A DNA stretch of 64,000 bases, from the IMG/VR virus record IMGVR_UViG_2775507207_000001, positions 1 to 64,000 of that record; one strand, written 5' to 3'. Made by a program: the position numbers and the translations under genes. Position 1 is the stretch's first letter. The number at the start of each line of letters is the position of its first letter. Below are positions 1 to 64,000 of this stretch, in pieces. Source of the DNA: a virus. Lineage: Duplodnaviria; Caudoviricetes. The notes under the pieces are model-generated. The model saw only the letters and a list, made by a program, of their open reading frames with translations. It had not been told where the DNA came from and did no database searches.

Positions 1-164
1 TTGTCATACTCCGTCATGTTGATTGCAATGCGGCCGTCCGGCGTCTTGCGCCAGATGCGGCCTTGGGCCCAGGTGCCGTTTTTCACTTTGTGGCGAATGG
101 CGTCTTCGCTGTAGCCAGTTAGTTCTGAGGCGCGGCTGATCATTACCCAGCGAGGTAGGCTCAT
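1..164 (-). CDS. xis: Excisionase (runs off window edge)
   Basis: Manual translation MSLPRWVMISRASELTGYSEDAIRHKVKNGTWAQGRIWRKTPDGRIAINMTEYD, typical of phage Xis. ATG at 164 overlaps the MTase stop (ATGA). Confidence 0.8.
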   Translation of the reverse strand, partial: MSLPRWVMISRASELTGYSEDAIRHKVKNGTWAQGRIWRKTPDGRIAINMTEYD

Positions 165-1903
165 GCTGCTTCTCCCATAAGTTCGCGCTCATCTACGTCG
201 TTGTTGGCACTGATCAGCGCCATCATCGGCCACGGCGACACCGAGTTACCCACCATAAGCACCTGCGTCTTATTGCTGAATTTCCGGCCATCATGTCCAC
301 GATCAATCACGTAGTTGTCGGGGAAGCCCTGGGCGCGGTACAGCTCGCGTGGAGTGAGCATCCGCATGCCGATATCGACAATCACGTAAGGCGTGCCCTG
401 GATCGTCACAGTGACAAGGGCCAGGCGATCCCGTGTTGTAATGGTTGCGGCTGGGTCGCGCAGGTCGTAGGTGTTGTCGCTGCCGTAGTAGCCCATCAGG
501 AATGCCGCAACACGCATGGCGCCGGCCTCGACCTCTGGCGCGAGCTTGTACTCGACCAGAGCATGGTGTTCAGCGCCGGCTGTAATGGTCGGTACCAGTT
601 CGTCCATGGCCCGGCCGATGCAGTTCCTGCGAAGCGTCGACAGGTGCGCAGTGACGATCTGCTGCTGGCTGCCAGTGGTGGTGATCGCAGTAAGCGGTTT
701 AACCGGGTGATGCCCAGGCGTCACGTTGTATCCGCCGTTGTGCTGCGCGACATAGGCCACGGCCAAGGCGAAGTGCCCACCCTTAACGCCACTGCAGATG
801 GTGCGTAGAGGATCATCCCCTGGCATGTTGCGCTGGCTGCTGCCGTTGGCGTGTTCGGTGATGAAGGGCGCGAGTTGCGGCGTGACAAGGGCGAACCCCT
901 GCGCACCGGTTATGGTCTTCGCCGGATCTTCCACGGACTGGCATCGCGCCAGGTCGTTGCCGGTGTGGTTGACGCTGACAATGAACGGGTTCTTGTGTTC
1001 GAGGACATAGCGCTTGGCACCCTTGCGTAGGCGCTCCATGGTGTTGTTCACCAGTGGTCGTTTGACACCTGCAGCGCGGCCTTCTTTCTTGGTGAGGAAA
1101 ATGCTTGGGCATGGAAGAGACCAATCGATACAGCTGGCGGCGGTGCGGTAGGCTGACTGTCCCTTGGCTGGGTTCTTGAAGTGCGTAGGTTCCGGCCAGC
1201 GCAGTGGCTTACCGTCACGGCGAGCAATCAGGAACAAGCGCTCGCGGGTAGTGGCGGCGCCAAAGTCGCAGGCTTTGAGTTTGCCGTACATCAGGTCATA
1301 GCCCATGCACCGCAGGTTGTTTTCGAAGCGGCGCCAGGTTCGTCCTTTCCGTTTTGGATCGGGCACCAGGTACTGTTCTTGTACCGGTACCCGCTCGCCG
1401 GCAGCGGCGACTGTCATGTCACGGCGTACCACTCGGCCAGTCTTGCTGCAGCGCTTTGCGATCAGAGGTCCCCACTGGAGGATCTGCACGACGTTTTCCA
1501 TCGTGATCTTGCGGGGGCTGACCTGGCCTCCCCATTTTTGAATGACCCATGACTGCGAACGGCTGGTGGTGCTGCGCGCCTGACCGCCGGCAGCGAGGCT
1601 GTGGTGGGTGCATTCAGGGCTGGCGTGCAGGTGCGCAACTGGACGGCCGCGAGTCGCCAAGCGCGGGCACACGTCGTAGACGTCGGTGATGTAATGCTCG
1701 GCGCTCGGGTGGTTGCGCTTGTGCATGCTGATGGCGTCAGGGTTGTGGTTGATGGCGATATCGACCGGTATGCCGGTGCCCATCTCTTGGCCCATGGTTG
1801 CACCGCCGCCCCCGGCGAAAAGGTCCACGCGAATCTCGCCAGCGTAGTCTAGGCCGAATTGCGTTTTAACGATTGCATTGGTAATAGCATCAACTTCCCT
1901 CAT
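161..1903 (-). CDS. Phage DNA (cytosine-5)-methyltransferase
   Basis: Motifs DLFAGGGG, SPECTHHS, MENV, RERLF, RAQGFP, GNSV; GGAGG before ATG at 1903. Confidence 0.92.
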   Translation of the reverse strand: MREVDAITNAIVKTQFGLDYAGEIRVDLFAGGGGATMGQEMGTGIPVDIAINHNPDAISMHKRNHPSAEHYITDVYDVCPRLATRGRPVAHLHASPECTHHSLAAGGQARSTTSRSQSWVIQKWGGQVSPRKITMENVVQILQWGPLIAKRCSKTGRVVRRDMTVAAAGERVPVQEQYLVPDPKRKGRTWRRFENNLRCMGYDLMYGKLKACDFGAATTRERLFLIARRDGKPLRWPEPTHFKNPAKGQSAYRTAASCIDWSLPCPSIFLTKKEGRAAGVKRPLVNNTMERLRKGAKRYVLEHKNPFIVSVNHTGNDLARCQSVEDPAKTITGAQGFALVTPQLAPFITEHANGSSQRNMPGDDPLRTICSGVKGGHFALAVAYVAQHNGGYNVTPGHHPVKPLTAITTTGSQQQIVTAHLSTLRRNCIGRAMDELVPTITAGAEHHALVEYKLAPEVEAGAMRVAAFLMGYYGSDNTYDLRDPAATITTRDRLALVTVTIQGTPYVIVDIGMRMLTPRELYRAQGFPDNYVIDRGHDGRKFSNKTQVLMVGNSVSPWPMMALISANNDVDERELMGEAA

Positions 1904-2805
1904 TTCGCACCTCCATAGACGAATCCTTCGAGTGGAGGCAAGCTCAGTTCTATTTTTGGAAAAGAGGGCTGGCAATGGCTGCCGATGGTTTCACGTTCAA
2001 TTCCGGCAGTTTGTCCATGTGGCTTATTTCTCCCGTCGGTGCTGTAGCGGTGATAGGAACTCTTGTCTTGATTTTCAAGCAGCCGGACGCGCCTGCTTGG
2101 TTTCAAGTTATCGGTAGCTTGGCTGCCGTGGTAACCGCCCTGATCGTGGCGAACAAACAAGCTCGTGATATCGCTAAAGCAAGGCGAAACCGTGATGAAG
2201 TAGTATTCCGACTCGTCTGTGGTGTTGCTAAGCGTGCTGCTGCCGTAAGTAGCCTCTTGTTTCAAAACTTCGACACTATGCAGTCGAGCGACCGCGCTGC
2301 GCGGACTGAAATTATGACGACTGTTGAAGAGCAAACGCTGGCTATGCGCGGTATCAATCCGGTGGATTTGCCGTTGCCCGATATGGTCGAGCCGTTTCTG
2401 ATTATTCGGGGTGCATTGGAAAAGAGTGTTGTAATGGCACAACTGCTCTCTGACGGTTCGGCGGTTGATGTCTTGAAGTGCGTTACGACGCTTTCGCACA
2501 ATTCTCAGGCCGTCAACATGGCGGCGGTGAAACTGTCGGAGATGCGGCTTTCGTAGAAACCTATTTTTGCTTTTATACCCCAAGGCAGGCTGCGCGAGCG
2601 GGCGTGCTGGAGCGGTTAGCGTTGCATCACTGAGCGCTGCCCCGCGCAGCTTTTCGTGGGGTATAAGTGCCTCTGCAGTGGCGCTGGGAGGAGCAATAAT
2701 GCCTGCTGCTGCGCAGCAGAGACTGTTTGTTTCTAGTGTGTCGCCACCATTTGCAGTGCGGAGCAAAGCGGACAAGGCGCTGGTGTTGTTCTGTTGGTTC
2801 TTCAT
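1900..2805 (-). CDS. Hypothetical phage early protein (hosts a nested antisense gene)
   Basis: ATGA overlaps with the HD gene upstream and the MTase downstream; the central part may be non-functional read-through. Confidence 0.45.
   Translation of the reverse strand: MKNQQNNTSALSALLRTANGGDTLETNSLCCAAAGIIAPPSATAEALIPHEKLRGAALSDATLTAPARPLAQPALGYKSKNRFLRKPHLRQFHRRHVDGLRIVRKRRNALQDINRRTVREQLCHYNTLFQCTPNNQKRLDHIGQRQIHRIDTAHSQRLLFNSRHNFSPRSAVARLHSVEVLKQEATYGSSTLSNTTDESEYYFITVSPCFSDITSLFVRHDQGGYHGSQATDNLKPSRRVRLLENQDKSSYHRYSTDGRNKPHGQTAGIERETIGSHCQPSFPKIELSLPPLEGFVYGGAK
1975..2556 (+). CDS. Moron-like membrane protein (2 N-terminal TM segments plus helical domain)
   Basis: Hydrophobic segments MWLISPVGAVAVIGTLVLIF and WFQVIGSLAAVVTALIVA; GAGG RBS; antisense to operon; codon usage differs from flanks. 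Confidence 0.75.
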   Translation: MAADGFTFNSGSLSMWLISPVGAVAVIGTLVLIFKQPDAPAWFQVIGSLAAVVTALIVANKQARDIAKARRNRDEVVFRLVCGVAKRAAAVSSLLFQNFDTMQSSDRAARTEIMTTVEEQTLAMRGINPVDLPLPDMVEPFLIIRGALEKSVVMAQLLSDGSAVDVLKCVTTLSHNSQAVNMAAVKLSEMRLS

Positions 2806-3344
2806 GCCGCTTTCCTCCGGTGTTCGATAGCGAGTTGGTCCATCAGGCGCTGGTGGTAGGTGTTGCGGGCTTCTGCGGCAGACCATGGACGGATGGTTTC
2901 AACCATGGGTTCGATGCCGACCAAACAATCCCGGATAGCCGGATCGGGTGGCATGAGGTCGCGGCGTTCGGTAGCCAGCGCTATCAGGTCGGCCTTGTGG
3001 ACGCAGGCGGGGAGTTCTGGTGCTATGTCGAACCGATCACAGACGCGCCACCAGATACAGTCCTCGAAGTGCTCATAGGCACTGATCCATTGCTTGAGTG
3101 GCCGCGTCATGTCGCCCAGGTACGCCTCGGGTGCGTCATGAAGTAAGGCCGCGAGTTTGTGTTCTTCCGGCACCAGCTCGGCGACGATGCAGCTGTGCTG
3201 TGCCACGCTGTAGAACTCGCGGGTGTGACCGTTGAAGCGGCACAGGTGGGCCAGTGCGTGCGAGATGTCTCGTGGGTCGATCATGTCGGCGTCGGGTTCG
3301 AGCAGGTCAAAGTGTTTGCCTGAATGGGTCAGGATCCAGTTCAT
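2802..3344 (-). CDS. HD-domain phosphohydrolase (YfbR-like 5'-deoxynucleotidase family)
   Basis: Motifs CRFNGH, YSVAQHS, LLHDAPEAYLGD. Confidence 0.88.
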   Translation of the reverse strand: MNWILTHSGKHFDLLEPDADMIDPRDISHALAHLCRFNGHTREFYSVAQHSCIVAELVPEEHKLAALLHDAPEAYLGDMTRPLKQWISAYEHFEDCIWWRVCDRFDIAPELPACVHKADLIALATERRDLMPPDPAIRDCLVGIEPMVETIRPWSAAEARNTYHQRLMDQLAIEHRRKAA

Positions 3345-3739
3345 GCTGCGTCTCCCAACTCGAATGGGTCCAGCTGGGCAGCCATGTTCAGCGCCTTGTC
3401 ACGTAAGGTAAGTGCTTGAGTTGCCTGGCTGTCAGATCTCACCGCGCGGAAGGTGTCGGCCGCAAGGTTGAGCTTTTCGGCAATGGCTAACAGGGTGAGG
3501 CGATCCAGTGGCTGATGGTCCAATATCAGTTGCAGGCGCCGACACCGCTCGGAGATCTGCTCCAGAGCGGTAGAGCCCGCTGACTCCCCCTCGTCCATCC
3601 CTTCAATGAATCCTTGTGCGTGTCCTTCGTCGTAGCCCTGAGCCAGACCATCCGTTAAGCCGCCTCTGTAGCCGATCCAATAAAGGATCGCGAGCGCGAT
3701 AACGATGGTGATCAGTGCGCAGATTTGAATTACGGTCAT
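3341..3739 (-). CDS. Hypothetical phage protein with N-terminal TM helix
   Basis: GGAG RBS and ATG at 3739; TM segment followed by GxxxG repeats; overlaps the HD gene start. Confidence 0.7.
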   Translation of the reverse strand: MTVIQICALITIVIALAILYWIGYRGGLTDGLAQGYDEGHAQGFIEGMDEGESAGSTALEQISERCRRLQLILDHQPLDRLTLLAIAEKLNLAADTFRAVRSDSQATQALTLRDKALNMAAQLDPFELGDAA

Positions 3740-3788
3740 GTGGTGTGCTCCTGGTGGTTTTGTTGGCTGGTGGTGGCAGCCGTTGGTG

Positions 3789-4115
3789 TTACTGCTCTGG
3801 CTCGGTTGAATCAGTTTGTGGTCGCGGCATGTCCTCATCCGCCCTGTAAGCGCGGATATCAATCAGTGCCGCGACATGCTTGATGTGGGCATACCTCAAC
3901 GCCTTGACGCTGTGATCCAGGGTGGTCACCGGCAGCTGAATACGGCCGCTGTTGATCGCCTCAGTGAAGGTCTTTTCGTTGAGGTTCTTGAAGTAATGCA
4001 CGCGCAGCTTTTCCAGTGGGATAAGCACGTCGCCGAAGAGTTGGTGCAGCATCTCGACGGTTGCGCTATCTGGCGCGGGTTGCAGCCGTAGCGGTGTTTG
4101 ACTGTTGTTGCTCAT
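3789..4115 (-). CDS. prtN: Pyocin activator PrtN-family protein
   Basis: TVEMLHQLFGDVLIPLEKLRVHYF...IQLPV...HIKHVAALID resembles the PrtN family pattern. Confidence 0.72.
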   Translation of the reverse strand: MSNNSQTPLRLQPAPDSATVEMLHQLFGDVLIPLEKLRVHYFKNLNEKTFTEAINSGRIQLPVTTLDHSVKALRYAHIKHVAALIDIRAYRADEDMPRPQTDSTEPEQ

Positions 4116-4284
4116 GGGCGGCGGCCTCCTTGCGTTTGAGTCGTGAAGGGTGGTTCCAGGCATTCAGGCAATGGCGTTTGGTCAGCTCCCTCAGATGCTC
4201 CGGCACTTCGAGGAGCGCGGCGTTGCGCTCCTCGCGTGTGTGCATAGCGACGATCTGGCGGGCGTACTCCCTAGGCCATGTCAC
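4066..4284 (-). CDS. Hypothetical phage protein
   Basis: 72-aa ORF (WPREYARQIVAM...VPEHLRELTKRH) packed within the early operon. Confidence 0.65.
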   Translation of the reverse strand: MTWPREYARQIVAMHTREERNAALLEVPEHLRELTKRHCLNAWNHPSRLKRKEAAAHEQQQSNTATAATRAR

Positions 4285-4555
4285 GGTTATCTGCCGGGAT
4301 GGCTGGCAGTTCGAGGCCCAACTGTTCGGCGAGCCAGCGGATGCCGGCTTGGCGGACCTTGGTCGACTGGCTGTACTGCATGCCGGCGGTTTCGTGGTAC
4401 CAGTTGCTATCCTTGACTCGCAGGTAGTCTCGGTCCCGCACCGGGAAGGCCGGGAGATTGCGGTCGTTGAGCAGGCCCTTTTTACGCATTAGAGCGATCA
4501 GCTTTGGGCGTGTGAGGCCGAAGTACTTGGCGGCTTTTTCCAGGCTCCGTTCCAT
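4271..4555 (-). CDS. Phage antirepressor, KilA-C/ANT domain
   Basis: SLEKAAKYFG...LIALMRKKGLL...TKVRQAGIRWL resembles the KilAC domain; GGAGG RBS. Confidence 0.75.
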   Translation of the reverse strand: MERSLEKAAKYFGLTRPKLIALMRKKGLLNDRNLPAFPVRDRDYLRVKDSNWYHETAGMQYSQSTKVRQAGIRWLAEQLGLELPAIPADNRDMA

Positions 4556-4564
4556 CTCGGCCTC

Positions 4565-5146
4565 CTAGGCTGCGTGCGCGGCGGGTGTCGCCACGGCAGC
4601 CAGATGGGTGATGGACTCGGCCACCATGGAGTAGATCTCCACGTCGCTGCCGTACACTGTGAAGCACTTGGTACGCGGCTTTCTGACGCCGATGCTCATG
4701 ATGGTGGTGATGCCAGTGCGGGTTTTGTTGCGATGGATTGCCAGGTTGATAGGTTGCTCAAAACCCATGTCGAGGCTCAGCGCGCCGCCGGTTTGCACCA
4801 GGTCGAACACACGCTGCTTGTGTTCAATTTCGAAGACGCCGTAGCGGCGGTCAGCGTGCGGCACAGACGACGGATCGCTTGGACTCGCTGGCCCGTTGAC
4901 GATCTCCTCGATGAAGTCCGCAAGCTTAAGGTGCATCTTTTTGCTGTTTGTCAGGGTCAGCGTGTGGCGTTCGCTTCCCAGCTCAACAGTGAAGTGTGTG
5001 TCGGCTTTACGGCGCTCAACTTTCAGGCGGAAGGCTAGGGCCTCACGCTGAACTTCGGCACGCAGCAGGTGGTTGAAGGTTTCGGTTAGGTTTACCTGAG
5101 CCTTAAGCAGGGTCAGGGAGCGGTTGTCGAGTTTGTACTTGCTCAT
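4565..5146 (-). CDS. Hypothetical phage early protein
   Basis: 193-aa ORF with GGAGG RBS, coupled to the upstream gene. Confidence 0.7.
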   Translation of the reverse strand: MSKYKLDNRSLTLLKAQVNLTETFNHLLRAEVQREALAFRLKVERRKADTHFTVELGSERHTLTLTNSKKMHLKLADFIEEIVNGPASPSDPSSVPHADRRYGVFEIEHKQRVFDLVQTGGALSLDMGFEQPINLAIHRNKTRTGITTIMSIGVRKPRTKCFTVYGSDVEIYSMVAESITHLAAVATPAAHAA

Positions 5147-5319
5147 GCCGCTTGCCCTCCGCCGTTTGGATTGAATGGGGCGGGCGCGTGGCGTTCTTTC
5201 AGCTTTGCTTTGGACGCGATGAATGTGCAGCCTAGGTCTTGCGCCAAGCGGCGGATTTCAAAGATGCGGGAGGGGTTCGCAGCAGCCGGGTGGACGTGCA
5301 GGGTGGCTGTGGTGTGCAT
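5143..5319 (-). CDS. Small protein, first gene of the leftward early operon
   Basis: GAGG RBS, ATG at 5319; 58 aa; directly downstream of the left operators. Confidence 0.6.
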   Translation of the reverse strand: MHTTATLHVHPAAANPSRIFEIRRLAQDLGCTFIASKAKLKERHAPAPFNPNGGGQAA

Positions 5320-5358
5320 AGTTTTGCCTCGCTCTGTGGTGGAAGAGTGAGACAAATA

Positions 5359-5394
5359 TCAACTGACGGTTGTTATTTGTCAACCAGCGGTTGA
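5359..5394. promoter_or_regulatory. Left operator region (two repressor sites)
   Basis: TCAAC-TGACG-GTTGT (5359-5373) and TCAAC-CAGCG-GTTGA (5380-5394), the same palindrome as in the cI-cro interval. Confidence 0.8.
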
Positions 5395-5510
5395 TTAGTG
5401 GCCTTGGGCTATATTTCTTTGGCGCGACGTCCTTGGTGAATGGTAGTGTGGTAAGAGCTGAATATTGCATTAAAGCTAATGGAACTAATTAGGTCAGGGG
5501 ATTGATCGAA

Positions 5511-6896
5511 ATGAAGCTTAAAAATACTAATATCGTAATACCCGAAGGCAATATTTTTCTTAACGACAGACTCAAACGGAAAAAAAGTGTAGATAACTTA
5601 GGTGGGTTATTAGAGAAAGTAGTTTCTCCGTTAGTTTTCTCAGTGAATGCACCGTGGGGCGCGGGTAAAACTACATTCATGAGAATGCTTCATTCATCGT
5701 TAAGTGCTTCAGAGGCGAAGTCGATTTATTTCAGCGCATGGGAAACTGACTTTGCCGTTGATCCATTGTTGGCTTTTATCGGAGAAATGAACGTCGGACT
5801 TGCTTTTTTTATCAATGGTAATCAAGAGAAAAGTAAAGCGTGGGCCAAAGCAAAGGCGGCGGGAACGCATTTGATGCGTAGAGGTATACCAGTTGGGGTG
5901 AAGCTCGCAACTGCTGGTATCCTGGATCTTGATAAAATAATTGAAGATGAAACTTCAAAGCTGACGGAAGCGCTTGCTAAGGATGTCATAGATGCTTACT
6001 CCAAAAATAAGCAAGCGATATCTGTATTCAAGGAAAATGTTGCAAAGGTTTTAAAGAGCGAAGACGGATCCATAGGGAAGATGTATATCTTTGTAGACGA
6101 GCTTGATAGGTGTCGACCTACTTATGCAATAGAATTGCTAGAGCGAATAAAACATTTGTTGGATGTCGAAGGATTGGTATTTATATTGGCTTTGGATAAA
6201 CAGCAATTGGCGCACAGTGTGAAGGCAGTATATGGTGCGGATTTTGATGCGGTAGGATATCTCAAGCGGTTTATAGATGTTGAATTTACTTTGCCCCCCG
6301 CTGATACAGTTGATTTTGTAGGCGATTTGTTGACAAAGTTTGAGCTTGATAAATATTTCGATAAACGTAAAAAAGGAGAAACAGTACACGACAAGGAAAG
6401 CTTGCTTGGGATGCTGCGGACAGTAACTCGCCGAATGTCACTCAGAAGTATCGAGCAGTTGGTTGCTAAAGTTAAGCTGGTTTCTCTTTCGGTAAAAGAG
6501 AATCAATTTTTTTATCCAGAATTTGTTATATTTTTATTAGTGGTCAAAGAGAAATATAACGAAATTTACTTGGAGTTTTCGCAAGAGACTTCAAGTGGTA
6601 CGGATCTAACTGCTCTTCTCGTTGAGGTAGTTCCAGGTGATGAGTTGCTTTGGACTAGGCAGTATCTAGAAGGTGTGATCATCGCAGGCAAGATGAGGGC
6701 GGCACGCACGTGGTCTGAAAATAGAATCCAAGCGTTAAAGGATATTTACAATTCTCAGCAAGCTACCGAGCATCAAAAGAATGATGTCGGTAGAATATTG
6801 GATGTAGTTGATCAATCTACTAGGATGGGTGGAAACGTGCCATTACGGACAATTTTGGATCGGATAGATATGCTTTCTGATTTTGAATTCAATTGA
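5511..6896 (+). CDS. KAP-family P-loop NTPase (candidate phage exclusion/defence)
   Basis: Walker A APWGAGKT, YFSAWETDF, Walker B IFVDELDRCRP, YLKRFID; AT-rich. Confidence 0.9.
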   Translation: MKLKNTNIVIPEGNIFLNDRLKRKKSVDNLGGLLEKVVSPLVFSVNAPWGAGKTTFMRMLHSSLSASEAKSIYFSAWETDFAVDPLLAFIGEMNVGLAFFINGNQEKSKAWAKAKAAGTHLMRRGIPVGVKLATAGILDLDKIIEDETSKLTEALAKDVIDAYSKNKQAISVFKENVAKVLKSEDGSIGKMYIFVDELDRCRPTYAIELLERIKHLLDVEGLVFILALDKQQLAHSVKAVYGADFDAVGYLKRFIDVEFTLPPADTVDFVGDLLTKFELDKYFDKRKKGETVHDKESLLGMLRTVTRRMSLRSIEQLVAKVKLVSLSVKENQFFYPEFVIFLLVVKEKYNEIYLEFSQETSSGTDLTALLVEVVPGDELLWTRQYLEGVIIAGKMRAARTWSENRIQALKDIYNSQQATEHQKNDVGRILDVVDQSTRMGGNVPLRTILDRIDMLSDFEFN

Positions 6897-6924
6897 GATA
6901 ACTATCTTGGAGTGGCTCTTTGTG

Positions 6925-7650
6925 TCACTCCGGGATAAAAGATCCTACTACCTTGCCGCAAATATGAGTTTCTTCAGTTATATCAATAATTGGATATTGC
7001 GGATTTATTGGTTTTAAAAACTGTCTTCCTGCATCCTCAACTAAAACCTTAAAAGTAGCTTCATTTGTTCGAGGTAGCCTAGCTATTACTCTGTCGCCCG
7101 GCTTTGTCTCGGCTTCCGGATCTACAAAAATTATGCATCCGGTTGGATAGCTTCGTCCTGGTCCAGGATTTGTCATTGAATCACCAAGTACTTTAAGAGC
7201 GTAGCCATTTTCACTTATGGTTACTGGGCATGACAACCAGTTTTCTCCATCAAATAGTTCAACACTAGCTTCACACCACGCTCCAGCTTGTACCCAGGAG
7301 ATAAGTGGAACCTTGCCAAAGCGGCGAGTAATTTCTCCTATATTAGATTGCTGTAAGTTTGACAGTTTGATCAAATTGTTTTTGATTACTGAGTTTTTAG
7401 GCAGCACTCCATATTCCAACCATTCCCGTCTCACATTCAGCCAAGAGCACAATGCGACCATGCTATCTGCTTCAGCGACAGCATCGCCATTCAGCCATTT
7501 ACTAATCGCTTGTGGGCTTTTGTGCACGCCTAAGCTTTTCAGTTGTCTGTGTACGTCCACCCCACGCCCCCGGGTGCGTACACCGGCATCGTTGAGTGCT
7601 TCGTGAAGGCGCGCCGTGAAAGCTGCCCGTAGCTCATTCTTATCAACCAT
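6925..7650 (-). CDS. CI-like repressor (HTH plus S24 peptidase)
   Basis: HTH SPQAISKWLNG; VQAG cleavage site; GDSM and ATFKVL catalytic motifs. Confidence 0.92.
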   Translation of the reverse strand: MVDKNELRAAFTARLHEALNDAGVRTRGRGVDVHRQLKSLGVHKSPQAISKWLNGDAVAEADSMVALCSWLNVRREWLEYGVLPKNSVIKNNLIKLSNLQQSNIGEITRRFGKVPLISWVQAGAWCEASVELFDGENWLSCPVTISENGYALKVLGDSMTNPGPGRSYPTGCIIFVDPEAETKPGDRVIARLPRTNEATFKVLVEDAGRQFLKPINPQYPIIDITEETHICGKVVGSFIPE

Positions 7651-7713
7651 GAGTTGATACTCTCACAGGGGTTGCGCAATAGTCAGTTGATGTTAATATC
7701 AACCGCGAGTTGA
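7643..7713. promoter_or_regulatory. Right operator region (three repressor sites)
   Basis: TCAAC-CATGA-GTTGA (7643-7657, overlaps cI start), GCAAT-AGTCA-GTTGA (7676-7690), TCAAC-CGCGA-GTTGA (7699-7713). Confidence 0.82.
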
Positions 7714-7728
7714 TAAATGGAGGTTGCC

Positions 7729-7989
7729 ATGTTGGACCCCGCAGATTTTCCGAACGCCATCGCGTTCGCATTTGAAGCAGTAGGCGGCATCGGAGCCGCC
7801 GCCAAGGTATGTGACAGGAGTTACCAAGCACTCAATAAATGGCGCTTGGCTGCCAGCCTTCCGCGCACCGATTACACCGGTGAAACCCACTACGCAAAAC
7901 TTTTAGCGACTGCTGCAGAGCAAAAGGGCAACGCGTTTGACGCTGCCTGGTTGCTCAACGCATCGGCCCCGCAGAAAGCTGCAGAGTAG
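7729..7989 (+). CDS. Cro-like repressor
   Basis: HTH GGIGAAAKVCDRSYQALNKW, divergent from cI; GGAGG RBS. Confidence 0.85.
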   Translation: MLDPADFPNAIAFAFEAVGGIGAAAKVCDRSYQALNKWRLAASLPRTDYTGETHYAKLLATAAEQKGNAFDAAWLLNASAPQKAAE

Positions 7990-8083
7990 ATAGAAAAAAG
8001 GCGACCCAAGGGCCGCCCAGTTCCTCCCGGCACACACCACCACAGTGCTGTCGGGTCGCGACGAAGGTAGGAGGGCACACCAC

Positions 8084-8158
8084 ATGCAAACCACCTCCCT
8101 TTATCGCGCTGCCAAGACACGGATGTCTTGGGTTGCTGCCTTTTCCACCACAGATTAG
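8084..8158 (+). CDS. Possible 24-aa leader peptide (MQTTSLYRAAKTRMSWVAAFSTTD)
   Basis: GGAGG followed by GCACACCAC-ATG within the structured cro-cII intergenic region. Confidence 0.3.
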   Translation: MQTTSLYRAAKTRMSWVAAFSTTD

Positions 8159-8317
8159 GCAGCTGTTGCGCCAGAGGTGAGCAACGGATTGTTCGCCTCG
8201 GCACGGTGCCGGTTTTGATCCCTAGATCTTGCCGGCGTTTGGGCCCTTTCAAGCCACGCGGCAAATGTATCACCACTACACGTCGCGGGGCACTGGCAAC
8301 TTAGTAGGATTAATGCC

Positions 8318-8836
8318 ATGAGCCGAGTAGCTTTAAGCTGTGTTGATCGAGCGCAAAAGGAAGTACTGACGCTCGAATTAGCCTTGTACCACGCCGCACG
8401 GGACTATCCCGGCGGTGCCGCAGCAATCGCCGCCACCACCGGCCGCAATGCCACCACGCTGCAGCACAAGTTGTCTCCCACCCATCCCTCGCACACCGTC
8501 AACATTCAGGAGTTCGGCGAGATCCTCGAACTGACCAAGGACCGCCGCATTCTCGATGCGGTGCATGCCCTTGTCGGCGACACGATCTGGCAGGAACTGG
8601 CTGAGGCGTACACCAATGACATGCCTGAGACCCTGACCACGGGTATCGCCATGTTTTTCCGGCAGGTTGCCGATTTGTCCGAAACCTGGGCCAAGCATAT
8701 TGGCGACGGCAAGGTCGATGACCGTGAGCTGGCCGAGATCCGCCAGTTAGTGTTTCGCGGTATCCAGGGTTTGTTGGGCATGTACAACCGCGCCCGCTAC
8801 GTCAACCAGACGACTTGTGGGGTGGAACGTGGCTGA
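8318..8836 (+). CDS. CII-family phage regulatory protein
   Basis: YPGGAAAIA...TLQHKLSP...H pattern; position after cro. Confidence 0.8.
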   Translation: MSRVALSCVDRAQKEVLTLELALYHAARDYPGGAAAIAATTGRNATTLQHKLSPTHPSHTVNIQEFGEILELTKDRRILDAVHALVGDTIWQELAEAYTNDMPETLTTGIAMFFRQVADLSETWAKHIGDGKVDDRELAEIRQLVFRGIQGLLGMYNRARYVNQTTCGVERG

Positions 8837-9056
8837 TATCGCTGACTTCGCAAATGACCTGGTGCAAGAGCGCATAGATCAGGCCGTCGCTGCACGCCTG
8901 GCGCTGATGCCCAACACGGCTCAGCATTCGCTGATGTTCTGTGACGAATGCGATGGCCCCATTCCCGAGGCCCGTCGTTTGGCACAGCCCGGTTGCACGC
9001 TCTGCATTGAGTGCAAGACCGCCGATGATCAGAGGGCTGCCCGTTATGCTCGATGA
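8829..9056 (+). CDS. TraR/DksA C4 zinc-finger protein
   Basis: ADIADFAND, CDECDGPIPEARRLAQPGCTLCIEC. Confidence 0.9.
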   Translation: MADIADFANDLVQERIDQAVAARLALMPNTAQHSLMFCDECDGPIPEARRLAQPGCTLCIECKTADDQRAARYAR

Positions 9057-11262
9057 TGTGATCAATCAGTTCGCGGACTATGGTCTCGAGCCCGCTCAAC
9101 CCTTGGTATTCGGCAAACTCACCCGCTGCAAAACCACCCAGGACAAAGGCAAAGAAAAAAACGGCTGGTACGTCATCCACGAACACCGCACTGAAAAAAA
9201 CGAGACGCTGATCTTCGGCAGCTTCGGTGACTGGCGTTCTGGCGACACCCTGAAGATCAAGGTTAAACCCGGACGTATGAGCCCCGAGGAGCGCGAGGTC
9301 ATGCGCGCTCGCCAGGAGGATGCCAAGCGTAAAGCTGCCGAGATCGCGGCCAACGCATCACGCCGAGCGGCCAACCGTGCTGCCGGTCTGTTCAAGCGAA
9401 TGCCCGAAAAGGGTAAGAGCGCTTATCTGGATCGAAAGCAGATCGTCGGCTTCAAGGTTCGCTATGCGCCACGTACTGGCGCATTTTTGGTGCCCATGTG
9501 CAACGTCCGTGACCAGATCGTCGGCCTGCAGGTGATCTTTCCAGCGAAGCATGAAGACACTGGGCGGGATAAGCAGTACTGGCCGCCCGGTATGTCAAAA
9601 GAGGGCGCTTTCCACCTGATCGGCCCCCACCCAGAGCCAGGCGAACCGGTGCTGGTGTGTGAGGGCTACGCCACGGGCGCAAGCTTGCACATGGCGACGT
9701 CGCTCACTGTTGCTATCGCCTTCGACGCGGGCAACCTGCTGCCTGTCTCCAAGGCCATGCGCGAGCGCTTCCCTGGCTGTCCACTTATCATCTGCCGGGA
9801 CGACGACTGGAAAACCAAGCGTCCCAATGGTGGCCCCTGGAACCCCGGCGAAGAGAAAGCCAACAACGCCGCGCTGGTTGTCGGTGGTCAAGTCGTCTCC
9901 CCGGTGTTCTCCGGCGAGCGCGAGATCAAGTGGACCGACTTCAACGACTTGCACGTCGCCGAGGGGTTGGAGGCCGTCCGCCGCCAGGTGCTTGCGGTGG
10001 TCAAGCCTCCTGCAGCGGGTGGCTGGAAGGATCAACTGGCCCGCACCGAAAATGGCTCCCTGATCGCGCACATGCAAAACGTCGAGCTGATCCTGGGCAA
10101 TGACGAACGCTGGGCCGGTGTCATCGGCTACAGCGTGTTCAGCTCCAAGATCGTCAAGCTGCGGTCTGCGCCCTTCGGCGGCGGTGCCGGCGACTGGGCT
10201 GACATTGACGACATGCGAGTGATGAAGTGGCTCGCGCAGCAATACAACCTGCGGGTCAAAGCCTCCCATGTGATCGAGGCGGTCAGTGTGGTTGCCCACG
10301 ACCATGCCTTCCACCCGGTGCGTGAGTACTTGGAGAAGCTGGAATGGGATCGCGTGCCACGCATTGAAACCTGGCTGACCGACGTGCTGGGCGTTCAGGC
10401 CAGCGAGTACTCGGCAAAGGTCGGCAAGCGCTGGCTAATCTCGGCTGTGGCTCGGGTTATGCGCCCAGGCTGCAAGGCCGATTCTGTGATGATCCTCGAA
10501 GGCGGGCAGGGCGCCGGTAAGTCCACGGCCATGGGCGTCCTCGGCGGCGAGTGGTTCATGGACACGCCCTTTGCCCTCGGTGATAAGGACAGCTTCCAGG
10601 CGATTCGCGGCAAATGGATCGTCGAGTTGGGCGAGCTGGACAGCTTCAACAAGGCGGAAAGCACCAAGGCCAAACAGTTCTTCTCTGCTTCCACCGATAC
10701 CTACCGAGAGAGCTACGGCCGCAGAACGAATGACGTGCCACGCCAGTGTGTTTTCGTGGGCACCACCAACCAAGAGGAGTACCTCAAGGACGCCACGGGC
10801 AACCGCCGCTACTGGCCGGTGTTCTGCAACAAGGTCGATCTGGAGCAACTGCGCGAGATCCGCGATCAGCTGTGGGCTGAGGCGCTGTTCTGCTTTGAAG
10901 CGGGCGATATCTGGTGGGTGAATAAGGACGAGTCCAAGATGTTCGCCGAGGCTCAAGACGAGCGTTTCGTGGTGGATGAATGGGAGGGGCCAATCCTGGC
11001 CTGGATGGAAGAGTCGCAGATCGGCGAAACCGCCACCGGCAATGAGATTCTGACCCAGGCGCTGAAACTGGACTTCGGCCATTGGGGTAAACCCGAACAG
11101 ATGCGGGTCGGGGCGATCATGCACCGGCTGGGCTGGCGCAAGCGGCGTATGCCTGCTCTGCCAAAAAGCGGTGTGCGGCCATGGGCCTATGAAAAGCCTG
11201 CGGGTTGGGGGCGTGTGTCTGCGTTGCAGCAGGCGGTGATCGAGGAGCCTTGCTTTGATTAA
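9046..11262 (+). CDS. Toprim primase fused to VapE-type helicase (replication protein)
   Basis: Toprim CEGYATG...DAGNL...DDD...DFND; Walker A GGQGAGKST; ELGELD; GTTN; GNRRYWP. Confidence 0.9.
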   Translation: MLDDVINQFADYGLEPAQPLVFGKLTRCKTTQDKGKEKNGWYVIHEHRTEKNETLIFGSFGDWRSGDTLKIKVKPGRMSPEEREVMRARQEDAKRKAAEIAANASRRAANRAAGLFKRMPEKGKSAYLDRKQIVGFKVRYAPRTGAFLVPMCNVRDQIVGLQVIFPAKHEDTGRDKQYWPPGMSKEGAFHLIGPHPEPGEPVLVCEGYATGASLHMATSLTVAIAFDAGNLLPVSKAMRERFPGCPLIICRDDDWKTKRPNGGPWNPGEEKANNAALVVGGQVVSPVFSGEREIKWTDFNDLHVAEGLEAVRRQVLAVVKPPAAGGWKDQLARTENGSLIAHMQNVELILGNDERWAGVIGYSVFSSKIVKLRSAPFGGGAGDWADIDDMRVMKWLAQQYNLRVKASHVIEAVSVVAHDHAFHPVREYLEKLEWDRVPRIETWLTDVLGVQASEYSAKVGKRWLISAVARVMRPGCKADSVMILEGGQGAGKSTAMGVLGGEWFMDTPFALGDKDSFQAIRGKWIVELGELDSFNKAESTKAKQFFSASTDTYRESYGRRTNDVPRQCVFVGTTNQEEYLKDATGNRRYWPVFCNKVDLEQLREIRDQLWAEALFCFEAGDIWWVNKDESKMFAEAQDERFVVDEWEGPILAWMEESQIGETATGNEILTQALKLDFGHWGKPEQMRVGAIMHRLGWRKRRMPALPKSGVRPWAYEKPAGWGRVSALQQAVIEEPCFD

Positions 11263-11620
11263 GCGAATCGATGAGATGCTCAAACTGTGGGCGCAGGATC
11301 TGCATTCGCCTGTGCCAGACGGTGCTGGCGGGCCGAGTGGCGGCAACATGATCGCCATGCTGATGGAGTGCAAAGGGGAGTTGATACGCGGCACGCGTGG
11401 AAGTCGGGTGCTGCTGGATGAATCGGCCGACATTGAGCTGATCGTCAACAAGCACTTGCCGCCGCAGCTGTCGCTTGTCGTACGCGAGCACTACTGCAAC
11501 CACGAAAGCTTCCTGTCGCAGAAGTACACCCACTGCGGATGCAGCCGGGATACCTATTACCAGCGGCTCCATGAGGCACACCTGCACATCGCCGGCATGC
11601 TGATGGGGAAGGCTGCATGA
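11255..11620 (+). CDS. Putative late-gene regulator (Q-like antiterminator)
   Basis: IDEMLKLWA N-terminus, C-terminal HTH-like SRDTYYQRLHEAH; sits between replication and lysis/packaging genes. Confidence 0.55.
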   Translation: MIKRIDEMLKLWAQDLHSPVPDGAGGPSGGNMIAMLMECKGELIRGTRGSRVLLDESADIELIVNKHLPPQLSLVVREHYCNHESFLSQKYTHCGCSRDTYYQRLHEAHLHIAGMLMGKAA

Positions 11621-11644
11621 TCCTCGGCATCACTCCGCGTGCCT

Positions 11645-11925
11645 CTGTCCTACTGTCCTGCTTTGTCCGACTGCCATTTGGCGCAGTCGGACAGGCGCAG
11701 GCCGCGCCGTTGCTGGGCTGTCCTACTGTCCAACCTTTACCCACCCCACGCACACATGAGCATAGCGGGCACGTAGTCGCGCCCATGGCGCGCACGCGTG
11801 CTTTTAGCTTTCTCTCTATACACAAGAGAAAAGTAATAAAGGTAGGACAGTAGGGCAGAGCCCTGTATTTAGGCGTCTGTAGCTGTCCTACTCCGATCTA
11901 GAATAGTGGGACAAGTAAGACAGGG
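11645..11925. repeat. Putative replication origin: TGTCCTAC-type octamer iterons in both orientations around an AT-rich core
   Basis: About 11 copies (11646, 11654, 11664, 11686 inv, 11719, 11727, 11842 inv, 11850 inv, 11884, 11906 inv, 11915 inv); AT-rich 11800-11840. Confidence 0.7.
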
Positions 11926-12102
11926 CACCAGAAGCGATAGCCGATAGAATGCGTTGTCCCTGCGTCGCACCTGCGTCATACCTGTATCGCACCCATATTG
12001 CGCCATGGCATTAAAACTCCCTTGCTGCCACCGGAATCCACCTGTAAAAAGTACCCATCTTCGATAGGTGCGACCGCAAGCAGCGGGACACACCACCACA
12101 CT

Positions 12103-12128
12103 GAACCCGGCCATTGCGCCGGGTTTTT
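12103..12128 (+). terminator. Intrinsic terminator ahead of late genes
   Basis: AACCCGGC-cattgc-GCCGGGTT followed by a T run. Confidence 0.7.
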
Positions 12129-12158
12129 GCGTTTATGGAGGGGGCAGAAGTGATTTTT

Positions 12159-12521
12159 TCAGTTCTCGGAGGGTTCGGCTTTTTCGGCTCTTTCCTTGAG
12201 CACGGTCGCTCGCCAAATTGCTGCGAACAGAGTTCCGGCGCCAAGGAATACGAAGAAATTCATGAAATACACAAAGAGTTCGATCACTTCAATTCTGCTC
12301 ACTGGCCCATTCGACGTTGCAAAGGTTGCAAAACCATATGCACTTCTAGCCATTACGAATGCCACCATGACCAATACGGCTACTTTGGCGCCGAATGACC
12401 GAATCTTCCGTATCTGCATTGCCGCACTCTGTCTGCTCTCGGGGCTGGCGAACAGCCAGGCAACGATACCGCCTGAGATTACAGACGCGATTACTGTTTG
12501 AACGAAAAGCGATGTATCCAC
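12159..12521 (-). CDS. Moron-like 3-TM membrane protein
   Basis: AAGGAG RBS then GTG at 12521; three hydrophobic segments; antisense to late operon. Confidence 0.7.
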   Translation of the reverse strand: MDTSLFVQTVIASVISGGIVAWLFASPESRQSAAMQIRKIRSFGAKVAVLVMVAFVMARSAYGFATFATSNGPVSRIEVIELFVYFMNFFVFLGAGTLFAAIWRATVLKERAEKAEPSEN

Positions 12522-12613
12522 CTGATTCTCCTTGAATCGTAGTTGGGGCGAATGAGCAGACCTTATCAAAGAACCCGGTTTGAAAGCCGGCTTCTGCATT
12601 TCTGGAGTTGTGT

Positions 12614-12958
12614 ATGACGAACGAGCAGCAAGCGCTTATTGATATGCCGATCTGGATGGTGATCGTGCTGTCCCTGGTCGGCGGCATATCCGGCGAAGCA
12701 TGGCGGGCCGACAAAGCGGGGGTAAGTGGCTGGTCCTTGATTCGCCGCTTGCTCCTTCGATCCGGGGCCTGCGTGGTTTGCGGGCTTTCCACCATGATGT
12801 TGCTGCACGCTTCGGGCATGTCGGTCCTGGCGGCAGGGAGCATCGGATGCCTCACCGCGATGGCCGGCGCCGATGTTGCCATCGGGCTGTATGAACGCTG
12901 GGCCGCCAAGCGGTTGGGCGTGTGCGATGTGCCGCCCTCGGGCAGCGGTCAGGCGTGA
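12614..12958 (+). CDS. Phage holin
   Basis: Multi-TM protein closely similar to the tailocin holin at 45500. Confidence 0.88.
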   Translation: MTNEQQALIDMPIWMVIVLSLVGGISGEAWRADKAGVSGWSLIRRLLLRSGACVVCGLSTMMLLHASGMSVLAAGSIGCLTAMAGADVAIGLYERWAAKRLGVCDVPPSGSGQA

Positions 12959-13019
12959 TGCTCTGGAGGCCACGGAATACGTGGCTTGTGGCGGTGCGCG
13001 TCAAAATGGTGCGCCGAAA

Positions 13020-13100
13020 GTCGCCGGGGACCCTGGCGGCATTCGAGGGACACGGGGCATGAAACCCGCGGGAAAGCGTTAGCGGCAGGGCTGCCAGCTT
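13020..13100. other. Possible cos/packaging site region
   Basis: GC-rich non-coding stretch directly upstream of terS in a lambda-GpA-type packaging module; positional inference only. Confidence 0.35.
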
Positions 13101-13163
13101 ACTGAAATTCAATCCACTGAAATTGAAAGGTTTCCATTGAAAAGCCGTTGAAAAGGAGGGCTT

Positions 13164-13769
13164 ATGACGGATCCACTGTTCCTGTCTAAAAGCGCCTTCG
13201 CGGTTCGCATCGGCAGGACGCCGAGCTACATCACTTGGCTGAAAGACAACAACCGCCTGGTGCTGTCGCCGGATGGCAAGAAGGTCGACGTGCTGGCAAC
13301 AGAAGCGCTGATCCTCGAAACCGCCGACCCCAGCAAGGCTGCCGTCGCGGCTCGGCACCAACAAGACCGGCTCCAGCGTGATGTTTACAGCCAACTGTCC
13401 CCCATGGTCGAGCCGACTAACACGGCTGCGCCGCCGCAGCCTGCTGGCGCGAAGAGCGGGCAACCCGACTTCCAGAAGGCCCGCGCACACCGCGAGTACT
13501 ACCTGGCCCAGCTGGCCGAAGCCGAGTTTCACAAGGTGCAGGGCTCGCTGGTGGATATGAAGGCGGTCACCACCGGGGCCTACAACGCCGGACGCATGCT
13601 GCGCGATCAGTTGCTCAGCATGCCCCCGCAATTGGCCCCAGAACTGGCGGCGATGTCCGACCCTTGGGAGATTGAGCAGCACCTGACCAAGGCGCTGCGG
13701 CAGTCCCTGGAAGAGGCCGAGCGCATGTCTTCGGCTGACCTTGAACGCGATCTGATCACTACGAGTTAA
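13164..13769 (+). CDS. Terminase small subunit
   Basis: N-terminal wHTH (SKSAFAVRIGRTPSYIT), Nu1-like C-terminus; precedes terL. Confidence 0.88.
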   Translation: MTDPLFLSKSAFAVRIGRTPSYITWLKDNNRLVLSPDGKKVDVLATEALILETADPSKAAVAARHQQDRLQRDVYSQLSPMVEPTNTAAPPQPAGAKSGQPDFQKARAHREYYLAQLAEAEFHKVQGSLVDMKAVTTGAYNAGRMLRDQLLSMPPQLAPELAAMSDPWEIEQHLTKALRQSLEEAERMSSADLERDLITTS

Positions 13770-13772
13770 CCC

Positions 13773-15773
13773 ATGCAGACGGAAAAACCTGACGGCGCTG
13801 AGGTGTACCGTGAGGCGTATTTCCGTGGGCTGCGTCCAGACCCCAGCCTCTGGGTGGACGAGTGGGCCGACGAGTACATGCGCATCCCGCGTGATACCGG
13901 CGCCGCCGAGCCAGGGAAATATCGCACCGTGCGAACGCCCTACGCACGCGAGCCAATGCGTTGCCTGTCACCGGCTCACCCGTGCAAGCGCGTGGTCACC
14001 ATGGTTGCCTCGCAACTGATGAAAACCCAGATCGCATTGAACTGGATCGGCGCGTTGATTCACATGGTGCCGTCGAACATCCTCACGCTGCTGCCCAGCC
14101 TGGGTCTGGCAAAGCGGGTGTCGTCTCGGATAGGCAAGACCATCAAGGCCACCCCGGTGCTGCGCGAACGTGTGGCGGCGAGCCGCTCGCGGGACTCGCG
14201 CAATACCATGGACACCAAGGAGTTCGAGGGAGGCTCGCTGTACGTCACCACTGCCGGCTCTGCGGCCAACTTGGCCGAGTTGTCGGCGCGCTATGTGTAC
14301 GGCGATGAGATCGACCGTTGGGAGGTCGACGTAGGCGAAGAGGGCGATCCCATCGAACTGGCGGAAACGCGGGGCAGTACCTTCGGCCGCAATGCCAAGT
14401 TCTACTTCTCCAGTTCGCCGACCATCAAGGGCGCCTCGCGCATCGACGATCTGTTCGAGGGTAGCGACCAGCGTTACTACTACGTGCCGTGCCCCACCTG
14501 CGGGCACATGCAAACCTTGGAGTGGGAGCGGCTGCATTATTCCCAGGACTTCAGCGTGGTGCATTACGAGTGCGCCGGGCCTGACTGCGATGTGCTGATC
14601 GAGGAACACCACAAGGGAGACATGCTCGCCCGAGGCGAGTGGCGTGCCCATGCCAAGGGCGATGGCGAGACGGTCGGCTTCCACCTCAACGCGCTGTATT
14701 CACCGCTGGGATGGACGGGCTGGAAGTCGCTGGCGAAGCAATTCGAGAAGGCGAAAAAGGCCCAGGCCAAAGGCGACCTTGAACCCATGCAGGTGTTCTA
14801 CAACACCCGCCTGGCTAAGGTGTGGGACAGCGCGCAAGAGCAGACCAAGGCATCGGTACTGATCGAGCGTGCACGCCGGGAAGGGTTCTCCCTCGGTGCG
14901 ATGCCCGCCGCCGTGATGATGATCACGGGCGCCGTCGACGTACAGGCCGACCGTCTGGAGTTCATGGCAATGGGCTGGGGTGTCGGCATGGAGCGCTGGG
15001 TCATCGACCACAGGGTGATCGCGGGCGACCCTTCGGACGAGCGCACCTGGGCGGTACTGGATGAACTGCTGAAAGAGCGGTACCGGCATCCGTGTGGCGT
15101 CGGCCTGGGCATTCTCGCGGTCGCCGTCGACTCCGGCGGCCACCACACCGACGAGGTCTACCAGTTCTGCCGCGTGCGGCGCTGGCGCAACATCTTCGCC
15201 ATCAAGGGCGCGAGCAAGCCCGGTAAGCCGGTGATCGCTCAACGGCCGTCCATGGTTGATGTGACCTGGAAGGGCCAGACCGAACGAGGCGGCGCCGAGC
15301 TGTGGTTTGTCGGTACCGACACCGCAAAGGACTGGATATACAACCGTTACCCGTTCGAGTCCGGCCCAGGTGCGCTGCACTTTGCCAACGACCTGCCGGA
15401 CGAGTTCTTTGCCCAGTGCGTGGCCGAGCGCAAGGTCGCCAAGTACGTGCGGGGCCACAAGCGTATCGAGTGGATCAAGGGCAAGGCCGAGCGAAACGAA
15501 GCCCTCGACCTGATGGTGTATTGCCTGGCGATGGCGCATTACCTCGGCATCAACCGGTATCAGGAACACGACTGGGATCGGGTACGGAACTCGCTGGCAC
15601 AGGCCGGTTTATTCGATGAAAAGGTGGTCGCTGCTGAGCGTGTAACGGTTGCCCCACAGGCTACCGCGACACCGCAAGTGGCGCCGCAACCCGTTGCCCC
15701 GGTCGCCCAACCGCGACCCGCTGCACCCCCACAACGCCGCAGTTCCACCAGCGGTTACCTGAAGAGACGCTGA
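13773..15773 (+). CDS. Terminase large subunit (lambda GpA family)
   Basis: ASQLMKT Walker A, DEIDRW, SSPT, CPTCG, VDVQ, DSGG, NEALD. Confidence 0.95.
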   Translation: MQTEKPDGAEVYREAYFRGLRPDPSLWVDEWADEYMRIPRDTGAAEPGKYRTVRTPYAREPMRCLSPAHPCKRVVTMVASQLMKTQIALNWIGALIHMVPSNILTLLPSLGLAKRVSSRIGKTIKATPVLRERVAASRSRDSRNTMDTKEFEGGSLYVTTAGSAANLAELSARYVYGDEIDRWEVDVGEEGDPIELAETRGSTFGRNAKFYFSSSPTIKGASRIDDLFEGSDQRYYYVPCPTCGHMQTLEWERLHYSQDFSVVHYECAGPDCDVLIEEHHKGDMLARGEWRAHAKGDGETVGFHLNALYSPLGWTGWKSLAKQFEKAKKAQAKGDLEPMQVFYNTRLAKVWDSAQEQTKASVLIERARREGFSLGAMPAAVMMITGAVDVQADRLEFMAMGWGVGMERWVIDHRVIAGDPSDERTWAVLDELLKERYRHPCGVGLGILAVAVDSGGHHTDEVYQFCRVRRWRNIFAIKGASKPGKPVIAQRPSMVDVTWKGQTERGGAELWFVGTDTAKDWIYNRYPFESGPGALHFANDLPDEFFAQCVAERKVAKYVRGHKRIEWIKGKAERNEALDLMVYCLAMAHYLGINRYQEHDWDRVRNSLAQAGLFDEKVVAAERVTVAPQATATPQVAPQPVAPVAQPRPAAPPQRRSSTSGYLKRR

Positions 15774-15774
15774 T

Positions 15775-15981
15775 ATGTCGTTTACCCCGAAGCACCTCGA
15801 AGCCATCGAGCGCGCCATTGCACGCGGTGAAAAGACCGTGCGCTACAGCGACCGCACGGTGGAATACCGTTCCATCGACGAACTGCTCAAGGCTCGTGAC
15901 GAGATCCGTACGTCGCTGAGTCAAGCCGCCGGGCCGCGATCTCGCGTCGTTCGGCTCATGCATGGAGGCAAAGGACTATAA
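15775..15981 (+). CDS. gpW-like head-tail joining protein
   Basis: 68 aa between terL and portal; RTVEYRS motif. Confidence 0.8.
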   Translation: MSFTPKHLEAIERAIARGEKTVRYSDRTVEYRSIDELLKARDEIRTSLSQAAGPRSRVVRLMHGGKGL

Positions 15982-17462
15982 TGGCACGACACTATCCGAC
16001 GCTGACCCGTAATGGATTCTTGCTGCCGTCGAACATCAAGGCCAGTTACGAAGGCGCGGGTGAGGGCCGACGCTCGGCCAGTTGGGAAGCCACCGACAAC
16101 GGCATCAACAGCATCAACACCCCGGCCCTGCGTAACCTGCGGGCGCGTTCACGGGCGGCGGTGCGCAATGATCCGTACGCCTTCAATGTCATCGACAAGC
16201 GCGTCAGCAACCTGATCGGCACCGGCATCACCCCCAGGCCGACCACGGATGACGCGGAACTGCGCAAACTCCAGCAGCAATTGTGGGACGACTGGGTTGA
16301 TGAAGCGGACGCCGATGAACTGACCGACTTCTACGGCATGCAGGCCCTGGTGGCGCGCACGGTTGAAACGGCCGGTGAGTGCTTTGTGCGGTTGCGGCCG
16401 CGCAGCCTCAGTGAGGGGTTAGCGGTGCCGCTACAACTGCAGGCGCTGGCACCTGAGTTTGTCCCACATGACAAGTTCGAGACGGCCAAAAACGGCAACG
16501 GCATCCGCGCCGGGATCGAGTTCAATCCGGCCGGCAAGCGTGTGGCGTACTGGATGTACTTGTCGCACCCACGCGATTCGTCGTCGTTAAACGTCGGTTA
16601 CAACCAGCTGGTGCGGGTGCCTGCGACGCAGGTGCTGCATATCTTCGAGCCGATGGAGCCAGGGCAACTGCGCGGTGTACCACGCTTGGCCCCGGTGTTG
16701 AAACGCTTGCGAAGTCTGGACAACTACGACGACGCAGTGCTATTCCGCCAGGAGGTGGCGAACCTGTTTGCCGGCTTCATCAAGCGTCCTGCACCTGAGG
16801 CCGGGCCGCAGGCGCGCAACCCGATGACCGGGGAGCTGCTGGTCACCGACCGCGACGGCTTCACGCCCATGGTCGCCCTGGAACCCGGCACCATGCAGGA
16901 GCTGGGGCCAGGTGAAGAGGTGGAGTTCTCCAAACCGCCGGACGCCGGCAACAACTACCCGGACTTCATGCGGCAGCAGCTGATGGCAGCGGCGGCGGGT
17001 TCGGGCACGCCGTACGAGATCCTCACCGGCGACATGCGCGAGGTCAACGACCGGGCGTTGCGGGTCGTGCTCAACGAGTTCAGGCGGCGCCTGGAGCAGC
17101 TGCAATTCGGCGTGTATGTGCATCAACTGTGTCGCCCGGTGCGTGCCGCCTGGATGGACATGGCGGTGCTGTCCGGTGCCCTGGTGCTGGAGGACTACGC
17201 CCAACGTCGGCGCGAATACCTGCGCACACGCTGGGTGCCACAAGGCTGGGCCTACATCCAGCCGGTGCAGGACGTGCAGGCGCGGCGGATGGAAGTGCAG
17301 GCGGGCTTCGGTTCGCGCAGCGAGATGTGTCTGCGCAACGGCTACGACGCGGAAACCATCGACGCGGAAAACGCGGCCGACCTCGCCAGGTCCACCGATC
17401 TGGGCCTCAACTACACCACGCTTGATGCCATCGAGCCGATTGATGACAAGGAACAACCATGA
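15981..17462 (+). CDS. Portal protein (lambda family)
   Basis: LRARSR, GECF, QLRGVP, YEILTGD motifs. Confidence 0.93.
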   Translation: MARHYPTLTRNGFLLPSNIKASYEGAGEGRRSASWEATDNGINSINTPALRNLRARSRAAVRNDPYAFNVIDKRVSNLIGTGITPRPTTDDAELRKLQQQLWDDWVDEADADELTDFYGMQALVARTVETAGECFVRLRPRSLSEGLAVPLQLQALAPEFVPHDKFETAKNGNGIRAGIEFNPAGKRVAYWMYLSHPRDSSSLNVGYNQLVRVPATQVLHIFEPMEPGQLRGVPRLAPVLKRLRSLDNYDDAVLFRQEVANLFAGFIKRPAPEAGPQARNPMTGELLVTDRDGFTPMVALEPGTMQELGPGEEVEFSKPPDAGNNYPDFMRQQLMAAAAGSGTPYEILTGDMREVNDRALRVVLNEFRRRLEQLQFGVYVHQLCRPVRAAWMDMAVLSGALVLEDYAQRRREYLRTRWVPQGWAYIQPVQDVQARRMEVQAGFGSRSEMCLRNGYDAETIDAENAADLARSTDLGLNYTTLDAIEPIDDKEQP

Positions 17463-18601
17463 GTAAAAAAGCGATCCCGCGCATTTATGACAAGGCTGGC
17501 AAGCAGGTAAAAGTCGCGGATAAAAGTTGGTACACATTCCAGGCCAGCGGTGAAGCTGAACAACAGACCATTGAGGTATTTGTATACGGTGAGATCGGCA
17601 CCTGGGGTGTCAGCGCTAACCAGTTTGTTCAGGACCTGCGGGCGATGGATGACGGCGTTTCCCCGGTCGTTGTGGCGTTCAACAGCATTGGCGGCGACCT
17701 ATTCGACGGCCTGGCTATTCACAACGCGCTGTCGCGCTTGGGCGAGCGCTGTACCGGGCGCATTGATGCGCTGGCGGCCAGCGCGGCCAGTGTTGCCGTG
17801 TGTGGCGCTCACCGGGTGGTGATCGCGGCCAATGCCATGTTGATGATCCACAACCCCTACACCTTTACCGGCGGTGATGCTGAGGACTTCCGGCGTGTCG
17901 CCGACGTGCTGGACCAGACACTGGAAGCGATTATTGCGGCCTACAAGTCCAAAGCGCCGGACATCGACGAGGCCGAGCTTCGGCGCATGGTTAACGCCGA
18001 AACCTGGCTGACGGCCAACGAAGCAGTCGCCTTGGGCTTGGCCGATGAAGTGGGCGACGGGCTGAAGGTGAAAGCCTGCCTCGGGCAGGGCAGCGTGTTG
18101 CAGCGCTTCCAGAACGCCCCGGCTGAATTGCTGGCTCAGTTGGACGAAGAGCCGGATGTCGAGCCGACTGATCCTGTAAATCCTGCGGATCCAGCACCCG
18201 TATTGGACGCTGCCGGATTGGCGTTGATGGTTACCAAGGGGTGTGCGGCGGCTGGCATCAGCAACCTGGTGGACCCGATACTCGCTTCGACAAAGCTGGA
18301 AAGCGAAGCGGTAGTCACTGCGGCGCTGACCAAGGCGAAAGCGCTGCACGGCCTGTGTGTCGCGGCACGATTGCCGGAACTGACCGGCGAATTTCTGGCT
18401 GCCGGTCTGGATGAAGCTGCTGTCAGGGCGCGCCTGTTCGACAAGCTGGTAAGCAGCGGTGGCGGTTTTGAAATCAACAACAGTCTGCCGCTCGACAATG
18501 ATCCGGCACCCACTATCAAGGCCAAACAGGTCGACAGTCATTCAATCTGGGCAAGCCGGCAGGCGGCGCAGAACGGAACCTCGAAAGGAGTAAGAGCATG
18601 A
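17459..18601 (+). CDS. ClpP-type head maturation protease with scaffold extension
   Basis: NSIGGDLFDG, AASAAS, MIHNP, ETWLTANEA. Confidence 0.92.
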   Translation: MSKKAIPRIYDKAGKQVKVADKSWYTFQASGEAEQQTIEVFVYGEIGTWGVSANQFVQDLRAMDDGVSPVVVAFNSIGGDLFDGLAIHNALSRLGERCTGRIDALAASAASVAVCGAHRVVIAANAMLMIHNPYTFTGGDAEDFRRVADVLDQTLEAIIAAYKSKAPDIDEAELRRMVNAETWLTANEAVALGLADEVGDGLKVKACLGQGSVLQRFQNAPAELLAQLDEEPDVEPTDPVNPADPAPVLDAAGLALMVTKGCAAAGISNLVDPILASTKLESEAVVTAALTKAKALHGLCVAARLPELTGEFLAAGLDEAAVRARLFDKLVSSGGGFEINNSLPLDNDPAPTIKAKQVDSHSIWASRQAAQNGTSKGVRA

Positions 18602-18936
18602 AAACTGAATCGATGCACGCGGGCGAGTTCCTACTGTCCGAAGGCGCTGGCAACATTTCCCGCGAAGCGATCAACGTAGCGGCAGGGCCTGCCCTGGAAC
18701 CGGGCCAGATCCTCGGCCTGGTCACAGCCAGCGGTGAGTTTGCGCCTTATAAAGCGACAGCTGAGGACGGCACCGAAAACGCCGTGGCGATCCTCTACGG
18801 GCCTTTAAGCGAATCCGATGTTGTCCGGCGCGGTCGTGCCATCGTGCGGCTGGCTGAGGTCAGCGAGGCGCATTTGACCGGCCTTGATCCTGCCGCCGAG
18901 AAAGCCCTGAACAACCAGCACGTGATCGTGCGCTAA
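18598..18936 (+). CDS. Head decoration protein
   Basis: EFLLSE...SRE...GQILG...DGTENAVAIL; between protease and capsid genes. Confidence 0.85.
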   Translation: MKTESMHAGEFLLSEGAGNISREAINVAAGPALEPGQILGLVTASGEFAPYKATAEDGTENAVAILYGPLSESDVVRRGRAIVRLAEVSEAHLTGLDPAAEKALNNQHVIVR

Positions 18937-18999
18937 GACGCTTATCCCATTTATCCATCCCGCCGAGTGCGGGATTTTTCGTTTCTGGAGTGTACCCCC

Positions 19000-19995
19000 A
19001 TGGCCGATATCGCCATTTTTGAAGACGATGCGTTCAGCGTTTCCTCGTTGACTGCCGCAATCAATGAACAGGAATACCTGCCGGGCCGTATCAGCAGCCT
19101 CGGCCTTTTCCGCGAAGAGGGCATCAGCACGCTGACCGTGCAGATCGAGAAAGACGGCGACACTCTGGCCCTGGTGCCATCTGGTGAACGTGGTACTTCT
19201 GGCCTGGTGGTCGGTGCGAATAAGCGTCAGTTGATCCCGTTCAACACCGTGCACCTGCCGGAGCGCTTCACCATCAAGGCCGATAAGATCCAAGGCATTC
19301 GCGCCTTTGGTACCCGCAGCGAACTGCAGGCCGTGCAGGATGTAGTTAACAAGCGCCTGGCAAAGGCCCGCCGACAGCTGGATGCCACCCACGAATTCCA
19401 GCGTATGGGTGCGTTGAACGGGCAGGTGCTGGACGCCGATGGCAAGACAGTCCTGTTGGATATTTATAAATCCTTCGGCGTGAATCGCCAGAAACTGCCG
19501 ATGGGCTTGAACAGCCCAGATACCGAGCTGCGCGTCAAATGCGGCGAAGCGCTGGATATGCAAGAGGAAGCCCTCGGCAGCGTCACCAGCAGCGGCTCCC
19601 GCGCGTTGTGCGGCAAGAACTTCTGGAACAAGCTGATCGTGCACAAGTCGGTCAAAGAGACCTATCTCAACACCATGCAGGCCGCGTCACTGCGTGGTGA
19701 TGCACGTGAAGCTTTCGAGTTCGGCGGGATCGTCTGGGAGCGGTATCGCGGCAAGGTTGCTGGCGTTGCGTTCGTCCATGACGACAAGGCACTGCTGGTC
19801 CCCGAGGGCGTCCCTGACCTGTACATCTCGTCCTTCGCACCGGCCGACTACATGGAAACGGTCAACACCCAGGGCATCCCGTACTACAGCAAGATCGAGC
19901 CGCTGCCTTTCAACAAGGGTGTCGCCGGGGAAGCCCAGTCCAACCCGCTGCACCTTTGCACGCGGCCTCGCGCGCAGATCCTGCTGGAGATGTGA
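19000..19995 (+). CDS. Major capsid protein (lambda E family)
   Basis: SLTAAIN, THEFQRMGALNG, EAQSNPL. Confidence 0.92.
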   Translation: MADIAIFEDDAFSVSSLTAAINEQEYLPGRISSLGLFREEGISTLTVQIEKDGDTLALVPSGERGTSGLVVGANKRQLIPFNTVHLPERFTIKADKIQGIRAFGTRSELQAVQDVVNKRLAKARRQLDATHEFQRMGALNGQVLDADGKTVLLDIYKSFGVNRQKLPMGLNSPDTELRVKCGEALDMQEEALGSVTSSGSRALCGKNFWNKLIVHKSVKETYLNTMQAASLRGDAREAFEFGGIVWERYRGKVAGVAFVHDDKALLVPEGVPDLYISSFAPADYMETVNTQGIPYYSKIEPLPFNKGVAGEAQSNPLHLCTRPRAQILLEM

Positions 19996-19997
19996 TC

Positions 19998-20318
19998 GTG
20001 GCCTTCCGCGATCTGATCGAAGACATCGACGAAGTGGTCTTCGAAACACTGGGCGATAGCGCACGGATTGAGGGCCGCGAAGAGCCGGTGCTTGGTATGT
20101 TTGCGGCGCCCTGGTTGCAGCCGAAGCTCGGCAAGCTCAATACCGGCTTGCGTGAGCCTCGGTTTGAGATCCGCGTCAGTGATTCGGAAGGCTTGAAACG
20201 CGGGCTTTTGGTCAGCATCGACTTGCCCGCCCTGGACGGCGGCGGCGATTACGACTTGCTGCAGCTGGAGCCGAGCGGCGACGGTCTGGTCGCCTTGATC
20301 CTGAGGCTGCGCCCATGA
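19998..20318 (+). CDS. Head-tail joining protein
   Basis: Size and position after the capsid gene. Confidence 0.65.
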   Translation: MAFRDLIEDIDEVVFETLGDSARIEGREEPVLGMFAAPWLQPKLGKLNTGLREPRFEIRVSDSEGLKRGLLVSIDLPALDGGGDYDLLQLEPSGDGLVALILRLRP

Positions 20319-20974
20319 GCATCGGTAGCTACGTCAAACCCTCGGCCGGCGGCGGGATGATCTCGATCCAGTCGTCAGCTGCAGATCTCCAGGCGTTTCA
20401 GGACTTCGCCAAGTTGGTGCCCAAGGCAGCTGCTGCGGCCCACCGACGCGCGATCAACAAGACGTTGGGCTGGTTGCGCACGCACATTGCCCGTGCAGTC
20501 AGCAGGCAGGAGCGCATTGCTGTCGCGGCAGTGCGTCAACGGTTACGCAGCTACCCAGTGTCCGGCGGGGCATCGAGCGGCAAGTTGTGGTTCGGCTTGA
20601 ATGCCATCGAGTCCAGCCGGATTGGCCGGGCGCGGCAAACCGGTAGCGGAGTGTCGGTGGCGGGGCGGCGTTATCAAGGCGCGTTTCTCAAGAAGGTCTA
20701 CGGCAACAAGCCAGACATTTGGATTCGCACTGCTAGCAAGCACTTCAATGCTGATGATTACCCAGACAGCACGGTATCCGCTGGTCGCGGTGCAAGTTCT
20801 GGATGGGTCGCAGAAAATGGAAATCGTTTTCCATTAGCGAAAGCCAAGGTGTCTCTGGAACAAGCCCGTCCGCACTTTGAAAGCTGGGTACAAAAGGCGG
20901 ACGAGCGTCTGTTGGAGATCCTGCAGCAGGAGCTCAACTTCGAACTACAGAAATACTTGAAGAGGATCGGTTAA
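20315..20974 (+). CDS. Minor tail/neck protein (gpZ-like)
   Basis: Basic protein with RAINKT motif; neck-module position. Confidence 0.7.
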   Translation: MSIGSYVKPSAGGGMISIQSSAADLQAFQDFAKLVPKAAAAAHRRAINKTLGWLRTHIARAVSRQERIAVAAVRQRLRSYPVSGGASSGKLWFGLNAIESSRIGRARQTGSGVSVAGRRYQGAFLKKVYGNKPDIWIRTASKHFNADDYPDSTVSAGRGASSGWVAENGNRFPLAKAKVSLEQARPHFESWVQKADERLLEILQQELNFELQKYLKRIG

Positions 20975-21489
20975 TGGCTGACCAACCTTTTAGCCTGGAC
21001 CAGCTTTACCGGGCGGTCGAGCAACACCTGGTGGGCCATCTGCCAGGGGTTCAGACGGTAAGTGCCTGGCCGGACATTCAGGATCGCATCGCTTTACCGG
21101 CGGTCTTTCTGGAGCTGGCTGAGATCGAGCCCGGTACCGATATCGGCACGGGTGAAACCACATTGGTGTGTAAGTTCGAGGCACGTATCGTCGTCGACCC
21201 GATCTATCCTCTGCATCAGCAACAGGCGGTGCAGCTGGCTACCCAACTTGCGGTCCTACTCCGAGCTCAGACCTGGGGGCTGGAAGTCGAGCCGGCAGAG
21301 TTCGTTCAGGCACTACAGGACTGGACCCAGCCAGTGTTGGATGGTTACACCGTTTGGCTGGTGGAATGGACGCAGCAGGTTTACCTCGGTCCTGAAGAGT
21401 GGCCTTGGCCCGATCAGCCGCCCGGCATGCTGTTGTTTGGCTTTAACAACGACGTCAAAGAGGACTTTGTTCCAGCGGAGGACTTGTGA
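20974..21489 (+). CDS. Putative tail terminator/completion protein
   Basis: Acidic 171-aa ORF before gpV; WLVEWTQQVYLG resembles the tailocin gene at 45862. Confidence 0.6.
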   Translation: MADQPFSLDQLYRAVEQHLVGHLPGVQTVSAWPDIQDRIALPAVFLELAEIEPGTDIGTGETTLVCKFEARIVVDPIYPLHQQQAVQLATQLAVLLRAQTWGLEVEPAEFVQALQDWTQPVLDGYTVWLVEWTQQVYLGPEEWPWPDQPPGMLLFGFNNDVKEDFVPAEDL

Positions 21490-22052
21490 GCGGCTATGCC
21501 ACTGCCCAGCATGACCGCATGCTTGCGGGGGTGGTCAAGGATTGCTTTGTGGTGGCGGTCGATCTGGCTGCCTCCCCTCCGATGTGTCGGGTTTCGGACG
21601 GCGAATGGACTAGCGCCTGGGTGCGCTGGCACAGCATCGCCGCCGGCAAAGCCAGGCATTGGAGGGCTCCGTCTCTGGGTGAGCAGGGGACATTGGTCAG
21701 TGCCAGCGGTGACGTGTCACAGGGCACGTTCATTCCGGGATTGTATGGCAACGCGGGTCCGCCACCGGATAACCGGGATCATGTGGAAGTCTGGCGGTTT
21801 GATGATGGCGGCTCGCTGATTTACGACTGGCAGGCAAAGAGCTACAGCATCACCCTGCCGAGCGGTACGGTGACCATCAAAGTCGCCAGTACAGAGGTGG
21901 TCGTGACGGACAGCGCCGTGAACGTGACCACCGGCAACATCAATCTGAAAGCAGCGGTGATGATCGATGGCGCGTTACACGTCACGAAAGGCATCACCAG
22001 TGCCGGTGCGATCATCGACGCCGGTGGCAACAGCAATCACCACACGCATTAA
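21486..22052 (+). CDS. Baseplate assembly protein V (spike)
   Basis: APSLGEQG motif; C-terminal HHTH. Confidence 0.9.
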   Translation: MSGYATAQHDRMLAGVVKDCFVVAVDLAASPPMCRVSDGEWTSAWVRWHSIAAGKARHWRAPSLGEQGTLVSASGDVSQGTFIPGLYGNAGPPPDNRDHVEVWRFDDGGSLIYDWQAKSYSITLPSGTVTIKVASTEVVVTDSAVNVTTGNINLKAAVMIDGALHVTKGITSAGAIIDAGGNSNHHTH

Positions 22053-22109
22053 TTTCAACCCACAAACAGCCCGCCCAGTGCGGGCTTTTTCATATCTGGA
22101 GTCTGCTTT

Positions 22110-22379
22110 ATGAGTAAGTCTAGAACTGATGGCGATTCTGCCGAGGCCACTGTGGTTCCGGGGTTGAAGCCGGCGCCGCTGGGTTTTCCCGTGACTGCTG
22201 ACGCGGTTGAGCCCATCGGACCAGGGCGTGTTTTTCGCGACAAGGTTTTCACCTCGCGGACATTGATCCTACCCGGCGGCGGGACGCTTCCTGTTGTTGC
22301 TGGTCGAGTTACCGCATGTGGTGATGATCAATTTGCGTTCTTGAAAGCGCATCCAGATCTGGAGCAATTGAAGGAGTAA
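22110..22379 (+). CDS. Hypothetical tail-module protein
   Basis: GGAG RBS; 89 aa. Confidence 0.6.
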   Translation: MSKSRTDGDSAEATVVPGLKPAPLGFPVTADAVEPIGPGRVFRDKVFTSRTLILPGGGTLPVVAGRVTACGDDQFAFLKAHPDLEQLKE

Positions 22380-22384
22380 TCACA

Positions 22385-22711
22385 ATGATCGGAATGGATC
22401 GCCACACCGGCCAACCCATTTCCGGCATCGCACACTTGCGGCAATCGGTTCCAGACATATTGGGCACGCCGTTGGGCAGCCGGCGGCATCGGATGGCTTA
22501 CGGCAGCAAGCTCCGGCGATTTGTGGATTTGCCCGTCACCGATGGCTGGAAAAGCGCCGTGCAGGCGGAGGTCGCCCGCGCACTGGGCCGCTGGGAGCCG
22601 CGTTTGAAGCTGGATCAAGTGCGCGTCATTTCCGTTATCGGCGGGCAAATTAACCTGAAGATCGTCGGGCAGTACCTAGGCGACAGCGTCACGCTGGAGG
22701 TGGCCGTATGA
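22385..22711 (+). CDS. Baseplate wedge protein (GPW/gp25)
   Basis: ILGTPLGSR...YGS...RWEPR. Confidence 0.9.
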   Translation: MIGMDRHTGQPISGIAHLRQSVPDILGTPLGSRRHRMAYGSKLRRFVDLPVTDGWKSAVQAEVARALGRWEPRLKLDQVRVISVIGGQINLKIVGQYLGDSVTLEVAV

Positions 22712-23589
22712 GTATCGTGGATCTGTCGTCGTTACCGGCGCCGACCGTGTTAGAGCCGCTGGACTTCGAAGAGGTTTTTCAGGAGGGGCTGGGCGTCTTT
22801 CGCGGATACATGGGCGGCAACTGGACTGCAGCGCTGGAGAGCGATCCGGTGCTTAAGGTGCTGGAGGTTGGCGCTTACATCAAGGTCGGCAATCGCGCCC
22901 GAGTGAATGACGCCGGCAAAGCGGTATTGCTGGCGCACGCCATACGCGGTGACCTCGATCACCTGGGGGCCAACGTCAACCTCAAACGCCTGGTCATTCA
23001 AGCAGAGGATCTACTGGCCTTTCCGCCAGTTCCTGAAGTCAAAGAAGACGACGATGCGTTCCGAGAGCGCATCCAGTTGGCCTATGAGGGACTGACCACG
23101 GCCGGCCCGCGTAACAGCTACATCCTGCATGCGCGTAACGCCTCGGGGCTGGTGGCGGATGCCACGGCCGAAAGCCCGGCGCCTTGTTACGTGACGGTAA
23201 CGGTGCTGGGATTGGACGGGGAGGGTGAGGCTTCCCCGGAGCTGCTCGCCACGGTGGCAACTGCGCTGAATGACGACGATGTCCGGCCGGTGGGGGATAG
23301 GGTGACGGTTCAGAGCGCCCAGGTGATCCGCTACCAAGTCAAGGCGATCCTGCACATGACCAGCGCGGGCCCAGAAGCTGATGCCAGTTTAGCCGAGGCG
23401 AAAAGTCGACTGGCTGCATGGATCAATCCGCGCAAACGGCTCGGCGTTGAAGTTGCACGTTCCGGCGTAGACGCTCAGTTACACGTTGCCGGCGTTTCTC
23501 GGGTTGAGCTGGTCGGCTGGCAGGACTTGGCCCCGACCAAAGCTCAGGCGGCGTACTGTACGGGCTACACCGTGACGCTGGCGGCTTGA
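22708..23589 (+). CDS. Baseplate J protein
   Basis: LESDP, DLDHLGA, TAGPRNSY, VRPVGDRV. Confidence 0.92.
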   Translation: MSIVDLSSLPAPTVLEPLDFEEVFQEGLGVFRGYMGGNWTAALESDPVLKVLEVGAYIKVGNRARVNDAGKAVLLAHAIRGDLDHLGANVNLKRLVIQAEDLLAFPPVPEVKEDDDAFRERIQLAYEGLTTAGPRNSYILHARNASGLVADATAESPAPCYVTVTVLGLDGEGEASPELLATVATALNDDDVRPVGDRVTVQSAQVIRYQVKAILHMTSAGPEADASLAEAKSRLAAWINPRKRLGVEVARSGVDAQLHVAGVSRVELVGWQDLAPTKAQAAYCTGYTVTLAA

Positions 23590-23590
23590 A

Positions 23591-24280
23591 ATGAAAAGCC
23601 TTTTGCCGATCAACAGCACGCAACTTGAACGGGCCATGGAGGCTACGTTTTTCGAGAAAACGATTGTCCCGCTTCGCGACCTCTACAACGCTGATACCTG
23701 CCCGGTGCATTTGCTGCCGCATCTGGCATGGGCATGGTCGGTGGATCGCTGGGATTACCGATGGACCGAGGCGACCAAACGCGCCGCCATCAAGGCCTCT
23801 TATTACATACATGCCCACAAGGGCACCATCGGCGCGTTACGCCGTGTGGTAGAGCCTCTGGGCTACCTGATCGAGATTATCGAGTGGTTCAACATGAGGC
23901 CCGAAGGGACCCCAGGCACCTTTGCGTTAAAGGTCGGAGTGTTGGACACCGGTATCACTGAGGAAATGTATCAGGAGCTGGAGCGGCTGATTGATGACGC
24001 CAAGCCCGTCAGCCGTCACCTGACAGGGCTGGCGATTAGCCTGGAATCCACCGGGGCTATAAACATTTTTGCAAGCATATCTGACGGAGAAGTTATTGAT
24101 GTTTATCCGCCGGTACTTAGTGACATCGAGGTGACAGGTTTTATCGGAAGCGGGATTCGAGAGTGTTCCATAGATGAAATAGAAGTTTATCCTCCTGCGC
24201 CTGAACCTATCTTGGTTGACTGCTATGTCGGGGTGCCTGGTCGCGAACATTCCATAGACCATTTGGACGTATACACATGA
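23591..24280 (+). CDS. Tail protein I (P2 gpI-like)
   Basis: LLPHLAWAWSVD, HKGTIGA, AKPVSRHL. Confidence 0.92.
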   Translation: MKSLLPINSTQLERAMEATFFEKTIVPLRDLYNADTCPVHLLPHLAWAWSVDRWDYRWTEATKRAAIKASYYIHAHKGTIGALRRVVEPLGYLIEIIEWFNMRPEGTPGTFALKVGVLDTGITEEMYQELERLIDDAKPVSRHLTGLAISLESTGAINIFASISDGEVIDVYPPVLSDIEVTGFIGSGIRECSIDEIEVYPPAPEPILVDCYVGVPGREHSIDHLDVYT

Positions 24281-25866
24281 TTGATGCTAATTCGAAGTTT
24301 TTCGCGTTACTGACGGCGGTTGGCGAGGCAAAGCAAGTTAAGTCAGATGCAGGGCTGCTAACTTGGAAGCTGACCCATATGGCTGTAGGGGACGCAAACG
24401 GTACTGACCCTATCCCTGATCGCTCACAGAAAACACTGATTAATGAGCGCCGCCGGGCTCCATTGAATAGCCTGGAGCCTCATCCGACTAACCCTGGGAT
24501 CCTAGTAGCCGAGCAGATTATTCCAGCGGATGAAGGTGGGTTCTGGATTCGCGAATTGGGGCTTTTCGATTCTGACGGAGATTTGGTTGCCGTAGCTAAT
24601 TGCGCGCCAAGTTACAAGTCGCTGCTTGCCCAAGGGTCTGGTAAAACACAAGTTATACGGATGAATTTTGTTGTTTCAAGTTCTACTAACGTTGTGTTGT
24701 TGATAGACCCGGCTGTTGTAAACGCTACTCGAAAGTATGTTGACGACTCGGTAGCGAATGCCGTCAACCGGCTTGATTTTAAACATTCGGCATTAGTCGC
24801 AACCACGGGCCCTGTGGTCCTGGCGGGCGTTCAAGCTATCGACGGTTTCGCGGTGCCAGCAGGTTCGCGGGTGCTGGTAAAAAATCAAGCGCAGGCGAAA
24901 GACAACGGCTTGTACGTCGTTGGGCCTGATAGCTGGGTGCGTTCGGTAGATGCGGACGCATCTGAGAAGGTGACGCCAGGTATGCAAGTGACCGTAGAGC
25001 GTGGAGCAGTGAATGCTGACACGTTGTGGTTTCTAACGACCGATGGAACAATCGATCTTGGTACCACTGCCCTAAGCTTTCGGAAGTTTACGGAGGGGCT
25101 GGCAGCGCTGGATTCACCAGTTTTTACTGGTGACCCGAAGGCACCTACGCCACCCCAGTTCGATAGGGATAAATCCGTTGCAACCACGGAATTTGTAGGA
25201 AATTCGCAAGGCTCCTATCGGGGGTTAGAGGTTGTTACCACGGCAACGAAAACACTGACCAATGCACATATTGGCTTCATGATGGCGTTATCGGGTAGCG
25301 GGTCAGTTTCTGTGACATTGCCACCCGCTAGCTCAGTGCCTGCCGGTGCGAGTATTAGTTTTTTTGCTGACCATGTTTACACGGCGCCCGACACTGTGCG
25401 AGCGGACGGAACTGATATTATCAACTTTGGGCTTGGTGCGTTTCTGCCCTCGATTAAAATCAATAATGGCGACTTTATAACACTTGTCAGTAATGGCGTG
25501 GGCGGTTGGTGCGCTACGAGTAGGAGTGTGAGACTCGAACAGTCTTCAGAGTTTAGGCAGTCAAAAGGTGTGAACGGTTATCGGTACTTGCCGGGCGGGA
25601 TGCTTGAGTGTTGGGGGCTGTCCGCAGCAACTACTGACAAAGTAAATATAACGTTTCCTGAGCAGTTTTCTGCTGCACCTTTCATTGTTCCCTATGACAG
25701 CTCAATGGAGGGCGCGGCCGTAATGACCTTGTGGCAAAACACAGCCATAACAACGACCGGTTTTATCGCTCAGAACATGTGCTCTTTAGTGCGTGGAAGT
25801 TCGGTTGTTAATGGTGTGACAAATTCGCAATGTAACTGGCGCGCCTTTGGTTGGGTGAACAAATGA
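24277..25866 (+). CDS. Tail fibre protein
   Basis: P2 gpH-like N-terminus (MAVGDANG, GGFWIRELGLFD); C-terminal NGYRYLPGGMLECWG; lower GC. Confidence 0.9.
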   Translation: MIDANSKFFALLTAVGEAKQVKSDAGLLTWKLTHMAVGDANGTDPIPDRSQKTLINERRRAPLNSLEPHPTNPGILVAEQIIPADEGGFWIRELGLFDSDGDLVAVANCAPSYKSLLAQGSGKTQVIRMNFVVSSSTNVVLLIDPAVVNATRKYVDDSVANAVNRLDFKHSALVATTGPVVLAGVQAIDGFAVPAGSRVLVKNQAQAKDNGLYVVGPDSWVRSVDADASEKVTPGMQVTVERGAVNADTLWFLTTDGTIDLGTTALSFRKFTEGLAALDSPVFTGDPKAPTPPQFDRDKSVATTEFVGNSQGSYRGLEVVTTATKTLTNAHIGFMMALSGSGSVSVTLPPASSVPAGASISFFADHVYTAPDTVRADGTDIINFGLGAFLPSIKINNGDFITLVSNGVGGWCATSRSVRLEQSSEFRQSKGVNGYRYLPGGMLECWGLSAATTDKVNITFPEQFSAAPFIVPYDSSMEGAAVMTLWQNTAITTTGFIAQNMCSLVRGSSVVNGVTNSQCNWRAFGWVNK

Positions 25867-26312
25867 ACAGCGAAAAAGAACTGGTAAGCACGGTTTATGC
25901 AAAGTGGGTTGATGAAGACGGGCGATATGCCTTTTCATCTACTGATAACGGGGGAATGGTAATTACTGGCGAGTACCGTCAAGAGCTTCTTGCCGGTGAA
26001 ACGGATGGGCGTCAAATTGCGCCAGATAGAACGGGGAGGCCAGTATTGGTAGACCCGCCGCCGCCATCGCCGGAAGTTCTGGCCGAACAAGCCAGGCAAT
26101 GGCGAGACGCTGAAATTGAAAGTGTTAAGTGGTTGCGCGAGCGGCACCGTGACGAAACTGATGCGCAGCGACCCACTACCTTAACGGCGAGCCAATCAGG
26201 AGAGCTGATCGACTATGTGCAGGCGCTACGTGATTGGCCTGCCAGTCGTGATTTTCCTTTGTTGGAATCTCGGCCTTCTAAGCCTGATTGGATCCGCCAG
26301 CAAACCTCATAA
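25863..26312 (+). CDS. Tail fibre assembly chaperone
   Basis: ARQWRD...YVQALRDWP...FP...RP..P.W. Confidence 0.85.
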   Translation: MNSEKELVSTVYAKWVDEDGRYAFSSTDNGGMVITGEYRQELLAGETDGRQIAPDRTGRPVLVDPPPPSPEVLAEQARQWRDAEIESVKWLRERHRDETDAQRPTTLTASQSGELIDYVQALRDWPASRDFPLLESRPSKPDWIRQQTS

Positions 26313-26414
26313 CGCCCCGCGCTGTCGGGGCGTTTTGCATTCCGACACACGTAACACAAACACCCTCCCGGCCTCGCTTATGCGGGGCTTTTTCGTTTCT
26401 GGAGCATTAGCTTT

Positions 26415-27581
26415 ATGAGTTTCTTTCACGGCGTTACTACGACTGATATCAAGACAGGCGCGCGCACTATTTCCTTGCCGTCGTCTTCCATCATCGGACT
26501 TTGCGACACCTTCACCCCGGGCGTCCTCGGCGGCGGTACCGCCAAGGCCGGCGAGCTCAAGTTGATCACCACCGAGCGCGAAGCTATTGCTGCCTTCGGC
26601 GCCAACTCGGCGATCACCAAGGCTTGTAAAGCGATCTACACGAAGGCCAAGGCGGTGATCGTTGCCATCGGCGTGCCGAAGCTGGAAGACGCGGCGCTGC
26701 AAACCTCGGCGATCATTGGCGGCGTTCTGGCCTCGGGTCAGCGTACCGGGCTACAAGCCTTGCTCGATGGCAAAAGCCTGTACAACGCGCAGCCTCGGCT
26801 GTTGATTGCGCCAGGTCACACTGCCACTCAGGCGGTCGCTACCGCGCTTGATAGCCTGGCGCAGAAGCTGCGGGCAATCGGCATTCTTGATGGCCCTGGC
26901 ACCACGGATGAGGCGGCGATGCTTTATGCCGATAACTTTGGCAGTCGCAACCTGTTCATGGTCGATCCGGGCGTTCAGTACTGGGACACCGAGTCCAGCA
27001 AGACAGTTGATGCGCCGGCCTCGGCCTGGGCGGCGGGCTTGTTCGCTTGGACCGATGCTGAATACGGCTTCTGGGCCTCGCCGTCGAACAAGGAGTTCAC
27101 CGGTATCACCGGTACGACCCGAGCTGTCGAGTACTTGGACGGCGACGAGACGTGCCGGGCCAACCTGCTGAACAACGCCAATATCGCGACGATCATTCGC
27201 GACGACGGCTATCGCTTGTGGGGTAACCGCACGCTGTCGAGCGATCCAAAGTGGGCGTTTGTCACGCGTGTTCGCACGCTGTTCATCCTTATGGATGCTG
27301 TTCAGGCCGGCCATAAATGGGCTGTTGACCGCTCGATCACCAAGACCTACGTCAAGGACGTGACGGATGGGCTGGATGCGTTCATGCGCGACCTCAAAGC
27401 CCAGGGCGCGATTATCAATTTTGAGGTGTTCCCGGACACTGAGCTGAACACTGCCAGCCAGATCGCCCAGGGCAAAGTTTATTGGCGCATCCGTTTCACC
27501 GACGTGCCGCCGGCAGAAAACCCGAATTTCCTTTTCGAAGTCACCGATCAGTGGATGACCGAAGTTCTTGAAGCAGCCTAA
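26415..27581 (+). CDS. Tail sheath protein
   Basis: FFHGV, TGLQALL, ASPSNK, LWGNRT. Confidence 0.95.
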   Translation: MSFFHGVTTTDIKTGARTISLPSSSIIGLCDTFTPGVLGGGTAKAGELKLITTEREAIAAFGANSAITKACKAIYTKAKAVIVAIGVPKLEDAALQTSAIIGGVLASGQRTGLQALLDGKSLYNAQPRLLIAPGHTATQAVATALDSLAQKLRAIGILDGPGTTDEAAMLYADNFGSRNLFMVDPGVQYWDTESSKTVDAPASAWAAGLFAWTDAEYGFWASPSNKEFTGITGTTRAVEYLDGDETCRANLLNNANIATIIRDDGYRLWGNRTLSSDPKWAFVTRVRTLFILMDAVQAGHKWAVDRSITKTYVKDVTDGLDAFMRDLKAQGAIINFEVFPDTELNTASQIAQGKVYWRIRFTDVPPAENPNFLFEVTDQWMTEVLEAA

Positions 27582-27593
27582 GGGGCCTAGTCA

Positions 27594-28097
27594 ATGATTC
27601 CTCAAACCTTGTTTAACACGAACATGTTTGTCGACGGTGTTAATTTCGCTGGCGACGTGCCGAGCCTTACGCTGCCCAAGCTGACCACCAAGACTGACGA
27701 GTATCGCGCTGGCGGCATGGCCGGTGCGATTGAGATGGACCAAGGCCTGGAAAAAATGGAGGCGTCCTTTGTTACCAAGGGCGTGCGCCGTGAGTCGTTG
27801 AAGCACTTCGGTCTGGCCGATGGCACCGCTTTCAATGCTACGTTCCGGGGTGCCTTCAAGGGGCAGAAAGGGGCAGTCACGGCTGTGGTTGCCACCCTGC
27901 GCGGTCGCCTCAAAGAGCTCGATCTGGGTGACTGGAAAGCCGGTGACCCTGCCGAGATCAAGCACGCCGTGGCAGTCGCTTATTACAAGCTCGAAATCGA
28001 CGGGCGCCTCATGTACGAAATCGACATGGTCGCCGGTGTTCAGGTGATCGACGGCAAAGACCAACTCCTTGAAGTGCGCACCGCACTCGGCCTCTAA
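27594..28097 (+). CDS. Tail tube protein (P2 FII-like)
   Basis: LPKL...EYRAGGM...YYKLEIDG. Confidence 0.93.
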   Translation: MIPQTLFNTNMFVDGVNFAGDVPSLTLPKLTTKTDEYRAGGMAGAIEMDQGLEKMEASFVTKGVRRESLKHFGLADGTAFNATFRGAFKGQKGAVTAVVATLRGRLKELDLGDWKAGDPAEIKHAVAVAYYKLEIDGRLMYEIDMVAGVQVIDGKDQLLEVRTALGL

Positions 28098-28111
28098 GGG
28101 AATAGATCCAA

Positions 28112-28711
28112 ATGAATAAAGCAACGTCTAAAGCAGTACCGGCTTGGCTATCACTCACTGCGCTTGCAGCCGTCGTAACGCTCACGCGACCTACCAATGC
28201 CAACGGCGTGCTGGTCGAAACATTGACCTTGCGGGCCCCGCTGGTACGGGAAGTGCGGGCAGCCGACCGCGCCTCTAACGGCAACGAAGAACAGCGAGAG
28301 CTGATGTTGTTTGCTGGTCTGGCAGAGGTGGGTGTTAAGGATCTTGAAGGCCTGAAGCTGGCGGATTACCGCCGTGTTCAAGCCGCTTATGCACACTTGG
28401 TGCCGGATACCGACTATTCGGAATCAATGCCGTCGTGGCTGTCGGTCAACACTGATCGCGCCCAGGTCACCCTGACCTGCCCAAGCGAAATCAATGGGGT
28501 ATCGGTTGATACCTTGGCCCTGCGCTCCCCTACAGTGGGCGATGTGCGCGCGGCTAATCGTGACGCGGGCGGGGATGACGAACAGCGGGAATTGATTTTG
28601 TTTGCCGCGCTTGCCGGTGCGCCTGTCACGGACCTGGAGGGCCTGAAGCTGGTGGATTTTAACCGTCTGCAGGCCGGCTATTTTCGTTTGGACCAAGACG
28701 ACGGGGTTTAA
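28112..28711 (+). CDS. Tail assembly chaperone (tandem E-type domains)
   Basis: Internal duplication (TLTLRAP...LFAGLA...DLEGLKL twice); position before tape measure. Confidence 0.85.
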   Translation: MNKATSKAVPAWLSLTALAAVVTLTRPTNANGVLVETLTLRAPLVREVRAADRASNGNEEQRELMLFAGLAEVGVKDLEGLKLADYRRVQAAYAHLVPDTDYSESMPSWLSVNTDRAQVTLTCPSEINGVSVDTLALRSPTVGDVRAANRDAGGDDEQRELILFAALAGAPVTDLEGLKLVDFNRLQAGYFRLDQDDGV

Positions 28712-28823
28712 CCCTCACGTCATAAAGATGGCCGCGAAACGTCTGGCGGCGGAAACAGGATTTTCCGCTGCTGAGATTTTGTCGATGCCCTTTGCAGAAA
28801 TGGTGTGGTGGCTCACGGACTGA
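28707..28823 (+). CDS. GpE'-like chaperone extension in the +1 frame (or separate 31-aa gene from ATG 28728)
   Basis: FNPHVIKMAAKRLAAETGFSAAEILSMPFAEMVWWLTD-stop resembles the P2 E' pattern. Confidence 0.6.
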   Translation, partial: FNPHVIKMAAKRLAAETGFSAAEILSMPFAEMVWWLTD

Positions 28824-28861
28824 GCCGCCTTCGATAAGGCTATCCAAATGAGGGCCGTGAC

Positions 28862-31800
28862 ATGGCGAACAAAATCGCCCTCGGGCTGGTGATCGGCGGC
28901 GCCGTCAGTTCGACTGTCGGTGCTGCGTTTAAAGATGTAACGGGGCGCATCAAGCGTCTTGAGGCGGAAGGCAACAAGGCGCGTGTCCTGCAGCGCACTA
29001 TCGGTGACACCATTCGCCTGCGCGACGAGTGGAAGAAAGCCCACGACAGCGGATCACAGGGCGCGACCAAGTTGTTGGGCCGGTTGAATTCCAACCTCGA
29101 TAGTTTGAAAAAACAGGGAATCGAGGTCGGCCGACTGGAGAAAGCCTATCGCTCTATGGGGCAGACCGCCATCAAGGCGGAGCTCAAAGCCAAGGGGCAT
29201 CAGCAGATCGATGCTGGTAAGACTGGCATGAAAAGCGCCGTCGGCGCCGCTGTCGTCGGTGTCGGCATGCTGGCTGTTCCGACCAAGGTCAGTGCGGATT
29301 TTGGGGCGATTGTTCGTGATATCGCGATCAAAGCTGGCATTGCCAACAAACCGCAAGAGCAGGAGATGTCGCAAAAGATCATTGATACGTCGCGCGACAC
29401 GGGCATGGCGCGTAATGACGTGGCCGATGTGGTTAACCAATTGGTTGGCGCCGGCATGGACTTGAGCAAGGCCCTGGAATATGCGCCAGTCGCGGCCAAA
29501 TTCGTCGTGGGGCAAGGGTCGAGCGGTGTTGATACAGCGAAGATGATCAACGCGCTGGGTCAGAATGCCAAGATCACAGATCCTAGGCAGATGCAGCAGG
29601 CCCTGGAAGCAATTGCCTACCAAGGGCAGGCCGGTAGCTTTGAAGCGGCCGACATGGCCAAGTGGTTTCCTGAGCTGTTGGCGAACATGGGCAGCCTCGG
29701 CATTACCGGCATGGATGCGGTTACACAGTTGGGTGCCATGCTGCAAGTGCAGATGAAATCTGCCGGCGGCGCCGATGAGGCGGCAAACAATCTCAAGAAC
29801 TGGATGGGCAAAATCGGCTCTGGCGACACCGTCAAGGCGTATGCAAAGGCGGGTATTGATTACAAAGGGTCGATGCAGACCGGTTTGCAAAACGGTATGT
29901 CCACCCTTGAAACCAGTATGTCACTGGCGCAGAAGTACATTCAGGCCACGGATCCGAAGCGCGCGGCGGCGATGGCTGAGGCGACGGCGAAGATCAGCAA
30001 GGAGTCGGACCCGGAGAAAGCCAAGGCCATGATGGCCTCGCTGGAAGAGTCACTGCGCACCGGTGACCTGTTCGCTGACATGCAGGTAAAGGCTGCGCTC
30101 TCTGCCTATATGCAGAACAAGGCGCTGTACAGCCAGCTTAAAAACGATTCGCGCGATGCAACGGGCATTCTCGACAAGAACCTCAGCGAGCGACGTGAGG
30201 CGTCGTCGCAGAAGTGGGCCGAAATGGCCCAGTCAATGGATGACGCCATGCGCAGCGTTGGGGACGCCCTGCGCCCGGTCACAGACACCGTGGCGGAAGC
30301 ACTGACCAAAGTCACCAGGGGCATTACCTCGCTGTCTGACAGCGCGCCAGGTGTGGTGACGGGTATCGCGGCGGTCGGGGGAGGGTTTGTCGCGCTCAAG
30401 GGGCTGCTCAGTTCGTTCAAAATCGCTAAAGGTTTGCTCAACGTCGCGCGGGGATCGTTGGGTGGCAAATCCGGCGAAGTGCAAAAGGTCTTTGTGACCA
30501 ACTCCAAGGATGGCGCTGGGGGCGTAGGAAAGGGCGGCGAGGCGAAAGGTAAGGCCAGCAAGGCCCTGTCGTTAGTTGAGACTGGGCTCAAGGCAGTAGC
30601 CGCTCTCAAGGGTGAGTCGGTTGATGGTGAGGGAAAGGATGAGAGTAAGACCGGTAAGTTAGGCATCGTCGCGACTGGCCTCAAAGTGGTTTCGCTGGCT
30701 AAAGAAGCGGTATCTGGCGATGACAGCGCGGGAGGTGACGATGCTGCGTCGAATGGCGACGGCGTCCAAAAGGTCTTCGTCGTTAACTTGAATGCCATGG
30801 GGGGACCTGGGGGGCCAGGTGAAACCCGCCGACGTGGGCGCGGTTCAAGACGTAATATTCCGCGACGTCGCCCGACCTCGCTGCGTGCTCGGATGCCGGC
30901 TCCGCGTCCACCGGTACCACGGCCTGCAGCACCGACTCCGCGTCCTCCGGTGCCACGGCCTGCAGCACTGGCTCCGCGTCCGGCGTTGCCACGGCCTGCA
31001 GCACCGGCTCCGCGTCCGCCGCTGCAACGGCCAGCAGCACTTGTCCCGCGCCCAGCTGTGCCACTGCCTGCAGCGCCGGCTCCGCGTCCGCCGCTGCCTC
31101 GGCCAGCAGTACTGGTCCCGCGTCCGCCGGTGCCACTGCCTGCCACACCGGTTCCGCGTCCACCGCTGCCACGGCCTGCGGTACCGGTCCCGCGTCCGCT
31201 TATTCCACCTGTTTCTATTCCAAGCGGGGCGATAGCTAAACTGGGCGGGGTTGTGCAAGCGGTCGGTAAGATTGGTAAAGCCGCCAAGGCAATACCTGGT
31301 GGCTCGCTCATTGAGGCCGGCGCCATGGCCTTTGACACCTATGAGAATGCTAAGACCAAGGACGAAAAGGCCGAGGGTTATGGTGCTGCCGCTGGCAATC
31401 TCGCCGGCACTATGGCCGGTGCTGCTGCAGGAGCGGCTATTGGCTCGGTGGTGCCTATCATCGGCACCGCTATTGGTGGGCTGGTAGGCGCTTACTTAGG
31501 CAGCATGGGTGGTTCGGCGCTGGGCGGTGCTGCAGGTAAGTCGTGGTTCGGAGGGGAGGACGAAAAGCCCGCGCCACCGGTGACGCCGTTGCTGATGGCG
31601 CCTCGACCGGGCCCAGCCATTCCAAGCTTGGCCGCCATGGGCAAGTCATTCAACCGGGCAGACGGTTCGGGTGCATTGCTGATGGCGCCTGCACCGCAAG
31701 CGCCAATCCTGGGTGATGTAGCACGGTCTCTAGCGGTGTCGGCTCCGACCAAGCCGGCGGCTGTAGCGATCCAGCCCAAAGAGCCGGAAAAGCCTGTCCC

Positions 31801-31972
31801 GACCAAAGTGGAACAGCAGTTTCAGTATTCGCTGAACATGCCGGTTAACGTGCAGGGGGATGTGAAAGACCCGCAACGCCTGGCGCAAGACCTCATGCCG
31901 CACATGCGGCTAATGATGGCTGATGCGGCGAAACAAAACGCCGCAAAGCTGTACGACGAACCGCACCTGTAA
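28862..31972 (+). CDS. Tail tape measure protein with Pro/Arg-rich repeat insert
   Basis: 1036 aa, Ala/Gly-rich, C-terminal glycine-zipper segment; position after chaperone. Confidence 0.92.
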   Translation: MANKIALGLVIGGAVSSTVGAAFKDVTGRIKRLEAEGNKARVLQRTIGDTIRLRDEWKKAHDSGSQGATKLLGRLNSNLDSLKKQGIEVGRLEKAYRSMGQTAIKAELKAKGHQQIDAGKTGMKSAVGAAVVGVGMLAVPTKVSADFGAIVRDIAIKAGIANKPQEQEMSQKIIDTSRDTGMARNDVADVVNQLVGAGMDLSKALEYAPVAAKFVVGQGSSGVDTAKMINALGQNAKITDPRQMQQALEAIAYQGQAGSFEAADMAKWFPELLANMGSLGITGMDAVTQLGAMLQVQMKSAGGADEAANNLKNWMGKIGSGDTVKAYAKAGIDYKGSMQTGLQNGMSTLETSMSLAQKYIQATDPKRAAAMAEATAKISKESDPEKAKAMMASLEESLRTGDLFADMQVKAALSAYMQNKALYSQLKNDSRDATGILDKNLSERREASSQKWAEMAQSMDDAMRSVGDALRPVTDTVAEALTKVTRGITSLSDSAPGVVTGIAAVGGGFVALKGLLSSFKIAKGLLNVARGSLGGKSGEVQKVFVTNSKDGAGGVGKGGEAKGKASKALSLVETGLKAVAALKGESVDGEGKDESKTGKLGIVATGLKVVSLAKEAVSGDDSAGGDDAASNGDGVQKVFVVNLNAMGGPGGPGETRRRGRGSRRNIPRRRPTSLRARMPAPRPPVPRPAAPTPRPPVPRPAALAPRPALPRPAAPAPRPPLQRPAALVPRPAVPLPAAPAPRPPLPRPAVLVPRPPVPLPATPVPRPPLPRPAVPVPRPLIPPVSIPSGAIAKLGGVVQAVGKIGKAAKAIPGGSLIEAGAMAFDTYENAKTKDEKAEGYGAAAGNLAGTMAGAAAGAAIGSVVPIIGTAIGGLVGAYLGSMGGSALGGAAGKSWFGGEDEKPAPPVTPLLMAPRPGPAIPSLAAMGKSFNRADGSGALLMAPAPQAPILGDVARSLAVSAPTKPAAVAIQPKEPEKPVPTKVEQQFQYSLNMPVNVQGDVKDPQRLAQDLMPHMRLMMADAAKQNAAKLYDEPHL
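30896..31219 (+). repeat. About 9 x 36-bp tandem coding repeat (PAPRPPVPRPAA-like)
   Basis: Degenerate 12-aa units inside the tape measure gene. Confidence 0.9.
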
Positions 31973-31981
31973 GGAGGGCCT

Positions 31982-32827
31982 ATGGCTTATATGGAACAGA
32001 TGCAGTCGGGCTTCAAGTACCTGGTTGACGCCGGGGAGGCTGGTAGACGTAGTGCTGAGGGCATGCTTGGGCCCGTCAACGGTGCTATAAGGGAGATAAC
32101 GGGTGCAGCGGCCGAGCTGGAAAATATCCCGTTCGTGGGACCTGCTGTCGGTGCCAAGCTCCAGCGGGTGATGCGCGGCGTGGATGCGGCACAGGCCAAG
32201 GCCGGCCAGGTGCTGGCTGTGTACAGCCGTGCGACACGGGGCGCCGCCGAAGTGCAGGAGCGAATGGGGGCGTTGAAGGAGCAGGCGGGAAAAGCTGCGA
32301 CGGCGATCAACAAGGTCGCCGGAAAGGTTAATCCCTCGTTGGCAAACATCGTGCCCACCAGCGCATTTGCCGTGGATGCCACGCCGGCACCCGAAGCGGT
32401 GAAGCCATTTCCGCACCTGCTGATCATCCAGCCCAGGGATCCTAAAATTCAGCCGTACTACTTCAACTTGGATACAGCGGCCTTCGACGAATTGAGTCGC
32501 TCGACCGAATTCCGCTGGGCTTCACAGGAGCGGCTATCGCGGCGCCCGGCGCAGCAGGCCGTGGGCATGGGCGAAGAAAAGCTCACACTCAAAGGTACGA
32601 TTTATCCCGGCTTCAAGGGGGGCCTCAAGCAGCTTGACACGTTACGCACCATCGGTGGGCGGCTGCAACCGCTCACTCTGACCACGGGTTATGGCGAGGT
32701 GATTGGCACCTGGTGTCTGAAGTCGATCAACGAGGAGCAGGGCGCGCTGCTGCACGGCGGTATTCCGCGTAAACAAGTATTCACTCTGGAGTTCACGCGC
32801 TATGGGGACGACATGCAGAACATCTGA
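31982..32827 (+). CDS. Tail protein, P2 GpU-like with N-terminal helical extension
   Basis: FDELSRSTEFRWASQERL...GTIYP...GYGEVIGTW. Confidence 0.85.
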   Translation: MAYMEQMQSGFKYLVDAGEAGRRSAEGMLGPVNGAIREITGAAAELENIPFVGPAVGAKLQRVMRGVDAAQAKAGQVLAVYSRATRGAAEVQERMGALKEQAGKAATAINKVAGKVNPSLANIVPTSAFAVDATPAPEAVKPFPHLLIIQPRDPKIQPYYFNLDTAAFDELSRSTEFRWASQERLSRRPAQQAVGMGEEKLTLKGTIYPGFKGGLKQLDTLRTIGGRLQPLTLTTGYGEVIGTWCLKSINEEQGALLHGGIPRKQVFTLEFTRYGDDMQNI

Positions 32828-33008
32828 CGGGGACATGCTCGATGTCATATGCAATAACGTTTATGGGCACTTGAACGGCAGCGTCGAGGCAGTTCTGGAT
32901 GCCAATCAGGGCTTGGGAGACGAGCCCCAGCCTTTCCGCGCTGGTGTGGTGATCCTGCTGCCGGATCTGCCAGCCCCGACCGAGGAAGGGATTAGCTTGT
33001 GGGACTGA
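32802..33008 (+). CDS. Tail protein X
   Basis: GDMLDVIC...YG...VLDANQGL...LWD. Confidence 0.88.
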   Translation: MGTTCRTSDGDMLDVICNNVYGHLNGSVEAVLDANQGLGDEPQPFRAGVVILLPDLPAPTEEGISLWD

Positions 33009-33101
33009 CTCCGAACGGCACCGCCTGCAGCCCGTTGCGTTAAGCGAAAAGAAACTTTGTATTCAGCCCGCCCTGTGCGGGTTTTTCTTTGGAAAAAAAC
33101 C

Positions 33102-34148
33102 ATGACCCCCACTTTTCGTATCGTTGCCGACGGTGCCGATATTACGTCCAAGATCAATGATCGACTGTTGTTACTTAGGACTTCTGACAAGCCGGGTATG
33201 GAGTCCGACGAGTTTGAATTGCGTATCGATGACCGCGACGGCCAGGTGCAGTTGCCCCGGCGAGGTAGCTCAATCGAGATTCACCTGGGCTATGCCGAAA
33301 CGTCTTTGATGCGCCTAGGGCTTTACGCGGTCGACACGGTCGAAGTTTCCGGCCCGCCGGACACGATTGTGATCAAGGGTAAAGCCAGCGATATGCGCGG
33401 CAGTGGTAAGACTATCCGCAGCGGAAGCTGGGAGGATGCGCCGTTGTCGAAGATCGTGGCCGACATCGCGGCTCGAAATGGCTGGCAGGCAGGCTGTCCG
33501 GTGGCGACGAAGGTCGCTCGTGTGGATCAGCTCAACGAGTCCGACTTTAATTTCATCACGCGCCTGGCTAAGCAATACGACTGCACGGCCAAGGTCGCAG
33601 ATGGCAAATTGTTGGTGATGCCACGCCAGGGAGGCCAGACAGCCAGCGGCAAAACGTTCGGGGCGATCACGCTGACCCGCAGCGATCTCAGTCGCTGGCA
33701 ATTCAGCTTAGGGGATCGCAATTCGCACAAGGCCGTGGCGACTAAGCATCAGAACAAAAAGGACGGCAAATTGGCGGTGGTCACCATCGACAACGATGAC
33801 GCTCCGGACGGCTTGCCGGCGGTGCACACGGATCGGCATATCTATCCGAACAAGACTGCTGCTGAATCAGCAGCCAAGGCAAGGTTAGCGGCATTCAATC
33901 GCTCGACCGCCGACGTGCGTTTCGAGATGCCTGGCCGGACTGACATTTTTGCCGAGCGCCTGATCAACGCCCAGGGCTTCAAGGTCGGGCTGGATGGCGA
34001 ATACCTGGCAGATTCAGTGGAGCAGGTGTTTACCCAGTCTGGCTGGTCGACCACGGTCGAGTGCAATGCCGGCAAGCAAGGCAAATCCAAGGGTAAGAAA
34101 AAGAAGGAAACGAAGCCGCTCAAGGTCGTGAGCGTCGAGAAGCTGTAA
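33102..34148 (+). CDS. Late control D / baseplate hub protein
   Basis: ESDEFELRIDD, QLNESDFNFITRLA. Confidence 0.9.
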   Translation: MTPTFRIVADGADITSKINDRLLLLRTSDKPGMESDEFELRIDDRDGQVQLPRRGSSIEIHLGYAETSLMRLGLYAVDTVEVSGPPDTIVIKGKASDMRGSGKTIRSGSWEDAPLSKIVADIAARNGWQAGCPVATKVARVDQLNESDFNFITRLAKQYDCTAKVADGKLLVMPRQGGQTASGKTFGAITLTRSDLSRWQFSLGDRNSHKAVATKHQNKKDGKLAVVTIDNDDAPDGLPAVHTDRHIYPNKTAAESAAKARLAAFNRSTADVRFEMPGRTDIFAERLINAQGFKVGLDGEYLADSVEQVFTQSGWSTTVECNAGKQGKSKGKKKKETKPLKVVSVEKL

Positions 34149-34196
34149 TGCAATCCACCGCCGCCTGAGTGCGGTATTTTTTTGTCCGGAGTTTTT

Positions 34197-34760
34197 ATGA
34201 CGATCACTGAACAACAGCTACAACGCATCATGCCAAACGCCCGCCGACAAGCGGGCGTTTTTGTATCTGCCCTGAACGCGGCAATGGCGCATCGGCAGAT
34301 CAATACACCGAAACGCCAGGCTGCTTTCCTGGCGCAGCTTGGTCACGAGTCCGGTCAACTGCAGTATGTCCGCGAGCTGGGCGGGGACCAATACCTGAGT
34401 AAATACGATACCGGCACTCTGGCTGCCAAGCTTGGTAATACGCCAGCTGCAGATGGTGATGGTCAACGCTATCGTGGCCGAGGGTTGATCCAGATTACCG
34501 GGCACGATAACTACCTGCGCTGCAGTCTGGCACTGTTCGGCGATGAGCGATTGCTGCGCACTCCCGAGCTGCTCGAGCAGCCGCAATGGGCGGCAGAGTC
34601 GGCGGCGTGGTTCTGGTCCGTGAATGGGCTGAATGCGCTCGCGGATCAGGACCAGTTCAACACGATCACTCGCCGGATCAACGGCGGCCTTAATGGCCTG
34701 GAGGATCGGCTGCAGTTGTGGGCCAGGGCGAGGGCGGTGTTATGCGTCTCTTCGATCTGA
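34197..34760 (+). CDS. GH19 endolysin
   Basis: FLAQLGHESG, YRGRGLIQITG..NY, ITRRINGG.NG. Confidence 0.93.
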   Translation: MTITEQQLQRIMPNARRQAGVFVSALNAAMAHRQINTPKRQAAFLAQLGHESGQLQYVRELGGDQYLSKYDTGTLAAKLGNTPAADGDGQRYRGRGLIQITGHDNYLRCSLALFGDERLLRTPELLEQPQWAAESAAWFWSVNGLNALADQDQFNTITRRINGGLNGLEDRLQLWARARAVLCVSSI

Positions 34761-35284
34761 TCCCGGCGCAGTTCCGTATCGCCGCTATCAGCTTGCTGTT
34801 AGTGGTGGTGTCCGCAGGATCTGCAGCGTTGGCCTGGACTGCTCAGGACTGGCGTTATGGCAGCGTGCTGGAGCGGCAAGCCCGGCTGCAGGCGGACACC
34901 CTCAACGAAATATCCCAAGCTTCTGCTGCTCTGCAGCGTACCGAGCAGGACAAGCGCCTTGCCCTGGAGCTCCGCCTGCAGAACAAAGACGAAACCCACT
35001 ACAAGGAATTGACCGATGAGCAAATCAAGCAGGCTCGTCTGCGTGATCGCCTGGCTACTGCTGATCTGCGGCTGTCGGTCGTACTCGCCGCCACCGAAAC
35101 CGCCGGCAGCTGTTCAGTGCCAACCACCACCGCCACCGGCCGCGTGGTTCATGGCGCCACAAGAGCCCAACTTGACCCAGCGCATGCTCAACGAATTATC
35201 GGAGTCACCGATGCCGGCGACCGAGGATTGATCGCCCTGCGGGCCTGTCAGGCTTACGCAAAAGAAGTTTCTACACCGAAGTAA
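34742..35284 (+). CDS. Rz-like i-spanin
   Basis: N-terminal TM plus coiled coil; ALRACQAY. Confidence 0.88.
   Translation: MRLFDLIPAQFRIAAISLLLVVVSAGSAALAWTAQDWRYGSVLERQARLQADTLNEISQASAALQRTEQDKRLALELRLQNKDETHYKELTDEQIKQARLRDRLATADLRLSVVLAATETAGSCSVPTTTATGRVVHGATRAQLDPAHAQRIIGVTDAGDRGLIALRACQAYAKEVSTPK
35016..35231 (+). CDS. Rz1-like o-spanin lipoprotein embedded in Rz
   Basis: Lipobox LLICGC followed by a Pro-rich segment; nested in another frame of Rz. Confidence 0.82.
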   Translation: MSKSSRLVCVIAWLLLICGCRSYSPPPKPPAAVQCQPPPPPAAWFMAPQEPNLTQRMLNELSESPMPATED

Positions 35285-35399
35285 AAGGAGCGGCCGGGCA
35301 GGATGCGTCAACATCCAACCCGGCCACCTTCCCCGCAGATCGTCCCTGCAAGTCCAGCCAAGGCTCCTGCTTCGTGCACAAAGCGGAGCGAGCCTAGCA

Positions 35400-35415
35400 C
35401 TGTTTATCCATACAG
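35400..35415. promoter_or_regulatory. LexA (SOS) box upstream of adenine methyltransferase
   Basis: CTGT-TTATCCAT-ACAG. Confidence 0.7.
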
Positions 35416-35433
35416 CAAAGGTCTTGCTTTTTT

Positions 35434-36228
35434 ATGTCTACACCCATCGTCCCTTGGATGGGCGGCAAACGCCGCCTGGCCGACCGCCTTATCCCGCTCT
35501 TCCCGCCACACGAATGCTACGTTGAAGTCTTTGCCGGCGGCGCCGCGCTCTACTTCATGCGTCCCCAGGCAGCGCCTGTTGAAGTTCTTAACGACATCAA
35601 TGGCGACCTGGTCACGCTGTACCGCGTCGTGCAGAACCATCTGGAAGAATTCGTCCGCCAGTTCAAATGGGCGCTCAGTTCCCGCCAGGTGTTCGAGTGG
35701 CAAAAGATGACCCGCCCGGAAACCCTCACCGACATCCAGCGCGCCGCCCGTTTCTTTTACCTGCAGCACCATGCCTTCGCGGGCAAAGTGACCGGGCAGA
35801 CGTTCGGCACTGCAACGACCGGCCCAGCCATTAACCTTCTGCGGATCGAGGAAAACCTGTCTGCAGCATGGCAGCGTTTATCCGGCACTTATGTTGAAAA
35901 CCTGGGCTGGCTTGAATGTGCCGAGCGCTACGACCGTGCCCATACGTTCCACTACATGGATCCACCTTACTGGCAGACCGCCGGCTATGGTGTGGATTTT
36001 CCATTTGAGAATTACGAGCGCATGGCCGACTTTATGCGGCGCTGCAAAGGCAAGGTGATGGTCAGCATCAACGATCATCCCGATATCCGGCGAGTGTTTG
36101 ATGGGTTTCACTTTGAGATGGTGGACATTCGTTACAGCACCGCGAATGCGCGGCAGGGCAAGACCGAAGTCAGCGGAGAGTTGATAATCATGAACTGGGA
36201 GCCTGCAGCATTGGGAGGCCTGTTCTGA
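35434..36228 (+). CDS. DNA adenine methyltransferase (D12 class)
   Basis: WMGGK, YVEVFAGG, NDIN, DPPY. Confidence 0.93.
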   Translation: MSTPIVPWMGGKRRLADRLIPLFPPHECYVEVFAGGAALYFMRPQAAPVEVLNDINGDLVTLYRVVQNHLEEFVRQFKWALSSRQVFEWQKMTRPETLTDIQRAARFFYLQHHAFAGKVTGQTFGTATTGPAINLLRIEENLSAAWQRLSGTYVENLGWLECAERYDRAHTFHYMDPPYWQTAGYGVDFPFENYERMADFMRRCKGKVMVSINDHPDIRRVFDGFHFEMVDIRYSTANARQGKTEVSGELIIMNWEPAALGGLF

Positions 36229-36419
36229 TTTGAGAGGTAGATTACGCATCGCAATTTGCTATTCAAGTGAGGCGGCATGTCCATCTCGCCTGATGCTTAC
36301 TCACGCTTATTAAGAGTGGTGGCGTAATGGGTTCATTGAACTAAGATGAACCCTTTAGAGCTTATTGTGATCTTTCAATTACTCATTGGTAGCAGATGGA
36401 CAAGCGCATCGCAGGTCTT

Positions 36420-37169
36420 TCATTTCTGCTTACTCTCGGCTGGGTCACAGCCGTTATGTTCGTCATGTGGTTTTTCAGCTGATGGGTTCGGCCTTATAAG
36501 CTCTGCCCCCTGATTCCTGACGCTGCCCACTGCTTTGCCAACCGCATACCACTCAAAGTCCTCCACAGGCTGGCAACATTCCTTCGCTATTTCCTCGGCC
36601 CGGGCTGGAGTAAGGTAGGGGTCGATCCACTCCCTGGCATGCTCAGGTGTCAGCACCAACGGCTTGCGGTCGTGGATGTCCACCATGCCCTGATCACTGG
36701 CAGCGGTGATGATCACGAACCCATCGCCGTCCTGGGGATCCAGGCCAGGATGAATCTGGGCTAGTGCGCCAAAGAACATGGGCTTCTGACTCTTCAGGCG
36801 AATGAAGTAGGGCTGCTTTCTCTTCGGATCGTCAGGGTCTTTAACCCACTCATACCACCCTTCACTCGGCACCAGGGCTCGGCCATTCGGCCAAAGTTGC
36901 TTAAAAAACTTTCCCGTGGTGACCGTCTCTACACGGGCGTTAATCGGGTCGGGGCGTTTGCCCTTGGCCCAGAACGGCGCCCATCCCCATTTGACTGCAT
37001 CGATATGCAGCCCGTCCTCTGCGGCGTGCAGCAACTGAACCCGTGTCGACGGAGCGACGTTGTAGCGATCAATTGGCTGAGCGTCATAGCCGCTGAATAG
37101 CTCTATTTGGGGGCTCAGTTCTTCAATGAAGATCGCCATCCCTTCGTACTGCACAAATCGTCCGCACAT
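36420..37169 (-). CDS. SOS response-associated peptidase (SRAP/YedK family)
   Basis: N-terminal MCGRF, YNVAP, INAR.E, YEW, IHDR.P. Confidence 0.95.
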   Translation of the reverse strand: MCGRFVQYEGMAIFIEELSPQIELFSGYDAQPIDRYNVAPSTRVQLLHAAEDGLHIDAVKWGWAPFWAKGKRPDPINARVETVTTGKFFKQLWPNGRALVPSEGWYEWVKDPDDPKRKQPYFIRLKSQKPMFFGALAQIHPGLDPQDGDGFVIITAASDQGMVDIHDRKPLVLTPEHAREWIDPYLTPARAEEIAKECCQPVEDFEWYAVGKAVGSVRNQGAELIRPNPSAEKPHDEHNGCDPAESKQK

Positions 37170-37233
37170 ACGCCTTCTCCGTCTGTCGAAATCCCCTACA
37201 GAAAAATTGACCGCACGCGTCCTACAAAGTTAA

Positions 37234-37249
37234 CTGTACATTCGTACAG
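37234..37249. promoter_or_regulatory. LexA box between divergent SRAP and rulA
   Basis: CTGT-ACATTCGT-ACAG. Confidence 0.85.
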
Positions 37250-37269
37250 TGCATGTAAAAGGTCGCATC

Positions 37270-37695
37270 ATGAGCTTCACCATTTTAGGTCCTATCGCCG
37301 AGGCAGGCGTGAAGCTGCCTATGTGTTCGTTCCAGGTTCCGGCTGGCTTCCCTTCGCCGGCAGCGGATCATATTGAGCAGCACATCTCATTGGATGAGGT
37401 CCTGAATATCCGCGCACCGCATGTGTACCTGGTAGCCATCACCGGGGAAAGCATGCAGGGGATTGGTATCTTCGAAGGCGATCTCGCGGTGGTGGATCGT
37501 GCCATTGAGCCGGCGCACGGGCATGTGGTAGTGGCTCTGCTGAACAATGAGCCCGTCTGCAAGCGCCTATGTAAGCGCGGCCGAGAGGTAGTCCTTTTGT
37601 CAGAAAATCCCAAATACCCGGCGCGATACGTTCTCGAAGGGGATGAGCTATCAGTCTGGGGCGTGATCACCAGCACAGTGCGCAGCCATGTCTAA
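37270..37695 (+). CDS. rulA: Error-prone polymerase V subunit UmuD/RulA
   Basis: VPAGFPSPA cleavage site, GESM, VCKRL. Confidence 0.92.
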   Translation: MSFTILGPIAEAGVKLPMCSFQVPAGFPSPAADHIEQHISLDEVLNIRAPHVYLVAITGESMQGIGIFEGDLAVVDRAIEPAHGHVVVALLNNEPVCKRLCKRGREVVLLSENPKYPARYVLEGDELSVWGVITSTVRSHV

Positions 37696-38965
37696 GCAGC
37701 AACCGACCCTTGCGCTGGTCGACTGCAACAGCTTCTATGCCAGTTGCGAGCGAGTATTCCGGCCGGACTTGGCGAAGGTGCCCATCGTGGTGCTGAGCAA
37801 TAACGACGGCTGTGTCATTGCTCGCAGCTACGACGCCAAGCCATTCATCAAGATGGGCGAGCCGTATTTCCAGATCAAGCACAAGCTCAAGCAACACGGC
37901 ATTGTCGCGTTCTCCTCCAACTATGCGCTGTACGGCGACATGAGCGAACGCGTCATGAGTCTGATTGAGGCGATGGTGCCGGCAGTTGAGGTGTACAGCA
38001 TCGATGAGGCATTTGCCGATCTGACCGGTGTCGGTGGTTTGGATGCCTTAGGCCGGCAGATCCGCGCCCAGGTACTTCGCTGCACCGGCATACCTGTTGG
38101 TGTCGGTATTGCTCATACAAAGACCCTGGCGAAGCTGGCAAACCACACTGCGAAGCGCCTGCAATCGCAGACCGGTGGTGTGGTCAATATCACCGATCCG
38201 GTTAAGCGGGACTGGGTACTGCGTAATACGGACGTGGCGGAGGTGTGGGGCGTTGGCCGAAAGATGAAACTCCACCTCGATGCGATGGGAATCAAGTCTG
38301 CAATGGATTTGGCGAAGGCGGACCCCTGGACGCTCCGTAAGAAGTTCAGCGTTGTGATCGAGAAGACGGCCAGGGAGCTGGGCGACACGCCTTGCTTGGA
38401 GCTGGACGACCCGGATCCGCCGAAGCAGGAGATCTGCTGCAGCCGGATGTTCGGCCAGCGGCTGACGGAGCTGCCGCCTATCAAGGAAGCGGTGGCCACC
38501 TACATGATGCGAGCTTCTGAAAAGCTCCGCGCCCAGAACTCGCTGTGCAAGACGGTGCGCGTGAGCATCCGTACCGGCATGTTCAATCCAGAGGAGGCGA
38601 AGTATGCCAACGGAGTGGTGGTAGACATGCCATATCCCACCGATGACGTGCGACTGCTAACAAAGGCGGCTGTTGATGCGGTCGATCGTATTTACCGACC
38701 AGGCTTCAAATACAGTAAGGCTGAAGTGATGCTGCTCAACCTGTGTCAGCCCGGCGAGTATACCGATGATCTTTTCGCTATTTCGCAGCCTGCTGAGTCC
38801 ACCCGTGTGATGACAGTGCTAGACGAGATTAATGGTCGATGGGGGAGGGGAACGCTGCGGTCTGCCAGCGTTCCCAGCAACCCTGCTTGGGCTATGCGCC
38901 GGGAGATGATGAGCCACAGTTATACAACGAGAGTGGATCATTTATGGAGAGTCCGTTGCGAGTGA
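37688..38965 (+). CDS. rulB: Y-family DNA polymerase UmuC/RulB
   Basis: DCNSFYASCE, VLSNNDGC, YSIDE, WAMRREMMS. Confidence 0.95.
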   Translation: MSKQQPTLALVDCNSFYASCERVFRPDLAKVPIVVLSNNDGCVIARSYDAKPFIKMGEPYFQIKHKLKQHGIVAFSSNYALYGDMSERVMSLIEAMVPAVEVYSIDEAFADLTGVGGLDALGRQIRAQVLRCTGIPVGVGIAHTKTLAKLANHTAKRLQSQTGGVVNITDPVKRDWVLRNTDVAEVWGVGRKMKLHLDAMGIKSAMDLAKADPWTLRKKFSVVIEKTARELGDTPCLELDDPDPPKQEICCSRMFGQRLTELPPIKEAVATYMMRASEKLRAQNSLCKTVRVSIRTGMFNPEEAKYANGVVVDMPYPTDDVRLLTKAAVDAVDRIYRPGFKYSKAEVMLLNLCQPGEYTDDLFAISQPAESTRVMTVLDEINGRWGRGTLRSASVPSNPAWAMRREMMSHSYTTRVDHLWRVRCE

Positions 38966-39055
38966 GCGGATTAGCCTAGTTTAGAATGAAGCACGTACGA
39001 CAAAATTATGACGAAAAAAAACAGAATGTCGCTCTGTTGACAAAATCATGACGGC

Positions 39056-39106
39056 AGGTACGATCAAGGCATGCGCCGCAACGCGGCGCATGCCTTGATC
39101 GTACCT
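39056..39106. repeat. Perfect 24-bp inverted repeat with 3-nt loop
   Basis: AGGTACGATCAAGGCATGCGCCGC-aac-GCGGCGCATGCCTTGATCGTACCT. Confidence 0.95.
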
Positions 39107-39126
39107 ATGCACAAAAACTACCTAAC

Positions 39127-39154
39127 AAAAAACCCCGCATTTGCGGGGTTTTTT
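39127..39154. terminator. Bidirectional intrinsic terminator
   Basis: A-run, CCCCGCA-tt-TGCGGGG, T-run. Confidence 0.8.
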
Positions 39155-39168
39155 GGCGAAATAGGCTG

Positions 39169-39483
39169 TCAGGCTATTGCCCGTTCCTCTTTCAATTGAT
39201 GTGCTCTATCGTTAATCACGAACTTGATAATCGACTTGACATCATCAGGGCAGTTCTTAAACGAAATATGCGACAGAACGGTGCGACCACGTTTAAGGAT
39301 CAGCCCACCGATCAGTTCGTCCACGAAGGACTGTGTGGCATCTTTGCCCGAAAAATCGATTGCAACATTCTGGCCGGTTTCCAGGCATCGTTCGATTTCC
39401 TTTCGAAACGGCGTGGCAGATGCCCTCATACCCAGCGTGCGGATGCTTTCTGATCCTTTCGCTAAGATGATTTGAGTTTGCAT
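39169..39483 (-). CDS. STAS-like domain protein (DUF4325-like)
   Basis: LGMRASA, VAIDFSG...TQSFVDELIG pattern. Confidence 0.8.
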   Translation of the reverse strand: MQTQIILAKGSESIRTLGMRASATPFRKEIERCLETGQNVAIDFSGKDATQSFVDELIGGLILKRGRTVLSHISFKNCPDDVKSIIKFVINDRAHQLKEERAIA

Positions 39484-39582
39484 GGCGCTTCCCTCGGCAA
39501 TTTTATGCGTTGTACAAAATTTATCGTACGCATCAGTGAAAATATTAGCTAGATCTATCTGGTAAGTAAATTGACGCTAGGA

Positions 39583-40614
39583 TCACTCAAAACTGATGTC
39601 GTCATCGACTGCATCCTCTACATCAGGCAGCAGCGCAGCAATTGTGATCTGCGGCAATTTGTCGCGGTTGCAGTGAAAAGAGATAGCAACCCCTTTCCAG
39701 GGAGCATTTTCCAACCGCACTGCGTCGTCCGTTTTTGTGTTCAAGCAAGCGTCTCCGCTTGCTATTACGAGAAAGCCATCAGCTGCCTGAGCAATTCTAG
39801 CTGTTGTTGTCAAACCTACACCTTGATTTTGGCTATCTCCTTCATAGCCAACCAACGGCCCCCGATTACAACTGACGCGAGCGACCAGCGCTGCACGGAT
39901 AGCAGCTGAATCAGTTCGTTCCTTAAGCTGAGCGTGCCCTCGGAGGGTTGCAAGGAAGCCACAACCGTTGTCAACGATAGCTAGTCTTACGTCTCCATTT
40001 GACTGGAAGTGTTGACATGCGACCCATACCGAAGCCTGAAAATTCCCTTCTTTTTTTGCATGAGAAAGCGCATTTTCTAGGAGTTCTTTTAGCGCGTATT
40101 CAATCGGGCGCCTGTATGAGTCCATTTCTTCTTGAGTTCGCTCCTCCGCCTCTCCAACCATGGCAACTGCGAGACGCGATGCAATCTCTTCAGATTGGCC
40201 ATTGACGACCTTAACCAGCTCAACACATCGATCCGGTTCACCCTGAGGGTTTCTTGCAGTCTCGACATCAATACCGTCAACGCTCAAACCTCCGAAAAAC
40301 TCCATCCTGATCAGATAATCAAGTAGGTGCTGTTGCATCCAGCGCACATGAAAAGTTTTATCGATAGCTGACTCGAGAGTGGCACGGAGCAAAGCCAGAC
40401 CCAACGGATCGACAAACGAAAGCGTCGATGCGTCCAGAATCACATCCCCATCACGATTGGCGATTTGTGAACAGAACTCAAAAATCAAGCCCGGCTCTGA
40501 GTCGCTTAGCGTTCGAGGGAAATAGATAACATCTTCCGTTGTGAGTACATCCTGCTCGACCACACTCAAATCCTTGAAAAATTTTGGCGACAGACTATAT
40601 CGATGTGCCAGCAT
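39583..40614 (-). CDS. STAS-like N-terminus fused to a GHKL/histidine-kinase-like ATPase
   Basis: VILDASTLSFVDPLGL; N-box ELLENALSHA; G1 DNGCGF; G2 GVGL. Confidence 0.82.
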   Translation of the reverse strand: MLAHRYSLSPKFFKDLSVVEQDVLTTEDVIYFPRTLSDSEPGLIFEFCSQIANRDGDVILDASTLSFVDPLGLALLRATLESAIDKTFHVRWMQQHLLDYLIRMEFFGGLSVDGIDVETARNPQGEPDRCVELVKVVNGQSEEIASRLAVAMVGEAEERTQEEMDSYRRPIEYALKELLENALSHAKKEGNFQASVWVACQHFQSNGDVRLAIVDNGCGFLATLRGHAQLKERTDSAAIRAALVARVSCNRGPLVGYEGDSQNQGVGLTTTARIAQAADGFLVIASGDACLNTKTDDAVRLENAPWKGVAISFHCNRDKLPQITIAALLPDVEDAVDDDISFE

Positions 40615-40681
40615 CCATTCAATGAGTTGCAGACTGTAAGCTCGTCTGGCCGATGAGTGGCCTCAATCATTTACGCTTATG

Positions 40682-40697
40682 CTGTATGAATATACAG
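40682..40697. promoter_or_regulatory. LexA box about 70 bp upstream of the GHKL gene
   Basis: CTGT-ATGAATAT-ACAG. Confidence 0.75.
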
Positions 40698-41000
40698 GAT
40701 TTTGCAATCAATGAATGGCTATATTTTGGCTTTCAGATTTTGAGCACCTATCCCAGTCTGCTACCAGCATTTTTTAGAGAGGTGCCTCAAGCGAGTGGGC
40801 ATATTCGAGAATCTTGCGGACCCGAAGTGACGCGACCATGAACTCTGTGCGTAGTGGCGGGATGATCAAGGACTGGTTGCTTAGGAATTGCTACGGGAGC
40901 TGATGCGCTACGCCTTGTATGCAGAGCCTGCTCAACATTTGGGGAGGACTATGTCCAATACATCATCGAAGCAAGGTACAGACTGAATTGACCGAACCCC

Positions 41001-41165
41001 ATGGGGCAAAAATGGGGCAAACCGTACGCCAATCTATGCCATTCAATGCCAATTATGCATTTATGCAACCCTGTGTGATCTAGCTGTATAGCCAGAAAAC
41101 ACGGGGCTGTCCTTCAAAATACCCCACATACCCCTACACAATCGGGGTGTGGGAGGACAGATCGG
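41001..41165. other. Right attachment junction: tandem arm-type repeats and core within mutS 5' codons
   Basis: ATGGGGCAAA at 41001 and 41012; similarity to MutS stops abruptly near 41141. Confidence 0.75.
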
Positions 41166-41181
41166 AGGTGTTTTTACTCAT
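41134..41181 (-). pseudogene. mutS: Orphaned 5' end of mutS (MSKNTSDLSSHTP then IV-stop)
   Basis: Matches the Pseudomonas MutS N-terminus up to the conserved HTPMMQQY; position next to prtR/tailocin fits the known mutS-cinA locus. Confidence 0.85.
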
Positions 41182-41282
41182 TGGGTAATAGGCAAATTCG
41201 TTGAAAGTGATGGGGCAAAGGGGGCGCGTGGTCCAGTGTCGATCAGTTTAGAAAGGCGCACGTCAAAACAAAGCAGGTCGAA

Positions 41283-41380
41283 TGTGGGAGCTGTCGAGCT
41301 TCAGCGAGGCTGCGATGGGATCACCGCCCTGTACCGGCGGGCCGAAGCACCCGCATCGCTGAAGTTCAAAAGCTCCACAC
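41283..41380. repeat. Degenerate REPIN/REP doublet
   Basis: TGTGGGAGCT...CTTCAGCGA / TCGCTGAAG...AGCTCCACA inverted arms. Confidence 0.6.
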
Positions 41381-41505
41381 CTTGCCCAATCGTGGTCGCT
41401 TAACTGATCGGCATTGGGCGCTTGGCCCAGCATTTTTTGCGATGGGCGCAAGGTTAACATGCGAAGTCGACCCTTCGCAGGTCGCAAACGACCCGGTAGA
41501 AATAG

Positions 41506-41551
41506 AAGAAGGGGCGGCGCATTTATCAAAATATGCCGCCCCCTTCTTTTT
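41506..41551. terminator. Terminator downstream of the DUF3077-like gene
   Basis: AGAAGGGGCGGC...GCCGCCCCCTTCT hairpin. Confidence 0.6.
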
Positions 41552-41560
41552 ATCGCCCCT

Positions 41561-41842
41561 TTACTGAATGTTGCCGGGCGAATCCAACACCTTCACCACA
41601 TCATCAACTACCGCCTTGACCATCTCCTGCAAGTAGTGCGACGCCCACGCATAACGGTCCGTCTCCTTGGTCATCGCCGCATCTTCTGCGAGCAGCTTGG
41701 CGACATGGAGAAGATCGGAGGCGTGGTGCAGGGCTTCTTGCAGGGAAACACCGCTGTTGACGCGGAATAGAGGTTGGTCGGAGTGAAAGGAGAAGGGGGT
41801 GACGCCGAGGGTGGTTAACGCAGGCGGATTTGTAGCGGTCAT
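41561..41842 (-). CDS. DUF3077-like protein
   Basis: LFRVNSGVSLQEALHHAS.LL...HYLQEMVKAVVD pattern; GGGAG RBS. Confidence 0.75.
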   Translation of the reverse strand: MTATNPPALTTLGVTPFSFHSDQPLFRVNSGVSLQEALHHASDLLHVAKLLAEDAAMTKETDRYAWASHYLQEMVKAVVDDVVKVLDSPGNIQ

Positions 41843-41896
41843 CGGTAAAACTCCCATATCAAGTGAGAGCTACCACGTTCGTTATCAGGCGAATGG

Positions 41897-41976
41897 GGTG
41901 GCAGCTGTGCGCAGGCTGATAAACCGGAGATACAGGAACCCGGCAGACCCGAAGGTCTCCCACGCACAGCCGCCAT
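41897..41976 (-). ncRNA. C4-type antisense RNA (P1 C4 / P4 CI-like)
   Basis: Multi-stem TGGCGGCTGTGCGTGGG-AGACCTTCGGGTCT-GCCGG...TTTATCAG-CCTGCGCACAGCTGCCA; complementary CTGATAA copies upstream (~42053) and downstream (~41881). Confidence 0.75.
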
Positions 41977-42255
41977 TGCACGAAATGAGGGGCGAAAAAA
42001 AACGCCTGCAAATCGGGTTTGGTGGCGCTTGTTGCGCCTGCATCTTGACGGGTTATCAGGCCCGGTCGCTGAATTGGCAGCGACGAATGGAAGGGTAGCG
42101 TGGTGATAGGGAGGGTGCAACTGGGAAACTGTGTCCTGGAAATAAATGCGTCCGCTTTTCTCCAGTAGGCAGCATTGGAGAAACACCCCTCCTAGAACGA
42201 TGTGGCAGGTAATATCATGATTCGACTAGTTTGAACTTCGCAACCTGGAAAATTT

Positions 42256-42804
42256 ATGACGAGTACCCTGAAGTATCAGATTCTTGCTGGGCTACCGGGC
42301 GAAGGGCCTCTTCCTTTGCAGTTCAGCGCTACCGGCCAAGGGCACCATAGTGAAGGATTCGTCATCAGGTTCTCGCCAGAGGCGAAGCCTTCTTGGGTGG
42401 GGAATTTTCAGCCGGGTTTTTGCCGCTTCAGTTGCGTTCTGACGCTGGGTTCAACTTTTCATGTGATGATAGTTGCCGGTGGTCAGGGTTATATCGTGGA
42501 CATTCGTAGCGGCGTTCTCTTGAAGCATTTCGGTGGCGATATCGAGTACTTGGTCAGCATTCCAGAATTAGACAGCATCCTTGTTTCAAATGGGGTGTGG
42601 CTCAGGCTTGTTAAAGGCGAGGCTGAGGTCTGGTGCTCTGAGCGCCTGTCTCTGGACGGGATTAGAAATATCCAAATCTCGCTCGCGGATGGGATCATTA
42701 CAGGGGAGGGATGGTATGTAGACGATTGCTGGTATCCGTTCAAAGTCTGCATCTCCTCGGGTGAAGCTACGGGAGGAGTTTTCGAGTCGCTTGACTTCAG
42801 CTAA
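42256..42804 (+). CDS. Hypothetical protein (beta-rich orphan)
   Basis: 182-aa stand-alone ORF; no family recognised. Confidence 0.7.
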   Translation: MTSTLKYQILAGLPGEGPLPLQFSATGQGHHSEGFVIRFSPEAKPSWVGNFQPGFCRFSCVLTLGSTFHVMIVAGGQGYIVDIRSGVLLKHFGGDIEYLVSIPELDSILVSNGVWLRLVKGEAEVWCSERLSLDGIRNIQISLADGIITGEGWYVDDCWYPFKVCISSGEATGGVFESLDFS

Positions 42805-43088
42805 GTCCATTTCTGCGTTTCTGAATGATTAGCTACCGGCCGCTCTGGAAGCAGTTCGCGCCGAATCACCAAGCAGTAACACCGCCATAACTCAGCGATT
42901 CATCGTTCTGATCACTCTTTTTTTCCAGCGCCATTTTTACAACCTGTCACGTTGGGATAAGGCAGGCAGACCAGAATCATTTTACTCTTCGGTTCAAAGC
43001 CGATGCGATCAATGCCGGGAAGGTGATGATCTGGCTTTTCGCAGCATATTAATCCTTCAAAGTTGGAATGACTGCGCGGTCCAATAGG

Positions 43089-43460
43089 CTATTTTGACCT
43101 ACGCCCACTAGCCGGAAACAACCCTCGGATCACCCCAAGAAACGCCGCAAACAGATTGATTGAAGTCGCCGTAGTGATAGCAATCAACACATTGTCCGAG
43201 AACGGCGCTTTGCCCGAGTAATACGTCGACCACCCATTCCACACCAGTAAAACCGCCCAGAAGATCACACCACAAGCGGCAAACCAAAACGCCCGACCCG
43301 CATATTTCTTGCGCAGTTGCCTTTCGGCCTTCTGGTCTTTGAGGTTCTGGTTTCTTTCATCGTCGGTGCCTATGGCTTGCTCGCCACCGGCTTGGGTGTC
43401 CTGGTCAGGCCCTGCCGCGGGGGGCAGGGTGAGTTCCAGGTTGTCGAGTTCTTCACTCAC
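43089..43460 (-). CDS. 2-TM membrane protein, putative toxin partner of Panacea
   Basis: GTG start overlaps the Panacea 3' end; acidic N-terminus plus two TM helices. Confidence 0.72.
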   Translation of the reverse strand: MSEELDNLELTLPPAAGPDQDTQAGGEQAIGTDDERNQNLKDQKAERQLRKKYAGRAFWFAACGVIFWAVLLVWNGWSTYYSGKAPFSDNVLIAITTATSINLFAAFLGVIRGLFPASGRRSK

Positions 43461-43941
43461 GGATGCGGCTCTTTGGGTGAATGAGTGTTGCCATGTCTTC
43501 CCAGTCGATGGCGGAACCGTCGGCGCCCTTGAGGGCCCAGGCTGTGCCGTCCTCGTGGGAGAGGTTGGACAGTTGGGTGCCAGACCACTTGCCGTATTTG
43601 TTGATGATCCGGTCAATCAAACGATGGGTGTAGGTGTCGCTCTCAGGCACTCTCGGTGTCACGAACACAATATCTTCGGCGTCGGGCTTCAGATTGCTGA
43701 GCAACGACGTCACCGGACGATTACCGTAGGATTTCAACTCATGGTAAAGCGACGGGATGACCGGACCATATTGCCAGCGGGCAAAGTGATCATCCATAAG
43801 GGGCTGATCCCGTTCGCGCAAATGCCAGGACTGCGTATAAAACAGCAGTTTTTGCAGCTTCATGGGCGTCAGGCCCGAAAGCTTGCCTTCCTTCGCACGT
43901 TCAATGAAGGCGTTAGCGACAGCTAGCGCTGAATAAGCCAT
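43453..43941 (-). CDS. Panacea (DUF4065/SocA-like) antitoxin-domain protein
   Basis: LTPMKLQKLLFY, WQYGPVIPSLY, LSNLSH...AW. Confidence 0.9.
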   Translation of the reverse strand: MAYSALAVANAFIERAKEGKLSGLTPMKLQKLLFYTQSWHLRERDQPLMDDHFARWQYGPVIPSLYHELKSYGNRPVTSLLSNLKPDAEDIVFVTPRVPESDTYTHRLIDRIINKYGKWSGTQLSNLSHEDGTAWALKGADGSAIDWEDMATLIHPKSRIRE

Positions 43942-44062
43942 GAGCACCTCCGTCGTTGCTGGCTACGTTGTCCAAGAGTTTTATACATAGGCCTTGAGTT
44001 GTCGACATGCAAGGTGTCGACCGGCAGCAATACCAAGCTGTCGGATAATAGAGCGTCGATAA

Positions 44063-44078
44063 CTGGTTGCATATACAG
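44063..44078. promoter_or_regulatory. LexA-like box between the Panacea operon and prtR
   Basis: CTGG-TTGCATAT-ACAG. Confidence 0.6.
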
Positions 44079-44174
44079 TATTTTGATTCAAGTTAAGTGA
44101 AAGACGCGTGTTTAATGCATAAATATGCAAATTAGCATTTGCCAACCCCAAAAACTCCCGTCACTATCCGCGCT

Positions 44175-44909
44175 ATGCAAAAACGCAACGTTTCTATCGT
44201 CTTAAGAGAGCTGCTGGACCGCGACCGGATCTCCCCCACGGAGCTTCACCGGCGCACTGGCGTGCCTCAATCCACACTGTCCCGGATCCTCAGCGGCAAG
44301 ATCGTTGATCCGTCGGATAAACACATCTCCCGTATCGCCGAGTATTTCCGCGTGAGCACTGATTACCTGCGCGGGCGCGCGGCAGTGGGTGCTTTGCGCG
44401 ATGACGGGCGTGACCCGATGCATTCGGAACTCAAGGACATAAGCCTGTGGGACGACGACACCCCCGTTAATGATGACGAGGTGTCGATCCCCTTTCTGCG
44501 CGAGGTTGAATTGGCTGCTGGATCAGGAAGATTCGTCATCGAGGAAAGCGAGAAGGCCAGCCTGCGGTTCGGCAAGCGCAGCCTGCGGCATAACGGTGTG
44601 CAGTTCGACCAGGCCAAGTGCGTGACGGTACGCGGCAACAGTATGTTGCCGGTGTTGCGCGACGGCGCCACGGTAGGGGTGAATGCCGGCAAGAGCGGCA
44701 TTGGCGATATCGTCGATGGTGACTTGTATGCCATCAATCACAACGGCCAGTTGCGGGTTAAACAGCTCTACCGCCTGCCTTCCGGCATTCGCCTGCGCAG
44801 CTTCAATCGTGATGAGCACCCCGATGAGGACTACAGCTTCCAGGAGATCCAGGATGAGCAGATCAGTATCCTCGGTCATGTTTTCTGGTGGGGCATGTAC
44901 GCCCGCTAA
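44175..44909 (+). CDS. prtR: PrtR-like tailocin repressor (HTH plus S24)
   Basis: HTH VPQSTLSRILSG; AAGSG cleavage site; GNSM; VKQL. Confidence 0.9.
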   Translation: MQKRNVSIVLRELLDRDRISPTELHRRTGVPQSTLSRILSGKIVDPSDKHISRIAEYFRVSTDYLRGRAAVGALRDDGRDPMHSELKDISLWDDDTPVNDDEVSIPFLREVELAAGSGRFVIEESEKASLRFGKRSLRHNGVQFDQAKCVTVRGNSMLPVLRDGATVGVNAGKSGIGDIVDGDLYAINHNGQLRVKQLYRLPSGIRLRSFNRDEHPDEDYSFQEIQDEQISILGHVFWWGMYAR

Positions 44910-44926
44910 CCTCCACGCGTAAGAAG

Positions 44927-44953
44927 AAACCCGCCCATGTGCGGGTTTTTTTT
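44927..44953 (+). terminator. prtR terminator
   Basis: AAACCCGC-ccatgt-GCGGGTTT followed by a T run. Confidence 0.8.
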
Positions 44954-44996
44954 CGCCCCTAAAAAACCGGCCAAGCCCAAGCCCGCAAGGCTTCCA

Positions 44997-45069
44997 ATGC
45001 ATTAATGCATTTCCATGGTAAAAATAAATGCATCTGTGCATTGACTGTATATGCATACATGCATATTCT
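44997..45069 (+). promoter_or_regulatory. Tailocin promoter with three ATGCA-N4-TGCAT operators
   Basis: TTGACT (45041)-N17-TATTCT (45064); palindromes at 44997, 45028, 45051; related site at 44125 upstream of prtR. Confidence 0.8.
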
Positions 45070-45075
45070 TCACCT

Positions 45076-45430
45076 CAAGCCAGCCAACAAGGCCTGGTGG
45101 AGGCGGCAAGGATGCTGCCAAGGAAGACAAGGAAGGCACGCAACATCGGCAAGGACGCCATCGAAGCGATGGCAGGGATGCCAGGCAACACCGGCAAGGA
45201 TGCCGACGCTCTTTAGTTTCAACGCTTCAACAACAGGCAGCGATGAACCGGCCTTAACGGTTCAGAGGGTTGGCAACTGACCCGGGTGTGCAGCGTAAAG
45301 CACCAGAAGCAGTTATCCGGCAGACAGGGATCGTGGTCGGAAAAACATCGAGGAAAGGACCGTACCGCGCCAGTAGCGCCGAAAGTCCGAGGACAGCATT
45401 ACTGAAAAGCCCGGGCGACCGGGCTTTTTG
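45076..45430 (+). ncRNA. Candidate GGA-rich leader/sRNA (Rsm-sponge-like) ending in an intrinsic terminator
   Basis: About 12 GGA motifs, four in GGC-A(A/G)GGA(T/C)-GC(C/T) hairpin loops; boxA-like GCTCTTTA at 45208; terminator AAAAGCCCGG-gcga-CCGGGCTTTTT. Confidence 0.6.
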
Positions 45431-45499
45431 GAATGCCTACCTACCCAAGCATTTGTAAATGAAATACGGACTATTTATTGCTCAGCCAGGAGGCGTGAC

Positions 45500-45838
45500 A
45501 TGACAAATGAACAGCAAGCGTTAGCGGAAATGCCTATCTGGCTGGTGATCGTATTGGCGGTGATCGGCGGGGTCTCAGGTGAAATGTGGCGCGCCGATAA
45601 AGAAGGCGCACGTGGCTGGTCGCTGATCCGCCGATTGGCCCTGCGTTCCGGGGCGTGCATGGTCTGTGGGGTGTCGGCCCTGATGCTGTGCTACGCCGCC
45701 GGCATGTCGATCTGGACCGCCGGCGCCATTGGTTGCCTGACCGCCATGGCCGGTGCCGACGTGGCCATCGGCCTTTATGAGCGATGGGCGGCCAAGCGCA
45801 TCGGGATCAACCAAGGCTCCGGCCAGGACCCGCACTAA
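45500..45838 (+). CDS. hol: Tailocin holin
   Basis: Multi-TM, GGAGG RBS, first gene of the operon. Confidence 0.9.
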   Translation: MTNEQQALAEMPIWLVIVLAVIGGVSGEMWRADKEGARGWSLIRRLALRSGACMVCGVSALMLCYAAGMSIWTAGAIGCLTAMAGADVAIGLYERWAAKRIGINQGSGQDPH

Positions 45839-45861
45839 TCGTTGCAAGGACGCGACTTAAA

Positions 45862-46377
45862 ATGACGTTTATCGAAAAGCCATCCCAACTGCCCCAAGCC
45901 ATCGGCGCGGTGCTGCATGCGGCCTTCCCGGACATCAAGGTCGGCAGTCACCAGGACTTTCAAGGCGATGCTGAACAAACCGGCGTAATGGTTACGGTCG
46001 AAGGCAATGGCCCGGGCATTCGTTCTCGCGAGGGGCGCAAGGCCCACGTTCTGGCCATTTCACTCAGGGCCATGGTCGCCCCCGGTGCATTGCCGTTCGA
46101 CGCCTGCGACCTGGCCAGCCAACTCATGGACCTGGTGCTGGATAACCGTTGGAACCTACCCCAGGCACAGTGCGATTTGCCGGCGAATATCGTCGCTGCG
46201 CCCGCTGTGCGCACGTCCGTGCAAACGGACTACGACACCTGGACGGTTTCCTTCACGCAAACCCTCTATCTGGGGCCGACGTTACTCGACGATCCCACAG
46301 GCCAACCGCTATTTGCCTGCACCTGGGACGTCTCCAACATCGACGACCCGGCCCAATACAAGCCACTGGCGGAGTAG
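45862..46377 (+). CDS. Putative tail terminator/completion protein
   Basis: WTVSFTQTLYLG, similar to the prophage gene at 20974. Confidence 0.6.
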   Translation: MTFIEKPSQLPQAIGAVLHAAFPDIKVGSHQDFQGDAEQTGVMVTVEGNGPGIRSREGRKAHVLAISLRAMVAPGALPFDACDLASQLMDLVLDNRWNLPQAQCDLPANIVAAPAVRTSVQTDYDTWTVSFTQTLYLGPTLLDDPTGQPLFACTWDVSNIDDPAQYKPLAE

Positions 46378-46380
46378 CCC

Positions 46381-46992
46381 ATGTTCGACGCGCTGTTACG
46401 CATGCAATTGGGACCGATCGTCGAACGCCTGGCCGAGATGGAGTCCCAGCTCGAGGACCTCTACCGCCGCGCCGAGAGCTTCTGCCGGATCGGTATTTGC
46501 CAGCAGGTTGATGCGGCCAGCAACACCTGCAAGGTCAGCCACGGTGACCTGCTCACCCCGGCGATCCGTTTTTTCAACCCCAGTGCCGGAGCACAAACCG
46601 AAACCCGCATTCCCACCGTGGGTGAGCAATGCCTGCTGCTCAACTACGGCGGGGGGGAGGGCGGTGTGCAATCCGTGGCCCTGTTCGGCCTTAACAGTGA
46701 TCGCTTCCCGCCAGTCTCCAGCGTGGCGACGCTGACCCGGCGCCGACATCAAGACGGCACCCAAAGCGACTACGACGACGCCAGCCATACCTTCAACTGG
46801 GTCAACGGCCCGACCACCTTCAGCGGTTCCCGCGAACAGGTTGACGTCAAAGTCGGCGCCGCCAGCCTGACCCTCAGCGCCCAGGGCATCACCCTGCAAG
46901 TCGGTGGCACCAGCCTGTTGCTGGATGCCGGCGGCGCGCACTTCAGCGGCCCGGTGGTGGACCATCAAGGACGCGTCATCAGCCCCCGATAA
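46381..46992 (+). CDS. Baseplate assembly protein V (spike)
   Basis: RIG...PTVGEQCLL. Confidence 0.88.
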   Translation: MFDALLRMQLGPIVERLAEMESQLEDLYRRAESFCRIGICQQVDAASNTCKVSHGDLLTPAIRFFNPSAGAQTETRIPTVGEQCLLLNYGGGEGGVQSVALFGLNSDRFPPVSSVATLTRRRHQDGTQSDYDDASHTFNWVNGPTTFSGSREQVDVKVGAASLTLSAQGITLQVGGTSLLLDAGGAHFSGPVVDHQGRVISPR

Positions 46993-47001
46993 GGACACCC
47001 C

Positions 47002-47334
47002 ATGCTCGGAATCGATAGGAACACCGGGGCGGCCGTCGACGACTGGCTGCAATTTGTGCAGCGCGCCACCCGAGCGCTGACCACCCCTGTGGGCACTCGC
47101 CAGAAGCGCCCGTTGTACGGCTCGCTGATCCCGCAATTGCTCGGCCAAAACCTTGGTGACGACCTGTTGATCCTCGCCCAGAGCCACGCCGCGCAAGCCT
47201 TCTACAACACCCACAACGGCATCGGCGACTTCGACCCTCAGGTCATCGTCGCCACCCGCCAAGGCGCCGGCCTGCTGTTGCGGTTTGCCGGCACCTGGAA
47301 AAACCGCCAACAATCCTTCGAGGTCGTGACATGA
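47002..47334 (+). CDS. Baseplate wedge protein (GPW/gp25-like)
   Basis: MLGIDRNTG...LTTPVGTRQKRPLYGS. Confidence 0.85.
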   Translation: MLGIDRNTGAAVDDWLQFVQRATRALTTPVGTRQKRPLYGSLIPQLLGQNLGDDLLILAQSHAAQAFYNTHNGIGDFDPQVIVATRQGAGLLLRFAGTWKNRQQSFEVVT

Positions 47335-48326
47335 GCATGCTGATCCCCGGCCAGAACCAACTGGCGGAACCGGCCATCATCAAGGTCGATGAGTTCGAAC
47401 CGTTGCTGGCCGAATTCAAAGCGTTTGTCATCGACTACGTCGCCACCCGCGCACCGCAAAGCGCAGCCAAACTCCAGGTCAGCCTCGACAACGAAAGCGA
47501 ACTGCTGACCCTGGCCCTGGAAGCCTTTTGCGTGCGTCTGCAAACCCATGAGCGCAAATACAACGCCCGCATCAAGCAGATGCTGGCGTGGTGGGCCACC
47601 GGCAGCAACCTGGACGCACGCCTGGCCGACATGGGCCTGGAACGCCAAGTACTCGACCCAGGCGACCCAGCCGCGTTCCCGCCGGTGCCGCCCACCTTGG
47701 AAAGCGACGACGACGCCCGCCTGCGTTACTACCTGGCGCCCCACGCCCCAGCGGCGGGCTCGCGCATGCAGTATCGCCGTGAAGTGTTCACCTTGGGCGA
47801 GCGCCCAGCAGTGAAAGTGCAAAGTGCGACGCCCGGTGTGGTCACGGTCACCTACACCTTCGACCCGGACGGTTACGCGGCCCAGGTCAAGGACGGCAAC
47901 GCTCGGCGCACCGCACCGGGTGAAGTCATGGTCACTGTGCTTTCCAGGGAGGGCGACGGCACGCCGTCTGCCGACTTGCTTGACGGTGTACGTCGACATT
48001 TTGCACGGCCGGATGTAAGGCCGGAAACCGATCTTGTCAGCGTTCAAGGCGCACAGATTCAACCTTATAAAATTCGCGTGGTGGCCATGATCAACGCCGG
48101 CCCAGACTCGGGGCTGACCCAAGTGGCGGCGCAGAAACTGCTGCAAGACTACGCAGAGTCCTGCCACCGCCTGGAAGGGCGGGTGGACCCCAGCTGGATC
48201 GACTACGCCATCCACAGTGCTGGCGCTGCGCAACTGCACATCCTCGAACCGCTGGCGCCGATTGTCAGTACCGCGTTCCAGGCCCCGTACTGCACGGGCG
48301 TCGAGGTGGAGGTGCGCACACTATGA
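47331..48326 (+). CDS. Baseplate J protein
   Basis: ATGSNLD, ESDDDARLR, VRPETD. Confidence 0.9.
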   Translation: MSMLIPGQNQLAEPAIIKVDEFEPLLAEFKAFVIDYVATRAPQSAAKLQVSLDNESELLTLALEAFCVRLQTHERKYNARIKQMLAWWATGSNLDARLADMGLERQVLDPGDPAAFPPVPPTLESDDDARLRYYLAPHAPAAGSRMQYRREVFTLGERPAVKVQSATPGVVTVTYTFDPDGYAAQVKDGNARRTAPGEVMVTVLSREGDGTPSADLLDGVRRHFARPDVRPETDLVSVQGAQIQPYKIRVVAMINAGPDSGLTQVAAQKLLQDYAESCHRLEGRVDPSWIDYAIHSAGAAQLHILEPLAPIVSTAFQAPYCTGVEVEVRTL

Positions 48327-48961
48327 GTGAACCCAACGCAAGTTTGCTGCCGGCCAACAGCTCGCCGCTGGAAAAGGCCCTGGACCTGGGTTTCGGCAGA
48401 TTGCTTGAGCGCGTCACCCCGCCGTTTCCGGCGCTGATGAACCCGCTGTACACCCCCAGCGAATTCCTGCCTTACCTGGCCGCCGACCGCGGCGTCAGCG
48501 AATGGGATGCCGAGGCCAGCGAAGCGGAAAAACGCCTGACCGTGGCTTTGTCCTGGCAGATCCAGCGCCAGGCAGGTACGCCCAAGGCGCTGAGCCACGC
48601 GGTGGAATCATTGGGCTTCACGCCCAATATCAGCGCCTGGTACCAGCAACGTCCGCTGGGCGTGCCTTACACCTTCGACGTGCAGGCGATCATCGGGCGC
48701 AGTTGGTCCAGCGGCGACCACAACCGGCTGATTCGCCGCATCAATGCAGCCAAAAGTGAGCGCGATCAGGCGACGATCACCATCGTGCATGAAACCGAAG
48801 GCCAGCTCGCGCTCACGCAAGTGCTCGACGCGCCTTTAAGCGACGGCGAGTTCTACCTGAACGGCGCGTTGCCGGAATTGGCGCTGGTGGCTCGGCTCAA
48901 CAGTGCCGGGGTTGCCCAGCACTACACCATTAACGATTACGACCTCAGGGCGCAGCCATGA
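48323..48961 (+). CDS. Tail protein I
   Basis: LLPANSSPLE, FLPYLA, AGTPKA. Confidence 0.88.
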   Translation: MSEPNASLLPANSSPLEKALDLGFGRLLERVTPPFPALMNPLYTPSEFLPYLAADRGVSEWDAEASEAEKRLTVALSWQIQRQAGTPKALSHAVESLGFTPNISAWYQQRPLGVPYTFDVQAIIGRSWSSGDHNRLIRRINAAKSERDQATITIVHETEGQLALTQVLDAPLSDGEFYLNGALPELALVARLNSAGVAQHYTINDYDLRAQP

Positions 48962-49488
48962 CAGATGAAATCACGCGCCTGGTGCGCTTCACCTCCAAAG
49001 GTTTGGATGAAGTGCTACAGGCAAAGAACCAGGGCCTCAAAGGCGAAATCACCCACATCGGCGCCGGCACCGGCCGCTACAACCCCGACGGCACGGAAGT
49101 GGCCTTGCGTGACGAGCGTCAACGGGTGGCCATCGTCGATTACGAAGACCTGGGCGAACGCCAACTCAGGATGGCCGCGCTATTTGACGGCGACGGCGAG
49201 TATGAGATTGGCGAGTTCGGGTTTTACCTCGCCAGCGGCACCTTGCTGGCGGTGTATTCCGTGGCGGGGAAGTTGCTGACGTATAAAGCGGCGGCGGCGC
49301 GGGTGCTGCAGAAGTTTACGCTGGATGTTTCGCCGTTGCCGGCGGATAGCGTGACGATTGTGGTGGGGAGTGAGAACTTGAATCTGTTGTTGGCGGAGGA
49401 GATCGCGATTATGGCGGCGGCTTCGGTTGGCAATATGTCCCGCCACGTTGATTTGATGTTTCGGGTTATGCAGCTCGAAGCGAAGTAG
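48958..49488 (+). CDS. Tail fibre proximal/collar protein
   Basis: FTSKGL, ITHIGAG, EFGFYLASGTLLAVYS. Confidence 0.8.
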   Translation: MTDEITRLVRFTSKGLDEVLQAKNQGLKGEITHIGAGTGRYNPDGTEVALRDERQRVAIVDYEDLGERQLRMAALFDGDGEYEIGEFGFYLASGTLLAVYSVAGKLLTYKAAAARVLQKFTLDVSPLPADSVTIVVGSENLNLLLAEEIAIMAAASVGNMSRHVDLMFRVMQLEAK

Positions 49489-49532
49489 TAGCACTGACAA
49501 AAGTGCTGGAAAGATTAACTGACAGGGAGTTG

Positions 49533-50318
49533 ATGATGGGACTTGAAACGACTATCACGAAAGTTGTGGACGCATGTAATAAGCTTACGGAAACGGTTAC
49601 CAACCAAATTGGGAAGATTGATGCGCGGGTAGAGGCCGCTTCAAATCAGTTTACTGCTTGGCGTAATAGTGTGCAGGCGAAGGATATTAATGGTCGTGCG
49701 CTTTATAAACAGGATATTGATCTCACTGGGTTGTCTACCGACGTATTTTACCCTGTTTGGTGGACTATGCCCGGTAACGAGGCGGGTGAAACAGAAATTA
49801 CCGTCTCGCGGGTATATTATCGAGACCAGGAAAAAGCGCCCTTTGGTCAAGGGATTTATCACATCGCTGGCTTGAACTTGCAGCTTGAGGGTGTCGGATA
49901 TATATGGAATGGTGATGCTAACTTTCTAGCTATTAAGCGGATCTCCCAAACTTACCGTGAAACGGTGAGAGGTGTTTCGTTTGGTATGATTTGTACAGCG
50001 CGTGCCATTACTGGGCTCAAACCTATGTACTTAGGTTTGGTCGCGGGGCAACAAACGAACGCTCCACAGTTTTCTGGGATGTACCTGAGGGGTGGGCTGA
50101 GCTATACCATCACTAAAACGTTTGATTATCCTGTTAACTACAGCAAGTTAGATACTGAAGTGATTATGAAGGATGACGTTAACGCTGATTGGGAAGTTCG
50201 TTGGGCGGTGAAACCTTATAGCTTGACTCAGGCTGACGCTGTGCTCGGCAAAGCCTTTGAAGAGAAGCGCCTGGCCTATTCCCACGATAACGACGCTCGC
50301 TATACCGCCAAGGTTTAA
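49533..50318 (+). CDS. Putative tail fibre / receptor-binding protein
   Basis: N-terminal coiled coil, FYPVWW, YLRGG; lower GC. Confidence 0.7.
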   Translation: MMGLETTITKVVDACNKLTETVTNQIGKIDARVEAASNQFTAWRNSVQAKDINGRALYKQDIDLTGLSTDVFYPVWWTMPGNEAGETEITVSRVYYRDQEKAPFGQGIYHIAGLNLQLEGVGYIWNGDANFLAIKRISQTYRETVRGVSFGMICTARAITGLKPMYLGLVAGQQTNAPQFSGMYLRGGLSYTITKTFDYPVNYSKLDTEVIMKDDVNADWEVRWAVKPYSLTQADAVLGKAFEEKRLAYSHDNDARYTAKV

Positions 50319-50329
50319 GGACTGATCAA

Positions 50330-50632
50330 ATGACTTTGTTTATCGGAAAGTTGGTAACTCCTGCGGGCGACTCGTTGATCAACGTACCCGCCAGCCCGCA
50401 GACCCTCAAAGGTCTGGGCTTTAGCGATGAGGCCGCTCAGACGCTGATCGAGAACGCCGCGGCCGCAGCCGCACTCGCTAGCACTATTGCTGCCCGCCGT
50501 TCTGCCTATGTCAGCGAAGCTGACCCGATGTACCTCGAATGGCAATTCGACGGTACGGCTGAGAAGGAAAAAGAATGGCGAGCCAAAGTAGCCGAAATCA
50601 AGGCGCGCTACCCTTTGCCAGAAGAAAAGTAA
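50330..50632 (+). CDS. Tail fibre assembly chaperone
   Basis: RRSAY..EADPMYLEW...WRAKVAEIKARYPLP. Confidence 0.7.
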   Translation: MTLFIGKLVTPAGDSLINVPASPQTLKGLGFSDEAAQTLIENAAAAAALASTIAARRSAYVSEADPMYLEWQFDGTAEKEKEWRAKVAEIKARYPLPEEK

Positions 50633-50719
50633 CCCCCACCGCGAAAGCGGTTTTTTTTCGCCTCCCCAAAGCCCCTCCCCGCAGGGGCTTTTGCATTTTC
50701 CACCCGGAGATTTCCACCC

Positions 50720-50893
50720 ATGCCCACCCGCCAAACCTACACCGTCCTCATCCCATTCCCCATCGGCAACGGCCATTGGTCCACCGCCGGCGAGGAGCTG
50801 GAACTGCTCGACGTCGAAGCATCCGCCCTGCGCACCGCTGGCCGCCTGGAACTGACCAGCGTCCTCAACTCCACCCCCAAGAAGGCTGAATAA
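50720..50893 (+). CDS. Small hypothetical protein (57 aa)
   Basis: GGAGA RBS; MPTRQTYTVLIPFP...KKAE ends 2 nt before the sheath start. Confidence 0.65.
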   Translation: MPTRQTYTVLIPFPIGNGHWSTAGEELELLDVEASALRTAGRLELTSVLNSTPKKAE

Positions 50894-50895
50894 CC

Positions 50896-52062
50896 ATGGC
50901 AGAAGTCCTGAACTTCGAGCACAACGGCATCACTGTGAATGCCACTGAATCCCCCGAGGCCATGGGTGGCCTTGGCGATAACGTCATCGGCCTGGTCGGC
51001 ACTGCACCGAATGCCCATGCGTCGATCCCGAAAAACGCGCCGTTTCGCATCAACAGCTTCACCACCCAGGCGCTGCTGGACCCTACCGGCACCGAGTCGG
51101 GCACCTTGTTCCAGGCGGTGTACCAGATCCTCAAAGTGGTCAAGGTGCCGGTCTATGTCGTGATCGTCGAAGAGGGCGCTACCCCGGCCGACACGATCAA
51201 CAATGTGATCGGCGGCAACGACCCGGTCACCGGCCGAAAACTGGGCCTGGCGGCCCTGAGCAGCGTGCCAGAAGACCTGACCATCATCGGCGCTCCAGGC
51301 TTTACCGGCACCAAGGCTGTGGCCGGTGAGTTCGCCTCCTTCGGCAAACGCATCAAGGCCCGTGTGGTGCTCGATGGCAAAGACGCTTCCGTTGCCGACC
51401 AAGTGACCTACAGCGGCGAACTGGGCGGGGCCGACCTGGGCTTCGACCGTTGCCTGCTGGTGCACAACATGCCGTCGGTGTACTCCAAGGCCGCGAAGAA
51501 GAACGTGTTCCTGTCGCCATCCTCGCTGGCCATCGCCGCACTGGCCAAGGTCAAGCAGTGGGAAAGCCCGGGTAATCAGGTGACCTTCGCCGAGGACGTT
51601 TCCCGCGTGGTCGAGTACAACATCCTCGACACCTCCACCGAAGGCGACCTGCTCAACCGCTATGGCGTGAGCTACTACGCCCGCACCATCCTCGGCGGCT
51701 TCTCGCTGCTCGGTAACCGCTCCATCACCGGCAAGTTCATCAGCTACGTCGGCCTGGAAGATGCCATCAGCCGCAAGCTGGTCAAGGCCGGCCAGAAAGC
51801 CATGGCCAAGAACCTCACCAAGTCCTTCATGGACCAAGAGGTCAAGCGCATCAACGACTGGCTGCAAACCCTGGTGGCCGACGAAACCATCCCCGGCGGC
51901 AGCGTGTATCTGCACCCAGAACTGAACAGCGTCGAGAAGTACAAGAACGGCACCTGGTTCATCGTCATCGACTACGGCCGCTACGCGCCGAACGAACACA
52001 TGGTTTATCAACTCAACGCCCGCGATGAAATCATCGAGCAGTTCCTGGAGGACGTTCTCTAA
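50896..52062 (+). CDS. Tailocin sheath protein
   Basis: VIGLVGTAP, IIGAPGF, ESPGNQ, LLGNR. Confidence 0.9.
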   Translation: MAEVLNFEHNGITVNATESPEAMGGLGDNVIGLVGTAPNAHASIPKNAPFRINSFTTQALLDPTGTESGTLFQAVYQILKVVKVPVYVVIVEEGATPADTINNVIGGNDPVTGRKLGLAALSSVPEDLTIIGAPGFTGTKAVAGEFASFGKRIKARVVLDGKDASVADQVTYSGELGGADLGFDRCLLVHNMPSVYSKAAKKNVFLSPSSLAIAALAKVKQWESPGNQVTFAEDVSRVVEYNILDTSTEGDLLNRYGVSYYARTILGGFSLLGNRSITGKFISYVGLEDAISRKLVKAGQKAMAKNLTKSFMDQEVKRINDWLQTLVADETIPGGSVYLHPELNSVEKYKNGTWFIVIDYGRYAPNEHMVYQLNARDEIIEQFLEDVL

Positions 52063-52568
52063 TGTTTACCAACCGAGTCAGACAGGCCATTGCGGCCACC
52101 CTTCAAGGCCTGCCGTTGTCCGCAACCGTGGAAGAGTTCACCCCGCCGAAGATCGAGTTCGACATGGAGCCCATGTCCGGCGGGCGCTTTATCGCCGAGG
52201 AAATGGCCAAGAGCGGCAAGGTGCTCAATGCCAAGCTGGTGCTGCAAGGTGCCGGCCCGGAAATCATGCTGGCTCTGGGCGTGCGCATGGGCGACGACAT
52301 TTTGCTGAACGTGCGTGAAGCCGGCCAAGACCAGGACGGCAAGACCTACTTCACCTACCACACCGTGGGCGGCAAGCTCAAATCCCTGGAGGAGGCGAAG
52401 CTGAAAATGGGCGACAAGGCCACCACCACGCTGGAGCTGTCCTGCCGCACCTACAACCGTCTGGAAAATGGCATTTCGGTGATCGACATCGATGTGCGCA
52501 CCCAGAAGTTCGTGCTCAACGGCGTCGACATTCTGGGCGATGCGCGCCGCGCCGTGCTGATGCCTTAA
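52062..52568 (+). CDS. Tailocin tube protein
   Basis: FTPPKIE, GGRF, NGVDIL. Confidence 0.88.
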   Translation: MFTNRVRQAIAATLQGLPLSATVEEFTPPKIEFDMEPMSGGRFIAEEMAKSGKVLNAKLVLQGAGPEIMLALGVRMGDDILLNVREAGQDQDGKTYFTYHTVGGKLKSLEEAKLKMGDKATTTLELSCRTYNRLENGISVIDIDVRTQKFVLNGVDILGDARRAVLMP

Positions 52569-52588
52569 GGGCCGGCGCAATCTGAAGC

Positions 52589-52700
52589 GAGCACGGTCAA
52601 GGTGGGAGCTGGCTTGCCTGCGATGCAGGCGACTCGGTATCCCTGGAGCATCGAGTGGATGCCATCGCAGGCAAGCCAGCTCCCACAGGGGCCGTGCTCA
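52589..52700. repeat. REPIN (inverted REP doublet)
   Basis: GTGGGAGCTGGCTTGCCTGCGATG ... CATCGCAGGCAAGCCAGCTCCCAC with extended flanking complementarity. Confidence 0.88.
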
Positions 52701-52749
52701 GGTTTAGATTTTTTGCACTTTTCAACACCGCTCAACAAGGAATTGCCCC

Positions 52750-53322
52750 ATGGCCTGGATGCCTCCGTTGCACATCCTGCTGTCCCCGATCACCGCCGAT
52801 ACCGGTGCAATGATCGAGCAGGTTCAACTCAAGCCGTTGTTCTACGCCGCGCAGAAAGACGCGCTGGCCCGGGCCGGTGATGACGAGGACGACCAGTTCT
52901 TCGAACTGGCGAAACTCGCCACCGGCCTGTCGGAAAAAGAGCTCGACCAACTCAAGCGCCCGGACTACGTGAGCATTGCTCAGTACGTACACGAAATGTC
53001 GACCCGGCCAGCGTCGTTCTTCCTGAAGGCACAAGACGTGACGCCCCACGACCAACCCGTCCCTCTGCTCTTGCCCTTGGAAGCCGCTGGCCGAACCTTC
53101 ACCGAACTGCCCCTGGAAATGCCCGCCCTGCGCGCTACCAAGGTGATGAAGAAACTCGCCACCAACAAAGAGCGCGCCGAGTTCATCACGGCCCATTGCA
53201 CCGGCCTGATGATCCCCGACCTGGCCGGTTTGACCGTGCCCGACTGGACGGAACTGCAGGAGCGTATCGACGATTTTTTAAATCAACCGGCGGCCTTCTT
53301 TCGCAGCGCGACATCGAAGTAA
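52750..53322 (+). CDS. Tail assembly chaperone; -1 frameshift extension to 53444
   Basis: T TTT TTA at 53274-53280; -1 frame reads ...IEVILDVVPLIYSVNEAEILDWD...KQE. Confidence 0.85.
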   Translation: MAWMPPLHILLSPITADTGAMIEQVQLKPLFYAAQKDALARAGDDEDDQFFELAKLATGLSEKELDQLKRPDYVSIAQYVHEMSTRPASFFLKAQDVTPHDQPVPLLLPLEAAGRTFTELPLEMPALRATKVMKKLATNKERAEFITAHCTGLMIPDLAGLTVPDWTELQERIDDFLNQPAAFFRSATSK

Positions 53323-53449
53323 TCCTCGATGTGGTGCCGCTGATCTACTCGGTCAATGAGGCGGAGATCCTCGACTGGGACGCCGGAAAAGCATTGCGCC
53401 GCTACGACATCGCGATCACTCGCCTTGGCGTCAAACAGGAGTAAGCGGG

Positions 53450-55279
53450 ATGCAGGACAATTATTCGCTCGCCTATGCCGTCGCCAGGAATGGCCGGGAT
53501 GCGTTCGGCAGTACAGGCGGCGCACGTGACGCCGATATCCTTAGCCCTGGCGCGTTGTCGGTTGGCAGCTCTACCCCGTCAACAGATTTGGCTGACTTGT
53601 CCGGAACCGTTGCCGCACTCACCAACGCAACGCTCAAACTTGATGAGCTCGCACTGTCGCTCGGCTCATTGCGTGAGGGTGTGGATTCTCTCGACACGGC
53701 GCTGTCGTCGCTGAGGGCCATTGAGGTGCGTTCACCCAAGCTGGGTGAGCAGGCAGAATCGAAGAGGGTGTCTGAATCCGCCTCGACTACCTCAGAGAAT
53801 TTGCGCCATACCCGCGAGGCCATGACGCTGGGCACCGCGCAAATAATCGACCTGGCAAGTGCGCTGCAGCATTCAGGCAGCCAACTGAAGTTTGATAAAA
53901 CCGCAACGTCGGAAAAGTCGATCAAGGTGCTGCGCGAGGAGTCCAGCGAAAGCGGCAAACGTTTCTCTACGACCCTGGATGCCACGCCGGTATTGGGCGA
54001 AGCGCTTTGGCTGAAAGCCAAGGCGGGCCTGATGGACAGCGCCAGTGACGTGGCTAAAGATTCACCGGCTCTGGCTGGCGCGATTAAAACGGCTGGAGCC
54101 ATTACGCCGGTGTTTTCCAGCTTTTTTTCAAGTGTGGGAGACACGATAAAAACCCGCGTTGCTGGCAACGTGGTTGATGCGACGCTGGGTAAGCTTCCCG
54201 GTGTTGGCAAGCTGTTCAAGGATGGCGGTTCTGCGAAAGATAAATCGTGCTGTTGTGCGACGGCCACTCAGCACCCCATCGAAAGTCCTCGTTCGCGCTC
54301 GCAGGGCTCGCGCGGGAAAAAGAGCCCTCGTCAGTCGAAGTCGCAAAAAAAGCAGAGCGTTCAAAACACTCAGCGCGCGCAGATCAGGCAGCAAAAACAG
54401 CCGCTAGTGCCCAAGACAGCCTCGACCAAACGATCGCCTGCCAGCAAAAAAGGCGGTGTATTTTCGAGGCTGCTAACCAGCCTCGAACGTGATGCAAAGG
54501 CATTGTTACCTGCGCCGTTCTTAGGCTTCGATGCGGGGCGGACGGCTCAAAGGTTGCAACCGCGTGCGGTCGTGGCGAACCGTCCAAGCAAGAGCAGGTC
54601 TTCAGGCCAGTCGACAGCGAGCAGAGGCCCTGGGTTGATCGAGGCAGTAGAGCGCAAGCTTATCCCCTTGCCTTCCGAAGGCCGGGTAACTGCTGCTGCG
54701 CCCCATACTCTCCATTTCAGTCGTGAGGCTTTGCCTGGCCCGCTGAAGATGCCTTCCAACCCGCTGGGAACAGTGAGCAAATTGGGAGTGGCCGGTGCTC
54801 GCCGCCTTGGCCCGATGAGGTACGCCGACACTGCTTTTGATGTGATTCAGGGCGTACGCAACGGGGATGTCAAGGCGGTCGGGACTGGCCTGAGCAGCGC
54901 CGGTGGCGCCTGGGCTGGAGCGTCCGCCGGTGCCGCGCTCGGTACCCTGGTTTTCCCCGGTGTCGGCACCGCAATCGGCGGCGCCATCGGTGGCCTGCTG
55001 GGCAGCGAGGCGGGCAGCTGGCTGGGTGACAAGGTGTTTGGCGCAAATGATCGCCTACCTGCGCCCAACGCGCTGAGCAAGGAACTCAACAGTGCCCGTA
55101 CCGACAATGTCCAGGTCACGCTCTCACCGAGTATCCAGATTACCGGCGTTAACCCGGCGGATGCCCAGCAAGTGGTCAATCAAGTGATCCAGGCCCTGCA
55201 GTTCCAATGCGTGCCGATGGTCACCGATTCCCTGGGCATTCGACGCAACGCGGCATTGGCCGATCCAGGAGGTGATTGA
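53450..55279 (+). CDS. R-type tailocin tape measure protein (divergent)
   Basis: Position after chaperone; C-terminal glycine zipper AGAALG...GGAIGG. Confidence 0.8.
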   Translation: MQDNYSLAYAVARNGRDAFGSTGGARDADILSPGALSVGSSTPSTDLADLSGTVAALTNATLKLDELALSLGSLREGVDSLDTALSSLRAIEVRSPKLGEQAESKRVSESASTTSENLRHTREAMTLGTAQIIDLASALQHSGSQLKFDKTATSEKSIKVLREESSESGKRFSTTLDATPVLGEALWLKAKAGLMDSASDVAKDSPALAGAIKTAGAITPVFSSFFSSVGDTIKTRVAGNVVDATLGKLPGVGKLFKDGGSAKDKSCCCATATQHPIESPRSRSQGSRGKKSPRQSKSQKKQSVQNTQRAQIRQQKQPLVPKTASTKRSPASKKGGVFSRLLTSLERDAKALLPAPFLGFDAGRTAQRLQPRAVVANRPSKSRSSGQSTASRGPGLIEAVERKLIPLPSEGRVTAAAPHTLHFSREALPGPLKMPSNPLGTVSKLGVAGARRLGPMRYADTAFDVIQGVRNGDVKAVGTGLSSAGGAWAGASAGAALGTLVFPGVGTAIGGAIGGLLGSEAGSWLGDKVFGANDRLPAPNALSKELNSARTDNVQVTLSPSIQITGVNPADAQQVVNQVIQALQFQCVPMVTDSLGIRRNAALADPGGD

Positions 55280-55662
55280 TGCGACAACAAATGGTACTGG
55301 GCGACTTTATTTTTGGTTTATCCCGAGGGTTCGCCTATTCAACACTGACCCGCAACAGCGATGGTGGCTGGAGCGACCTGGCGATTATCGCCAGCAAACC
55401 CCAGTCGCGGCAGAACGGCCAGAAGCTGGAAAAACTCACGTTCAGCGGTACAGCCATGCGCGCTATCGGCATGCAGCGCCTGGACCAATTGCGCGCTCTG
55501 CAAAATGCGCGAGCGCCTTTGCCGCTGGTGGATGGCATCGGCCGCAACTGGGGCCTGTGGCGTATCAATTCGGTAGTGGAAGCCCAAAGCAATGTGATCG
55601 ATGACGGCACCGCCATGGTCATGAATTGGACCCTTGAGCTGGAGGAATTCGTCAATGCGTAG
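55279..55662 (+). CDS. GpU-like tail protein
   Basis: MVLGDFIF, LVDGIGRNWGLW. Confidence 0.85.
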   Translation: MRQQMVLGDFIFGLSRGFAYSTLTRNSDGGWSDLAIIASKPQSRQNGQKLEKLTFSGTAMRAIGMQRLDQLRALQNARAPLPLVDGIGRNWGLWRINSVVEAQSNVIDDGTAMVMNWTLELEEFVNA

Positions 55663-55867
55663 AGTGCGAAGTATTGCCGGTGACTCGGTCAACCTGTTGC
55701 TCTACCGCGAGTTGGGCCGTTGCGATGACGCCGCCGAAGAAACCCTTTGGCGCTTGAACCCCGAACTCGGCGAATACGGCCCGGTACTGCCAGCCGGTGT
55801 CTGGGTGATCGTGCCTGAGATACAAGCACGACCGGCCGCCATGCGGCCCGTTCTGGCCTGGGATTGA
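55655..55867 (+). CDS. Tail protein X
   Basis: GDSVNLL, LNPEL, LPAG, final WD. Confidence 0.85.
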   Translation: MRRVRSIAGDSVNLLLYRELGRCDDAAEETLWRLNPELGEYGPVLPAGVWVIVPEIQARPAAMRPVLAWD

Positions 55868-55876
55868 GGAGGCTGC

Positions 55877-56887
55877 ATGGCACAGGAATTTACGCCGATC
55901 GTGGAGTTCTACGGCGCCAACGCGGCGCTGCTCAATCAACGCCTGATGCACTGGAGCCACACCGACGCTGCAGGCATCGAGACCGATCGACTGGAACTGA
56001 CCCTTAATATCGAAGGGTTGGAAGGCTTGCCCAGCCTCAGTGGCAAGATCGGCCTGCGCGTCGGCTATCAGGAAACGGGGCTGGTGGAAAAAGGCGAGTT
56101 TGTGGTCACCCAGCGAACCCCGGTGCTGTTTCCGATGCGCCTGATGATCGTCGCCACCGCCGCGCCCTTCAGCGTGGTGGATAAAAGCGGCTACCGCCAG
56201 CGCCGTTCCGCCAGCCATGGGCCGACCACCTTGGGCGCCTTGTTTCGCCAACTGGTCAGCCGTCATGGTTTTTCACCGCGTGTGGCACCGACGTTGGACG
56301 GTATTGCGATTGAGCATATCGATCAGTCAAACGAAAGCGACATGGCCTTCATCACCCGCCTGGCCAAGCGTTACAACGCGGTCACCAAGCCGTTCAACGA
56401 GCTTTATGTGCTGGCCGAAGCGGGGCAGGCCAAATCACTCACCGGCCAGCTATTGCCCGAAGTGAAGTTATCCGTGACACGCGACAACCGCCCGGGAGAG
56501 CAGGCCTTTATCACCGCCAAACTTGATGAAAAATCACGCTCCAAATACATGGGCAGCCGCGTCAGCTGGTGGGACGCCGCCGCCGGCAAGCAGCGGGTGG
56601 TCCAGGTCGGGATCGCCCCGTTCAAGACCTTGCGCCAGCCCTGCCAGAACGAAGCCGAAGCCCGCGCCGTGGCCGAAGGCGAACTGCGCCGCGTGGGCCG
56701 TGAAGGCTTGAAGTTACAGATTGATTGCCCAGGCAACCCGTTGCTGGCGGCCGAAGGGTTGCTGGTGCTGGATGACACCTGGCCTGTGTACATGCAGGGG
56801 CGCTGGTCGATCACCAAGGTGACCCACGTTGGGGACCCTGCGACGGGATATCGCAGTTCGATCCTGGCCGGTGGCTTGGCGTCGTGA
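55877..56887 (+). CDS. Late control D / hub protein
   Basis: DQSNESDMAFITRLA. Confidence 0.88.
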   Translation: MAQEFTPIVEFYGANAALLNQRLMHWSHTDAAGIETDRLELTLNIEGLEGLPSLSGKIGLRVGYQETGLVEKGEFVVTQRTPVLFPMRLMIVATAAPFSVVDKSGYRQRRSASHGPTTLGALFRQLVSRHGFSPRVAPTLDGIAIEHIDQSNESDMAFITRLAKRYNAVTKPFNELYVLAEAGQAKSLTGQLLPEVKLSVTRDNRPGEQAFITAKLDEKSRSKYMGSRVSWWDAAAGKQRVVQVGIAPFKTLRQPCQNEAEARAVAEGELRRVGREGLKLQIDCPGNPLLAAEGLLVLDDTWPVYMQGRWSITKVTHVGDPATGYRSSILAGGLAS

Positions 56888-56932
56888 TCACCACCGCTGC
56901 ACGTTCACCACTGACTCGCTACAGGAACCAGG

Positions 56933-57130
56933 ATGCCTATGAATGACGAAGAATTGGCCGCGATCAACCGTTTGATCGCCGCCCTGCAAACCCAGACCGA
57001 TGGCCAGGTGGCGCTCAATGCCGCCATTCGGCTGTTGGCCCAGAGCAACCAGGCGTTGGTCGACGTGATCAAGAGCCGAGAACCGGACCCGAATGCACCG
57101 CCTTACCTGGACGGCAAACCGGCGCCCTGA
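56933..57130 (+). CDS. Small hypothetical protein between R and F modules
   Basis: 65-aa helical ORF ending YLDGKP. Confidence 0.55.
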   Translation: MPMNDEELAAINRLIAALQTQTDGQVALNAAIRLLAQSNQALVDVIKSREPDPNAPPYLDGKPAP

Positions 57131-57222
57131 TCCCGTCTCGACCTGCCTTGTACGCAGCACCATAGCCGTTGCACCCCACAACCCGCCTTCGCGGGTTTTT
57201 TATTGTTCATGGAGAACACTCG

Positions 57223-57714
57223 ATGTCGATTCTTACCCAAGGTACCCAGATTTTCGCCCTCGTTCCGCCGGTCTCCGGCACCGGGCCCTATACCGTGCTG
57301 GAAGTCGAGCACGCCACTTCGTTCGAACCGGGCGGCGCGCCGGCCGAGCAGATTGAAGACACCAGCCTCAATGCCGAAGAGCGCAGCTACAAGAAAGGTT
57401 TGCGCACCCCTGGCACAGCGAGCCTGGGCCTGAACGCCGACCCCACCAATGCCAGCCACATCCGCCTGCACCAGCTGTCGGAAGCCAAGGGCGATACCGG
57501 CGTGAAGTGGGCCGTGGGCTGGTCCGACGGCAAGGATGTACTGCCGACCGTCAACGCTAAAGGCGATGGCTTTGAACTGCCGGCGACGCGCACCTGGTTC
57601 ACCTTCGACGGCTACGTGTCGGACTTCCCGTTCAACTTCGCACTGAACGCGGTCGTGACCACCACCGTCACCATCCAACGTACCGGCGCCAGCGCCTGGA
57701 TCAAGAAAGCCTGA
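57223..57714 (+). CDS. F-type major tail tube protein
   Basis: [21 protein letters not shown]. Confidence 0.85.
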
Positions 57715-57722
57715 GAGACGCC

Positions 57723-58073
57723 ATGAACCTCAAACAACTGAAAGCCAAGGGCGGCATCGTCGATGGCCAACTGGTGAAGAAGGAAATCAGCTGGACGCAC
57801 CTGGACAGCAAAACTGGCAAGGAAGTGACTGACACGTTCACGTTGCACATTCGCCGCCAGTCCTTCGGCGTGATCGAGCGTCTGTTCAGTCAGGGCGAAT
57901 CGGCACAGAGCCGTAACGCCAGCTACCTCGCCGCCTCAGTGTCGTTGGGTGCCGAGGGTGATGAAGCCCTGAGTTATGACGATGCCTTCGGCCTTGAGCC
58001 GTCATTGGGGTTTGTGATGCTCAATGCAGTCAATGAGGTCAATGGCACCCAGGGTGGCGGCGCAAAGAACTGA
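57723..58073 (+). CDS. F-type tail assembly chaperone (gpG-like)
   Basis: Position between tube and TMP; ends GCA AAG AAC TGA with an open -1 frame. Confidence 0.8.
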   Translation: MNLKQLKAKGGIVDGQLVKKEISWTHLDSKTGKEVTDTFTLHIRRQSFGVIERLFSQGESAQSRNASYLAASVSLGAEGDEALSYDDAFGLEPSLGFVMLNAVNEVNGTQGGGAKN

Positions 58074-58357
58074 CGGTCGCCGATGAGTTCTGGCACGAAC
58101 TGGTGCTGAACGGAGTCGGCGGCCGCACGATCGCCGAAGCCAAGGAACGCATGACATACCACGAAGCCCTGGCCTGGGGACGCTATATCGACCGATATGG
58201 CTCCCTGCACGCCGGTAGGCGGCTGGAGGCGGGCAGCGCGTTGGTGGCGCTGCAGACCCACCGGCTGGGCGGCGGCACGGCCGAGATGATTGACTTCATG
58301 CCCCACGAGCTGCGCCGGGGTGTGTCGCTCGAACGTGCGATGAACGAGTGGCGTTAA
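58064..58357 (+). CDS. gpT-like frameshift extension
   Basis: -1 frame KELTVADEFWHELVLNGVGGRTIAEAKERM...DFMPHE. Confidence 0.7.
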   Translation, partial: KELTVADEFWHELVLNGVGGRTIAEAKERMTYHEALAWGRYIDRYGSLHAGRRLEAGSALVALQTHRLGGGTAEMIDFMPHELRRGVSLERAMNEWR

Positions 58358-58419
58358 GGACGACGCGACTTTCCTTGAAACCCGTTTCGACGGGTTTTAT
58401 CCATGACCCGGAGAAACCT

Positions 58420-59580
58420 ATGGCAACTGCTTCCCAGGGTAATCTGACGCTCAACCTCGGCAGCCTGGAGCAGGCCCTGGCGAAGGCGTCACGGATTACC
58501 GAAAACAGCATGCGCGAGATGCAGCAGAAGATCGAGGACGCCAGCAAAAAGGTCAGCGCCTCTGCCGCAGCGGCGCTACAGGTCACGTCCGGCCAGTTCA
58601 AGGGCTTTCAACGGGCCTATGACCCGGCCACGGATGCGGCGGAAAAATTTATCCAGAAAAATGCGCAACTGGTGCAAGTGCTCAAGCAGAGCCAGGGGGC
58701 GCAGAATGATTTTGTTGGCGCGTTGGATGCGCAGTCCAGTTATACCGAGCGGGTCGGGCTGAAGTTTCCAACGGGTGGGCCGTATGGGGATGCTGCCTCA
58801 TCGGATCAGGAGGGGATGGCACTTCTGAGTCAAGAAAAAACCGGGCAGATTAAAAGTAATTTCGCCGATATGTCCCAGTTGCTTAATGACTGGCGCAATG
58901 GTGCCAATGCCGCGTTCGAAGAGTATTCAAACAACGCAGGTACGGCAGCCGAGCAATCGAAGGCAGTGTTCGCCAGTGCTTTTGAAAAGATGGATGCTGC
59001 GGTCCTTACATTTGCGACTACGGGTAAGTTCAACTTCTCTGATTTTGCCACCTCTGTGCTCAAAGACATGGCAGCGATGGCTGCAAAAACTGCGGCCTCT
59101 AGTGCTCTGAAGTCGTTGTTCAGTTTGGCCGGCTCGGCTATCACCAGTTGGTTGCGTCCTTCTGTTCCCGCAGGTTCTGTGCTGGGGCCAAGCGGGTATC
59201 AAAATGAACTCAATGTCTCCGGCATCAAGTATGCCAATGGAGGGGTATTTACCAACTCCATTGCAACCGGCCCCACCCTGGCCCCCATGGCCCTTTTCGG
59301 CGAAGCCGGCCCCGAAGCCATCATGCCTCTGAGCCGTGGTTCCGACGGCTCCCTGGGCGTGCGCGCATTGGGCGGCGGTCAATCAGGCAACACCAGCAGC
59401 AACCAGGTGGTGATCCAGCAAACCATCAACGTTGCCGACGGCCAAGGCTCAGGCACCGACACCAACGCCCAGAACGTCGCCCGCGCCTATGCCGGTTCCG
59501 CCCGCCAGGGCGCTGCCGAACAGATCGCCCGCGACCTCAAGCCGGGCGGGCAAATCTGGTCGGCCATCAACGGCCGCTGA
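58420..59580 (+). CDS. F-type tape measure protein (short, 386 aa)
   Basis: Lambda-H-like C-terminus: TGKFNFSDFA, YANGGVF, GEAGPEAIMPL. Confidence 0.85.
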   Translation: MATASQGNLTLNLGSLEQALAKASRITENSMREMQQKIEDASKKVSASAAAALQVTSGQFKGFQRAYDPATDAAEKFIQKNAQLVQVLKQSQGAQNDFVGALDAQSSYTERVGLKFPTGGPYGDAASSDQEGMALLSQEKTGQIKSNFADMSQLLNDWRNGANAAFEEYSNNAGTAAEQSKAVFASAFEKMDAAVLTFATTGKFNFSDFATSVLKDMAAMAAKTAASSALKSLFSLAGSAITSWLRPSVPAGSVLGPSGYQNELNVSGIKYANGGVFTNSIATGPTLAPMALFGEAGPEAIMPLSRGSDGSLGVRALGGGQSGNTSSNQVVIQQTINVADGQGSGTDTNAQNVARAYAGSARQGAAEQIARDLKPGGQIWSAINGR

Positions 59581-59608
59581 TCATCAACGGCTTACGCCTG
59601 GAGAAAAC

Positions 59609-59947
59609 ATGAGCACAGAAACTTTCACATGGGTGCCCAAGGTGGAGCCCGTCGGCAGCGTCGAATTTCGCCTGAAGACGGCCAAGTTCGGCGACGGCTA
59701 CCAGCAAACGGCCGCGGATGGGATCAACAACAAAACTCAGTCCTGGCCACTGACGTTCGTGGGTGACGAAGCGCGCATCAAAGCGATCGTTGCTTTCCTT
59801 GATCGCCATGCTGGCGCCAAAGCGTTCAGTTGGACCGCACCACTGGCAGAGCCTGCGTTGTATCGCTGCAAGGGTTACCAGCCAACGCCCATGGGCGCCG
59901 GGCTCTACTCCCTGACGGCGACGTTCGAGCAAGCCTTCCACCCCTAG
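59609..59947 (+). CDS. Minor tail protein M
   Basis: FGDGYQQ...DGIN, ATFEQ. Confidence 0.9.
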   Translation: MSTETFTWVPKVEPVGSVEFRLKTAKFGDGYQQTAADGINNKTQSWPLTFVGDEARIKAIVAFLDRHAGAKAFSWTAPLAEPALYRCKGYQPTPMGAGLYSLTATFEQAFHP

Positions 59948-59998
59948 CGCCGCCTCCACCCCGCCGTAGTGCGGGGTTTTCTTTGCCCGGAGAATCAT

Positions 59999-60682
59999 AT
60001 GTCCATCACCGCAGATATCCAGACCCTGGAGCCCGGGGCCTGGGTGGAGCTTTTCGAGCTCGATGCCACTCCCCTGGGCGCCGAGCTGTACCGGTTTCAC
60101 GGTTACCCCCAGGAATCATCGATCTTCTGGCAGGGCCACGAATATTCACCCTGGCCGATCCAGGCCGAAGGCTTTGAAATGTCGGGGCAGGGTACCCAAC
60201 CGACGCCGACGCTGGCCGTAGGTAACGTCGGCGGTTTCATCACGGCGCTGGTGCTGTATTTCGAAGATCTGGTAGGCGCGCGGCTGATCCGCCATCGCAC
60301 CTTGGGCAAGTACCTCGACGGCCAACCCGAAGCCGACCCTGAAGAGGAACTGCCGCCGGACATCTGGTACGTCGAGCGCAAAGTCGCGGAAAGCAGCGAG
60401 ACGGTGAAGTTTGAACTGGCCAGTGCGCTGGACTTCAACGGCGTGCAACTGCCACGTCGACAGATCGTCGCCAACGTGTGTTGGTGGCTCAGTTGCGGCG
60501 GTTACCGCGGCCCTTATTGCGGCTACAACGGCGGGCCGGTGGCGGATGCCAATGACGTGATCGTCACCGACGCTGCCAAGGATAAATGCGGTGGGCGGCT
60601 GACTAGCTGCAAGCTGCGTTTCGGCGAGAACAACCCACTGCCCTACGGTTCATTTCCAGCGGCGGGCCTGTTGCGGAGTTGA
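59999..60682 (+). CDS. Minor tail protein L
   Basis: LFELD, FELAS, C-terminal Cys cluster ending CKLRF. Confidence 0.92.
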   Translation: MSITADIQTLEPGAWVELFELDATPLGAELYRFHGYPQESSIFWQGHEYSPWPIQAEGFEMSGQGTQPTPTLAVGNVGGFITALVLYFEDLVGARLIRHRTLGKYLDGQPEADPEEELPPDIWYVERKVAESSETVKFELASALDFNGVQLPRRQIVANVCWWLSCGGYRGPYCGYNGGPVADANDVIVTDAAKDKCGGRLTSCKLRFGENNPLPYGSFPAAGLLRS

Positions 60683-60684
60683 GC

Positions 60685-61458
60685 ATGAACAAGACCAACC
60701 TGGCGGCGATTGCCCGGCACGCCGTGGCCGCGTATCCCCATGAGTGTTGCGGCTTGCTGATTCGTGAAGGGCGCAAGCGTGTGTATGTGCCTTGTCGAAA
60801 TACGGCGAGCACACCCAGCGAACACTTTCGGCTGGCGCCCGAGGACTATGCCGCCGCGGAAGAACGCGGCGAAATCCTCGCTGTAGTGCACAGCCATCCG
60901 GATTGCCCGGCGACACCCAGTGAAGCAGACCGCGTGGCGTGCGAAGCCTCCGGGTTGCCTTGGCACATCGTTGAAGTACGCACCGACGACGACGGGCAGG
61001 TGCGCACCGGTGAATGGGCCAGTTGCACGCCAAACGGCTACCAGGCGCCCCTGATCGGTCGCGCCTTCGCCCACGGCGTGCATGACTGCCTGAGCATTAT
61101 CCTTGACTACTACCGCCGCGAGCTGGGCATCGAGCTGGGTGACTATCAGCGTGAAGACGGTTGGTGGGACAAGGGCGGCAACCTCTACCTGGACAACCTG
61201 CCGGCCGCTGGCTTCGTGCAGGTCAGCCAACTGCAACAGGGCGATATCGTACTGATGCAGATCCGCTCGCCAGTGCCCAACCATGCTGCGATCTACCTGG
61301 CCGACGGCGTGCTGCAAAGCGAACCCGAACATTACCCGGCGCCAGGTTCGATCCTGCACCACCTGTATGGTCGCGACAGCAAGCGCGACACCTACGGCGG
61401 CTACTGGGGTGAGGTGACAGTGAGCTATTGGCGACACGGCCTGCGGGCCAAACATTAA
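60685..61458 (+). CDS. Tail assembly protein K (JAB plus NlpC/P60)
   Basis: ECCG, HSHP...SEAD, DCL, NHAAIY, LHH. Confidence 0.92.
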   Translation: MNKTNLAAIARHAVAAYPHECCGLLIREGRKRVYVPCRNTASTPSEHFRLAPEDYAAAEERGEILAVVHSHPDCPATPSEADRVACEASGLPWHIVEVRTDDDGQVRTGEWASCTPNGYQAPLIGRAFAHGVHDCLSIILDYYRRELGIELGDYQREDGWWDKGGNLYLDNLPAAGFVQVSQLQQGDIVLMQIRSPVPNHAAIYLADGVLQSEPEHYPAPGSILHHLYGRDSKRDTYGGYWGEVTVSYWRHGLRAKH

Positions 61459-61491
61459 CCACATCGGCGGATCATTCGCCAGGAGGATGCC

Positions 61492-62121
61492 ATGCATCAT
61501 GAAAAAGTCAGGACGGTGCGCCTCTACGGCAGCCTCGGCGCGAGCTTCGGGCGCGTGCATCGACTGGCGGTGAGCAACGCCTCGGAAGCGATCCATGCGC
61601 TGTGCATTCTGGTGCCGGGGTTCGAGCGCTTCCTGATGGAATCCAAGGACCGGGGCGTGACGTATTCGATTTTCCTGGGCCGCGACAACATTGGCCAGGA
61701 TCGCCTCAAGGCACCTCCAGGCGCTGCGGATATCCGTATCGCACCGGTACTGGTGGGCAGTAAGCGCGCAGGGTCGATGCAAACCATTATTGGCGTTGCG
61801 CTGATTGTGGCGGCGTCGTACTTCTCTGGCGGTCTGGCCTCGGGGAGTTCCTCTGCCTTGATCGGTGCTTCATCCACCACTGGCTGGACCTTTGCCGCGA
61901 GCATGGGGATTTCCATGGCCATGGGGGGCGTCGCGCAGTTGATGTCGCCGATGGCCAAGGGCCTGGGCACCATGGACCGTCCGGAAAACCGTGCGAGTTA
62001 CAGCTTCAATGGGCCGGTCAATACCAGTATTCAAGGCAGCCCGGTGGGTCTGCTTTATGGTCAGTTGACGGTAGGCAGCGCGGTAATCAGCGCGGGCATT
62101 TATGCACAGGACCAACTATGA
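61492..62121 (+). CDS. Tail assembly protein I (copy 1)
   Basis: VRLYGSLG...SYSFNGPVNT...LLYG...SAG. Confidence 0.9.
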   Translation: MHHEKVRTVRLYGSLGASFGRVHRLAVSNASEAIHALCILVPGFERFLMESKDRGVTYSIFLGRDNIGQDRLKAPPGAADIRIAPVLVGSKRAGSMQTIIGVALIVAASYFSGGLASGSSSALIGASSTTGWTFAASMGISMAMGGVAQLMSPMAKGLGTMDRPENRASYSFNGPVNTSIQGSPVGLLYGQLTVGSAVISAGIYAQDQL

Positions 62122-62777
62122 GGAAGATTGCGGTGACTCCCAATTCCCAAACGTGTGTGCCAGCCATACAACAAACTGCTGCCGAAAAGGTGCGCACGGT
62201 TCGCCTGTATGGCGTGCTGGGTGCGCGCTTTGGCAGAGTGCATCGATTGGCGGTCAGTAGCGTTTCAGAGGCCATCCGAGCCCTGAGCATCCTCCTGCCT
62301 GGCTTTGAACGTTTCCTGATGGAATCCAAAGACAATGGGCTGACGTATTCGGTGTTCATGGGCAAGCAGAACATTCCCCAGGAGCGCCTCGGTGCCCCTG
62401 TCGGCAATGACGACATCCGCCTGGCGCCGGTGCTGATCGGCAGCAAACGCGCAGGCGCCCTGCAGACTATTGTCGGTGCGGTGCTGATCGTCGTTGGCGC
62501 GATTATCACGGGCGGCACCTTTGGTGCCGGCGCACCGTTTGGTTCGAGCCTGATCATGATGGGCGCCTCCATGGTAATGGGGGGCGTGATGCAAATGCTG
62601 TCGCCTGTACCCAAGGGCCTGGCGGCGCAAGATGGCCCCAACAACCGCGCCAGCTACAGCTTCAACGGACCGGTCAACACCAGTGCCCAGGGCAACCCGG
62701 TGGGCCTGCTTTACGGCCAACTGATCGTCGGCAGCTCAGTAATCAGCGCCGGGATCTACACCCAGGATCAACTCTAA
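62118..62777 (+). CDS. Tail assembly protein I (copy 2)
   Basis: Paralogue of the preceding gene with the same motifs. Confidence 0.9.
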   Translation: MRKIAVTPNSQTCVPAIQQTAAEKVRTVRLYGVLGARFGRVHRLAVSSVSEAIRALSILLPGFERFLMESKDNGLTYSVFMGKQNIPQERLGAPVGNDDIRLAPVLIGSKRAGALQTIVGAVLIVVGAIITGGTFGAGAPFGSSLIMMGASMVMGGVMQMLSPVPKGLAAQDGPNNRASYSFNGPVNTSAQGNPVGLLYGQLIVGSSVISAGIYTQDQL

Positions 62778-62836
62778 CGTTCCTGCTCTTCAACCTGCCC
62801 GCCGAGTGCGGGCTTTATTTCGCCTGAAGGAAAGCC

Positions 62837-64000
62837 ATGACTGACCTCACTCTCGCTGGCAGCAAAGGCGGCGCGTCCAAGCCCCGTCCCTCCGTGGAGG
62901 CGCCAGACAGCCTGCAAAGTACGGCCTATGCCCGTATCCTCGATCTCGTCAGCGAAGGCGAGATTGTCGGTTTGAAAAACGATAAGCGCTCGGTGTTTCT
63001 TGACGAGACCCCGCTGGCCAACGCCGATGGCAGCCTCAACTTCAGTGGCGTGACCCTCGACACCCGCAATGGCAGCCAGGACCAGTCACACATACCTGGC
63101 TTCCCGGCGGTGGAAAACGAAAGCCCGGTGTCCGTCGAGCTGCGCAGTGATCAGCCCTGGACCAAGTCCTATTCCAACCTGCAACTGTCGGCGGTACGGG
63201 TTCGCCTGGCCGTGACGCGGCTGTCGCAGACCAACACCAGCAACGGCGACACCAACGGTTATACCGTGCAGTACGCCATTGACCTGTCCACCGACGGCGG
63301 CGCATTTACAGAGGTGCTGGCCGCCGCGTTCAGTGGCAAAACTACCACCAAGTACGAACGTTCCCACCGTGTCGACTTGCCACCTGCGAAAGTCGGCTGG
63401 ACCTTGCGCGTGCGCCGTATCACGCCGAACTCCACCAGTGGCGCGATTGCCGATACCACCACCGTAGAATCGTCCACCGAGGTGATTGACGCCAAGCTGC
63501 GCTACCCGGGCTCGGCGCTGATCGGCCTGCAATTCGATGCCGCGCAATTTCAGTCGATCCCCTCGCGCTCCTTCGAACTGCGCGGGCGCATCATCAAGGT
63601 GCCAAATAACTACGACCCGCAAACCCGCACCTACAGCGGTGTATGGGACGGTACGTTCAAATCGGCCTGGACCGACAACCCGGCGTGGATCTACTACGAC
63701 CTGCTATTGCACCAACGCTATGGCCTGGGCCACCTGCTCAACGCCGGTCAAGTGGATAAGTGGGAGCTTTACCGCATCGGCCAGTACTGCGACCAGCCGG
63801 TGTCCGACGGCAAGGGCGGCACCGAACCGCGCTTCACCTGCAACCTGTACCTGTCGGTGCGTGCCGATGCACTGAAGGTGCTGCAAGACTTGGCGACTAC
63901 CTTCCGGGGCATGGCCTATTGGGGCGCGGGTTCCGTGATGGCGGTGGCGGATATGCCGGAAGACCCGGTGTACACCTACTCCAACGCCAACGTGATCGGC
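62837..64000 (+). CDS. Tail tip / host specificity protein J (continues beyond window)
   Basis: GSKGG...EAPDSL...DLVSEGEI.GL, WTDNPAW, EPRFTCN. Confidence 0.92.
   Translation, partial: MTDLTLAGSKGGASKPRPSVEAPDSLQSTAYARILDLVSEGEIVGLKNDKRSVFLDETPLANADGSLNFSGVTLDTRNGSQDQSHIPGFPAVENESPVSVELRSDQPWTKSYSNLQLSAVRVRLAVTRLSQTNTSNGDTNGYTVQYAIDLSTDGGAFTEVLAAAFSGKTTTKYERSHRVDLPPAKVGWTLRVRRITPNSTSGAIADTTTVESSTEVIDAKLRYPGSALIGLQFDAAQFQSIPSRSFELRGRIIKVPNNYDPQTRTYSGVWDGTFKSAWTDNPAWIYYDLLLHQRYGLGHLLNAGQVDKWELYRIGQYCDQPVSDGKGGTEPRFTCNLYLSVRADALKVLQDLATTFRGMAYWGAGSVMAVADMPEDPVYTYSNANVIG

Follow-up and report, generated by a model that had tools for sequence, protein, structure and literature searches.

In phage lambda, nutL lies shortly after PL and nutR shortly after cro, and both are hairpins with a shared loop. 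Phages also encode antisense and immunity RNAs, such as c4 of P1/P7, CI of P4 (Rfam RF01695), sar of P22, and OOP of lambda. To our knowledge, early-gene control in temperate Pseudomonas phages outside P. aeruginosa has been little studied, and we know of no phage cII leader that is an Rsm target. A third arrangement is put of HK022, described as a cis-acting RNA with which the PL transcript begins and a related one a few hundred nucleotides into the PR transcript; put comprises two stems in ~70 nt and binds the zinc domain of the RNA polymerase beta' subunit (PMC9378689). The locus described here, from a 64,000-nt stretch of a caudoviricete genome (IMGVR_UViG_2775507207_000001, positions 1 to 64,000; the window), shares, or would share, features with these systems.

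The CACCAC hairpins of this phage are real and strictly conserved across a family of Pseudomonas prophages. An earlier note had listed such hairpins as a candidate antitermination or translational control system; all of its motifs were located, together with an additional loop that it lacked (TCACCAC, 8270-8276). In 133 distinct related leaders, which come from a single family of close relatives (CII identity of 83% or more in the viral set), the loops are near invariant and the stems covary. The 335-nt PR leader of these relatives holds a mean of 4.82 sense copies of CACCAC (range 3-6) and 0 antisense copies (GTGGTG), the window average being 70 per 128,000 strand positions. Likewise, CACCAC is found in 66 of 67 distinct PL leaders, and at least two copies are present in each of 36 distinct p132 5'UTRs. 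The nutL- and nutR-like placement that the note had pointed out thus holds for conserved, strand-specific elements in the loops of both early operons. Its late copy (CACCACCAC at 12091) is present but not conserved: in the CA-rich linker and intrinsic terminator of the late leader (12087-12131, plus strand), CACCAC occurs in 58 of the 72 leaders with a located terminator (77 distinct in total), while the rest are merely C+A-rich; the late leaders of all relatives are CA-rich, with a mean C+A of 0.75. CCACCAC hairpins inside cII (8430-8460) were left out of the count because their synonymous sites are barely more conserved than neighbouring ones.

The PR leader, all on the plus strand, starts with H1 (8026-8055), whose loop CACCACA (8038-8044) is found in 133/133 relatives on a covarying stem (pair 66-76 is AU in 49 and GC in 16). 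It is followed by a long hairpin, Hs (8057-8108), with the apex GCA-CACCACA-TGC (128/133), the 12-mer GCACACCACATG at 8075-8086, and double changes in 7 of 7 pairs of helix 4. The earlier note had seen GGAG(G)-motif-ATG at two starts; this is correct for p132 (3739, minus strand), whereas the copy at 8084 (plus strand) is the apex of Hs. A small ORF at ATG 8085 was rejected because indels among relatives are not multiples of three and because GGAGG (8070) and CCTCC (8094) form a stem that covaries. Further downstream are H2 (8112-8131, CCAAGAC-ACGGAT-GTCTTGG, GGA in 131/133), H3 (8135-8163, GCTGCC..TCCACCACAGA..GGCAGC with loop TCCACCACA, 74/74 in the unbiased viral set), and H4 (8174-8199, hexaloop ACGGAT, GGA in 132/133). 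H5 (8208-8236) is a weakly terminator-like stem with a variable insert; its U-run is missing in most relatives, and it resembles a terminator only in the window and a few of them. H6 (8266-8280, TGTA-TCACCAC-TACA, nCACCAC in 130/133) and a hairpin GGCA...TGCC (8295-8317) with the cII Shine-Dalgarno (SD) sequence AGGA in its loop (GGA in 133/133) complete the leader. Overall conservation of the leader is 0.909, compared to 0.919 at first and second codon positions and 0.674 at third positions, and many stems are invariant. Wobble cells favour the plus-strand fold (467 G.U vs. 31 A.C), and the fold z is -5.02 for the plus and -2.81 for the minus strand, so it is mainly the sense leader whose structure is under selection.

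The left operon, on the minus strand, is transcribed from PL (TTGACA-17-GATATT, 5355..5383), with a near-invariant transcribed leader and upstream operators that vary between immunity types. Sequencing runs that contain the region exist as contigs, whose ends coincide with divergence points of immunity type; those of the one certain RNA run cover 5642-7701 only. The PL transcript carries a 5'-terminal hairpin (CTCACTCT-TCCACCAC-AGAGCGAG, 5328..5351) with the SD sequence GAGG directly 3' of it; the hairpin has TTCCACCACAGA in common with H3 and lies upstream of a p58 homologue in all 104 loci having the motif. The first gene, p58 (phrog_35204, 5143..5319), starts with ATGCACACCACA (5308..5319), of which GCACACCACA is common to the Hs apex, and the rare ACA encodes 77 of 89 threonines at codon 4. 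Its stop is overlapped by the start of p193 (phrog_15582, 4565..5146). The 5'UTR of p132 has a hairpin GGCTG-CCACCAC-CAGCC (3765..3781) with a loop invariant in the 36 distinct sequences and a stem covarying to GGACTG/CAGTCC, and the translation start region of p132 is GCACACCACATG (3737..3748), identical to the Hs apex. An antirepressor-like KilAC protein and a PrtN-like activator are also encoded in this operon.

Similarity between the two operons extends beyond the loops. The same-sense identity of the PR leader with the PL (p58) 5'UTR of the same phage is 9-18 nt (n=112), and with its p132 5'UTR 8-14 nt (12 nt in 60/66), including the p132 start codon; the antisense-orientation control gave 5-9 nt. 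The window holds two separate 12-mers, and at least one was reached in only 14 of 300 shuffles. Moreover, in one lineage GCACACCACATG has changed to GCAAACCAAATG at the Hs apex and the p132 start together: G[C/T]AAACCAAATG occurs in exactly two copies in each of five genomes, on opposite strands 2.8-2.9 kb apart, located at these two sites, and the p58 start of the variant lineage is ATGCAAACC (3/3 read). In the L052 lineage, both sites have diverged and still have GGAGCACACC in common. The concerted change probably goes back to a single evolutionary event within one clade. In the PL 5'UTR, matching segments stand in reverse order relative to the leader, which restricts possible contacts there to individual loops, and small changes in the PL loop are not followed by H3. 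The identity of 8-18 nt and the concerted change fit RNA-RNA pairing better than a loop-binding protein.

We therefore tentatively favour, at somewhat less than even odds, CACCAC(A) sites as an RNA-RNA recognition code that joins the two early operons via a predicted antisense RNA. The cro-cII gap (7993-8317) would be read on both strands, the plus strand giving a structured leader of the CII-like gene and the minus strand an antisense 'anti-leader' RNA of ~260 nt (7993..8258). The 5' end of this RNA might be set by an extended -10 promoter (8272..8264) and its 3' end by an intrinsic terminator (8018..7993), and its hairpin loops would read UGUGGUG, complementary to the left-operon sites. Three targets are conceivable, i.e. 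the hairpin with which the PL transcript begins, the initial codons of p58, and the p132 hairpin together with its start-codon region, where pairing might prevent translation or make the left-operon mRNA less stable. If it also pairs with the PR leader in cis, the RNA might lower expression of the CII operon. Both minus-strand transcription and RNA pairing are things that we infer.

The proposed ends of this RNA are well conserved. The candidate promoter (8264..8272, minus strand) is TGnTACATT and matches TGnTAnnnT; TGnTACATT or TGnTAAATT was recovered by regular expression in 131/133 relatives, with only n varying, and the other two are the same by eye. No -35 element accompanies it, and sigma-70 consensus scans of 7960-8700 for a minus-strand promoter found only a weak one inside cII. 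Changes in H6 are confined to its 3' arm, as expected if the 5' arm doubles as the -10 element. The terminator H0 (7993..8018, minus strand, GGGCGGCCC-TTG-GGTCGCC + T6) has an 8-bp stem with 6 GC pairs followed by TTTTTT, and an A-run plus hairpin is present in 131/133. Its wobble pairs work on the minus strand only, being G.U pairs there and A.C mismatches on the plus strand. No family-supported minus-strand ORF lies right of H0 in the annotated stretch up to 11620. The predicted anti-leader RNA folds at -114.7 kcal/mol, with the minus-strand z given above. At permissive thresholds (E <=5, 3300-12400), Rfam yielded no relevant family, and C4 antisense RNA (RF01695, clan CL00128) had no match. 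A true C4 RNA lies elsewhere in the window (41894-41980) and was rejected as a pairing partner because it contains no GUGGUG.

The sense leader has additional features. H2 and H4 each present the hexaloop ACGGAU directly on the stem, as C-ACGGAU-G and A-ACGGAU-U, respectively, and ANGGAX hexaloops are given as the high-affinity RsmE/CsrA form in PMC4005645. Since the PR leader has these two consensus RsmE/CsrA hairpins, it probably engages host RNA-binding proteins. A broader proposal, which we consider doubtful, has the lysis-lysogeny switch centre on the cro-cII gap as a two-strand RNA hub: via the two RsmE/CsrA hairpins and the SD sequence, the sense leader would respond to the Gac/Rsm state of the host and thereby set CII translation, and an antisense multi-loop sRNA would silence the left early operon (KilAC, PrtN-like, p58-p193, p132) in trans through loop-loop pairing.

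Among rivals to RNA-RNA control, the main one, although unlikely, is a phage RNA-binding protein (p58 and/or p193) that reads the CACCAC(A) loops, acting either like N in antitermination at the nutL- and nutR-like sites or as a translational operator protein for p58, p132, and cII. One loop does recur in the left and right early transcripts, as in N/nut, and identical loops sit on differing stems in both operons, but a same-sense identity of 12-18 nt that includes the AUG and changes in concert at two sites exceeds the needs of a loop binder. The gene arrangement would suit a protein reader, with the PL hairpin ahead of p58-p193 wherever it was found, overlapping p58 and p193 reading frames, and hairpins 14-45 nt upstream of three start codons. 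Further, an untranslated leader of ~330 nt would be exposed to Rho, and hence there might be a job for an antiterminator; however, H5 of most relatives lacks the U-run. The boxA consensus is YGCTCTTWA, and neither the two early leaders (PL and PR) nor the p132 5'UTR contain a match to it with at most one mismatch. An arginine-rich N-terminus is absent, the first 25 residues containing 3 R and 0 K in p58 and 1 R and 3 K in p193.

The predicted fold of p193 consists of two beta4-alpha repeats, for which Foldseek ranked the single-strand binders PURA, MRP1/2, and Whirly first (E 7e-4 to 9e-3), yet with weak TM scores (0.18-0.28), while the best VIA-align Z of 6.7 was to unrelated proteins and Whirly scored lower (4.8); the likeness of the modelled p193 to PUR/Whirly is thus weak. 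The p58 model shows a small beta-alpha-beta fold with a disordered tail, and a structure search gave no fold match. Neither protein has a Pfam family, an NCBIfam family, or a PDB sequence match; both fall into unnamed clusters only in the protein atlas, and the p193 family is rare (2/401 class-level genomes). Of the RNA-binding-protein reading in the earlier note, recognition elements in RNA loops are upheld, while the suggested readers p58 and p193 lack an arginine-rich N-terminus or a standout RNA-binding fold. Its antitermination reading is not borne out, given the lack of boxA, of an arginine-rich protein, and of a conserved terminator, and the poor conservation of the late site.

Even less probable is that the motifs need no dedicated phage factor and work through conserved host machinery, as docking loops for Rho or the ribosome (S1), as a put-like RNA binding RNA polymerase, or with the PR leader as a decoy for a host factor in competition with the left-operon 5'UTRs. 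The unpaired loops are C-rich and G-poor, the leader is long and untranslated, and the CA-richness of all late leaders would agree with this, as would the two RsmE/CsrA hairpins in the same leader. Nevertheless, Rho or S1 would not need an exact heptamer, yet the loops are identical in 128-133 of 133 relatives. The position of the PL element at the extreme 5' end and of the PR element ~340-450 nt from the PR start is similar to putL/putR of HK022 as described in PMC9378689, but the PL 5'UTR has one hairpin instead of two stems in ~70 nt. A concerted change at two sites would not be expected with a fixed host target. The 12-mer is present in 62 of 121 Pseudomonas genomes, with many copies as plus/minus pairs 3-6 kb apart that represent prophages; of the isolated copies in other Pseudomonas genomes, the 12 that were read are mostly inside ORFs and gave no sign of a host regulon.

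Very improbable, finally, is a likeness due to shared ancestry (a duplicated segment) plus codon or composition bias, with the leader kept for its own fold and DNA sites and no cross-talk: the close relatedness of the family, its many invariant stems, the preferred Thr codon ACC, and the only slightly raised conservation of CCACCAC inside cII are in its favour, but the leader is conserved like codon positions 1 and 2, the strand bias is strict, p58 codon 4 retains the rare ACA, and two sites ~2.8-2.9 kb apart underwent an identical pair of substitutions.

The noncoding stretch of ~320 nt is conserved on a par with protein-coding positions; 76 species-representative genomes carry it in prophages, and hundreds of viral contigs have it as well. 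No record of a cultured phage matches the leader (blastn, 11-base words), and the wider region has one unannotated fragment as its only match there. A literature search on phage hairpins, nut sites of Pseudomonas prophages, and processive antitermination elements returned nothing on this element. Three testable mechanisms emerge, namely an antisense RNA that acts in trans and has compensatory variants in nature, control of the CII decision by way of Rsm/CsrA, and an alternative to N-type control. If RNA-RNA recognition is true, the natural pair GCACACCACATG / GCAAACCAAATG would be a specificity swap usable for orthogonal RNA regulators, and a two-strand hub would constitute an RNA-based second immunity layer with loops co-evolving with their targets.

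Compared to known systems, the locus resembles lambda N/nut in that hairpins with one shared loop closely follow both PL and cro, and that the left site precedes the first gene of the left operon. It differs in lacking boxA, an arginine-rich protein, and a conserved terminator downstream, and in its four loops in the right leader and more copies at the p58 and p132 start regions. As in HK022 put, a left 5'-end element and a related right element share sequence, but the left one is a single 24-nt hairpin beside the SD sequence and the shared part is a heptaloop. H2 and H4 are like the CsrA/RsmE targets hcnA 5'UTR and RsmZ, with a hexaloop on the stem and the SD GGA in the loop, a likeness that is limited to the GGA loops and leaves the CACCAC loops apart. 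Like the known phage antisense RNAs, the candidate would be small and would use its loops to pair with the ribosome-binding regions in an operon that contains an antirepressor-like gene; like lambda OOP, it would also be cis-antisense to the cII transcript. Unlike c4, CI, sar, and OOP, it would be ~260 nt long with three or four identical loops, and it would be encoded opposite the cro-cII leader yet have its trans targets in the other early operon.

Hairpins with CACCAC(A) loops occur in both early operons of this Pseudomonas prophage family, and the gene layout around them is lambdoid. In the window, taken from a 72-kb virus record, the left operon (the minus-strand PL transcript) encodes p58 (5143-5319) and p193 (4565-5146), a KilAC-domain protein (4271-4555), a PrtN/excisionase-like protein (3789-4115) and the membrane protein p132 (3341-3739), the numbered proteins being named by length. 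The S24 repressor gene (6925-7650, minus strand) is followed by a cro-like gene (7729-7989), the untranslated right leader and a phage-186-type CII gene (PF06892, 8318-8836), downstream of which lie genes for a DksA/TraR zinc-finger protein and then a primase-helicase, a PA0613-family protein gene (11255-11620) and a short late leader with a terminator at its end (12106-12131). A low-GC ORF, which encodes a P-loop motif and looks KAP-NTPase-like by eye, is inserted on the plus strand between PL and the repressor gene (~5512-6896); most relatives lack it, which makes a moron or defence gene probable. The PA0613-family gene is followed by ~430 nt of conserved noncoding DNA (11620-12060) in which GTCC(T/C)AC(T/C)GTCC-type repeats, at least six and in either orientation, are followed by TTGCTG-17-TAAAAA; this stretch, taken with the PrtN-like gene, resembles the control region of R/F-pyocin clusters. 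An Ala-Ala C-terminus is common to p58, p193, p132 and the PA0613-family protein (gene ends 5143, 4565, 3341, 11620); one Ala is due to GCATGA start/stop overlaps, and the ends might otherwise serve as ssrA-like signals for ClpXP. A C4-type antisense RNA (Rfam RF01695, 82.7 bits, 41894-41980, minus strand), with an ORF start ~50 nt downstream, is a second, separate RNA regulator of the same phage.

All sequences quoted in the earlier note are present at its coordinates. The window holds 32 plus-strand and 38 minus-strand copies of CACCAC, and the early untranslated regions carry transcribed-sense copies only, as had been claimed. Relatives were collected by protein-level search, the CII-like gene serving as query (469 viral contigs, 80 kept), and by the exact pattern of hairpin H3 in one genome per species across 185,579 species, which gave 76 loci, 75 titled Pseudomonas (fluorescens, syringae-group, fragi, lundensis and others, none aeruginosa) and one a gammaproteobacterial MAG. 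A complete leader together with the CII gene was present in 72/72 usable genome loci. In the 133 distinct sequences of leader plus cII, mean identity to the window was 0.909 over the leader's 323 nt, with 145 of 323 columns at least 99% identical, and cII had 0.919 at first and second and 0.674 at third codon positions. The strand bias held in these relatives, with a mean of 4.82 sense copies per leader (range 3-6) and no antisense GTGGTG in any of the 133. The copy proposed just before the late terminator fared less uniformly: it is present in 58 of the 72 sequences with the terminator located (77 distinct in all), the others being merely C+A-rich.

RNAalifold on 74 distinct viral sequences predicted 83 pairs in the right leader, 17 with compensatory changes. 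After removal of long-range pairs, 70 pairs in 11 helices were left, in which 98.6% of cells were paired, against 33-42% with partners slid by 1-3 columns; changes on both sides were seen in 16 pairs (shuffle mean 8.8, none of 500 shuffles reaching 16). The plus-strand hairpins are H1 (8026-8055; loop CACCACA, 133/133), Hs (8057-8108; apex GCA-CACCACA-TGC on a long stem, loop 128/133), H2 (8112-8131), H3 (8135-8163; loop TCCACCACA), H4 (8174-8199), H5 (8208-8236) and H6 (8266-8280; loop TCACCAC, nCACCAC in 130/133), the last absent from the earlier list. The H3 loop was conserved in 74/74 of the unbiased viral set, to which the figure is limited because the other 72 sequences were picked by a pattern containing the loop. 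Wobble cells in the helices (467 G.U vs 31 A.C) favour the plus strand, as does folding against shuffles (z -5.02 on the plus, -2.81 on the minus strand); the wobble evidence thus places selection for structure chiefly in the sense strand. GGAGG-GCACACCAC-ATG (8070-8087), suggested as a translation start, is not one: its GGAGG and CCTCC form helix 4 (Hs), where 7/7 pairs show double changes, and relatives have indels of non-multiples of three after the ATG.

Other elements of the leader resemble binding sites of the Rsm/CsrA type. H2 (CCAAGAC-ACGGAT-GTCTTGG) and H4 both present an ACGGAU hexaloop directly on the stem, and a conserved GGCA/TGCC hairpin (8295-8317) has the cII SD (AGGA) as part of its loop. 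GGA is conserved in 131/133, 132/133 and 133/133, respectively, and the stems covary. Duss et al. 2014 (PMC4005645) define the high-affinity RsmE/CsrA site as an ANGGAX hexaloop on a stem and give the hcnA loop as ACGGAU. All three hairpins match this kind of site, which makes host Rsm control of CII translation probable; the cII-like gene may be subject to host Gac/Rsm control.

In the left operon, the operators near the PL promoter (TTGACA-17-GATATT) vary among immunity types, and the transcribed PL leader CTCACTCTTCCACCACAGAGCGAGGCAAnAnnATGCACACCACA is almost invariant (67 distinct sequences). Its hairpin forms the very 5' end of the transcript, directly followed by the SD. The motif lies upstream of a p58 homologue in 104/104 loci where it was found; it was unseen in 49 of 153 loci, 29 of these with less than 3 kb of flank. 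At p58 codon 4, the rare ACA accounts for 77/89 Thr codons, by which CACCACA is preserved. The region upstream of p132 keeps both GGCTG-CCACCAC-CAGCC and GGAGCACACCACATG (36 distinct sequences). The p132 protein has a hydrophobic N-terminal helix, and FliH-type NCBIfam models match it weakly, below cut-off.

The two operons share sequence beyond the loops. The 12-mer at the apex of Hs, GCACACCACATG (8075-8086), recurs unchanged as the SD-to-AUG segment of p132 (3748..3737), and TTCCACCACAGA is common to H3 and the PL hairpin, the shared stretch reaching 18 nt in some relatives. The longest same-sense match of a right leader to its own PL 5'UTR was 9-18 nt (n=112; 12 nt in 59) and to its p132 5'UTR 8-14 nt (n=66; 12 nt in 60), compared with 5-9 nt in the opposite-orientation control. 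In one lineage (L113, L123, L134, L141, L150) the Hs apex reads GCAAACCAAATG or GTAAACCAAATG, and whole-genome search found exactly two copies of the variant in each of the five genomes, on opposite strands and 2.8-2.9 kb apart, the second being the p132 start region; the p58 start there is ATGCAAACC in 3/3 readable loci. In a further lineage (L052, L112) both sites diverged differently, with GGAGCACACC still common to both. The canonical 12-mer occurred in 62 of 121 Pseudomonas genomes sampled, many copies forming plus/minus pairs; the isolated copies (12 read) were mostly inside ORFs, and there was therefore no sign of a host regulon in this sample.

This concerted change could be explained by an antisense RNA, a reading that we hold tentatively, at somewhat below even confidence. 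The hairpin directly after cro (7993-8018), preceded by A6 on the plus strand, is a canonical intrinsic terminator when read on the minus strand; an A.C mismatch of the plus-strand stem becomes G.U in this reading, and the hairpin is present in 131/133 leaders. No family-supported minus-strand ORF was found to its right in the annotated stretch to 11620. Some 250 nt further right, the minus-strand sequence is TGnTACATT (TGnTAAATT in two sequences), a putative extended -10 promoter. A regular expression recovered TGnTA(C/A)ATT in 131/133 and inspection by eye in the remaining two, n alone varying, and such a promoter would explain why H6 changes on its 3' arm only. The candidate RNA would run from ~8258 to 7995, and its loops opposite H1, Hs and H3 would read UGUGGUG, so that the hairpins of PL and p132, the start of p58 and the start region of p132 would all have complementary sequence in this RNA. 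A change at Hs would alter effector and cis-target together, so that only the trans-target must follow, as is seen. Two results weaken this reading: no -35 element was found for the putative promoter, and the wobble pairs point to selection for structure chiefly on the sense leader.

The main rival reading, which we hold to be less likely, is that a protein reads the CACCAC(A) loops, with p58 or p193 as the earlier candidates. The p193 model (two beta4-alpha repeats, pLDDT 86.3) ranked PURA, MRP1/MRP2 and Whirly proteins on top in Foldseek, yet with TM of only 0.18-0.28, and VIA-align gave Z up to 6.7 to unrelated proteins and 4.8 to Whirly; a single-strand-binding fold is therefore a lead only. 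For p58, the model shows a small beta-alpha-beta fold whose tail is disordered (pLDDT 74.7), and no fold match was found. Among 40 p58 homologues, His8 never varies and His10 and Cys31 each reach 90% conservation or more, possibly a small metal site. A U-run stands after H5 in the window but is missing from most relatives, a few excepted. A lambda N-like system, as originally proposed, lacks its defining features here, as no boxA-like sequence was found and neither p58 nor p193 has an arginine-rich N-terminus, even if the positional analogy of the hairpins to nutL and nutR holds.

The CACCAC leader region had no Rfam match and the leader no match in cultured phages, and a literature search returned no paper on the element. 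Compared with HK022 put (PMC9378689), the two-stem architecture of ~70 nt is not seen at PL here, whereas the placement of the CACCAC elements is similar.

Follow-up and report, generated by a model that had tools for sequence, protein, structure and literature searches.

The put RNAs of phage HK022 are about 70 nt long and fold into two stem-loops. They need no phage protein and act over distances of at least 10 kb, according to the available part of PMC9378689. The leader RNA described here, which heads an R-type tailocin operon of Pseudomonas, resembles putL and putR in several respects. Both are cis-acting structured RNAs that come directly from a repressor-controlled early promoter of temperate phage, neither is preceded by a gene for an N-type protein, and stop signals follow both. 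The leader RNA differs from put in its size of about 200 nt, its six helices and pseudoknot, and the boxA that often accompanies it. HK022 also has both putL and putR, whereas we found one copy of the leader RNA per phage and no second, putR-like one. Homology to put was not detected when our covariance model of this RNA, R1, was run over HK022 positions 22000-40751 with filters off (best score 5.6 bits, E 1.4).

The lambda nut sites and the rrn leaders offer another comparison. The boxA 8-mer of the leader is identical to that of the host rrn boxA, and the leader heads a long operon at the position of nutL. Unlike nut, it has no small, boxB-like hairpin accompanied by an N gene. It differs from nut and the rrn leaders in that boxA is missing from 22 of 22 leaders of one class (class P), and the order of boxA and the 5' hairpin P0 is not the same in tailocins and phages.

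The leader in the present locus also shares features with RsmZ, RsmY and RsmX, namely several A-N-GGA-N hairpin loops and unpaired GGA. These RNAs are encoded by separate, Gac-activated genes, whereas the GGA block is a module of an mRNA leader behind an SOS-type promoter with PrtR-type operators. Among CsrA-controlled leaders, that of E. coli pgaA works with Rho, and the Salmonella fim mRNA serves as a CsrA decoy. Like the tailocin leader, they are long 5' leaders with GGA sites, at which binding could change termination or provide a local decoy; to our knowledge, the pgaA and fim leaders have neither a phage-type structured RNA nor a boxA, unlike the tailocin leader.

Environmental Pseudomonas tailocins are without the activator PrtN, and the available part of PMC12066065 describes their switching-on beyond PrtR as open. 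A conserved, unannotated, pseudoknotted leader that the tailocins share with phage pL operons is a concrete candidate for this switching and is open to mutational study. Our literature search found no paper describing this leader RNA or a put-like RNA in Pseudomonas.

Promoter, repressor and coding content

Coordinates refer to the window, the whole 64-kb stretch of DNA (64,000 nt) that was analysed, and all features lie on its + strand. The stretch discussed here is best explained as a repressor-controlled promoter followed by the untranslated leader, about 360 nt long, of an R-type tailocin operon from Pseudomonas. Upstream lies prtR (44139-44909), which encodes a LexA/cI-type repressor with a helix-turn-helix domain (Pfam HTH_3, 2.5e-9) and an S24 peptidase domain (Peptidase_S24, 8.9e-19). 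A prtR homologue is found 5' of the leader in 74 of the 80 holin-anchored loci. By reading, prtR has a terminator hairpin with a U8 run (44927-44953), which weak matches to leader-terminator models cover.

Operator-like ATAAATGCAT repeats and the promoter follow at 45023-45069. The promoter TTGACT-N17-TATTCT, claimed in an earlier note on this DNA, is present at 45041-45069, with the -35 hexamer at 45041-45046 and the -10 hexamer at 45064-45069. A single match of this type is at chance level (1.2 expected per 2 kb); a regular expression for the -35 hexamer and the beginning of the spacer is matched in 131 of 144 sequences. By our own reading against the consensus, we take CTGT-N8-ACAT at 45045-45060 to be an SOS-box-like site. 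The operator wording ATAAATGCATTTAC is adopted from the available part of PMC12066065, and a LexA site is reported to lie upstream of the operon of SBW25 (available part of PMC8544851).

The first gene of the operon encodes a holin (45500-45838; Pfam Phage_holin_3_5, 7.3e-52). No ORF with any support was found between prtR and the holin gene. A coding function of the leader was rejected. The ORFs that can be drawn there begin 5' of the promoter or extend through P5, the last hairpin of the leader; homologous leaders differ by indels of 1, 2 and 15 nt; and the stop codon of a 4-codon ORF at 45243 is not kept in other loci. In an Rfam search of the window, C4 (41894-41980) alone reached its gathering score.

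The core RNA and the P5 hairpin

The leader is modular. Its ancestral part is an RNA of about 200 nt (45236-45436) with a 5' hairpin ahead of it, and this conserved, pseudoknotted part had been overlooked in the earlier note. The 5' hairpin, P0 (45079-45097), was found by folding at the start of the transcript and also occurs in phage leaders; a hairpin of 5 or more pairs forms in all 50 distinct homologues of this stretch, with stems that differ. The core RNA comprises six helices and a pseudoknot. Its 5' domain (45236-45340), which scores 145.8 bits with covariance model R1, contains P1a (45244-45250/45258-45264), the pseudoknot helix (45267-45270/45280-45283), P2 (45275-45279/45310-45314), P2a (45285-45289/45300-45304) and P3 (45317-45325/45333-45340). 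At 45357-45388, P4 (GGAC/GUCC) encloses a GCGC-CAGUA-GCGC hairpin.

This structure is supported by covariation. In a core alignment of 33 sequences, four of them from phages, 98.6% of the cells are paired, and compensatory changes are seen in 13 of 28 pairs. This level was reached by none of the 500 shuffles, and slid controls gave 0-3 compensatory pairs. Both pseudoknot helices covary; in P4, all four pairs are compensatory and 99.7% of the cells are paired. RNAalifold on the 73 closest relatives saw almost no covariation (1 of 39 pairs). A CAGC:GUUG helix from that run was contradicted by the phage sequences, and the pseudoknot helix was put in its place. In Rfam 15, nothing matched the core (45236-45436) up to E 10 except sX12, which covers 29 nt on the P5 hairpin with 17 bits against a gathering score of 106.

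P5 (45397-45436) is an intrinsic-terminator-like hairpin with a GC stem, a U5 run (45426-45430) and a basal helix GCAUU/AAUGC, in agreement with the strong terminator that had been proposed at 45405-45430 ahead of the holin gene. It forms 18 pairs (arms AAAAGCCCGG/CCGGGCTTTT, stem GCCCGG/CCGGGC) at -30.6 kcal/mol (z -6.2), and its GC-rich hairpin is directly followed by the U run, as in intrinsic terminators. A simple consensus terminator scan did not list P5, probably because the U run pairs with an A run. Of 125 tailocin leaders, 122 retain the U5 run, and the apex varies freely. The helix is also kept where the U run is absent, in three tailocin leaders and in phages, so that the role of P5 may be chiefly structural. 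Some loci carry, in addition to genes inserted 3' of the leader, a second copy of the terminator module. Within the cluster, internal terminator-like hairpins were not above chance (25 against 19.5 ± 5 expected).

It is conceivable that the core serves the mRNA and not the polymerase, be it as a 5' stabiliser, as a processing site with P5 as an RNase III-type substrate, or as a regulator of holin translation. The location of P0 at the extreme 5' end of the transcript would suit such a role, as would the 18-pair helix of P5, which is maintained by compensatory change even without a U run. However, the first gene differs between loci, at distances from the leader of about 60 nt to about 2 kb. 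A search for long-range complementarity between the leader and the holin region gave nothing convincing, and the ribosome site of the holin gene pairs with nothing in the RNA. The complexity and sequence invariance of the core would also exceed the needs of a stabiliser. We consider a service to the mRNA quite improbable.

boxA, phage relatives and read-through

The boxA-like site claimed earlier, GCTCTTTA, is indeed present at 45208-45215 and equals the core of the host rrn boxA. The feature as we delimit it, CGCTCTTTAG, spans 45207-45216, and its 8-mer is the same as the rrn-leader boxA of a near-identical genome, G001. The 8-mer alone is not significant, with 3 occurrences in the window against 1.01 expected. 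The leader carries the host rrn-leader boxA sequence GCUCUUUA, and GCTCTTTAACAA occurs exactly 6 times in G001, where the 3 occurrences examined all lie about 150 nt upstream of 16S rRNA. An exact boxA was found in 57/57 leaders of class F, 19/22 of class K and 3/3 intermediate ones, and in 50 of 77 leaders on viral contigs, compared with 0/77 on the reverse strand. In contrast to the bare 8-mer, this conservation is significant. Judged from these sequences, the leader boxA looks functional. Class P leaders lack it (0/22), so the family can do without boxA. Its position in phage and prophage leaders is different, upstream of P0.

The core RNA is widespread. We found it in 74 of the 80 holin-anchored loci, in 223 of 401 sampled genomes of the genus (222 of 400 without G102, which is unpublished) and in at least 120 viral contigs. 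In the phages PseuP_224, Orimi01, Aurca01 and Medea1, the RNA starts an operon downstream of cI and opposite cro that continues to erf, ndpA and int. The RNA of temperate Pseudomonas phages lies just 3' of the repressor-controlled early-left promoter, which is the position of nutL and putL in lambdoid phages, and neither in the phages nor in the window is there a gene between promoter and RNA. For genome annotation, the leader RNA can serve as a mark of tailocin and prophage early promoters.

We see about an even chance that the leader is a put- or nut-like antitermination leader of phage pL origin to which Rsm is a lineage-specific input, and that it is not a sponge for Rsm proteins. Its modules are, in order, P0, a lineage-specific array of GGA hairpins, boxA and the pseudoknotted RNA of about 200 nt that ends in P5. 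Of these, P0 and the knotted RNA, and boxA in most versions, would have been inherited from the pL leader of temperate Pseudomonas phages. The nascent RNA, helped by NusB/NusE on boxA, would make RNA polymerase read through P5 and later stop signals, in a manner that we model on the HK022 put RNA or the lambda nut site. Antitermination by the leader would then replace the missing PrtN or Q-type activator. These results agree with the previous suggestion that the leader takes the part of PrtN or Q as second regulator. If the antitermination reading is true, the leader would represent the second natural family on the very short list of RNA-based antitermination signals.

A reporter study in P. 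protegens CHA0 bears on this question. A 516-bp prtR1-hol region was induced by about 3 log in the wild type and in a deletion of the whole cluster (available part of PMC12066065). As induction took place without the tailocin cluster, read-through would need no cluster protein, provided that the CHA0 region contains the core. Several points speak against antitermination. If each transcript brings its own antiterminator, there seems to be no point in a constitutive terminator. The lack of detected homology to put, the one copy found per phage, the class P leaders without boxA, the P5 helices without a U run and the chance-level number of terminator-like hairpins within the cluster also count against it.

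Alternatively, the core and P5 could act as a sensing attenuator, either riboswitch-like or protein-dependent, in which termination at P5 is the default and a DNA-damage-linked ligand or host factor brings about read-through. The junctions and loops of the core are nearly invariant (for example GCAGCGUAAAGC and GGCCU), as in ligand-binding RNAs, and a conserved terminator-like hairpin comes after the core. In CHA0, MMC induced the 516-bp region by about 3 log even in the absence of PrtR1, from which the authors infer further regulation (available part of PMC12066065). This induction may be simply LexA at the promoter, and the SOS-box-like promoter site in the window could account for the MMC effect. 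Inserts of 0-100 nt between the core and P5 also argue against an attenuator, since such a variable distance suits action at a distance and not an aptamer that competes with a terminator. Furthermore, a reading of the alignment revealed no covarying alternative pairing between core and P5, and the phage versions have no U run after P5. A particular antiterminator pairing, of the core CCCGGG with the P5 arm, was rejected because the terminator stems vary while the core is constant, so that there is no covariation. Taken with these points, an attenuator appears improbable to us.

The GGA block and Rsm proteins

The GGA block (45099-45205) consists of hairpins with A-N-GGA-N loops and of unpaired GGA at 45122 and 45131. 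The four hairpins listed in the earlier note, recovered by sequence reading and folding, are all present on the transcribed strand: GGCGGC-AAGGAT-GCTGCC (45102-45119), GGC-AAGGAC-GCC (45148-45159), TGGC-AGGGAT-GCCA (45170-45183) and CGGC-AAGGAT-GCCG (45192-45205). Its estimate of about 12 GGA copies is close to our count of 13 GGA and 8 A-N-GGA in 45076-45436. The raw number of GGA in the 114-nt block is unremarkable (7 versus 4.5 in shuffles, with 557 of 5000 shuffles reaching 7). The number in hairpin loops is 5, made up of four clear and one marginal A-N-GGA-N hairpin, versus 0.71 expected; 1 of 5000 shuffles reaches 5. The 64-kb window contains five copies of the motif GCARGGAYGC where 1.18 would be expected, and all but one of them fall within 45106-45203. 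According to Tandem Repeats Finder, 45128-45209 has a period of 22 nt.

The GGA loops had been expected to be conserved across homologous leaders, which was borne out within one lineage only. All 57 class F leaders have the block, with GGA invariant and the N positions of A-N-GGA-N free to vary, and in this lineage the block evolves in the way expected of an Rsm site. Among the distinct class K and class P leaders, 0/44 have GGA in at least four hairpin loops, and the block was not found in the phage or prophage leader versions that we read. The GGA block is an insertion confined to tailocins of the P. fluorescens subgroup and lies outside the ancestral core of the leader.

From its sequence, the block is a probable binding platform for RsmA/E/I. 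The near-identical genome carries three CsrA-family genes, and multiple GGA in hairpin loops, characteristic of RsmZ/PrrB, are present in the four clear hairpins. With the RsmZ/PrrB model (RF00166), whose gathering score is 44 bits, the block scores 22.2 bits at 45084-45216; the E-value was 0.006 over the 701 nt searched. When the whole genome G001 was searched for RsmZ, the leader was not among the matches listed; two unrelated places score 21-22 bits, and the true rsmZ, 5 kb from the leader, is the sole match passing the threshold (122.2 bits). A derivation of the block from rsmZ was considered and rejected; BLAST of the block against three genomes returned nothing but the leader and, in G130, a second, degenerate leader.

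In the model of the earlier note, the leader resembles an Rsm sponge: PrtR cleavage may lead to a discrete RNA of about 360 nt, ending at 45430, that soaks up RsmA/E and couples tailocin induction to the Gac/Rsm regulon. Such a role could be read from the four clear and one marginal A-N-GGA-N loops and two unpaired GGA spaced about 22 nt apart, from their conservation in 57/57 class F leaders, from the weak match to the RsmZ model, and from the U5 hairpin, kept in 122/125 leaders, that is able to release the RNA. However, the block is missing from class K, class P and the phage and prophage versions read, and it stays below the RsmZ gathering score in the short search and outside the matches listed for the whole genome. 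Moreover, the producing cell lyses and would gain little from re-tuning its regulon, and the seven GGA of a single induced mRNA would have to hold their own against the dedicated RsmX/Y/Z RNAs. We therefore assign the sponge a low probability. What stands of that interpretation are the GGA hairpins, boxA and the leader as a regulator; the sponge as its essence does not.

The 22-bp-spaced GGCAAGGATGCC repeats could also act as DNA and bind a transcription factor downstream of the promoter. They are direct repeats about two helical turns apart, and their units are partly palindromic. The conservation pattern is nevertheless RNA-like, with an unchanging GGA and loop N positions that vary freely, and the same GGA-loop hairpin recurs as a ribosome-binding site at 45841-45856. 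In CHA0, which probably is without the block, the ChIP peak of PrtR1 is at the operator and not at the leader (available part of PMC12066065). All in all, DNA sites are a very improbable explanation of the repeats.

Under the antitermination reading, the array would allow RsmA/E/I of the P. fluorescens subgroup to bind 2-3 nt upstream of boxA. Free Rsm protein, present while the Gac system is off, would hinder Nus loading or RNA folding and in this way favour termination. Rsm would thus be an input to tailocin production, and the leader would not titrate it. The lineage-specific array could provide a direct route for Gac/Rsm control of a lethal public-good trait. A more far-reaching version is possible but doubtful. 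It holds that the leader represents a new class of RNA-based processive antiterminators, analogous to put but unrelated in sequence, that works with boxA and Nus factors and replaces PrtN, Q or N in Pseudomonas tailocins and many temperate Pseudomonas phages. In the P. fluorescens subgroup, where an Rsm-binding array would have been joined to it, it would gate the decision to use a suicidal weapon at elongation, by DNA damage (through PrtR) and by the Gac/Rsm social state. Our literature search found no paper linking Rsm to tailocin leaders, and term searches of the available parts of PMC11841057 and PMC4353343 found no mention of tailocins.

The fifth GCARGGAYGC match in the window is a hairpin, GUUGC-AAGGAC-GCGAC (45841-45856), which forms the ribosome-binding site of the second gene, whose ATG is at 45862. 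Its sequence makes it a candidate Rsm translational operator, and it could add translational control to that exerted at the leader. The lineage restriction of this site, like that of the GGA array, is confounded by shared ancestry. Of the 46 loci L001-L046, 45 retain GCAAGGA at this place, compared with 0 of the 34 loci L047-L080.

A conserved structured RNA between prtR and the holin gene

In the window, a P2-like prophage remnant precedes an R-type tailocin cluster. The repressor gene prtR (44139-44909, HTH plus S24-peptidase) is separated by 590 nt from the holin gene (45500-45838, matching Phage_holin_3_5), which is followed by the genes for baseplate V, baseplate J and P2-I. Its product has 100% identity with the holins of P. 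lactis, P. paralactis and P. salmasensis. We found no supported ORF in this gap. All features that the earlier note had listed here are present, and its observation as a whole is confirmed. The main object at the locus is a new, widespread leader RNA of phage type.

Conservation from 45236 onward is far above that of the flanks. Covariation could not be shown by RNAalifold with close relatives only. It was shown on 33 sequences, including distant genomes and phages, for a structure with P1a, P2, P2a, P3 and a four-pair pseudoknot helix: 98.6% of cells were paired (18–45% in slid controls), 13 of 28 pairs had changes on both sides, and none of 500 shuffles matched the core structure on any measure. 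In the pseudoknot helix (45267-45270 with 45280-45283), U:A is replaced by G:C or U:G and G:C by U:A, while AACUG:CAGUU in P2 becomes CACUA:UAGUG in the phages Medea1 and Aurca01. P4 (45357-45360 with 45385-45388) shows compensatory changes in all four pairs, and all 50 distinct versions of the 5' hairpin P0 fold, with stems that differ. Nothing in Rfam 15 matched the core, and a literature search returned no description of it. In the portion of Mavrodi et al. 2009 (PMC2647930) available to us, the prtR-hol segment is noted only as highly conserved, and a term search of the accessible text of PMC12066065 gave no mention of a leader, UTR or terminator.

The strong terminator claimed ahead of the holin corresponds to the terminator-like hairpin P5 (45397-45436; 18 pairs, -30.6 kcal/mol, U5 at its end). 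The U5 run occurs in 122 of 125 tailocin leaders and the apex is free to vary. In the remaining three and in phage PseuP_224, AAAAG:CUUUU has been swapped for G/C pairs and the U run is lost. P5 is thus a structural helix of the whole family and, in tailocins, a terminator-like signal as well; there, this conserved hairpin follows the structured RNA at variable distance. At some loci the structured RNA is followed by gene insertions and another terminator module. Such insertions of 0.6–1.5 kb between leader and holin were seen in L048, L051, L057, L064, L068, L076, L079 and other loci, among them L141 (Q8r1-96), and the second module copy lies ahead of the holin. For Q8r1-96 the annotation names these genes as a Com-like Orf3, which as annotated overlaps P5, and Orf4.

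Distribution and an early-left position in phages

By BLAST, 223 of the 401 genomes that we sampled within the genus contain the core, a count that includes one unpublished genome (G102). Among 151 genomes drawn evenly from across the family, our core covariance model R1 detected it, divergent variants included, in 10. A 22-base bipartite pattern located it in at least 120 viral contigs, and 10 records of a phage collection matched. In PseuP_224, Orimi01, Aurca01 and Medea1, the element heads the operon that lies opposite cro on the downstream side of cI and encodes erf, ndpA and int; there is a single copy per phage. Lambda nutL and HK022 putL occupy this same position, which makes the tailocin promoter a pL homologue. 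R1 found nothing in the HK022 early region. The phage-type leader RNA is probably an antitermination signal, which together with Nus factors would make RNA polymerase resistant to termination, as put or nut do.

The promoter proposed previously, TTGACT-N17-TATTCT, is found at 45041-45069. As predicted from sequence, the first product behind this repressor-controlled promoter is the structured RNA. SOS boxes have the consensus CTGT-N8-ACAG, which CTGTATATGCATACAT in the promoter spacer (45045-45060) resembles; this site could explain induction by mitomycin C independent of PrtR. For SBW25, the part of PMC8544851 accessible to us reports a LexA site ahead of the tailocin operon. According to the available text of PMC12066065, a CHA0 reporter that carries the entire intergenic region is functional in the absence of all cluster genes, and the operator-hol distance of 391 bp given there fits a class K-type leader (see below).

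A lineage-specific GGA block next to the host boxA

The core (45200-45395) was found in 74 of 80 fetched loci anchored on the holin, and prtR lay upstream in 74. Segment 45094-45204, the GGA block, is absent from about one third, where some 30 nt separate promoter and boxA. After addition of further genomes, the distinct leaders were sorted into four classes. Class F (57 leaders, from P. fluorescens subgroup species as named in the records) has 5–8 GGA, 4–6 of them in hairpin loops, and the exact boxA in 57/57. Class K (22 leaders) has 0–2 GGA, none in hairpin loops, and the exact boxA in 19/22 (21/22 at up to one mismatch). Three intermediate leaders have 0–3 GGA (0–2 in loops) and boxA in 3/3. 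Class P (22 leaders) has 0–3 GGA (0–1 in loops) and boxA in 0/22, and its -10 and core are just ~67 nt apart. The core is lost from one locus (L045), which keeps GGA block, boxA and P5.

The boxA GCTCTTTA lies at 45208, as the earlier note had it. G001, a near-identical genome, carries six exact copies of GCTCTTTAACAA, and the three examined each precede 16S rRNA by ~150 nt; the 8-mer of the leader is therefore the host rrn boxA core. This boxA often accompanies the structured RNA: among the 77 viral-contig leaders with sufficient upstream sequence, 50 have the exact 8-mer within 200 nt upstream and none on the opposite strand. In phages Aurca01 and Medea1 and the prophage leaders L156 and L157, a boxA (CGCTCTTTAG, CGTTCTTTAG or CGCTCTTTGG) is located upstream of P0, not after it.

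RsmA/E sites have the consensus of an A-N-GGA hexaloop. All four hairpins with A-N-GGA-N loops are there (45102-45119, 45148-45159, 45170-45183 and 45192-45205), with a 22-nt periodicity, and the leader holds 13 GGA, close to the 12 estimated before. The raw GGA count is not unusual for such a G+A-rich stretch; five GGA fall in hairpin loops, compared with 0.71 in shuffles, a value reached by one shuffle in 5000. GCARGGAYGC occurs five times in the 64 kb (1.18 expected), four of these inside 98 nt. In class F the block is nearly invariant except for the loop positions either side of GGA (A, G or C before; U, C, A or G after), and GGA itself is unchanged in all four hairpins without exception, the pattern that would be expected of RsmA/E sites. 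Some class F leaders contain an additional GACAAGGAA unit, and the array therefore grows by duplication. The near-identical genome has three CsrA-family genes.

The earlier note suggested that the leader resembles an Rsm sponge. The fixed GGA of class F bear this out in part, for a lineage-specific GGA module alone; beyond that the reading lacks support, the block being missing from classes K and P. At least four loop GGA were found in 15 of 80 viral contigs with the core, and all 15 adjoin a holin 89–100% identical to that of the window. Against the RsmZ model the block scores 22.2 bits, below the gathering score of 44 and outside the family, and only the true rsmZ passes in a search of the whole genome. 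A sponge is less likely because the producer cell lyses and because the block was acquired late and locally. We favour Rsm as an input to the leader, acting through the GGA block: the last GGA hairpin ends 2–3 nt before boxA, so that Rsm bound there could interfere with NusB/E or with folding.

The fifth GCARGGAYGC match, hairpin GUUGC-AAGGAC-GCGAC (45841-45856), makes up the second gene's ribosome-binding site (ATG 45862). As a candidate Rsm translational operator, it may add translational control. GCAAGGA is present at this site in 45 of the 46 loci L001-L046 and in 0 of 34 others; the lineage limits of block and ribosome site reflect one common phylogeny and are not independent.

Further observations in the window and related loci

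In G001, the true rsmZ (122 bits, C1:4885737-4885871) is located ~5 kb ahead of the tailocin leader (4890748). An Rfam search found no rsmZ in the window, because the prophage fills the space upstream of prtR. L161 (G130:C1:2432500-2437000) is a second, degenerate class F-type copy. Its GGA block is shortened and has lost GGA from the first loop; boxA, core and an altered P5 are present. No prtR lies alongside, and ~1 kb upstream are two minus-strand ORFs that, by reading, resemble transposase fragments. L075 (JBNQGB010000002.1), from a record titled Gordonia sp., has the usual make-up of a tailocin locus in Pseudomonas (holin 84%, prtR 86% identical); mislabelling or contamination of the assembly is the probable explanation.

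Within the plus-strand tail gene array, a 578-nt gap (50318-50896) has two adjoining terminator-like hairpins at 50638 and 50668; the gene directly after them (50896-52062), without a Pfam match, was taken as the sheath gene. The prophage remnant includes GPD (33057-34148), a Dam methylase (35434-36228), SRAP (36420-37169), a UmuC-like gene (37688-38965) and SocA/Panacea (43453-43947). Upstream of prtR it also contains a C4 antisense RNA (41894-41980, minus strand; Rfam RF01695, 82.7 bits, gathering score 45), the sole match in the window that reaches its Rfam gathering score.
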